Assembly (NCBI GenBank): GCA_020631155.1
Contig: JAHDHV010000016.1
Location: forward strand, 1-34,170
From: Bacteroidota bacterium
Lineage (GTDB): Bacteria; Bacteroidota; Bacteroidia; Chitinophagales; UBA2359
Length of the DNA: 34,170 nucleotides
Direction of reading: 5' to 3'
Shown: one piece after another, positions 1 to 34,170 of the stretch
Numbering within the stretch: the stretch's first letter is position 1
How the letters are laid out: each line of letters opens with the position of its first letter
The notes under the pieces: model-generated
Seen by the model: the letters and a program-made list of their open reading frames with translations, nothing else
Database searches by the model: none
Told to the model about the DNA's origin: nothing
Translations under genes and position numbers: made by a program

Positions 1-33
1 ATCACTAATCTACTAATCACGAATCCACGAACT
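1..33. repeat. GATTCGT-type short repeats (ATCACTAATCTACTAATCACGAATCCACGAA); reverse complement shares ~19 nt (GTGGATTCGTGATTAGTAG) with 1925-1945
   Basis: Direct reading; inverted relationship to repeat block at 1899-1960. Confidence 0.5.
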
Positions 34-191
34 GTCAAAGTAAACACAAACTGTTTGGTAAAAAAACACGCTATTTGAAACATACCCTTTTGGGGCATTG
101 TCATAAAGATGGATTTAGAACTATATGTGAACATTAGGAACTTTTTTTAAGAAAAGAAGTGTTATACATTATACCATTCAAAAAATAAGTG

Positions 192-199
192 TATATTTG
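192..199 (+). promoter_or_regulatory. Bacteroidota-type -7 promoter box TATATTTG (TAnnTTTG) ~28 nt upstream of tRNA
   Basis: Exact match to TAnnTTTG consensus; position relative to tRNA 5' end. Confidence 0.35.
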
Positions 200-226
200 C
201 AATCGCTTTTCTAAAAGCTCTAAAAT

Positions 227-300
227 GGCGAGGTAGCTCAGCTGGTTAGAGCGCAGGATTCATAATCCTGAGGTCGCGAGTTCAAGCCTCGCCCTCGCTA
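227..300 (+). tRNA. tRNA-Met (anticodon CAT; could alternatively be tRNA-Ile2 lysidine type)
   Basis: Cloverleaf: acceptor GGCGAGG/CCTCGCT, D-arm GCTCAGCTGGTTAGAGC, anticodon stem CAGGA/TCCTG with loop TTCATAA, T-arm GCGAG-TTCAAGC-CTCGC; no encoded CCA. Confidence 0.8.
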
Positions 301-305
301 CAAAG

Positions 306-343
306 AAAGCCCTACAGTATTATTCTTGTAGGGCTTTTTTTAT
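306..343 (+). terminator. Rho-independent terminator after tRNA (AAAGCCCTACAG-loop-TGTAGGGCTTT then T-run)
   Basis: 11-bp perfect stem followed by TTTTTTTAT. Confidence 0.6.
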
Positions 344-362
344 GAGAAAAGGTAAAATCTTT

Positions 363-386
363 AAAACCTTCTAACCTTCCAAACTC
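363..386 (+). promoter_or_regulatory. Copy a of conserved upstream motif AAAACCTTCTAACCTTCCAAACTC
   Basis: Near-identical motif also at 11537-11574 (+) and 15677-15709 (on - strand), each upstream of a gene start. Confidence 0.3.
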
Positions 387-449
387 TTGTGTGCTGTTCC
401 ATGTACAATGTATTGTTTATCTCATATCTTCCAGCTAAACCAAAAACTT

Positions 450-1898
450 ATGTATTATTCAATACGCGTATTTTTAGTAGTCTATTTATGGTTAAATCTT
501 CTTTGTATCAACAACATTTGTGCTCAACAATCAAATAAATGGGAAGCAGATTTCGATTATTTGATAGAAGAACTGCGCTTACAACATAAAGGATTATATC
601 AATACAAAACTAAGCAAGTAGTTGATAGTCAATTGGATAGCCTGCGTAAGTTGCTAAAAAAGCCAATGAATAAAATTGAGTTTTTCAAAATAGTCTATGC
701 GACAATTGCCTTAACAAATGAAGGGCATACCTATGCTTATTTACCTAAATGGGCAATGGTAAAAGTGGGTTTGTCGAAATCTTTTTTACCTTTAGCCGTA
801 AAATTTTGCAATAAAAAATTACTCATTCATCAGTATTATGGAAAAGAGCATCCAAAACTAAAACGAGGCCTGCAAATTCTATCCATTAATGGAAAAACAG
901 TAGAACAAATCACCAAAGATTTATTTTCCTATATGCCTTCTGATGGCTTCAATGAAACCTTTAAATACGAATCATTGGGTTTAGGAGTCAATTTATCCCT
1001 ATTATACCGTTTGATATATGGTAAGGCAAAACGATTTGAGCTAGTCGTACAAGAATTTGAAAAAGATGCACCCCTTTCATTAACTTTGAAAGGAGTGCGA
1101 TTTACTAAATTTAGAAAACAAAAAAATATTCAACTGAAAAGCAAGAAATTTAACTTTCAACAATTTCAATATACACTTCTTAATGATTCAATCGGATATT
1201 TAAGCGTGCCCAGTTTTGGCAATATCGACAGCGATAAAGGCAGTTTTTCACAATTTTATGCAGAGAGCTTTCGCAAAATAGATTCCGCAAAGGTTAAACA
1301 TTTAATCCTTGATTTACAAGCAAATCGAGGCGGAACGGAAGGAAATGAGAATTTGTTATATAGCTATTTGAGTAAGGATGTTTTTCAGAAATACGCTTTT
1401 GTGTCTATGCCGTTGAAGCCCTATAAACAAAGAAAAACCAGAAAATCATATATAGAAGATGGATGGCAAATAAAAAATGAACGAGCAGAACGAGGGGAAC
1501 ATACTTTGAGGAGTGATTACTACTCAGATTTAGGGTATCGTCCAGTAGATAAAAAAATGATTTACGATAATAAATTATATATTTTGACCAGTGGTACTAC
1601 TTTTTCTGGAGGAGCAGAATTTTCTAGTATGGTAAAAATGAATCAAAGAGGGGTTTTTATTGGTGAAGAAACGGGGGGCGTATATGAAGGCAACATCAGT
1701 GGACATGCTGCTACGATACAATTGCCCAATAGCAAAATAACTGTTGATATTCCCATTATGCACTTTCGCATCAATGTAGAGCCTGAAAAAAAGGGGAGGG
1801 GCGTAATGCCTGAACATACAGTGCCGCAGACATGGGAAGCGTATCTGCAAGGAAAAAATGCCAAATTAGATTATGTATTAGAGAGGTTGGTTCGTTGA
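450..1898 (+). CDS. S41-family (C-terminal processing/tail-specific-like) peptidase, secreted. The ORF track starts at a TTG at 387; ATG at 450 begins signal peptide MYYSIRVFLVVYLWLNLL
   Basis: Motifs LILDLQANRGG and ILTSGTTFSGGAEF typical of S41 peptidases; PDZ-like segment LQILSINGKTVEQI; N-terminal signal peptide. Confidence 0.75.
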   Translation: MYYSIRVFLVVYLWLNLLCINNICAQQSNKWEADFDYLIEELRLQHKGLYQYKTKQVVDSQLDSLRKLLKKPMNKIEFFKIVYATIALTNEGHTYAYLPKWAMVKVGLSKSFLPLAVKFCNKKLLIHQYYGKEHPKLKRGLQILSINGKTVEQITKDLFSYMPSDGFNETFKYESLGLGVNLSLLYRLIYGKAKRFELVVQEFEKDAPLSLTLKGVRFTKFRKQKNIQLKSKKFNFQQFQYTLLNDSIGYLSVPSFGNIDSDKGSFSQFYAESFRKIDSAKVKHLILDLQANRGGTEGNENLLYSYLSKDVFQKYAFVSMPLKPYKQRKTRKSYIEDGWQIKNERAERGEHTLRSDYYSDLGYRPVDKKMIYDNKLYILTSGTTFSGGAEFSSMVKMNQRGVFIGEETGGVYEGNISGHAATIQLPNSKITVDIPIMHFRINVEPEKKGRGVMPEHTVPQTWEAYLQGKNAKLDYVLERLVR

Positions 1899-1965
1899 TT
1901 CGTTGATTCGTGATTTGTGATTTGTGGATTCGTGATTAGTAGCTCAGTGATTCGTTTTTGAGGTT
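1899..1965. repeat. Imperfect tandem repeats of GATTCGT/GATTTGT units (TTCGTTGATTCGTTGATTCGTGATTTGTGATTTGTGGATTCGTGATTAG...)
   Basis: Direct reading. Confidence 0.6.
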
Positions 1966-2110
1966 TTTAGTTTCTTTTTTATCTGACCACATACATGTAG
2001 CCAGATTAGTCCTCTTGAGCTTTGTAAGTAGCTGACAGTCAATTTTTTGTATGTAAATAATTTAAGTAATGAAACTCCAGTTTCTGATCTCTAATTGTTA
2101 ATTTCTAAAA

Positions 2111-2414
2111 GCTAAATATCCAAAAGGCTAAATATCCAAAAGTCCAAATATCCAAAAGTCCAAATATCCAAAAGGCTAAATATCCAAAAGGCTAAATATC
2201 TAAAAGGCTAAATATCCAAAAGGCTAAATATCTAAAAGTCCAAATAGCCAAAAGGCTAAATATCTAAAAGTCCAAATAGCCAAAAGTCCAAATATCCAAA
2301 AGGCTAAATATCCAAAAGGCTAAATATCTAAAAGTCCAAATATCCAAAAGTCCAAATATCCAAAAGGCTAAATATCTAAAAGTCCAAATATCCAAAAGTC
2401 TAAATAGCAATATT
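2111..2414. repeat. Tandem array of ~18.5 copies of a 16-bp unit (two alternating variants GCTAAATATCCAAAAG / TCCAAATATCCAAAAG, point variants ATATCT, ATAGCC), preceded by a leader TTTCTGATCTCTAATTGTTAATTTCTAAAAG
   Basis: Counted units 2111-2398 plus a degenerate last unit; no unique spacers, so not CRISPR. Confidence 0.9.
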
Positions 2415-2434
2415 GTCTCTACTAAAACAATGGA

Positions 2435-2908
2435 TCATTTTTTCTCTTTCACTACCAAGTAATAAAAATTAACGCCGACATTTTCCATAATTTGTTTTAA
2501 CTCTTTCACAATAGGAGCTTTTTGTATTACATTATCACCAATAACAAGCAATACCAATTTGTTTTTATAAACCTTATGATTGAGGTATACGGCACGTCCT
2601 ATAAGGTTGATAAGTTTACTTTTGGTCAAGCCGCGCGCTAGTTGACAAATGATTCCGACTTCCTCAGCAATATCAATACTGATTTTCAAAGCTAGTTCTT
2701 CATCTACTTTATGTTTGCTTTTTACGTCTTCAAAACAAGTTTTTAAAGCAGCAGTAATAATTTTTTCAACCTTGCTAATACTATTCAAATCGCTATGTGT
2801 AATTTTAGCTTCTTCAATACAATACACCACATCCCCCACTGAAACTTCTGTGCCTAGAATGATTTTCAGTCCCTTCTCTAACCGATTAAAAAAATTTTTC
2901 TTACTCAT
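2435..2908 (-). CDS. Hypothetical protein (157 aa), no recognisable motif
   Basis: Clean ORF with plausible start MSKKNFF; no signal peptide; family not recognisable by eye. Confidence 0.45.
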   Translation of the reverse strand: MSKKNFFNRLEKGLKIILGTEVSVGDVVYCIEEAKITHSDLNSISKVEKIITAALKTCFEDVKSKHKVDEELALKISIDIAEEVGIICQLARGLTKSKLINLIGRAVYLNHKVYKNKLVLLVIGDNVIQKAPIVKELKQIMENVGVNFYYLVVKEKK

Positions 2909-3178
2909 GTAGGTATGATATTTGAAGTGTAATGAACTGTTTAAACTTTTATAAAGTATTGAAAAGTATTTTCTCCCCTTTTTTGACTATTTCAAGCTTT
3001 ATGTCTTATTGCTTTTGTGTATTTCTTGTCAAAAATAGCAATAAATTTCGCTTTTTGATACTATCAACCAGACAACTTTTGCTTTTTTATTGCTTCTATT
3101 TTTTTCTTGTCCTATAGCTACTTTTTGTACAACATTTTTAAAGGTGATTTAGTGCCATCATTTGTTAAGTAATACAGA

Positions 3179-3343
3179 AATAATGAGTTGTGAATCATAA
3201 ACCTAAAACTGTTTTAGACTATATGAAGCGAAAAACTTAAACATTGGTAGAAACATATTTCTACTACGGTAAGGTTTTTCAAGGAAATATAAAGCAAAAT
3301 AATAAAGCAAATTGCTTCAACTGATTATTGTAGAATTACTAAG
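3179..3343. repeat. Copy 1 of a ~150-165-bp dispersed element (termini AATAATGAGTTG ... CAACTGATTATTGTAGAATTACTAAG), homologous to 19601-19753
   Basis: Co-linear blocks align between the two copies (AATAAT.A.TTG..A.CATAAA; AAG(G)CGAAAAAC; TACGGyrAGGyTTTTCAAsG; AAGCAAAATAAyAAAGC; CAAyTGATTATTGTAGrATkACTAA). Confidence 0.5.
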
Positions 3344-3636
3344 AATAAAATTGTGTGTAGGTGAATAGTGCTTGACTATTTATCGCATAACAAAGTGCAC
3401 TAATAAACTGATTACAAAAAAATTACAAATAAATTTGATTTACCCTATATGTCATTAGATTTGATTTAAATTCATCGAAAAGATAAGGTTTTTAAAACAT
3501 AAAAATAATTTACTAATCAAAAAATGTTTCTTAACAGGTAGTTAAATTGTCCAAAACTTGCTATTTTTGGTTTTCTTACCTATCTTAAAGCTTTGAAAAC
3601 GATTATCTTTTACTAAATTGTATAACTATTGATTAA

Positions 3637-4194
3637 ATGCTTTACAAATTAACACTCAAAAACACCGATAAAAAGCTCATTGTCTCAGACAAGGTCTATG
3701 AAGCTTTAGCACGAAATGAATATTTTCAAAGTATTCAATTACTCAAGAATTTGCGGATTCACTCCTATGGTTATGCCTTCTTCCAGAAAAATTTTGCCAA
3801 GCCCGAAGGCGGCTATAAAAACATAACGATTTATATACATCGTTATGTGGCAGAAAACTTTGTAGAAAAACCGCAAAGCAATAAACGACTCCTCGTTAGT
3901 TTTCGTAACGGCAACCGCCTAGACTGTAGAGAAGAAAACATCATCTGGGTCACCGCCTCGCAATTGGTTCGCAATACCGAAGGCATCATCAGCAACAGCA
4001 CCGGCTATCGCGGCGTTACAAAGGTAAATAATAAATACCGAGCAGCCATTTTTAGGGGCAAAACTCGCTACGATCTTGGTGATTTTACCAGCCCCGAAGA
4101 AGCTGCACGAGCCTATAACCGCAAGTCTATCGAATGGTTTGGCGTGACTAAAAGCTTAAACAAAATTCCGGGCGAGGACATCCAAGTTCGTTGA
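3637..4194 (+). CDS. HNH endonuclease (HNH_3-like) fused to an AP2/ERF-type DNA-binding domain; homing-endonuclease-like
   Basis: HNH_3-like segment IHRYVAENF...FRNGNRLDCREENIIWV; AP2 signature YRGVTKVNNKYRAAIFRGKTRYDLGDFTSPEEAARAYNRKSIEWFG; local GC clearly above window average. Confidence 0.75.
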   Translation: MLYKLTLKNTDKKLIVSDKVYEALARNEYFQSIQLLKNLRIHSYGYAFFQKNFAKPEGGYKNITIYIHRYVAENFVEKPQSNKRLLVSFRNGNRLDCREENIIWVTASQLVRNTEGIISNSTGYRGVTKVNNKYRAAIFRGKTRYDLGDFTSPEEAARAYNRKSIEWFGVTKSLNKIPGEDIQVR

Positions 4195-4392
4195 TCTACA
4201 TAGGAACCCATTCGTTAACTACCGAACATTACTAATTACTCAACTCATTTTCTTTCATCATTAGCCAATATCTAAAAAGCGTTTATCAGTAAATACCAAA
4301 CGAGTGGGTTCTCTTACAATTTCTCCATAGACAAAAATTTGTCATTAAAAATAGCTCCTTTCTATCAACTTATTCAAAACTTATGCTGAAAT

Positions 4393-5625
4393 TTGCTGTC
4401 CATTAACTTTATTTCAGCTATTTTGAATTTACTTTTCATACAAATATTATTTTGCTTATCCATTTTAGCCGTATTTCACTCTTATGTGTTATACCCTTTT
4501 TTATTAAAATGGATGACACGCTCCCAAAAAAATAATCAACAAACCTTTAAAATAGCTGAAACAGCCAAGCTTCCCCATTTATTTATCTTAATGGCAGTGT
4601 ATAATGAAGAAAAAGTGATTGAAACAAAGCTTAAAAGTATTTATAACACTATATACCCAAAAGATAAATTAACCTTACTCATTGGTTCAGACAGCTCTAC
4701 AGATGCAACAAATAATATTGTAGAACGCTATGCTCAACAATATGATAGGCTTCATTTTCAAATTTTTGCAGCGCGAAGTGGCAAAATTCACATCCTAAAT
4801 CAATTATTTTCCCAATATCAACAAATGATTTTAGAAAAAGACAAAGCAGTGTTGATTTTAACAGATGCAAATGTCTTTTTTACAGAAGAGTTGTTGTATC
4901 AATTGGCTAAACATTATAAAAATCCTGAAATTGGAGTGGTAGGGGCAAATGTATTGAATATTGGTGTGCAAAATTCGGGCATTTCTTTTCAGGAAAAATG
5001 GTATATTCAGCGTGAAAATAAAATTAAATACTACGAAGGTTTATTAGGCGGGCATATGATGGGGGCTTTTGGGGCCTGTTATGCCTTGCGCGCTGATTTG
5101 TTTACCCCCGTTCCGAGCAACTTTATTGTAGATGATTTTTATTTAACTTTAAAAGCCATCGAAAAAAATACAAAGGCAATTAAAGAACTACAGGCCATTT
5201 GCTATGAAGATGTTTCGGACAATATGTTTGAAGAATTTAGGCGAAAAAAGCGTATTTCGGCAGGTAATTTTCAGAACCTTCGCACCTTCGCCCATCTACT
5301 TAATCCCCTAAAAGGTACAATTGCCTTCACCTTTCTATCGCATAAAGTATTGCGATGGCTAGGCCCTTTTTTCTTACTCACCGCCTTTGTTTGCTGTTGC
5401 TTATTAAGACAAGCAAACTATCTTTATGCTGTTTTGTTCTTTGTACAAATAGCATTACTATTCGTGCCATTGGCTGATTATTTACTGAAAAAATGGAATA
5501 TACACATTAAACTATTTCGTTTTATTAGTTATTTCGGGCTAATGAATATCGCACTATTAATTGGTTTTTTTAATTATCTAAAAGGAATAAAAAGCAATGT
5601 TTGGAAACCCACAAAACGGAATTGA
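4393..5625 (+). CDS. Family 2 glycosyltransferase, membrane-anchored (N-terminal TM, C-terminal TM bundle)
   Basis: GT2 hallmarks [29 protein letters not shown]; hydrophobic N- and C-terminal segments. Confidence 0.7.
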
Positions 5626-6856
5626 ACGTTCATCTAAGGCTGCTCAAAGTCAGCTAAACAGCATTGAGGAAGCTATTGCCGACATCAAGGCAGGCAAGTT
5701 GATCATTGTCGTAGATGATGAAGACCGAGAAAACGAAGGCGATTTTATTACTGCCGCTCGCAATGTAACACCCGAAATCATCAACTTTATGGCAACACAT
5801 GGTCGCGGTCTCATCTGTGCGCCGCTCATTGAGTCGGAATGTGATCGCTTAGGTTTAGAGTTGATGGTTAGCAGCAATACCGCCCTTCACGAAACGCAAT
5901 TTACTGTATCCATTGACCTCTTAGGACACGGCTGTACAACAGGTATTTCGGCTGCCGATAGATCGAAAACGGTTCAAGCTATGATTGACCCGAATATTCA
6001 TGCAGAGGATTTTGGCAAGCCCGGACATATTTTTCCGTTAAGAGCCAAAAGCGGCGGCGTATTGCGGCGTGCAGGACATACCGAAGCAACTATTGATTTG
6101 GCTCAATTAGCAGGTTTTGAACCCGCAGGTGTGTTGGTAGAAATTATGAATGAAGATGGAACAATGGCGCGCTTGCCTGATTTATTGAAAATTGCGAAAA
6201 AATTTGATTTAAAAATCATTTCTATTCAAGACCTTATCACTTATCGCTTATCTAAAGAAAGATTGATTAAACGGGAAGTATCCATTAATTTACCTACCAA
6301 ATACGGTGATTTTGACTTGATTGCCTACACTGAAATTCACACAGGCGAGGTACATTTGGCATTGGTCAAGGGGACATGGGGCTTAGATGAACCTGTCTTA
6401 TTGCGCGTTCACTCCTCTTGCGTTACAGGCGACATATTGGGGTCGCTCCGTTGCGATTGCGGCGATCAGTTGTCTACAGCGATGCAGCAAGTACAACAGG
6501 AAGGGCAAGGCGTTGTTTTGTATATGAATCAAGAAGGGCGCGGTATCGGTTTGCTCAACAAATTGAAAGCCTACAAACTACAGGAAGAAGGGCGCGACAC
6601 AGTGGAAGCTAACCTAGAACTCGGTTTCCAAAAAGACCAGCGCGACTACGGCATCGGCGCACAGATTCTACGTGATCTCAATATTCGCAAAATCCGCTTA
6701 ATGACCAATAACCCTAAAAAGCGAATTGGTTTGATTGGCTATGGCTTGGAAATCGTGGAGAATCTGCCGATTGAAATTCAGCCAAATGATCACAATGAAA
6801 AGTATTTGCAAACCAAGCGCGATAAGCTAGGCCATGAGATTTTGAAAGACGCTTGA
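5597..6856 (+). CDS. ribBA: Bifunctional 3,4-dihydroxy-2-butanone-4-phosphate synthase / GTP cyclohydrolase II
   Basis: RibB motif [21 protein letters not shown]; RibA zinc site [21 protein letters not shown] and [12 protein letters not shown]; overlaps upstream gene by 29 nt. Confidence 0.9.
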
Positions 6857-6876
6857 TTTAATTATGAATTTATTTA

Positions 6877-6940
6877 ATTACGAATTACGAATTACGAATT
6901 ACGAATTACGAATTAGAAATTACGAATTAGAAATTACGAA
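6877..6940. repeat. Tandem 9-bp repeat (ATTACGAAT / ATTAGAAAT) x7
   Basis: Direct reading; same unit recurs at 27430-27462. Confidence 0.85.
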
Positions 6941-6995
6941 TTGTTGAATTATTATTTAGTCAACTGACCATTAATAATTCAACAATTCATTTTTT
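6941..6995 (+). terminator. Hairpin TTGTTGAATTATTA-loop17-TAATAATTCAACAA followed by TTCATTTTTT; likely ribBA terminator
   Basis: 14-bp perfect inverted repeat plus T-run. Confidence 0.55.
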
Positions 6996-7034
6996 ATGAG
7001 AAAAAAATATTTTTTATTTTATTTGTTATTAACT

Positions 7035-8165
7035 ATGGAAAAGGCATTTAAAAGTATTCGCATCCAAAATTTTAAGTCTATTAAAGACATAGAACTCAAT
7101 TGCAGCCGCATTAATTTATTTATTGGCAAGCCAAATGTGGGCAAATCCAATATTTTAGAGGCACTGTCTTTATTTGCCGCGCCTTTTAGTCAAGATGAAA
7201 AATATCTATCCGAATTTATTCGCTATCGAAATTTTAGCAATCTTTTTTATGATGATAATATTCGAGAACCCATTTTAATCACTTCTAATCTTGGGAATGG
7301 GCATTTGTTTTATGATAGAGAAAGATGGGCTTTCGGTCTGGTAATGAGTGATAAAAGTGTAAATTCAAATAAGTTGAATGTTTTAAATGTTGATTTAGTA
7401 AGTGACTATCTTGATAGCTTAGTAATTAAAAATACTTTAATCAGTGCTTTTCCTTCAAAAAATAAAGATGCTCATGGTGAGCATATAAGATTTAGTTTTT
7501 TCCAAAGTATTGATAGAGCTGGCTATAGAGGTAGGAGTGATAGAAACTATAAGTTTAAGTTGGAATACACATCAACTCTAAAAAAATACACCTTTAAAGA
7601 AGGAATAAATATCAGTTCACAAGGGGATTACAGCCTTTATCCTCCATTTGGAGATAATTTATTTTTAGTAGTACAAACAAATCCTGAGTTGAGGAGGGAA
7701 ATAGCTGATTTTTTTGAAGAATATAATATGGATTTTATATTAGATATAAAAAATAATGAATTTGAGGTGCAAAAAAAGGTAGATGGCATTGTTTATAAAA
7801 GACCTTACCAACTAATTGCAGATACTTTAAAGCGCATTATTTTTCATTATGCAGCCATTTATTCCAATAAAGATTCGATTTTATTATTTGAAGAACCAGA
7901 AAATCACTCTTTTCCGCCTTATGTGCGAGAGTTAGCCCATAAAATTGTGGATGATGAAAGCAATCAATTTTTTATTACCACACATAGTCCCTATTTATTT
8001 AATACCATTATCGAAAATGCATCAAGAGAAGATGTTTCTGTTTTTATCACTAACTTTGAGCAACATCAAACAAAGGTCAAGCAATTAACAGAGGATGAAA
8101 TTGCCGAACTATCTGATCATGGGGCAGATATTTTTTTCAATTTAAATTGGTTTGAAAATGAGTAA
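7035..8165 (+). CDS. ABC-type (AAA_21/AAA_15-like) ATPase, defense-associated type; module 1 ATPase. The ORF track start 6996 is less likely than MEKAFKSIRIQNFKSI at 7035
   Basis: Walker A IGKPNVGKSNILEAL; Walker B/D-loop ILLFEEPENHSFP; H-loop FITTHSPYLF; N-terminus typical of OLD/AbiL/PARIS-class ATPases. Confidence 0.75.
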   Translation: MEKAFKSIRIQNFKSIKDIELNCSRINLFIGKPNVGKSNILEALSLFAAPFSQDEKYLSEFIRYRNFSNLFYDDNIREPILITSNLGNGHLFYDRERWAFGLVMSDKSVNSNKLNVLNVDLVSDYLDSLVIKNTLISAFPSKNKDAHGEHIRFSFFQSIDRAGYRGRSDRNYKFKLEYTSTLKKYTFKEGINISSQGDYSLYPPFGDNLFLVVQTNPELRREIADFFEEYNMDFILDIKNNEFEVQKKVDGIVYKRPYQLIADTLKRIIFHYAAIYSNKDSILLFEEPENHSFPPYVRELAHKIVDDESNQFFITTHSPYLFNTIIENASREDVSVFITNFEQHQTKVKQLTEDEIAELSDHGADIFFNLNWFENE

Positions 8166-8649
8166 AGAGCGACACCCAAATATTCTTCCTGAATGTTATG
8201 CGGATACTTTGCTAGTGCATTTACTCGGTTTCAAATATCCCAATCATTGCCCTAGTATTGGTGCGGTAGCAAATACGATGAAAAAACAAAGCCTCGCTAT
8301 TGGAGTGATAGATCGAGATAAAAGGCAGCCCAAATATTTTAGTGAGTTTGATTTATTGGAAGAAAAACACGATTTGCAACTCAAAAAGCACCCTAACAAG
8401 CGACATTATTTGATTGTAGTTTCTCCTGCTTTTGAAAAATGGATATTTAAGGCAGCAGATTCTGTTGATGTCAAACCTGAAAAATATGGTTTTAAAACTT
8501 GGAAACGCTTTAAAAATATTTCTAAAAGTAGAACTGTAGATAGAAATCAGGATTTTAAGCAATTCATCAATGCCATCAAGCAAAAAAAATCACCACCTAC
8601 AGAGCAGATGATTGAGTGGATTCAGGATATTTTAGATAAAAACCTTTGA
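8158..8649 (+). CDS. Small (163 aa) partner protein of module 1 ATPase; possible minimal Toprim/RloB-like effector (DxD in LAIGVIDRDKRQ). Start overlaps the ATPase stop (ATGAGTAA); an alternative ATG lies at 8152
   Basis: Translationally coupled overlap with upstream ATPase; basic protein; DxD motif; no confident family assignment. Confidence 0.45.
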   Translation: MSKERHPNILPECYADTLLVHLLGFKYPNHCPSIGAVANTMKKQSLAIGVIDRDKRQPKYFSEFDLLEEKHDLQLKKHPNKRHYLIVVSPAFEKWIFKAADSVDVKPEKYGFKTWKRFKNISKSRTVDRNQDFKQFINAIKQKKSPPTEQMIEWIQDILDKNL

Positions 8650-8799
8650 TGGATTAGCTGTTTGTTTTTAGCGTGAAAAAGCATTTTTTTTACACCAAAA
8701 ACAAGCTTTTTTTCTATTGAAAACTTAGTAAGTACTGCACAATAATTAAACGGGATTCTTTGTTTGATTAAAACAATGAAAGCCAATACTTTAGAACAA

Positions 8800-8813
8800 A
8801 ATTGTGCACAATT
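8800..8813. promoter_or_regulatory. Perfect 14-bp palindrome AATTGTGCACAATT ~80 bp upstream of module 2 ATPase; related half-site CTGCACAATAATT ~60 bp further upstream
   Basis: Self-complementary sequence in the intergenic region between modules. Confidence 0.3.
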
Positions 8814-8892
8814 AATTAGTGCTTGGCACTTATTTCCTATTTTTGTTATTGATTAAGGTAGGGAGCAATTATTTTGTATAAAAAAAAGAAAA

Positions 8893-10185
8893 ATGAAAAG
8901 TTTTCGCATTAAAAATATAAAAGCTTTTAAGGATTCGGGGAAGATTGAAATAAAGCCGATTACTTTATTTTATGGCAAAAATAATACGGGAAAAAGCAGT
9001 TTAATTCGCTTTCCATTGGTATTAAAACAAACGATGCAGCGACCCTATGCCCCATTGATGTTTACAGGCATCCCCGAACGCCCTGATAATGTAGATTATG
9101 GCACTTATAAAGAAGTTGTGTTTAATAATGATGAAAGCAAACATATTGAGTTTGAATTGGAAGTGGATTATAGAAAAAATACCTTAAATTATTTAGTAAA
9201 TATTCAAAGAAAAAATGGACAACTTGAAGTGTTCTCTTATAAGGATAGGTATGAATCGTTGGAAGTAGAAGACGGTCAGTATATCTTCAGTGATTCACAA
9301 CTAACAAAGGAAGCAGTAGAAGTAGATTTTGATGGTTTTTTTCCAAAAGCGAGTCATTTTATTAATAAGCCAAAAACAGAAGATGGAAGGTTACTAGCTC
9401 GTCGTCATTCTTATCTAACTGACTTCTTCAATCAAATTTCTTACCTATCCACTTATCGTCCTAAACCAAAACGGCAATATCGTTTTAGTGATGTGGATTT
9501 CTCTAAATCGGGGGCAGAAGGCATTTATTGGGCAGAAATTTTGGGTTTTTATCATGAACAAAAAAATACCGCTTTTTTTGATGTACTTAATGATTGGTTA
9601 GTAAAAAATACAGGTTTAAGACTGTTGATTAAGGATTTGGGAAGTGTTTTTGAGATTATGGTAGAAAATATAAACACCAAACGAACAGATAATGTGGTAG
9701 ATATAGGCTCAGGATGGCAATTTCTACTACCTATTTTAATACAAACATTTGTTCATATTGAAAAAAAATCAGCTTCACCTTTTATTAAAATCATAGAAGA
9801 ACCAGAAATGCATCTGCATAGTTCGGTGCAAACAGCGGTTGCCGATTTATTTATTTGGGCAACACAAACGAATCCGCAAAATCGCTTTATGATAGAAACC
9901 CATAGTGAAAGTATTCTCTTGCGAACAGTTCGCAGGGTTATGGAATGGCTACAAACAAAAGGGGAAAAAGGCATTAATCCTGATGATGTAATTGTTTATT
10001 TTATTGAAAAAAGTGCCAATGAAGAAGAAGGTTCGAAGGTTACCCCTTTTAAAATTAATGAGAAAGGAATTTTGAAAAGTACTTTAGATGGTAGCATTAT
10101 GGATGAATCATTTTTTGACACTGATTTTGAGGAAGTAGTTGCCATTAACAAATTGCATGTATCACAGGCCGCGAAAAGTCAATAA
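8893..10185 (+). CDS. ABC-type ATPase (AAA_15/AAA_21-like, possibly with DUF3696-like C-terminus); module 2 ATPase, AriA/OLD-ATPase-like
   Basis: Walker A LFYGKNNTGKSSLIRF; signature-like IGSGWQFLLPIL; Walker B IKIIEEPEMHLH; H-loop MIETHSESILL; N-terminus MKSFRIKNIKAFKD. Confidence 0.75.
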   Translation: MKSFRIKNIKAFKDSGKIEIKPITLFYGKNNTGKSSLIRFPLVLKQTMQRPYAPLMFTGIPERPDNVDYGTYKEVVFNNDESKHIEFELEVDYRKNTLNYLVNIQRKNGQLEVFSYKDRYESLEVEDGQYIFSDSQLTKEAVEVDFDGFFPKASHFINKPKTEDGRLLARRHSYLTDFFNQISYLSTYRPKPKRQYRFSDVDFSKSGAEGIYWAEILGFYHEQKNTAFFDVLNDWLVKNTGLRLLIKDLGSVFEIMVENINTKRTDNVVDIGSGWQFLLPILIQTFVHIEKKSASPFIKIIEEPEMHLHSSVQTAVADLFIWATQTNPQNRFMIETHSESILLRTVRRVMEWLQTKGEKGINPDDVIVYFIEKSANEEEGSKVTPFKINEKGILKSTLDGSIMDESFFDTDFEEVVAINKLHVSQAAKSQ

Positions 10186-10188
10186 ACT

Positions 10189-11349
10189 ATGAATATTTGT
10201 ATTTCAGAAAATTTATGGAGGGCGGCTTTAACGGAAGAAGATACTTGCACTGTCATTGAAGAATTGCTACTTACTGTAAGAGCAAAAAAGCATAAGTTGT
10301 ATTTTGACTGGGACGAAGCTGTGCCTATTACAGAGTTGTTACAAAGTGATTTATTTGGTTTTTATAATCGAAGAATACTTAAAAAAAGCTATGAAAGATC
10401 ACGAACAGCTTTTCATTCCCTCGAAAAATATGTCTTAATCGTTCCTAAATCCTATATTGAGCAATGCAAAACGCAAGAGAATGTTAGGGCTTATTTTCAA
10501 GATCAAAAAGCAGTTAAAAGCAGCCCTGAACAAACGATTGAATTTATTGCTATTGAAGCTTGTCAACATTATTTATGCAGCCCTTTGATGATTATGGTGG
10601 AGGATGAAGAAAGTGATAAACTTTTTCTCAGTAGCATTTATCCTATTGTTATTCAATCAGTTAGCAATTTAGAAAATGCCAAATCCTTTGAAGAATTGAT
10701 TAAAGAACAGGAAATAGAGGTACTACATGGTGGAGGTACAGGTGTAACACAACGATTGAAGAATATCAAGTATCCTAGACGTGTTTTTTGCCTAATTGAT
10801 AGCGATAAATTATTTGAAAATGATGAAGGAACGGACGATACTAGAAAAAAACAAAGAGAAATCAACAATATTTGTAATCGAAAAGGCTTTGTTTTACATA
10901 TTCTCCACAACCGAATGATTGAAAATTACTTACCTGATAAAGCAATAAAAGAGTGGAGTAAAAAACAATCTCCTGTTATTCGACAAAACATAGCTAATCA
11001 CCCCTATTTTCAGCTAACAAGTACACAAAAAGCATTTTTTGATTGTAAAAAAGGTTTACTGCTCAAAGATTTTCAATATCCCGAAATTCAACAATCGTAT
11101 CTTGTACAATATCAACAAATACAACAAAATTCAGAACAATTTGATGCACTAAATAAGTTGATTCAAAACCAAGCTACAAAAGAAGATGGTAGCATTTTAA
11201 AAGTGAAAATTATTCAGGGCTTGAATCGGGAAATTTACAAAGCATTTAACGAAATCAAAAAAACTGAAAACCAAATCACCTCTGACAGTTTTGGAACGCA
11301 CCTCCAAGAATTAAAAGACATTTGCATAGCCATTCAAAGGCAGTTATAA
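10189..11349 (+). CDS. Module 2 partner (386 aa): putative Toprim-like (DUF4435/OLD-nuclease-like) effector
   Basis: Candidate Toprim elements MIMVEDEESDKLF (Glu), HGGGTG, FCLIDSDKLF (DxD); starts 4 nt after the ATPase stop; assignment by motif only. Confidence 0.45.
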   Translation: MNICISENLWRAALTEEDTCTVIEELLLTVRAKKHKLYFDWDEAVPITELLQSDLFGFYNRRILKKSYERSRTAFHSLEKYVLIVPKSYIEQCKTQENVRAYFQDQKAVKSSPEQTIEFIAIEACQHYLCSPLMIMVEDEESDKLFLSSIYPIVIQSVSNLENAKSFEELIKEQEIEVLHGGGTGVTQRLKNIKYPRRVFCLIDSDKLFENDEGTDDTRKKQREINNICNRKGFVLHILHNRMIENYLPDKAIKEWSKKQSPVIRQNIANHPYFQLTSTQKAFFDCKKGLLLKDFQYPEIQQSYLVQYQQIQQNSEQFDALNKLIQNQATKEDGSILKVKIIQGLNREIYKAFNEIKKTENQITSDSFGTHLQELKDICIAIQRQL

Positions 11350-11385
11350 CTCTATTAGAGTTTGGAGGTTGGTTTTTAGCCCTTT

Positions 11386-11450
11386 AAGTACTTAGACATA
11401 AGATGTGAGACATAAGACTTGAGATAGTTCATTCATTATTAACAGTTTAT
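11386..11450. repeat. Copy 1 of ~65-bp dispersed element AAGTACTTAGACATAAGATGTGAGACATAAGACTTGAGATAG...ATTATTAACAGTTTAT (second copy at 24060-24124)
   Basis: ~80% identity between the two copies, both immediately 3' of + strand stop codons. Confidence 0.5.
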
Positions 11451-11536
11451 GACAAGTTCAAATGTCATTTAATTTTGTCTAGTTACTTATTTTTTTAAAA
11501 AAGGGCATTAGTTTTAAAGTTTATTTAAAAAATAAA

Positions 11537-11574
11537 AACCTTATAACCTTATAACTTTGCAACCTTCCAAACCC
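11537..11574 (+). promoter_or_regulatory. Copy b of conserved upstream motif AACCTTATAACCTTATAACTTTGCAACCTTCCAAACCC, ends 25 nt before the NUDIX ATG
   Basis: Motif shared with 363-386 and 15677-15709(-). Confidence 0.3.
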
Positions 11575-11599
11575 TAATTTACACCAACATTTCACCACC

Positions 11600-12241
11600 A
11601 TGTACAAAATATTCATCAACGACATACCCGTTTATCTAACCGATGACAAAAAGCAAAAACCGACTACCAAAGCAAAATCGGTATGGCGGATTAAATACAG
11701 CAAAAAAACGGATTTACTCGCCACCATTCAGCTATTGGAGCAGCAACCGCCGATAGATGAGGTGTATATTATTACTGATAAAGTAAGCAAACTGTACAAA
11801 GTGTTTGCAGCGCATTATAAGGGCATTGTAGCGGCAGGAGGCGTTGTGTTTAATGAAAATGGGGAGTTGCTATTAATTTATCGCCGCAAAAAATGGGACT
11901 TGCCAAAAGGAAAGGTAGAGGAAAACGAAACCATTGATATGGCGGCGGTGCGCGAGGTAGAGGAGGAGACGGGCTTGAAAAATGTGGAATTGGGAGAAGA
12001 AATTTACATTCCTAGCAATCAATTTCATACGACTTATCACACCTATTTCAACAGCAAAGGTAAACGCATCCTAAAAACAACTTATTGGTATTATATGTCC
12101 TGTAATGGCGAGGCGCAACACTTAAAACCGCAATTAGAGGAAGATATTGAGGAAGTTCGTTGGGTGAATCCTCAACATATCGCTTCTTATTTAAATAATA
12201 CGTTTTTGTCTATTGTGGATGTCGTAAAGGCGTGTCTGTAG
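11600..12241 (+). CDS. NUDIX hydrolase
   Basis: Nudix box GKVEENETIDMAAVREVEEETGL (GX5EX7REUXEEXGU). Confidence 0.85.
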   Translation: MYKIFINDIPVYLTDDKKQKPTTKAKSVWRIKYSKKTDLLATIQLLEQQPPIDEVYIITDKVSKLYKVFAAHYKGIVAAGGVVFNENGELLLIYRRKKWDLPKGKVEENETIDMAAVREVEEETGLKNVELGEEIYIPSNQFHTTYHTYFNSKGKRILKTTYWYYMSCNGEAQHLKPQLEEDIEEVRWVNPQHIASYLNNTFLSIVDVVKACL

Positions 12242-12281
12242 AGACAATTCATGTAAAGACAACTCATGAATTGTCTCTACA
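12237..12281. terminator. 17-bp perfect hairpin TGTAGAGACAATTCATG-loop-CATGAATTGTCTCTACA between convergent genes (no U-tract; includes the NUDIX stop codon)
   Basis: Perfect inverted repeat between the 3' ends of two convergent CDSs. Confidence 0.4.
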
Positions 12282-12290
12282 CATACACAA

Positions 12291-13067
12291 TTAATCATCC
12301 GCAAGTCGGCTGTGTTGTATATTAACATCTTCACAGCGCACAGCTTCTTGTTGGGTGAGCTCGCTTGTCACTGTTAAACAAATATTATATATACCTTCTT
12401 GTTTATAAAGATGTTTTGGGTTGCGAGCATCAGAGAAAGAGCCATCACCAAAGTCCCAAATAAAAGCATCGTAATTGCCTGTAGAGGTATTGGTAAAGGA
12501 AGTCAATAAACCGCCTGTTTCATCTATAACTTCATGTAAATAACCTACTTCTAAGTCCATAATTGTTTGTTCACACTCCCCTTTTGTCCATGAATAAACC
12601 CCATGAAAGTCTTCTGCAACACAGCTATTAGAATAAGTTTGATTGTCGCAACCGCATACAGGCTCCCAAGTCCAGTCGCAAAGATCAGGGGTAAGGAGTT
12701 CAATGTACTGGCATTTGGTAGCTAGTACCTCTTTTGTTTGCGAGTGAATCATGGTCATGCAGGTTTGGTAGTAGCCCATTGCTTTATAGGTATGGGTAAT
12801 GGTTGCAAATTTTTTCTGTGTATTGATTTGTTGGTAGAATTTTTTGGAGGTAACACCATCGCCAAAATCCCAAAAAATATCTATGCTATCACTAGCGGCC
12901 GTAGGGTTATGATAAGTTACACTTAAACCAGCAATTTCATAATTGTAATCGCTAATGTATAGTGTGTCGCGCTCATCAATATTGTGCTTGCCGTCCTCTG
13001 CAAGAACATTGTTCTGAATCAATAGTAATGTTGAACACAAAATACCCAAATAGTAGCTTATTTTCAT
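12291..13067 (-). CDS. Secreted protein with two PKD-like segments (WDFGDG) flanking a Kazal-type serine protease inhibitor domain
   Basis: Signal peptide MKISYYLGILCSTLLLIQNNVLA; Kazal signature CDWTWEPVCGCDNQTYSNSCVAEDFHGVYSWTKGEC; WDFGDG motif twice. Confidence 0.7.
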   Translation of the reverse strand: MKISYYLGILCSTLLLIQNNVLAEDGKHNIDERDTLYISDYNYEIAGLSVTYHNPTAASDSIDIFWDFGDGVTSKKFYQQINTQKKFATITHTYKAMGYYQTCMTMIHSQTKEVLATKCQYIELLTPDLCDWTWEPVCGCDNQTYSNSCVAEDFHGVYSWTKGECEQTIMDLEVGYLHEVIDETGGLLTSFTNTSTGNYDAFIWDFGDGSFSDARNPKHLYKQEGIYNICLTVTSELTQQEAVRCEDVNIQHSRLADD

Positions 13068-13353
13068 GTGGATTGTATTTTTTGTATAATGTTGAGCTAA
13101 AAATGCTGTGATCTGATGTTTTTAAAAGGCGTGTTTCTATTTACATAGATGCAAATACTTGTATGAATAGGACAGCAATGCATGATTTTTTATAAAAAGG
13201 GCAAAAATATTTTGGGCTGCTTGTTGATGGAGGATAAATGTATTTGAAAATGTAAAAAATATTGTCCTTTGCAAGCATACGTAACATAAACAAAAAAAGA
13301 TACTTAACTAATGGAAGCTTTACTTTTTTATTACAAATATTGGAAATTTCCTA

Positions 13354-15639
13354 TTATTCAACTACAATTTTTTGAACATACTGCTTTCCTTTTTCCATAG
13401 TAATTTGACATAAATAAATGCCTTTAGACACATCTTTAATAGGAATAATACATTGTGTGAGGGCATTAGCAAAGCGTTTTTCCAATATTTTTTGTCCTTT
13501 TATATCAAACAACACTACTTGAACATCATCTTTGCTTAAAACGTTCCCGTCTGTTAATTCGATATGTAGCTGCGAATGAACAGGATTTGGATAACAAATG
13601 ATCTTGGGTTTAGGAGATGCTACTACTTGGGTATTTGTCATAAATGCTGCTTCATACCATCGCAAACCGCCTCTATAAGTGCCTACTACAATATCCCATT
13701 TACCATCATTATCTAAGTCTGCTATGGCAGGGCTAGTGCGAATACCTGTATTAATGCTGGAAAAAAAGTCGGGCGTTTCGGCGAATGAAGCATTTAAATC
13801 AACTTCTATATTTTCATAAAAAAATAATTTACCCTGTTCTGAACCTACAACAAGGGAATATTCGTTATCCGCCCATTCTATCAATTGCGGAATGGAGTAG
13901 CCTGTAGGAACACCTGTTATTCTTATATCTATCTCACCCCAAAAACCATTTATTTCTGTAAAAAGTGCAGCCGTAGTGGTGCCGGTATTTTCCCAGTAAT
14001 TGAGATTACCATTGCGTTCACCAATCACTAAGTCCAAGAGACCATCTCTATTTACATCTATCAATTGTGGCGCACTCGCCTTGCCAATGTCAATGCCTTG
14101 ATAACGCTCCTGTTGTAAAACAAACTCTGCATGACCTGTTGGACCAGGATTATTTTTAAAAAAGTGCAAAAAACCATCCTCATCACCAAGTAGCATGTCT
14201 TGATCGCCATCGCCGTCCAAGTCGCCAAAAGTCGGGCGAGCATTAGGCAAATCAACCTGTAATTGGTCGGAAATATTTGCCCAATCTCTACTGATTAGCT
14301 TAAAAGCAGGCGCGGTAGCTGTTCCTGTATTTTTAAATAAAGCCAAAGCAGGGAGGTAAGGAACATCTCCTTCTTCCTGCCAATAACCATAATTGCCTAC
14401 TACCAAATCCAGTAGACCATCACTATCGTAATCAAAAAAGACGGGATGCGCTGCTTTATCCACATCTATCATATTATCAATTAATAATACATCGCTTTGA
14501 AATTCAAATGTAAGATCAGGGCTTGTACCTTTATTTTTGTAATACCATACACAGTTGTAATTTTGCTGGATAATGGCACCAGGCAAGCGATTAGGTGAAA
14601 CTACTAAATCTTTTAAATTATCATTATTTACATCTACCAAAAAACTAGCAGGGAAGTTAGAGATTGAAATAGGTTTATCATAAGAAGGAAACTGGGTATC
14701 TTGTTCATTCATAAAGGCATAATCAGCCGTTCCATTATTTTTAACCATCAGAATATTGTTAGAGGCCAAATCGCCGAGCAACAATTCTTTGTCGCCATCG
14801 GTATCCAAATCTATAGCCAATAAGCTAGACCCAGCATGTGGATTATTTTTTTCATTTGAAAGTTTGGTCAATGTTGTATCACAACCCGTTTCCAAATCTA
14901 CAGACAGAAATTCAACAGGCATTCCTTCATAAAATTCGCCCCAGCATTTTGTATCTCTAACAAAAAGAAATTCACCACAGGTTTTGCCCTCTTCTTCCGC
15001 TTGATTTTTAAAATATTCTACATAACCACCCCCTTGCTGAAAAGTCAAAATATCCATATCACCATCACTATCCACATCTATCATAGCTGGTATATCAATA
15101 TTAGAAACAAAAATAAACTGCCGTTCTCCTTCTTCATTTTCAAATTGCAGCTTTTCATAAATCAACTCAAACGCCATTTGATCGCCCTCATATCGGCCTT
15201 TATATATACTACCACCATCATCATTATAGGTAAAAATATCTTTAATGCCATCGCAATTATAATCAACCAATAAAGCCCACTCTGATAAACTCGGAAAATT
15301 TTGCTGGTGTGCTGTGCTAAATTCGTAGTCTACTTGGTCGGTGCCGCCTTTGTGGAGGAAGGTAAAAATATGCTGGCCAGCTCGGTCAAATACAAAAAGG
15401 TCATCAATACCATCATTATTGAGGTCAACATTAGAAAATTGCGGATTATTCAGCCCGCCCATCCAGGGGAAAGCCAGTTTCCTATCCTCATCTACCGTTA
15501 CAGGAATATCAAAAACAGGATGAAATTCGCTTTGTGCAATAGCTGATTTATTGATGCCTATAAAAAGAACTAAAAATAATAATGGCATTACAATTGTATA
15601 GTACAGAAGTATTTTAAAATAAGTAATAATTTTATGCAT
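13354..15639 (-). CDS. Large secreted FG-GAP/VCBS-repeat protein with T9SS C-terminal sorting domain
   Basis: Repeated D-x-D/N-x-DG-x-xD-hh-hG motifs (DVNRDGLLDLVIG, DLDNDGKWDIVVG, DLDTDGDKELLLGD); C-terminal KIICYPNPVHSQLHIEL...KGIYLCQITMEKGKQYVQKIVVE typical of the T9SS type-A CTD; N-terminal signal/TM. Confidence 0.8.
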   Translation of the reverse strand: MHKIITYFKILLYYTIVMPLLFLVLFIGINKSAIAQSEFHPVFDIPVTVDEDRKLAFPWMGGLNNPQFSNVDLNNDGIDDLFVFDRAGQHIFTFLHKGGTDQVDYEFSTAHQQNFPSLSEWALLVDYNCDGIKDIFTYNDDGGSIYKGRYEGDQMAFELIYEKLQFENEEGERQFIFVSNIDIPAMIDVDSDGDMDILTFQQGGGYVEYFKNQAEEEGKTCGEFLFVRDTKCWGEFYEGMPVEFLSVDLETGCDTTLTKLSNEKNNPHAGSSLLAIDLDTDGDKELLLGDLASNNILMVKNNGTADYAFMNEQDTQFPSYDKPISISNFPASFLVDVNNDNLKDLVVSPNRLPGAIIQQNYNCVWYYKNKGTSPDLTFEFQSDVLLIDNMIDVDKAAHPVFFDYDSDGLLDLVVGNYGYWQEEGDVPYLPALALFKNTGTATAPAFKLISRDWANISDQLQVDLPNARPTFGDLDGDGDQDMLLGDEDGFLHFFKNNPGPTGHAEFVLQQERYQGIDIGKASAPQLIDVNRDGLLDLVIGERNGNLNYWENTGTTTAALFTEINGFWGEIDIRITGVPTGYSIPQLIEWADNEYSLVVGSEQGKLFFYENIEVDLNASFAETPDFFSSINTGIRTSPAIADLDNDGKWDIVVGTYRGGLRWYEAAFMTNTQVVASPKPKIICYPNPVHSQLHIELTDGNVLSKDDVQVVLFDIKGQKILEKRFANALTQCIIPIKDVSKGIYLCQITMEKGKQYVQKIVVE

Positions 15640-15676
15640 AAGCTTTGATGAATTGTTTTAAACTTGGAAAGTTTTT

Positions 15677-15709
15677 GGAGTTTGGAAGGTTACAAAGTTA
15701 CAAGGTTTT
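15677..15709 (-). promoter_or_regulatory. Copy c of conserved upstream motif (minus strand reads AAAACCTTGTAACTTTGTAACCTTCCAAACTCC), 38 nt upstream of the FG-GAP gene ATG
   Basis: Reverse complement of GGAGTTTGGAAGGTTACAAAGTTACAAGGTTTT. Confidence 0.3.
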
Positions 15710-16027
15710 AAAGTTTTTATTTTTTTTAATGAATTTTAAATCTAATGCTTTTTGTCTTGTTAGTCAAAAATATACAAAATTCAAAGAGGTTATTATTTTT
15801 TTTATCAATAAAATAAAAGGCGAAAAGTCAATTTAGCTCCAAACTCTAAAAAGTTTTAAGGTTAAAAAGTTGGAAAGTTTTATATTATTGGCTTTATATG
15901 ATTGGCGAAGTCCATATAATTTTTTTTAAAAAAAGTTAATTATCAATTACTTAGTCTAATCTCTGATTTCTAACAGCTATACCAAAAACAGTTTAGAATC
16001 GTAATTTTTTATAGCCAAAGCCTATAA

Positions 16028-16105
16028 GGTTTGGTTCGGCGCGAGGTGGAACCTCGCCCCTGTAATCTAGCAGGTGTGAGGCTTTGCCTCGCTCCGAACC
16101 AAATT
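16028..16105. other. GC-rich structured element. Outer 16/17-bp stem TTTGGTTCGGCGCGAGG / CCTCGCTCCGAACCAAA encloses two similar hairpins GCGAGG-TGGAA-CCTCGC and GTGAGG-CTTTG-CCTCGC; candidate small structured RNA or REP-like element
   Basis: Nested inverted repeats; GC content far above the surrounding 1.15-kb AT-rich intergenic region. Confidence 0.3.
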
Positions 16106-16183
16106 AGTAGCCTCTGGCTACACTGATAAAAACAAATAAAAAATTTAACAACTTTCGCTTTTATCCTGTTTTTGGTATAACAG

Positions 16184-16263
16184 CTAAAAATCTAAAAATC
16201 TAAAAATCTAAAAATCTAAAAATCTAAAAATCTAAAAATCCAAAAGTCCAAAAGTCCAAAAAT
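16184..16263. repeat. Tandem 8-bp repeats (CTAAAAAT x6, CCAAAAGT x2, CCAAAAAT) followed by a leader-like TCGAACTTCTAATTGCTAACCTCT
   Basis: Direct reading; same unit family as the 2111-2414 array. Confidence 0.85.
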
Positions 16264-16789
16264 CGAACTTCTAATTGCTAACCTCTATTCATTATGACGA
16301 TTGCAAACTATAAAAAAGATGGCTAAGTAAACCAATGTAATCAATTTTTGGTGTTTTTGATGTAATACATCCGCCAATTAGTTAAGAAATACACAAAGAA
16401 CTTAGCAGAAATAAGTAAATAGTGACTTTACTATGATAAATGTAGACTAAAATATAAGCGAAATAGTGTTAGCTTTTAGAAAGCTTGTAGAAGCATTTTA
16501 TGAATTGTTTTTACTGGAAAGATGTGAAGTTTTTTATATTTTAAGTTGATGATATTTTTTTTATTTAAAAGTTTGATAATCAAGTTAAAACCCAATTAAA
16601 AAGCTAATATCTGATTGCTGTTTACTGAAAAGCTAAAAGAAATATTGTTTTTTAGAAAAATTATAAGCCAATTCAGCATCTAAATTTGAATTTTACTTAT
16701 TTTTGTGACCATTTTGAGACATTTGTATTCCATTAAACCATTATATAGGCGCAGTCCTCAAGCCCCTACCAATCATTAACACAAGCTTT

Positions 16790-19594
16790 ATGCAGATAAA
16801 AAACCTACTGTTTTACCTTCTTTTATTTGGAAGTCTATGCGCGACTAATACGTGGGCGCAAGATGTAAAAGTCAACTTGCAAAAAGATAAGGTAGATACC
16901 GAGAGTAAACGACCTACCGCACCCAAAGATACGAATAAAACTTCCTCAGATTTAGGTAGTAAAATATTACAAAGTATTCAACAAAAAAAGGCTGCCACAA
17001 TCACTACAGAAACAGCGGCAAAGCCTACTCCTACACCTGCCGAAGCTAAAAGACCTACAGATACACAAGCAACTGATACCGCTACTCAACCAAAGACAAC
17101 AAAAACGGAAACGACAACAGAAACTAAAACAGATAGCGATTCTGTGACAGATTCGGATAGTGATTCTAATGACGGTGCCGATACTGTTGCAACAGCCGAT
17201 ACCACAGGAACTACGCCCGAACCTTCGGCGATGGATTCGATGTCTAAAGCGGTGGAGGATGTGGTAAAAACGGGCTTAAAGAAGACAAAACGAAAAATTA
17301 CACATACCATTAATGCTATTACAGCTAACAAACCTGTTTTAGCACCGCCTGCGCCACCTGCCGAGCAAACCAAAATTCTAAAATTTGATGTTCAGGTACT
17401 TCGCGAGCTGGCACCAACAGAAGCAGTTGCCGTTGATGGTAAGCCTAAAAAGGACAAAGAAAAAGAGGAAGAAACTGCTGCCATAGATAGTACAAAACAA
17501 GAAACTAAGGAAGAGACACCAAAAATTACCAAGCTTGAAATTACTGCTTTGGATGCTAGAGGTAGACGGAATACGGCTGTTAATGGAACTTATAATTTCG
17601 CAATTGATAAAGGTGACCCACAATCTTTCGAGTTTGTAGACGGACGTGCAACAAGTGAACTGGACGCTGTTCCGCAAACCTTATTTGTAGAGCATTTTAA
17701 TGGAATAGAACGCTTAAACGATTTTTACCGTGTTAATGCCGATTATGACGATCCGCAAACCAGTATCATTCCTCAGTGGATGGGACTCATTCCGCCTTTG
17801 GTTGCCATTATTTTAGCACTATTATTTCGGGAAGTTTTATTTTCCCTGTTCATTGGTGTATTCATTGGCGTGTTGACTTTGGCAGGCTTTAGTTGGGAAA
17901 ATGTCATTCCTAGCTTTTTCAAAGTAATAGATAAATACATTATTGGTGCATTGAAAAACCCTGATCATTTATCCGTCATTGTATTTTCTTTATTAATTGG
18001 CGGTATGGTGGCCATTATTTCGAGAAATGGGGGTATGGCAGGAGTAGTCAAGGGCTTGTCGTTCTTTGCGCGAGGTCCCCGAAGTTCGCAATTTGTGACT
18101 TGGCTCATGGGTATTGCCATCTTTTTCGATGACTATGCCAACACCTTGATCGTGGGAAATACCATGCGCTCTATTACGGATAAATATCGCGTTTCTCGTG
18201 AAAAATTAGCTTATATTGTAGATAGTACGGCGGCTCCCGTTGCTGCCATTGCTTTGATTACCACTTGGATCGGTGCGGAGTTGGGCTATATTGGCGATGC
18301 TAGTAAAACGCTAGGCATTAACGAAGAACCTTATTCCATTTTCCTAAACTCCTTGCAATATTCTTTTTATCCTGTATTGACTTTATTTTTTATTTTAATG
18401 TTAATTTTATTTAAAAGAGATTATGGGTCAATGTGGGATGCGGAAGTGCGCGCAAGAGCGACAGGAAAACTAGCGGATATGGGCGTGCGTAAGGAAGAGG
18501 AGCTAAAAGATGCAATGGAAGAATTGCAACCTGTAGAGGGAATCGGGCATTATGCATTTAACGCTATTTTACCGATTTTAACCGTTATTGGCGTTACGAT
18601 GTGGGGTTTATACAGCACAGGTTATGATGCTGCCGTTATGGAAGACCCTACCTTAACCACCTTCAACAAATTATCTACCATTGTTGGGAACTCAGATTCC
18701 TATAAAGCCTTGATGTGGAGTTCGATTTCAGGTGTATTGATGGCCGTCTTTTTAAGTGTATTGGGACGATTTTTATCCTTGCGAGGCGCGATGGAAAGTA
18801 TGGTAATGGGGATTAAAACCATGATGCCTGCCATCGTTATTTTGGTATTGGCGTGGGCATTGGCGCAAATCACCAAAGATTTACGCACCGCCGATTATCT
18901 GACTACCTTATTAGAAGGCAATCTCGACCCCAAACTAATGCCGACCATCACCTTTTTACTATCTGGATTCATTGCCTTTGCCACAGGTTCTAGTTGGAGT
19001 ACAATGGCGATTTTATACCCTATTTTACTGCCAACCACTTGGACCATTTGCATGACCGCAGGCTTTCCAGTAGACGTAACCATGCCGATTTTTTACAGCG
19101 TAACCGCCAGCGTTTTAGCAGGTTCGGTCTTCGGCGATCACTGTTCTCCAATTTCCGATACCACCATTTTAAGCTCCTTAGCCACAGGCTGTAACCACAT
19201 TGACCACGTAAGTACACAGCTACATTATGCGATTACTGTAGGAATTGTGAGTGTAGGCATGGGCTTATTAGCAGTATATACTGACTGGCCGTTCTGGTCG
19301 TATTTTGCTATTGGAGCGAGTTGTTTATTACTCATCGTACTAATTGCAGGGCGCACCGTTCACGATGCCGAATACTACCAACCACAAGTAGCCGCAGCAG
19401 GAGTAGGAGCAGAAGAAAACACTGGTATTGCTGCCGATAATGCAGATGCCACAGATAAAAGTGCCGATACGGGCGAAATTCCACCAAGCAGCAAAGTGGA
19501 GGTTTTTCCAACCATCTTACCCCCACCATCAGAAGAAGACATAAAAAAAGCTAGTGAAGGCAATGATGACGATGAAATTTTTGATCCTAAGTAA
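16790..19594 (+). CDS. NhaC-family Na+/H+ antiporter fused to a ~330-aa N-terminal signal-peptide-bearing, T/D/S/P/K-rich low-complexity extension and a short acidic C-terminal tail
   Basis: Signal peptide MQIKNLLFYLLLFGSLCATNTWA; low-complexity region with DSDS and TETTTETKT repeats; C-terminal 600 aa shows NhaC-like TM core (FFDDYANTLIVGNTMRSITDKY, DSTAAPVAAIALITTWIG). Confidence 0.7.
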   Translation: MQIKNLLFYLLLFGSLCATNTWAQDVKVNLQKDKVDTESKRPTAPKDTNKTSSDLGSKILQSIQQKKAATITTETAAKPTPTPAEAKRPTDTQATDTATQPKTTKTETTTETKTDSDSVTDSDSDSNDGADTVATADTTGTTPEPSAMDSMSKAVEDVVKTGLKKTKRKITHTINAITANKPVLAPPAPPAEQTKILKFDVQVLRELAPTEAVAVDGKPKKDKEKEEETAAIDSTKQETKEETPKITKLEITALDARGRRNTAVNGTYNFAIDKGDPQSFEFVDGRATSELDAVPQTLFVEHFNGIERLNDFYRVNADYDDPQTSIIPQWMGLIPPLVAIILALLFREVLFSLFIGVFIGVLTLAGFSWENVIPSFFKVIDKYIIGALKNPDHLSVIVFSLLIGGMVAIISRNGGMAGVVKGLSFFARGPRSSQFVTWLMGIAIFFDDYANTLIVGNTMRSITDKYRVSREKLAYIVDSTAAPVAAIALITTWIGAELGYIGDASKTLGINEEPYSIFLNSLQYSFYPVLTLFFILMLILFKRDYGSMWDAEVRARATGKLADMGVRKEEELKDAMEELQPVEGIGHYAFNAILPILTVIGVTMWGLYSTGYDAAVMEDPTLTTFNKLSTIVGNSDSYKALMWSSISGVLMAVFLSVLGRFLSLRGAMESMVMGIKTMMPAIVILVLAWALAQITKDLRTADYLTTLLEGNLDPKLMPTITFLLSGFIAFATGSSWSTMAILYPILLPTTWTICMTAGFPVDVTMPIFYSVTASVLAGSVFGDHCSPISDTTILSSLATGCNHIDHVSTQLHYAITVGIVSVGMGLLAVYTDWPFWSYFAIGASCLLLIVLIAGRTVHDAEYYQPQVAAAGVGAEENTGIAADNADATDKSADTGEIPPSSKVEVFPTILPPPSEEDIKKASEGNDDDEIFDPK

Positions 19595-19600
19595 TGCGGA

Positions 19601-19753
19601 AATAATCAATTGAACCATAAAGCCACAGTGATTTTGTTTTGTACAAGGCGAAAAACGTAGGCATAGTGTGGAGCTACGGCGAGGCTTTTCAACGTAGTAC
19701 AAGGCAAAATAACAAAGGCGACTGGTTCAATTGATTATTGTAGGATGACTAAT
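19601..19753. repeat. Copy 2 of the ~150-bp dispersed element; starts 7 nt after the antiporter stop; perfect 17-bp terminal inverted repeats AATAATCAATTGAACCA / TGGTTCAATTGATTATT
   Basis: Co-linear homology to 3179-3343; internal direct repeats GTACAAGGCGAAAA / GTACAAGGCAAAAT. Confidence 0.5.
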
Positions 19754-19842
19754 GCAGATGATGATTTATTGGCGAAGGGGTGATATAGATGGGAGATAGG
19801 AGACGTGAGAGATGAGATTTTTAAAATTTAAGATAAATTAAG

Positions 19843-19885
19843 AAAGCCCAGTACTTTTTGGAAAATGAAGTGCTGGGCTTTTTAT
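19843..19885 (+). terminator. Rho-independent terminator AAAGCCCAG-loop-CTGGGCTTT followed by TTTAT
   Basis: 9-bp stem plus T-run on the + strand. Confidence 0.5.
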
Positions 19886-19946
19886 GTAAGAATTATTTTT
19901 TTTGCAAGAAAGATAATTTTTGTAATTTAAATATTACGAATCCACA

Positions 19947-20432
19947 TTACCTTTCCCCCACCAACTCTTTAGCCTTTTTATTAATTATAATACCGCCAAT
20001 CAAACAAGTAAGAAAAGTCGCCAGCATAACCACCCACCAAAAATAGCGCATATCAAAAAAGCGAACCCCAGTTTCTGCCCAAAAAGCAGCGTATAAACCC
20101 ACAACTGACCAACTCATGCCATAAAAATGTCCAACCATCCAGTCTTTATTTTTGCGTTTGAGAGCTGGATACATACCTGCGATTATGGAGCCTAAACTTA
20201 GGAGTGCAAATCCATGAAATAGATTTATCTTGCCAAAATTATAAATAAATAAAGCCGATACATTAAGAGAAATCATAGCTACAACATACACATAACCAAT
20301 GCGTTTGTGAAAAAGCGTACCTTTAGGTTTTAAGAAAACAATACTGCCACAAATCAGCGCAACAAGGGCTACTAGGGTGTGAAATAGCCCTAGATAACTA
20401 TGAATGATATGGTATTTTGCTAAAAAATCCAT
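19947..20432 (-). CDS. Integral membrane protein (4-5 TM), family uncertain
   Basis: Hydrophobic helices throughout; clean ORF with ATG start. Confidence 0.5.
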   Translation of the reverse strand: MDFLAKYHIIHSYLGLFHTLVALVALICGSIVFLKPKGTLFHKRIGYVYVVAMISLNVSALFIYNFGKINLFHGFALLSLGSIIAGMYPALKRKNKDWMVGHFYGMSWSVVGLYAAFWAETGVRFFDMRYFWWVVMLATFLTCLIGGIIINKKAKELVGER

Positions 20433-20787
20433 GAGTAAATGTTTTTAATTTAGGTAAAGTGAAAAGGTAAGCGAAATAGAATAGACTATTTTTTTGTGGG
20501 AGAATACTAGATGTCACACATCAAGTTAAATTTATTTATACAAATATTGGCATGTTTTCTGAAAATACAGTAACTTACAGCACCTATACAACCATTTTCC
20601 AACAATACTAACTACTGGAAAGTTCCTAGAAAAGACTTTATTTTAAATTTAATACTATAAAGGAACTATTTGTTTGAAAACATCCTTGTTTTTTACGGAA
20701 GGAATTTACTTAATCTTGAATTGAGGTTAACTACTAGTGGCTTGATTATCTCAAATCTTATGTCTAATTTCTTATATCTAAGTACTT

Positions 20788-21525
20788 ATGATAGAACTCT
20801 TAAATGAATCCTTATCCTCTGCAAATATTTTACTGACGTTCTTATTGATTGTCATGCTAATATACTGGTTTTTTGTTATATTAGGTGCAATTGATATGGA
20901 ATTTTTTGATTTCGATTTAGACCTAGAGGCGGATATGGATGTTGACGTAGATGTGGATGTAGATGTAGATGTGGACGCAGATATGGATGTGGACGCAGAT
21001 GCTGATGCAGATACGGCGAGTACTGCTAGTGGAGGCCCCGGAATTTTTGTGTCTATCCTACAATTTTTCAATGTGGGTTCTATCCCATTTATGATGTTCC
21101 TCAGTACATTAGTCCTTTGCATGTGGGTCATTTCTATCCTCACCAATTATTACATTATCCCAAATAAAACTTTTGCACTTGGATTATTGTTTATGATTCC
21201 AAATTTATTTATCAGTCTATTTATCAATAAAATAATCACTACACCACTTGTTTACATATTTAAAAACTTGGATGTTGCTCATAAAGATATGGACTTAATT
21301 GGTCATCTGTGTACATTAACTTTAGCCCTGAAAGGGGGACAACTAGGGCAGGCAGAAATTATTGCAAACAAAGGCGATCATTTGAGCATTACAGTTAGAG
21401 CAGCTAAAAATGCTTCATTTAAAAAAGGAGATAAAGCAGTGATTTTGGATAAAAATGAAGAAAGAGGATACTATGTGATTGGACAAATAGATGAAGATTT
21501 AGAAGCTTTTGAATTTAAGAACTAA
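20788..21525 (+). CDS. NfeD-like membrane protein (short YuaF-type homolog with C-terminal OB-fold), with internal (DV/DA)n repeat
   Basis: N-terminal TM segments; C-terminal GQAEIIANKGDHLSITVRAAKNASFKKGDKAVILDKNEERGYYVIGQ resembles the NfeD OB-fold; sits immediately upstream of the flotillin gene, as in yuaF-floT operons. Confidence 0.6.
   Translation: MIELLNESLSSANILLTFLLIVMLIYWFFVILGAIDMEFFDFDLDLEADMDVDVDVDVDVDVDADMDVDADADADTASTASGGPGIFVSILQFFNVGSIPFMMFLSTLVLCMWVISILTNYYIIPNKTFALGLLFMIPNLFISLFINKIITTPLVYIFKNLDVAHKDMDLIGHLCTLTLALKGGQLGQAEIIANKGDHLSITVRAAKNASFKKGDKAVILDKNEERGYYVIGQIDEDLEAFEFKN
20929..21013 (+). repeat. In-frame hexanucleotide microsatellite (GATGTG/GATGCA)n encoding DMDVDVDVDVDVDVDADMDVDADADAD
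   Basis: Direct reading inside the NfeD-like CDS. Confidence 0.7.
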
Positions 21526-21565
21526 TTGTAGATTTATGAAAAATAATATTTTATCTGAAAAACTA

Positions 21566-21617
21566 ATTTCTGATCTCTAACTTCTAAAAACCTAAATATC
21601 CAAAAGTCCAAATATCC
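21566..21617. repeat. Short copy of the leader plus 16-bp repeat family (AATTTCTGATCTCTAACTTCTAAAAACCTAAATATCCAAAAGTCCAAATATCCA)
   Basis: Matches leader and units of the 2080-2414 array. Confidence 0.7.
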
Positions 21618-21742
21618 ATATTATTGAATCAAAAATAAATGTCTTATGTCTTTACTGTTGATTATTTTTTTATTATGTTTGCTGCATAAATGCAGTGAAT
21701 TAGGAGCTTTGTGAAATTAAAAACAATAAACTATATATAACT

Positions 21743-24061
21743 ATGATATTATTAAGTATTTTAGGGGCTCTAGGCGTTGCTGGCCTAGTCATTGTTGCCA
21801 TCATTTTAATGGGTATTATTGCCTTTATTGCCTCTTTTTATAGAAAAATTCCACAAGGTTCTGCCCTAGTTCGCACAGGTGCAGGCGGTACAAAAATTGG
21901 TTTTGACAGTGGAATGGTCGTTTTGCCTGTCCTTCACTTAGCCGAAATAATGGATATTGCGGTTAAAAAAGTGGAAATTGAACGTATGGGCAAAGACGGT
22001 TTGATTTGTAAAGACAATTTACGTGCAGACATCAAAGTAGTGTTTTTTGTTCGGGTAAATAAATCGGTGGAAGGTGTAGAGCGAGTAGCGCAAACCATTG
22101 GTTGTGCGCGTGCTTCAAGCATCGATACCTTGGTTACCTTATTTGAAGCGAAGTTTTCAGAAGCTCTAAAAACGGTTGGTAAACGCTTCGATTTTGTAGA
22201 CCTCTATGATTCGCGTGAAGCTTTTAAGCAAGAAATTATCAACGCAATTGGTACAGACCTAAATGGTTATGTATTAGATGATTGCGCTATTGATTATTTA
22301 GAGCAAACGCCTATCGAACATCTTAAAGAAAGCAATATTTTAGATGTAGAAGGTATCAAAAAAATCACTGAATTAACTGCTAGAGAAAAAATTAAAGCAA
22401 ATTTAATTCGTAGAGAGGAAGAAAAAACCATCAAAAAACAGGATGTTGAAGCCAAAGAAGCCATTTTGGAACTAGAGCGTCAATTGGCGGAAAAGGAAGA
22501 AATTCAAAGGCGAGAAATTGCCATTATTAAGGCAAGGGAAAGTGCAGAAACTCTGCGTGTGCAAGAGGAAGAACGCCTGAAAGCCGAGCGAGCAAGAATT
22601 ACAACAGAAGAAGAACTGCAAGTAGCCGAAGAAAATAAATTGCGACAAATTATTGTTGCTCAAAAAAATAAGGAGCGAACAGAAGCCATTGAAACAGAAA
22701 AAGTACATAAGGATAAGCAGTTGGAAGTGACAGAGCGAGAGAAAATTGTGGCTTTGGCGCAAATAGAAAAGGAAAAAGTGGTAGAGGAGGAGCGCAAAAA
22801 CATTCAGGATGTGATTAGAGAGCGCGTGATGGTAGAAAAAGCAGTGGTAGAGGAGGAAGAAAAAATCAAAGATACCAAAGCATTTGCCGAAGCAGAAAGA
22901 AATAAATCGGTTGCGATTACGGTTGCTGAACAGCAAGCAGAAGAAGCATTGGTGAAGCAATTGAAGGAAGCAGAAGCACAAAAATTGTCGGCAGAATGGA
23001 AAGCACAACAGCGATTAATTGATGCCGAAGCAGAAAAAAATGCATCAGCAAAAGAAGCAGAAGCCAAGAAAATTATGGCGGAAGCAATTGCAGCAGAGGA
23101 AGCAGCACTTGGGGTATCGGAAGCGCAAGTAATGGAAGCAAAAGCAATAGCCGTTGAGCGTCAAGGAGTTGTAGAAGCAAATATCATTACCAAAAAAGCA
23201 GAAGCGGAGGCAAAAGCAATTGCATTGAAAGCGGAGGCAGCCAAAAAGCGCGGTTTGGTAGAGGCAAATATAATGCAAGAAAAAGGTTTGGCAGAGGCAA
23301 GGGTTATCGAAGAAAAAGCCTTTGCAGAAGCCAAAGGTTTAGAGGAGCGCGGTGTGGCAGAAGCGAAAGTTTTGGAGCAGGCAGCATTAGCAGAGGCCAA
23401 AGGTATTGAAGAAAAAGGCAGCGCGGAAGCGAAAATTTTGGAGCAGGCAGCATTGGCAGAAGCCAAAGGCATTGCAGAAAAAGGCAGCGCAGAAGCAAAA
23501 ATTTTAGAAGAAGCAGCACTTGCAGAAGCCAAAGGTATTGAGCAGAAGGCAGAGGCGATGAAAAAATTGGATGGTGTAGGTAAAGAGCATGAGGAGTTCA
23601 AACTCAGATTGGAGAAGGAAAAAGCCATCGAATTGGCAGCCATCAAGATTCAGGAAGCCATTGCCGAGTCACAAGCTAAAGCCATTGCCGAAGCACTCAA
23701 ATCTGCAAATATCGACATTGTGGGTGGTGAAACGATGTTCTTTGAGAATATTGTAGAAGCTATTACAAGAGGTAAAACGATTGACAGAACGATTGATAAT
23801 AGCCAAAATTTGACGGCTTTGAAACATGGACTTTTAGGCAATACTGCGAATGGCGGCGGCAATGTGATGGATAAAATCAAAGGCTTTGTCAAGCAGTTCA
23901 ACTTAGATACAGAGGACATTAAAAACTTGTCCCTCACTGCTTTAATGGTGAAAATGATTGCAATGAGCAGCAATAGCAATGACAAAAGTATCTTAGGCGA
24001 ATTGCTTAATGTAGCCAAAGGAGTAGGCATCGCCAATAAAAAAGTAGATAGCTTGTTTTAA
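21743..24061 (+). CDS. Flotillin-family (SPFH/band 7) protein, unusually long (772 aa) with an extended Ala/Glu-rich coiled-coil repeat region
   Basis: N-terminal TM + SPFH domain (IPQGSALVRTGAGGTKIGFDSGMVVLPVLHLAEIMDI...); repeated AEAKGIEEKGSAEAKILEQAALAEAKGI units. Confidence 0.85.
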   Translation: MILLSILGALGVAGLVIVAIILMGIIAFIASFYRKIPQGSALVRTGAGGTKIGFDSGMVVLPVLHLAEIMDIAVKKVEIERMGKDGLICKDNLRADIKVVFFVRVNKSVEGVERVAQTIGCARASSIDTLVTLFEAKFSEALKTVGKRFDFVDLYDSREAFKQEIINAIGTDLNGYVLDDCAIDYLEQTPIEHLKESNILDVEGIKKITELTAREKIKANLIRREEEKTIKKQDVEAKEAILELERQLAEKEEIQRREIAIIKARESAETLRVQEEERLKAERARITTEEELQVAEENKLRQIIVAQKNKERTEAIETEKVHKDKQLEVTEREKIVALAQIEKEKVVEEERKNIQDVIRERVMVEKAVVEEEEKIKDTKAFAEAERNKSVAITVAEQQAEEALVKQLKEAEAQKLSAEWKAQQRLIDAEAEKNASAKEAEAKKIMAEAIAAEEAALGVSEAQVMEAKAIAVERQGVVEANIITKKAEAEAKAIALKAEAAKKRGLVEANIMQEKGLAEARVIEEKAFAEAKGLEERGVAEAKVLEQAALAEAKGIEEKGSAEAKILEQAALAEAKGIAEKGSAEAKILEEAALAEAKGIEQKAEAMKKLDGVGKEHEEFKLRLEKEKAIELAAIKIQEAIAESQAKAIAEALKSANIDIVGGETMFFENIVEAITRGKTIDRTIDNSQNLTALKHGLLGNTANGGGNVMDKIKGFVKQFNLDTEDIKNLSLTALMVKMIAMSSNSNDKSILGELLNVAKGVGIANKKVDSLF

Positions 24062-24124
24062 GTACTTAGACGTAAGATATGAGATATGAGACTTGGGGTA
24101 ACTGATTTATTGTTAATTGTTTAT
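24060..24124. repeat. Copy 2 of the ~65-bp dispersed element AAGTACTTAGACGTAAGATATGAGATATGAGACTTGGGGTAACTGATTTATTGTTAATTGTTTAT; overlaps the flotillin stop codon
   Basis: Alignment with 11386-11450. Confidence 0.5.
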
Positions 24125-24220
24125 CTTAATTCTAGCTGCTTATAGGTAAAAAATATGATAAGATAAAAAGAAAAGGTAGCATTGACCAATAAGTTGATGT
24201 TACCTTTTTTTGTTTGATTT

Positions 24221-24268
24221 ACAACTCACAACTCACAACTCACAACTCACAACTCACAACTCACAACC
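24221..24268. repeat. Heptanucleotide tandem repeat (ACAACTC) x ~6.5 immediately upstream of the folC ATG
   Basis: Direct reading. Confidence 0.85.
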
Positions 24269-24273
24269 AATTC

Positions 24274-25578
24274 ATGACCTACCCACAAGCCATACATTAC
24301 CTAGAATACGAGTTACCTATGTACCAAAAGATAGGTGCAAAAGCTGCGAATATGGGTTTGCAAAACATCCAAAAACTATGCGCTTATCTAGGCAATCCAC
24401 AACGGCAATTTCGCAGCATCCACATTGCAGGCACGAATGGCAAAGGCTCTACCGCACACGCACTATCGGCAATTTTGCAAGAAAGCGGCTACAAAGTAGG
24501 TTTACACACTTCTCCCCATTACAATGACCTTCGAGAGCGCAATAAAATCAATGGGCAGTTGATGAGCAAAACGGCTGTTACGGCTTTTATCAACAAGCAT
24601 CAAACATTCCTAGAACACTTAAAACCTTCCTTTTTTGAGGTGCTAGTAGCAATGGGTTTTGATTATTTTGCCCAGCAAAAAGTAGATATTGCCATCATTG
24701 AAACAGGTCTGGGCGGCCGTTTAGATGCGACCAATATCATTATGCCAACTTTATCTATTATTACAAATATTGGAAAAGAACATGTGCAGTTTTTAGGAAA
24801 TACCCTAGCAAAAATTGCTTATGAAAAAGCAGGAATTATCAAGCCAAAAATACCTGTGGTAATTGGAGAAACGCATCCCGAAACAAAGTCTGTTTTTGAA
24901 GAAGTAGCTAATAAAAATAGTTCAAGCATTTATTTCGCTCAACAAAACTATACCACTGAAAATGAGTTGTTTAAATTAGATTCTACTACAATAGATGTTT
25001 TGCATCATCAAAAATTATTATATCCTCAATTACAAACAGATTTAACAGGTAATTTTCAACGAAATAATATTTTAACTGTTTTGCACGCAGTAGCTATTTT
25101 ACAAGAAAAAGAAATTTTTATTAAAAAAGAAAATGTATACAATGCGTTAAAAAAAGTGCGAAAATTAAGCAATTTAATAGGGCGATGGCAAATATTAAAA
25201 GCGCGAAACCCTACGATAATAGCAGATAGCGCACACAATCTAGCTGCTTGGAAATATGTAGTCAAACAACTGAATGATATAGCAGATAATTACGAACAAA
25301 TACATATGATTATTGGTATGGTGAAGGGCAAAAATGAGGCGGAAATACTATCATTATTACCTAAAACAGCAACTTACTACTGGTGCGCCCCTAATTTAGA
25401 GCGAGCTTTACCAGCTAACATTTTACAAAAAAAAGCTTACAAATTAGGTTTAAATGGAGAAGTTTATTCCTCTGAAAAAGAGGCATTTATTGAAGCTAAA
25501 AGAATAGCAAAAAGTAAGGATTTAATTTTTATTGGCGGAAGTAATTTTGTAGTTGCAGAAGTGTTAGGGGAGGAGTAA
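24274..25578 (+). CDS. folC: Folylpolyglutamate synthase / dihydrofolate synthase. The ORF-track start 24214 lies inside the heptamer repeat; ATG at 24274 (MTYPQAIHYLE) is preferred
   Basis: Mur-ligase P-loop IHIAGTNGKGSTAH; FolC-like overall architecture. Confidence 0.85.
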   Translation: MTYPQAIHYLEYELPMYQKIGAKAANMGLQNIQKLCAYLGNPQRQFRSIHIAGTNGKGSTAHALSAILQESGYKVGLHTSPHYNDLRERNKINGQLMSKTAVTAFINKHQTFLEHLKPSFFEVLVAMGFDYFAQQKVDIAIIETGLGGRLDATNIIMPTLSIITNIGKEHVQFLGNTLAKIAYEKAGIIKPKIPVVIGETHPETKSVFEEVANKNSSSIYFAQQNYTTENELFKLDSTTIDVLHHQKLLYPQLQTDLTGNFQRNNILTVLHAVAILQEKEIFIKKENVYNALKKVRKLSNLIGRWQILKARNPTIIADSAHNLAAWKYVVKQLNDIADNYEQIHMIIGMVKGKNEAEILSLLPKTATYYWCAPNLERALPANILQKKAYKLGLNGEVYSSEKEAFIEAKRIAKSKDLIFIGGSNFVVAEVLGEE

Positions 25579-25583
25579 AATAA

Positions 25584-25635
25584 TGTTGTTTTTGTTTCTA
25601 AAAATCTGTATTTTTGTAGAAAAAAAGAAATAAAT
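25584..25635. repeat. 52-bp direct repeat, copy 1 (TGTTGTTTTTGTTTCTAAAAATCTGTATTTTTGTAGAAAAAAAGAAATAAAT), abuts the abiEi ATG
   Basis: Identical to 27034-27085. Confidence 0.9.
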
Positions 25636-26263
25636 GAGCTTTTTTGAATTTCAAAATACCTTTGTTAAGCATCCTGTTATTTCAATATTAGAGATTAAAA
25701 AGTACTTTTCAAATTTTGATAATAATGCTTTAACTCGATGGCAAAAAAAAGGATATATAAGAAAAATTAGAAATGGTTTTTATCGTCTAAGCAAACCAAA
25801 GATTACTACTGTAGAAGAACTATTTTTTACTGCAAATCGCATTTATTGGCCTTCTTACATTTCGTTACATTCTGCTTTGCGATGGTATGATTTTATTCCA
25901 GAGGAAGTATTTTCAATAACCTCTGTTACTACTAAAAAAACACAGCAGTTTGAAACAGTAGATGGCACGTTTAAGTATCAAAATTTTAAAAAGAATCTGT
26001 TTTTTGGGTATAAACTAGAAAAGAATAATAAAGGATATTACTTTAAAATGGCAACACCAGAAAAAGCATTACTAGATTTTTTGTATTTGAATCCCCATCT
26101 TAAAACAGAAGATGATATTTTTGAATTGCGATTAAATGCTTTTGAAATTCAGGAGAAAGTAAATCTAAAAGTTTTAGATGCATATTTGTCACTTTTTGAT
26201 TCTAAAGCCTTAAATAAAAGAGTAAGTAATTTTAAAAAAATATTATATAATGAAAACTATTGA
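25634..26263 (+). CDS. abiEi: AbiEi-family antitoxin / transcriptional regulator (type IV TA)
   Basis: N-terminal wHTH GYIRKIRNGFYRL; core PSYISLHSALRWYDFIPEEVFSITSVTT typical of AbiEi; overlaps downstream abiEii by 14 nt. Confidence 0.8.
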   Translation: MSFFEFQNTFVKHPVISILEIKKYFSNFDNNALTRWQKKGYIRKIRNGFYRLSKPKITTVEELFFTANRIYWPSYISLHSALRWYDFIPEEVFSITSVTTKKTQQFETVDGTFKYQNFKKNLFFGYKLEKNNKGYYFKMATPEKALLDFLYLNPHLKTEDDIFELRLNAFEIQEKVNLKVLDAYLSLFDSKALNKRVSNFKKILYNENY

Positions 26264-27026
26264 TGAAATTTGTTCCTTTTATCCTTCTGCTTTGCATAAT
26301 CGGGGAGCTTTTTTGTTGAGGGAGTATTTACAGTATAAGATTTTAGAGATCATATTTCAAAGTGACTATGCCTTGAAATTTTCATTTTTAGGTGGAACTT
26401 GTTTACGTATTATCCATAATACTCAGCGATTTTCAGAAGATTTAGACTTTGATAATTTTGATTTATCAGAGAAAGATTTTGAATTAGTTTCAGAGGTAAT
26501 TAAAAATGGGTTAGAAGAGCAGGGCTTTCGCGTTGAAATGCGTAATGTCTTTCGAGCAGCATATCATTGTTATATTCGCTTTCCTGGATTATTATATAAA
26601 ATGGGGCTAAGTGGACATAAAGAGGCTAAAATTTTAATTAACTTAGATACAGAACCACAAAACTTTGTTTTTCAGTCTGAAACACATTTTTTAAATAAAT
26701 TTGATGTTTTTACCTCAATATATACGACTCCATTAGACCTATTATTAAGCCAAAAAATTCTAGCAATTACGCAAAGAAAGCGACCTAAAGGACGGGATTT
26801 TTACGATGTCGTTTTTTTGAGTGGGCATACAAAACCAAATTATGGTTTTTTAACACAACGTTTGTCTATTACTAATGCAGATGAACTAAGAATACATATG
26901 GAAGCTATTTGCAAAAAAAGGAATTTTCCACAACTAACTAAAGATGTTGAACCATTTTTATTTAATATAAAGGATCGGCAACGCATTTTATTATTTCCTG
27001 AATATCTTAAAACTATAAAATGGTAA
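26250..27026 (+). CDS. abiEii: AbiEii/AbiGii-family nucleotidyltransferase toxin (DUF1814)
   Basis: Motifs SFLGGTCLRI and RFSEDLDFDN characteristic of AbiEii nucleotidyltransferases. Confidence 0.85.
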   Translation: MKTIDEICSFYPSALHNRGAFLLREYLQYKILEIIFQSDYALKFSFLGGTCLRIIHNTQRFSEDLDFDNFDLSEKDFELVSEVIKNGLEEQGFRVEMRNVFRAAYHCYIRFPGLLYKMGLSGHKEAKILINLDTEPQNFVFQSETHFLNKFDVFTSIYTTPLDLLLSQKILAITQRKRPKGRDFYDVVFLSGHTKPNYGFLTQRLSITNADELRIHMEAICKKRNFPQLTKDVEPFLFNIKDRQRILLFPEYLKTIKW

Positions 27027-27033
27027 TCAATTG

Positions 27034-27085
27034 TGTTGTTTTTGTTTCTAAAAATCTGTATTTTTGTAGAAAAAAAGAAATAAAT
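27034..27085. repeat. 52-bp direct repeat, copy 2, identical to 25584-25635
   Basis: Exact match. Confidence 0.9.
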
Positions 27086-27108
27086 TAACTTTTAAAGACA
27101 AAGTATTT

Positions 27109-27429
27109 CTAATTATCCCGCCTAGGAAATGCCAACTTCATTAAAATTCCAATAAGCCCACCTGTAATAGCCCCTGCCAAAATGGTATGCGACCAAGTGC
27201 CAGAGGAGGCAGCAACAATAATAAAAAATAACGCACCAATCACCACACTAAGCCCAATAATACCACCACAACCAACAAAGAACCCATGATTCAGGTCTTT
27301 ATGAAACCAGCCGATAAAGGTGCCCATTAAGGTAGCAATGATAACGTTTAACCAATTCCCGTCAAATAGAAATAGTTGGATAAGTCCTAAAATAATGCCT
27401 GCAATGAAACCGCCGATGATGTCTCTCAA
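27109..27429 (-). CDS. GlsB/YeaQ/YmgE-family small membrane protein (transglycosylase-associated)
   Basis: Gly-rich TM helices IIGGFIAGIILGLI...GGIIGLSVVIGALFF...GAITGGLIGIL typical of the family. Confidence 0.7.
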   Translation of the reverse strand: MRDIIGGFIAGIILGLIQLFLFDGNWLNVIIATLMGTFIGWFHKDLNHGFFVGCGGIIGLSVVIGALFFIIVAASSGTWSHTILAGAITGGLIGILMKLAFPRRDN

Positions 27430-27462
27430 TTTAATTACGAATTAGAAATTACGAATTATGAA
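27430..27462. repeat. 9-bp ATTACGAAT / ATTAGAAAT repeats (same family as 6877-6940)
   Basis: Direct reading. Confidence 0.75.
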
Positions 27463-27515
27463 TTGTTTTTTTGGATGGGGGAGATATAAAGGTTTTCAAT
27501 CTAATTGATAAGTTT

Positions 27516-27851
27516 TTAATCAAGTGTTGCCAATAACCCCTCTAATGACTGTTCCCAGGGTTCATCAGTCATGAGTGTTTGTACTTCCTTGAATGTGATT
27601 GATTGATTGCCTTGTTCTTCAAATATTTGTTCTTTTGATATGGCTTTGCGAATGTTTATTTTTCCCAAGTGAAATTTATCCATCTCTTGTGGGCTAGGCG
27701 TTGTATTTTCCAAAGCTAATTGAACTGTTGTATAAATAGCTTGGAGTTGTTGATAATCTGTTATTTTTGTTATCAAGCTTATCAGGTCAAGTTTGATGTC
27801 ATTGAGTGAGTTTTCATTTTGTTTTTTTAGTTTTCCTTCAAGGAGTTTCAT
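27516..27851 (-). CDS. Hypothetical 111-aa protein, third gene of the UPF0175/DUF3368 operon (overlaps the PIN gene by 14 nt)
   Basis: Clean ORF, operon position; no recognisable motif. Confidence 0.4.
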   Translation of the reverse strand: MKLLEGKLKKQNENSLNDIKLDLISLITKITDYQQLQAIYTTVQLALENTTPSPQEMDKFHLGKINIRKAISKEQIFEEQGNQSITFKEVQTLMTDEPWEQSLEGLLATLD

Positions 27852-28326
27852 TTGCCATATTTAAAATGCGAATTTTAAGCTGGGGTTTGATATAGAACCC
27901 AACTTGTTCGAGTTCTGTCAAGATGAGTTTCACTTCTGGAATCAACTTTTGTGTCTTAGCATCAATCAATAAGCCTAACAAACCAATGGTGTTTAGCCCA
28001 ATTTCTCTAGCCTTTTTTGTTCCAATACGTTCATCAATCAATAACAGATTTGCATTTAATTCTTTGGCTAAAGTAATTGCTTCTGCTTCGCCTCTATCTA
28101 GCACTTTCAGTAAGTTTTGAACAGAAACATTGTTTTTAGGCTGCTGTATTCTTAACCAACTAGCTTGATTGTAACTTGTTAAGTCAATATTGAAATGAGC
28201 TAGTGCTAGGATTTCATTATGAACAAAAGGTGGGACTATCACCTCATTAAACAATTGACCTAGCAATTCAAACCGTCCAATTTGAATCAAGTTGCTGATA
28301 GGAGAGGTATCACTTACAACAATCAT
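27838..28326 (-). CDS. DUF3368-family PIN-like putative toxin
   Basis: N-terminus MIVVSDTSPISNLIQIGRFELL and LLIDERIG typical of DUF3368/COG2405 PIN-like proteins; 4-nt overlap with the upstream UPF0175 gene. Confidence 0.7.
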   Translation of the reverse strand: MIVVSDTSPISNLIQIGRFELLGQLFNEVIVPPFVHNEILALAHFNIDLTSYNQASWLRIQQPKNNVSVQNLLKVLDRGEAEAITLAKELNANLLLIDERIGTKKAREIGLNTIGLLGLLIDAKTQKLIPEVKLILTELEQVGFYIKPQLKIRILNMANETP

Positions 28327-28568
28327 TGTTTTCTTAATTTAGCTAAAGTTTTCATATCTTCTTCAAAATCTTCAATGTCATAATGAATAGGGATTTTACA
28401 TTTTGCCAACTCCCTTTGAAATTGTATTTGATGAATACCTGCAAGTTGACTGCCTTGACCTAGTGTTATTTTTTCTTCTTTAAAAAGTTCAATTGCCAAT
28501 TTCAACATAAGTGCCTCTATGCTTATACCAATCTGTGCTAGAAGTTGGTCTGGAATTTCAATTGTCAT
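28323..28568 (-). CDS. UPF0175-family putative antitoxin
   Basis: MTIEIPDQLLAQIG...LMLKLAIELFKEEKITLGQGSQLAG matches the UPF0175 pattern; paired with DUF3368. Confidence 0.7.
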   Translation of the reverse strand: MTIEIPDQLLAQIGISIEALMLKLAIELFKEEKITLGQGSQLAGIHQIQFQRELAKCKIPIHYDIEDFEEDMKTLAKLRKQ

Positions 28569-28665
28569 ATTTTTCTATTAAATGGATTAATGGGTATCTA
28601 TAAAATAACAGAGGCTTTAGGTGTTTGGTTTAACATCAAAAAAACGATTAGACCACTCATGGTAG

Positions 28666-28718
28666 AATTGGACAAGCCCTAAAATAATGCCTGTGATACA
28701 TCCGCCGATGATGTCTCT
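28666..28718 (-). pseudogene. Diverged (~82% identity) duplicate of the first ~17 codons of the GlsB-family gene (start ATG changed to ATA), 1.24 kb from the intact copy
   Basis: Alignment of 28666-28718 with 27374-27426; reverse-complement translation I-RDIIGGCITGIILGLVQ vs MRDIIGGFIAGIILGLIQ. Confidence 0.55.
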
Positions 28719-28745
28719 TATGTAGAAATGAATTATTAGTTATTT

Positions 28746-31328
28746 TTATTCGTTGAGCTTTTTTACCAATGAAAACAATCTAGAGGTGTCTACTATTACT
28801 TCATTTAATTGTTCTTTACTATATTTAGCTACTCTTGAATGAAAAGTTTCATTTCGTTCATCTATTGTGTACTCTTTTAAATTCTTTACCACTTGCTTTA
28901 TAATTAACTTAATTTCGTTAGTTTTGGAATTACCAAAATAGTTTAAAATAAAGTTGTGTTCTAACCACAGCCAATTTAAAACTTTTTTCATTTCACCAAG
29001 GCTAGAATAGTATATGAGATGTAAATCATTTTTTAAAGCTCTATTTCTATTATATTCCCATTTAGATACTAACTTTGAGTTTCTTTTATTTACAAAATCT
29101 TCAAATGTTATGTCATTTTCAAAAAGTTCAATTACAAAAATTCTTAATTGCTCTTCCGAGTTTATTAAGTGAGTCGTTATTTTTTGTATCATATTTTCTT
29201 GTTCTTCTTCAGCAATCATTTTCTTTGCTTTTGCATAAACACTTTTGCAGTTTTCATCATTAAGGGCAATCCTCTTATGATCTTCAAATGTTATAAGTAT
29301 TCTTTCCCAATCACGCTCACTTGCATGGATTTGTAATAAAACTCTTAATGCATTTTTTTCATACTCAATATCTGTGTCTTTATCTGAGTAGGTTAATATT
29401 TTTTTTGCTATTTTCTTTGCTTTTTCATAATCTCTATCTTTACTTGAGGTATAGTAGTTCATGTCCTTTACAAAATAATTGATGGAATTTTTTATCTTAT
29501 TTTCATAGAGTCTTATTTTACTATTAATCTTATCATTAGAAAAAATTTTCAGATATTTAGTATGAACTTTCTTTTTTTCTTTTAAATATTTTATTTTATT
29601 TTCAATACTGTCATCTTCCTTAACTAGTTTATCTACTAATTGTAAATAAATATTTTTTTCCTTATGCACAAGTAAAGTCAATTCAATACTTTTCCATTCC
29701 CGTAAAAATTCTATTTTATCAGCAATTCGTTCATTATTATATTGACTAATTATTTTTTTTGCTTCCTCCCTTAGTATTTCAAATCTTTTTAAATATTTAT
29801 ATATGTTAATGTACTGTTTTGCAATTGAGGTGTCATATGATGTTTCTTTTAAAGCGTTTATTGCTATGTTAATTGCAACTTGTCTTCTTTTGGGACGCTG
29901 TTCCATTTTTATCCAATCAAACCATATGTTTTTATTAGTTGGATTGAGCTCTGTAGCTCTACGAAAATTTTCAGATGCTTTAGAATACAAATAAAGAACA
30001 GTTTGTACTTTTGCTAACTCATGATATAATCTATAATCTTCAATTCTTTCAATTGCATTTATTAGTGAATTTTCAGCTCCCTTATAATCTAAGTCATTTA
30101 AATAGATTTTTAATCTTTCAAGAAATAAGTCAACTTTATCTTTAGAAATCTCCTTATTTAGCATCGCATTTTTAAGTCCAAGTACTTTGTTCTCTATTTC
30201 GTCGTAGTCTATATAGTGCTGTTTAGCAAAATTTATAGCCATCTTACTTATTATTATTTCTCCATTAGCACTTTCAGCAATCAACTGATTTGCATAGAGT
30301 TCATCAATAATTTGCTCCAGTTTGCCAGAATCAAAGTTACTATAGTTCATTAGAGTTTCTATTGTGATAGGTTCATCTTTTTTACTCCGATTTCTATGTA
30401 ATGAAGTTATTATTTTAAATATCAACTGTGTATCTGTGTTCAATGATTCATACATATCCTTGAAACTAAATAGGATTATTTCAGACATTCTTTGTTTTTT
30501 CTCTTTAGGCGTTTTAGCATCTTCAATACTAGGATAACCCTCAAGTTCTTGAAAAATTTGCCCTCTAGACTTACCTCTGATTAGTTGTCCAATTATAAAT
30601 TCAATAGCTAGTGGAATTTTTCCAACTCGTTCTATTAACTTTAAGTTCATCTTTTCGGAAGAATTGATGATTTCAAGAATTCTCTTTTCTCTATTATTTT
30701 CTGCTAACCATATTAACATATCATAGGCTTTTGTCAGAGAAAGACCTTGTATTTCAATAGGAAAGTCTGCTATCTTTTTTCTTTTTCGTGATGTAGTTAA
30801 CACTTTTAAATATCTATTATTTCGGCTATATTTATTGAATTTTCTGAGAAAAGTGAAAAAATCGGGATTATTTATCGTCTCCAAGTTATCTAATACAAAA
30901 AAGATTTTTTCATCTTTTACAATTTCTTCAAAAAAACTCTTTCGTTCTAGAAAAGGATGTTTAAGGAATTCGGGGAATCCAGCTAATCTAATAGTTTCAT
31001 CAATTAATATTTCAATTGGCTTATCTTTGAATTCATTTTTTATATTTATTATTTGATTATCTGTTGCAAAGGCATCAAAAACAGTATTCTTCGCTGTAAC
31101 CCAAACAAGGTAACTAAAATCACCACTTTTAAGCAAATATTCTTTACAGAAATAATAGGCTAGTGCTGTTTTGCCAATTCCACCAATTCCATCTATAGAG
31201 GCTATATATGTGCCACCTTCAATTAATTCATCTTTGATTTTTGAAATTGTGTTTTCACGACCAAAAAATTTCATATATGGTTGATTTGGTAAATTGTGAG
31301 TTGTTTTTGTATATGTTAGCTCTTTCAT
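28746..31328 (-). CDS. STAND-class NTPase (NB-ARC-like P-loop at residues ~45-55) followed by ~600 aa of TPR/helical repeats; no recognisable N- or C-terminal effector domain
   Basis: P-loop IDGIGGIGKTALAYYF; Walker B FFVLDNLE; repetitive helical remainder with frequent Y/W/K-rich ~34-aa periodicity. Confidence 0.7.
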   Translation of the reverse strand: MKELTYTKTTHNLPNQPYMKFFGRENTISKIKDELIEGGTYIASIDGIGGIGKTALAYYFCKEYLLKSGDFSYLVWVTAKNTVFDAFATDNQIINIKNEFKDKPIEILIDETIRLAGFPEFLKHPFLERKSFFEEIVKDEKIFFVLDNLETINNPDFFTFLRKFNKYSRNNRYLKVLTTSRKRKKIADFPIEIQGLSLTKAYDMLIWLAENNREKRILEIINSSEKMNLKLIERVGKIPLAIEFIIGQLIRGKSRGQIFQELEGYPSIEDAKTPKEKKQRMSEIILFSFKDMYESLNTDTQLIFKIITSLHRNRSKKDEPITIETLMNYSNFDSGKLEQIIDELYANQLIAESANGEIIISKMAINFAKQHYIDYDEIENKVLGLKNAMLNKEISKDKVDLFLERLKIYLNDLDYKGAENSLINAIERIEDYRLYHELAKVQTVLYLYSKASENFRRATELNPTNKNIWFDWIKMEQRPKRRQVAINIAINALKETSYDTSIAKQYINIYKYLKRFEILREEAKKIISQYNNERIADKIEFLREWKSIELTLLVHKEKNIYLQLVDKLVKEDDSIENKIKYLKEKKKVHTKYLKIFSNDKINSKIRLYENKIKNSINYFVKDMNYYTSSKDRDYEKAKKIAKKILTYSDKDTDIEYEKNALRVLLQIHASERDWERILITFEDHKRIALNDENCKSVYAKAKKMIAEEEQENMIQKITTHLINSEEQLRIFVIELFENDITFEDFVNKRNSKLVSKWEYNRNRALKNDLHLIYYSSLGEMKKVLNWLWLEHNFILNYFGNSKTNEIKLIIKQVVKNLKEYTIDERNETFHSRVAKYSKEQLNEVIVDTSRLFSLVKKLNE

Positions 31329-31520
31329 TTTTTTATGTTTTGTAAATTATAGGACACTAAAGTGTTCAAGCTGTCTAAAATCTAGAACTTTTTCTTCCTT
31401 AATTCATCAACTTAAAAGCACTTCTAAGATTATATATATACTGCAAATATAGTCAAGCTTAACAACTCCACCAAATAATCACAACATTTATTAAATCTTT
31501 AGCAATTAATCCACAAAAAC

Positions 31521-31565
31521 CAAAAAAAACGCCTATATTTTGGCTACATACTCCAAAATATAGGC
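31521..31565 (-). terminator. Hairpin GCCTATATTTTGG-loop9-CCAAAATATAGGC followed on the minus strand by GTTTTTTTTGG; probable original terminator of the A2M gene, now separated from it by an IS
   Basis: 13-bp perfect stem with minus-strand U-tract. Confidence 0.5.
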
Positions 31566-31592
31566 ATTCAATTATATCATGCCATCATTTTC

Positions 31593-33116
31593 CTAGTAAT
31601 AACGGTTTTCCCCGAAAAGTTATTACTGATAGTCAGCGAGTTATGCATTTTCTGCATGAAAAAAGGGTGTTTTATCCGTTTTTTGAAATAAATATATAAC
31701 AGATGACACTTTCATAGTAATGGATTATTTCCATTTAAAGAAGTAGCCACTAATAAATTTTCTAGCCAGTGGTCTCTATATCTAAAGCCATTGAGTTGCT
31801 CAAAACGCGACTTCACTCCCCCTTTAGCTTTAATGGTTTGGCTACTATAATGGCTAAAATTAATTAAAAGGGCATGAGCTCGCATGATGTCATTGGCACT
31901 CTGTATGTCACCATGAAAGTGCTACATAGCACTTAATTTTTTTTTTGTGTTTTCATCAATCTATCTAACATATTAGAGGTTCTACGACAATCTATTTGGT
32001 CATAATAAGTCATATATTCCTCTTTTTTAAGACAGAGTTTCAGGGCTGCTTTTTTGAGTGGATTATCAGGCAGGTGTAGGAGTATCCATTCTTCTAAGCG
32101 TCTCATTTGTTGGGCAAAACTTTGTTTATTTTCTGCCTTATAAGCTGTCCAAGCCTTTTTTAGTAGTACAGTCGCATAAGGTTGTAATTGTTTAGTCGCT
32201 CTTTTGTCTATATTGAGTATGCCATGTAAAAAACAACGAATCAGTGTGGTGTTCTCAAATAAGTGTTCCATTACTTTAAGGGTAGATTTAAAGCCATCTG
32301 TATTGATAGTCAATGGTTTATAATCATCTGCTATGCACTTAACTTCTTGTTTAAAGACTTCATAAGCATTCGTTAAGTGCTCAAAGTCAATGGATGGACT
32401 AGCGGCTGTACCCAAAAAACAATCTCCACCTACGGTGGTGGCTAAATATATTTTTTGCCCATTTAGCTTGTCATGGTGTTCATCTACAATAAGATGCTCT
32501 GGAAGCAAAGACCGCCTTTTGATGCTTGTTCCAACAATGTTTTTTCATGCCCAAAAGCACTCCGCTCGATACCAGAACATGGCATCTTTACCCAACAAAG
32601 TGACTACAGCATGATAAGGCACATTATAACGTCGTAGAAACAAACCTTCTGCAACAAAGCTAGTGCTTGCACGTAAATATGGAAACATAAAACAAGGATG
32701 TAAGAGGTATTCTGCTTGATTAGATAGTAGCTGAATTCTACGTCTAGGCAAAGCTTGTTTTTGACTTGTTTTACTCCAACCATAAAAACGATAGCCTTGT
32801 TGGATAGCAGTTGGAAATAACTCTGGAAAACAGCTAATTAAGTCATCTATATACTTTCTAAATTCAAAACGATTATGTAAAACCTCTGCATAAGAGCGCA
32901 TGTCGATAGGTAATATAATTGTTTTTGAACCCCTGTTGCTTAAAAGATAATTTTGCATATGACAAAGATGCTGATTATCAAGCAATTAACCTAATTAAAA
33001 CAAAAATAGAATGTATATGTTTTCCAAGATCCGATAAACTTGATTTTTTACCCCCTTTTTTTTCGTAAATTACTGATTATCAAGCTTATAAAATCGGGGA
33101 AATCCGTTACAACTAG
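31593..33116 (-). mobile_element. Degenerate insertion sequence (~1524 bp): imperfect ~27-bp terminal inverted repeats (CTAGTAATAACGGTTTTCCCCGAAAAG vs reverse complement CTAGTTGTAACGGATTTCCCCGATTTT), perfect 8-bp target-site duplication TCATTTTC (31585-31592 and 33117-33124); DDE transposase gene interrupted
   Basis: TIR and TSD read directly; internal ORFs 32545-32985 and 31933-32508 plus further C-terminal fragments down to ~31700 are co-linear on the minus strand but separated by a frameshift and stops. Confidence 0.7.
31700..32985 (-). pseudogene. Transposase pseudogene (frameshifted / stop-interrupted; family not assignable by eye)
   Basis: Two ORF fragments and downstream stop-containing continuation (e.g. 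HYSSQTIKAKGGVKSRFEQLNGFRYRDHW) in different frames. Confidence 0.55.
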
Positions 33117-33151
33117 TCATTTTCAATTCTCCATTTTCAACTTTCCATTCA

Positions 33152-34170
33152 TCAATCCACCGTCACCCGTATGCCCTCAGAGTGACTGCTAAATTCGGGG
33201 GCGTACATGCATTGAATACTGGTGATACCGTTGGAGAAGTCTCCTTTTTGGGCTACTCTTAATGGGTATTCAAATACGTAGGTGCCTTTGTTTAGGTAGC
33301 TGATGAAAAAGTTGGTTGCTGCGTCTTTGGTTGTTTCGTAATAGCCTAAGCCGTCTTGATAGCGGTAGCGCGAAATGACGTTAATCGGTTCGAAGCCTGC
33401 TGCGCGCATGTCTTTCATATGTACGTATTCCATGGCTCGGTCTACACGTAATTCGATGCGAACTTTTACTTTGTCACCTACTTTTAAGGTGCCTTTATCG
33501 CTGATGGCGTTCAATTTTTGACCGCTTTTGCTGTCTTCTACCAAAAACAATTCTTTTTTGATGCTTAAAGGCGTTTCGGCGGCGGTGATTTTGTCCAACT
33601 GCTCGAAGTACTGCCAGTAAACGGCTCCCCAGCTTACGCCTTCGTCTTTTTTCTCCACCGTAATATTGCCCATATCGGCGGTGATGTCATCGGCAGACCA
33701 AGCGGTTTTAAAGTAGCCTGTGCCTGCTTCTGCTTTGGCTTCGGGCAAATTGTTGGGGTCAATTTTTTGGCTGCCAATTTGGATGTCTACCAATGCGTCT
33801 TGTGATAGGAAATCAGTGCCGCGCATCAACAGGGCATAACAAGCTTCTGCCGTTGCTTTGGTGGTTTTCCAATCTTGTGTTTGCTTTTGTTTGAGCAACC
33901 AAATTTTCATGGCTTCCACCGATTCTTTATCACCTGCCACCTCGTCAAAGGCTTCTATCAGTAGGGCTTGCGTTTCTATCGGTGCTTGATACCAGAACCA
34001 AGCTCTTTGTTCTCCTTTAAAATACATGCCCATTTCTTCATTATGTGTAGCGTTCTGTTTCAAGGATTTTAGAATCTCATTGGCAACTTTGGAATCTTTA
34101 TTAGTAAAGCGGTGCAGCGCGAGGGCAATCATGCCTTGTGTGTATTTATTGTTATTTAACCAATAAGTTT
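33152..34170 (-). CDS. Alpha-2-macroglobulin family protein, C-terminal part (gene continues beyond the window edge)
   Basis: Frame stays open to the window end; C-terminal sequence ...GDFSNGITSIQCMYAPEFSSHSEGIRVTVD typical of bacterial A2M receptor-binding-like C-terminus. Confidence 0.65.
   Translation of the reverse strand, partial: TYWLNNNKYTQGMIALALHRFTNKDSKVANEILKSLKQNATHNEEMGMYFKGEQRAWFWYQAPIETQALLIEAFDEVAGDKESVEAMKIWLLKQKQTQDWKTTKATAEACYALLMRGTDFLSQDALVDIQIGSQKIDPNNLPEAKAEAGTGYFKTAWSADDITADMGNITVEKKDEGVSWGAVYWQYFEQLDKITAAETPLSIKKELFLVEDSKSGQKLNAISDKGTLKVGDKVKVRIELRVDRAMEYVHMKDMRAAGFEPINVISRYRYQDGLGYYETTKDAATNFFISYLNKGTYVFEYPLRVAQKGDFSNGITSIQCMYAPEFSSHSEGIRVTVD

Follow-up and report, generated by a model that had tools for sequence, protein, structure and literature searches.

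A STAND NTPase with a predicted, divergent HEPN ribonuclease domain at its C-terminus, encoded in an accessory island of a Bacteroidota bacterium

The DNA that was analyzed, referred to below as the window, is a stretch of 34,170 nucleotides from a Bacteroidota bacterium (GenBank assembly GCA_020631155.1, contig JAHDHV010000016.1). On its minus strand lies a gene for an 860-aa protein, whose features were assigned as follows:

28746-31328, minus strand: STAND-HEPN gene, 860 aa, complete in the ORF list (stop codon TAA at 28746-28748)
31429-31456, minus strand: promoter-like site TTGACT-16-TATAAT (11/12 in a consensus scan), ~100 nt 5' of the STAND ATG
30744-31271, minus strand: nucleotide-binding domain (NBD) of the NB-ARC module, residues 20-195
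31167-31190, minus strand: P-loop GIGGIGKT, residues 47-54
30879-30902, minus strand: Walker B FFVLDNLE, residues 143-150
30786-30800, minus strand: sensor-1/RNBS-B-like LTTSR, residues 177-181
30213-30737, minus strand: ARC1 helical domain and winged-helix region, residues 198-372, from Pfam and AF2 secondary structure
30603-30623, minus strand: GLPL-like GKIPLAI within ARC1, residues 236-242
29229-30206, minus strand: TPR or TPR-like alpha-solenoid, residues 375-700, the presumed sensor
28749-29216, minus strand: Swt1/Abi2-like HEPN domain, residues 705-860, predicted RNase effector
29142-29156, minus strand: EEQLR in the first HEPN helix, with invariant E725 and R729
28833-28856, minus strand: Rx4H motif RNETFHSR (R825, N826, H830, R832)

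An in-frame stop lies six codons 5' of the ATG, so that an N-terminal extension of the protein is impossible. Given this stop and an NBD that begins at about residue 20, the claim of the first-pass annotation that there is no N-terminal effector was upheld. The promoter-like site weakly suggests that the STAND gene may be its own transcription unit; the number of sites returned by the scan near the gene equaled the shuffle expectation, and the consensus employed was that of sigma-70, from which Bacteroidota promoters differ. Some 95 full-length homologs (~857 aa) match the protein at 31-52% identity. A contig profile scan with the family alignment was dominated by GGIGKTAL, a generic P-loop peptide, and recovered only distant NB-ARC proteins, and tblastn searches gave only distant NB-ARC matches in plasmids and zero matches in phages. 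The taxonomic clues for the family are indirect, in that a T9SS domain is encoded both in the window and at one homolog locus (L087). One family fragment is labelled Omnitrophota, and the GC content of the hosts spans 30% to 59%.

On the basis of its motifs, all of which are intact, the protein was assigned to the STAND NTPases of the AP-ATPase/NB-ARC clade. It matches the Pfam NB-ARC model over residues 25-285 at 39.1 bits (cutoff 23.5); homologs also match this model, and in an alignment of 64 of them the key residues of the P-loop, Walker B, TTSR and GxP motifs are invariant, while G236, P239 and L240 are conserved in the ARC1 region. Outside of TPR proteins the best structural matches were plant resistosome NB-ARC chains, and the fold of the NOD resembles that of solved NB-ARC proteins. 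For the repeats, the family profile matched consensus-TPR proteins over residues ~398-552 (E=4e-20 to 7e-36), the AF2 model has helical hairpins across residues 375-690, and the helical array extends through residues ~560-700; the full-length model has a pTM of 0.51, and its inter-domain geometry is uncertain. The open reading frame, the P-loop, the Pfam score and the TPR profile thus all bear out the initial description of an 860-aa STAND protein with an NB-ARC-like P-loop and TPRs.

The protein had initially been described as effector-less, with a C-terminal ~250 aa lacking any recognizable catalytic motif. Residues ~560-700 belong to the repeat array, but residues 705-860 carry RNETFH and are best described as a separate, divergent HEPN domain and predicted ribonuclease, so that the effector-less label no longer applies. 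R825 and H830 are invariant in all 39 aligned tails and the N is kept in >90% of them. An Rx4H motif was found within the final 80 aa of 86 of the 89 full-length members, the remaining three being two proteins in which the domain has been swapped for EAD11 and one degenerate copy. Likewise, E725 and R729 are invariant in 64 sequences and align with the FE..LR block of HEPN_Swt1 domains, in a tail whose average pairwise identity outside the conserved motif residues is only 40%. In hhalign comparisons the tail matched P0143/P0147 at 96% probability (E=3.7e-9, 119 columns) and the N-terminal HEPN_Swt1 domains of the P0096 clade at E=5.4e-5 (127 columns), against E values of 0.09-0.46 for the controls (reversed template, other domains); P0143 and P0147 themselves score 35.1 and 21.6 bits on Pfam HEPN_Swt1. 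Similarly, the tail profile, run by hmmsearch against 1.84 billion proteins, recovered P0143, P0147, P0149 and P0150 (E 7e-5 to 1e-3), in which Pfam HEPN_Swt1 falls on the same residues, in two of them above the gathering cutoff, and all four align in register with the STAND tail through RxxxxH. The Pfam HEPN_Swt1 model (PF18731) did not match the 860-aa protein or the tail consensus directly, and among the 39 member tails its best match was one member at E=0.017, with the gathering threshold not reached; the tail is therefore classed as a divergent relative of HEPN_Swt1 and not as a Pfam-defined member. The first-pass annotation had also raised the idea of a novel C-terminal effector, of which the position stands and the novelty does not, given the relationship to Swt1-like HEPN RNase domains.

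Other searches with the tail were less informative. A homolog search with the tail alignment returned one fragment only, missed the parent family itself and was superseded by the exhaustive hmmsearch. Foldseek comparison with the PDB gave only generic or designed helical bundles, all at E>0.2. When PDB sequences were searched with the tail profile, only QacR was matched, weakly (E 0.016-0.14) and over a helical stretch outside the motif, and these matches were judged spurious.

The C-terminal module has been exchanged among relatives, being HEPN in the protein described here and the adaptor EAD11 in two others, with an N-terminal HEPN_Swt1 in the sister clade. Homology with P0092 and P0094 ends at residues 708-715, beyond which those proteins have EAD11 in place of HEPN, and in the P0096 clade the order is HEPN_Swt1-NB-ARC-TPR. 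The 860-aa protein has no EAD, and within the family EAD11 was found only in P0092 and P0094; trans effectors are therefore implied for that sub-branch, and an unannotated 425-aa gene lies 8 nt downstream of P0094, on a contig of ERR4592245.

The neighbors of the STAND gene in the window include AbiEi/AbiEii, a UPF0175+DUF3368 pair (PDC-S70 in PADLOC), a split IS256-like transposase and flanking duplications, and the window as a whole also carries AbiL-like and PDC-M55 genes; the TA-like operons, IS and duplications are present as the first-pass annotation described them, in keeping with a defense or accessory island. A gap of 177 nt separates the STAND gene from the UPF0175/DUF3368 pair, which follows it on the same strand and is bracketed by a 51-nt duplication of the 5'-terminal part of a gene for a membrane protein. 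On account of this duplication the cassette looks like a separate, independent insertion between the STAND gene and the small membrane-protein gene. The product of the latter, a 106-aa membrane protein encoded directly downstream in the inferred pre-insertion order, was considered as a partner of the STAND protein and rejected, as its homologs are absent near other members. No model of PADLOC-DB v2 matched the 860-aa protein at E<=0.1.

At nine independent homolog loci, no homologs of UPF0175, DUF3368, orf111, TM106 or AbiE were present within 8 kb of the STAND gene, and the proposed co-occurrence with DUF3368/UPF0175 was accordingly not seen. The neighbors differ among the nine loci: at L087 they form a type I R-M/RloB island, at L088 there is a type II R-M pair, and at L090 the surrounding element encodes a TrwC relaxase and integrases. 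There is no conserved gene partner for STAND-HEPN. Defense contexts were found at only about half of the loci, and four homologs lie between housekeeping genes. At all nine, the GC content of the STAND gene is 3-21 points below that of its flanks. Both composition and context carry signs of horizontal acquisition.

Based on this domain content, we consider it likely that the protein is a self-contained single-polypeptide STAND in which a NOD (NBD-HD-WHD), a TPR sensor array and a C-terminal Swt1/Abi2-like HEPN RNase are combined in an immune sensor-killer mechanism, and that UPF0175/DUF3368, AbiE and the IS elements reside in the accessory island independently of it. Because its tail is a predicted, divergent HEPN RNase domain, the protein would be an ordinary, uncharacterized single-gene candidate immune sensor-killer. 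By analogy with characterized Avs, NLR and HEPN proteins, the resting STAND-HEPN would be an autoinhibited monomer, and binding of a trigger, most likely a protein of a phage or other invader, to the TPR array would release the NOD. NTP-dependent oligomerization would then allow the C-terminal HEPN domains to meet as dimers with composite active sites, and the active RNase may cut cellular and/or invader RNA, resulting in growth arrest or abortive infection. A further reading, which we hold only tentatively and regard as unlikely, is that the ~860-aa family represents a compact defense-STAND lineage of inverted topology (NOD-TPR-output) whose C-terminus serves as a plug-in socket for HEPN or EAD11, with an activation unlike the clustering of N-terminal effectors in Avs. 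In one form of that reading, the trigger would clamp the TPR solenoid so that the adjacent HEPN is released or dimerized directly, and the NOD would serve mainly as a timer or lock.

The sensor-killer interpretation has to be weighed against several others. A non-immune role, in which STAND-HEPN is a housekeeping or stress RNA-processing switch, for instance one that triggers decay of particular transcripts on sensing a metabolite or host protein, is improbable. In its favor are the roughly half of homolog loci that are flanked by housekeeping genes only, the absence of a PADLOC match and the interleaving of defense and non-defense clades in the STAND superfamily (PMC13581612). However, the conserved neighborhood expected of a pathway component was not found, and the gene has a consistently foreign GC signature, a sporadic placement that includes R-M islands and an integrative element, an effector position that can be swapped to EAD11 and an occasional decayed copy, all of which are typical of conflict systems; moreover, Swt1-like HEPN-STAND fusions have been read as defense or conflict proteins (PMC3710099). 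It is also improbable, and more so than a non-immune role, that the tail is non-catalytic, that is, a helical cap or a dimerization or RNA/ligand-binding HEPN-like domain in which Rx4H is structural. The invariance of R825 and H830, along with that of the neighboring N826 and R832 and of E725 and R729 in the first helix, argues against this. So does the fact that in relatives the position of the domain is taken by an effector-associated adaptor. HEPN domains that are inactive are those that have lost Rx4-6H.

Two proposals that shift the output away from the tail fared worst. An effector-less sensor that depends for killing in trans on a partner such as the UPF0175/DUF3368 (PIN-like) operon, as initially suggested, is now largely refuted and very improbable. 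The proximity and shared strand of that TA-like pair are what would be expected of a partner, and the EAD11 ends of P0092 and P0094, the latter with its closely spaced 425-aa gene, fit such an arrangement, but the 860-aa protein has its own conserved HEPN module, neither this pair nor any other of the neighbors sought recurs at the nine other loci, the cassette appears to have been inserted independently, and PADLOC scores UPF0175/DUF3368 as a candidate system of its own, PDC-S70. The domain content effectively refutes a STAND transcription regulator comparable to MalT, AfsR or GutR. SARP/AfsR-like regulators do share the NB-ARC+TPR architecture, and one distant match, P0118, bears the name of a LuxR-family activator in its source record; against this, Pfam and NCBIfam revealed no DNA-binding domain, whether HTH, BTAD or another, in the protein or its full-length relatives, which for the HTH agrees with what had been noted by eye, both termini are accounted for by the NBD and the HEPN, and no conserved target operon is present at the homolog loci.

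The proposed sensor-killer resembles several known systems in part. Swt1-like HEPN domains fused to a STAND-ATPase and TPRs have been tabulated in Npun_F6454, MED222_16016 and Desac_1927 (Anantharaman et al. 2013, Biol Direct 8:15, Table 1); STAND-TPR fusions appear among the Swt1-like HEPN entries, and HEPN-STAND proteins with the HEPN at the N-terminus are described as well (PMC3710099). The bacterial clade of this kind recovered here (P0096-P0113) has the same three blocks, an intact Rx4H, NODs homologous to those of the 860-aa family (25-32% identity, E~1e-24) and, like that family, stand-alone genes in variable or mobile contexts. It differs in its canonical effector-NOD-sensor order, whereas the HEPN of the 860-aa protein follows the TPRs at the extreme C-terminus and, unlike that of the clade, has diverged past the Pfam model. 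Avs proteins (Gao et al. 2022; Nature 2026, PMC13581612) likewise combine a STAND, a TPR-like sensor and an effector that degrades nucleic acids in a single large polypeptide, are horizontally mobile and often reside in defense islands, and presumably share the logic of trigger binding, oligomerization and effector activation. However, their effectors are N-terminal, the characterized examples cited carry a Cap4 DNA nuclease rather than a predicted HEPN RNase (PMC13581612), and typical Avs proteins are far larger than 860 aa. A C-terminal effector beyond tandem repeats is found in bNACHT proteins, for which HEPN is among the RNase effectors listed (Kibby et al., bioRxiv 2022.07.19.500537), but their NTPase is NACHT and not NB-ARC/AP-ATPase. 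The AbiF/AbiD (Abi_2) abortive-infection proteins (PDB 8vz6), at ~9% sequence identity, are stand-alone HEPN proteins of ~300 aa that are regulated by a non-coding RNA and have no NTPase switch. HEPN RNases work via dimeric composite sites, and in RNase L/Ire1 (KEN-type HEPN) and RAZR the HEPN is inactive until ligand-driven dimerization or assembly (PMC13017515), the principle that we propose for the 860-aa protein; those proteins sense via ankyrin and pseudokinase domains, or via a zinc finger around phage rings, and lack a STAND NTPase.

The conceptual gain is small in that fusions of STAND with HEPN were described in 2013 and bacterial NLR-like proteins with C-terminal effectors in 2022. 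Nevertheless, a divergent HEPN can lie concealed in a STAND that looks effector-less: single-sequence Pfam scans miss it, and an alignment of the family, profile-profile comparison and a predicted structure are needed to reveal it. A large survey of STAND proteins, which distinguished 589 clades, 198 of them of defense, scores effectors by domain-database profile matches (PMC13581612). Since Pfam/CDD annotation misses the tail HEPN, such clades may be scored as effector-less or non-defense in surveys of this type. If our interpretation is correct, the 860-aa protein would be a compact single-gene sensor-RNase that is directly testable for phage defense, and a model for how a STAND switch controls an effector located beyond the sensor repeats.

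The STAND gene occupies 28746-31328 (-), exactly where the first-pass annotation had placed it, and encodes an 860-aa product from an ATG start (ORF list); an N-terminal extension is ruled out because an in-frame stop lies six codons 5' of this ATG. The earlier description of the protein as an NB-ARC NTPase with a TPR array was also correct, with Pfam NB-ARC matching residues 25-285 at 39.1 bits (curated cutoff 23.5) and the P-loop GIGGIGKT at residues 47-54. No PADLOC model matched the protein, and NCBIfam gave only a sub-threshold P-loop match. It belongs to a coherent family of ~95 full-length proteins (~857 aa, 31-52% identity), which come mostly from short metagenomic contigs. The NB-ARC switch is intact: across a 64-sequence family alignment, the Walker A residues G47-K53, the Walker B D147-N-L-E150, T178-T-S-R181 with the RNBS-B/sensor-1 arginine typical of AP-ATPases, and P239 of the GLPL-like GKIPLAI were all invariant. 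The TPR array was more variable than the nucleotide-binding, helical and winged-helix module (NOD), with pairwise identities of 0.42 versus 0.58.

The protein had initially been regarded as effector-less, which we now consider an artefact of reading by eye, since its C-terminal tail (residues 705-860) is in all probability a HEPN domain and, as such, a predicted RNase effector. The DERNETFHSR of the tail, seen by eye, is an Rx4H motif. In the family alignment E725 and R729 were invariant and R825 and H830 at least 90% conserved, and in an alignment of 39 tails all four were invariant, with N826 >90% conserved. The Rx4H lies within the last 80 residues in 86 of the 89 full-length members, mostly as ERNE[ST]FHSR; two of the other three have another C-terminal module and one copy lacks both the R and the H. 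More distant relatives (P0096-P0113, 25-32% identical to the STAND protein in the NOD) have a Pfam-certified N-terminal HEPN_Swt1, followed by NB-ARC and then TPRs, and in profile-profile comparison the tail aligned with that N-terminal domain in register over 127 columns (E=5.4e-5), sharing the blocks E..LR, IxY[ST]xLxxL[KR] and RNxxxH[SN]R, versus just 10-22 columns (E=0.09-0.46) for the controls, a reversed template and three helical segments from elsewhere in the same protein. When the tail profile was run exhaustively with HMMER against 1.84 billion representative proteins, the domain proved almost confined to the STAND family; four proteins with unrelated architectures (P0143, P0147, P0149 and P0150; library-wide E 7e-5 to 1e-3) were recovered as well. 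Pfam HEPN_Swt1 matches all four over the residues hit by the tail profile, and two exceed its gathering cutoff of 27.5 bits (35.1 and 32.5 bits). The alignment of P0143 and P0147 to the tail profile runs through the catalytic RxxxxH, and hhalign of the tail against these two gave 96% probability and E=3.7e-9.

Because there was no direct Pfam HEPN_Swt1 match for this tail, the tail consensus or 38 of the 39 member tails, and Foldseek against the PDB was uninformative, we call the tail a divergent Swt1/Abi2-group HEPN and not a member of the Pfam-defined PF18731. That AbiF was best by structure and Swt1-like best by sequence is coherent, as the 2013 HEPN classification puts Abi2/AbiF/AbiD and Swt1-like in one group (PMC3710099 Table 1). 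Occasional family members have degenerate tails: P0061 (929 aa) has KNNETFDYR where ERNETFHSR is expected, and P0139 (886 aa) has an alignable tail that lacks the catalytic R and H. Both appear to be either inactivated copies or paralogs with a decoy/regulatory role.

In two homologs, P0092 and P0094, identity to the STAND protein (37-39% from residue ~11) ends at 708-715, beyond which an effector-associated adaptor domain, Pfam EAD11 (35-36 bits), takes the place of HEPN. Since the exchange falls at the HEPN boundary, the C-terminus would be the output position in this lineage, with the conserved HEPN catalytic signature sitting at this modular end. Most members are thus predicted to carry their own RNase, and a few to end in an adaptor through which an effector would act in trans. 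On the P0094 contig (Logan ERR4592245), a 425-aa protein (gene at 2614-3891) without a Pfam match is encoded from 8 nt past the STAND stop codon, and an overlapping cupin gene (3888-4361) comes next; the 425-aa protein is a plausible candidate for an EAD11-coupled trans effector or partner. Another related clade of distant NB-ARC relatives (P0100, P0111, P0114 and P0115; 862-887 aa) has, N-terminal to the homologous NB-ARC and TPRs, a ~290-aa domain that Pfam does not assign, possibly a further effector type on the same NOD lineage.

The neighbours of the gene (AbiE pair, UPF0175/DUF3368 pair and IS) were as first described, as judged by Pfam, PADLOC and NCBIfam. Features of the window are as follows:

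6996-8649 (+), AbiLi-like/OLD-type ABC ATPase with a small overlapping 165-aa ORF (PADLOC AbiLi 1.5e-22; also GajA/AriA-like)
8893-11349 (+), PDC-M55 A and B pair (PADLOC 2.7e-65 for A, 3.7e-21 for B)
11600-12241, weak match to PDC-S07
25579-25643 and 27029-27093, 65-nt direct repeat, 94% identical, bracketing the AbiEi/AbiEii pair
25634-27026, AbiEi/AbiEii (PADLOC AbiEi 1e-65, AbiEii 3e-97)
27109-27429 (-), 106-aa multi-pass membrane-protein gene
27376-27426 and 28668-28718, 51-nt direct repeat, 86% identical, bracketing the UPF0175/DUF3368/111-aa block (27516-28568)
27838-28568, UPF0175 and DUF3368 pair (PADLOC candidate system PDC-S70)
31933-32508 and 32545-32985 (-), IS256/Mutator-like transposase in two ORFs (NCBIfam IS256 E=1.7e-7, downstream piece only)

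The window is rich in defence genes (AbiL-like ATPase, PDC-M55 A/B, AbiE and PDC-S70), the AbiLi-like ATPase and PDC-M55 A/B being further candidate modules, and it encodes a T9SS sorting domain that points to a Bacteroidota host. The split transposase, directly upstream of the STAND gene, appears to be a decayed IS. The AbiEi start codon lies inside the left copy of the 65-nt repeat, which looks like an insertion or duplication footprint of the type IV TA/abortive-infection cassette. Separately, ~7 tandem copies of ACAACTC at 24221-24269, which either overlap the annotated folC 5' end or lie just 5' of it, could be slippage-prone; the true FolC start is probably an internal Met, because the NCBIfam match starts at residue ~49.

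It had been proposed that an effector could be supplied in trans by the adjacent PIN/DUF3368 operon, whose block includes an overlapping 111-aa ORF with no family match. The copy of the 51-nt repeat adjoining the STAND stop codon (28668-28718) encodes IRDIIGGCITGIILGLVQ... up to a stop, a shortened second copy of the 106-aa membrane protein's N-terminus, and the cassette therefore seems to have landed between the STAND gene and the 106-aa gene as a separate insertion. Moreover, tblastn with UPF0175, DUF3368, the 111-aa ORF, the 106-aa membrane protein, AbiEi, AbiEii and the IS fragments found no homologs within ±8 kb of the gene at any of nine independent homolog loci. Separate insertion and this lack of co-occurrence argue against a functional STAND-PIN coupling, and we consider the proposal very unlikely.

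The flanking genes were different at every one of these nine loci, with housekeeping genes on both sides in four. Elsewhere the STAND homolog lies within a type I R-M cluster that includes RloB/AAA_21 genes (L087), adjoins R.HinP1I and a methyltransferase (L088), is beside an HsdR fragment (L089), or belongs to an element that also encodes a TrwC relaxase and two integrases (L090). At all nine loci the STAND gene was more AT-rich than its flanks, by 3-21 GC points, in host backgrounds spanning 30% to 59% GC; close relatives were absent from sequenced plasmids and phages (tblastn). No partner gene is conserved across these loci, and the STAND gene appears to be stand-alone and horizontally mobile. 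In L088 the STAND gene has an alpha-2-macroglobulin-like gene (14129-18610; Pfam MG2, A2M and bMG10) within a few kb, and a 326-aa ORF of the window, 33152-34132 (-), resembles by eye the C-terminal part of such a protein; if it is one, related Bacteroidota might share an integration hotspot, or the resemblance in context could be coincidental.

A MalT/AfsR-type regulator was rejected because the protein has no DNA-binding output, and it differs from Avs in having neither an N-terminal effector nor a match to a known defence profile. The family also departs from the canonical STAND order of N-terminal effector, NTPase and C-terminal sensor (PMC13581612) in being NOD-TPR-HEPN, though with precedent: bacterial NACHT proteins have HEPN as one of their RNase effectors, and some of their effectors are at the extreme C-terminus past the repeats, probably in a similar spatial position (bioRxiv 2022.07.19.500537). 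A 2013 catalogue already lists fusions of Swt1-like HEPN with STAND-ATPase and TPRs, and also describes N-terminal HEPN-STAND proteins (PMC3710099).

Based on knowledge of STAND/NLR/Avs proteins (PMC13581612) and of HEPN RNases, whose composite active site requires dimerisation (PMC13017515), binding of a trigger by the TPR array would relieve autoinhibition, NTP-dependent oligomerisation would juxtapose the HEPN domains, and the activated RNase would degrade RNA, causing growth arrest or abortive infection. An immune or conflict role is reasonably probable, and overall we consider it likely that this is a self-contained STAND NTPase with a C-terminal HEPN, a candidate immune sensor-killer. 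It is an uncharacterised, putative STAND-HEPN conflict protein, STAND-HEPN proteins themselves being already known, and its mildly unusual topology, together with the clean HEPN/EAD11 swap, makes it a reasonable, not exceptional, candidate for experiments.
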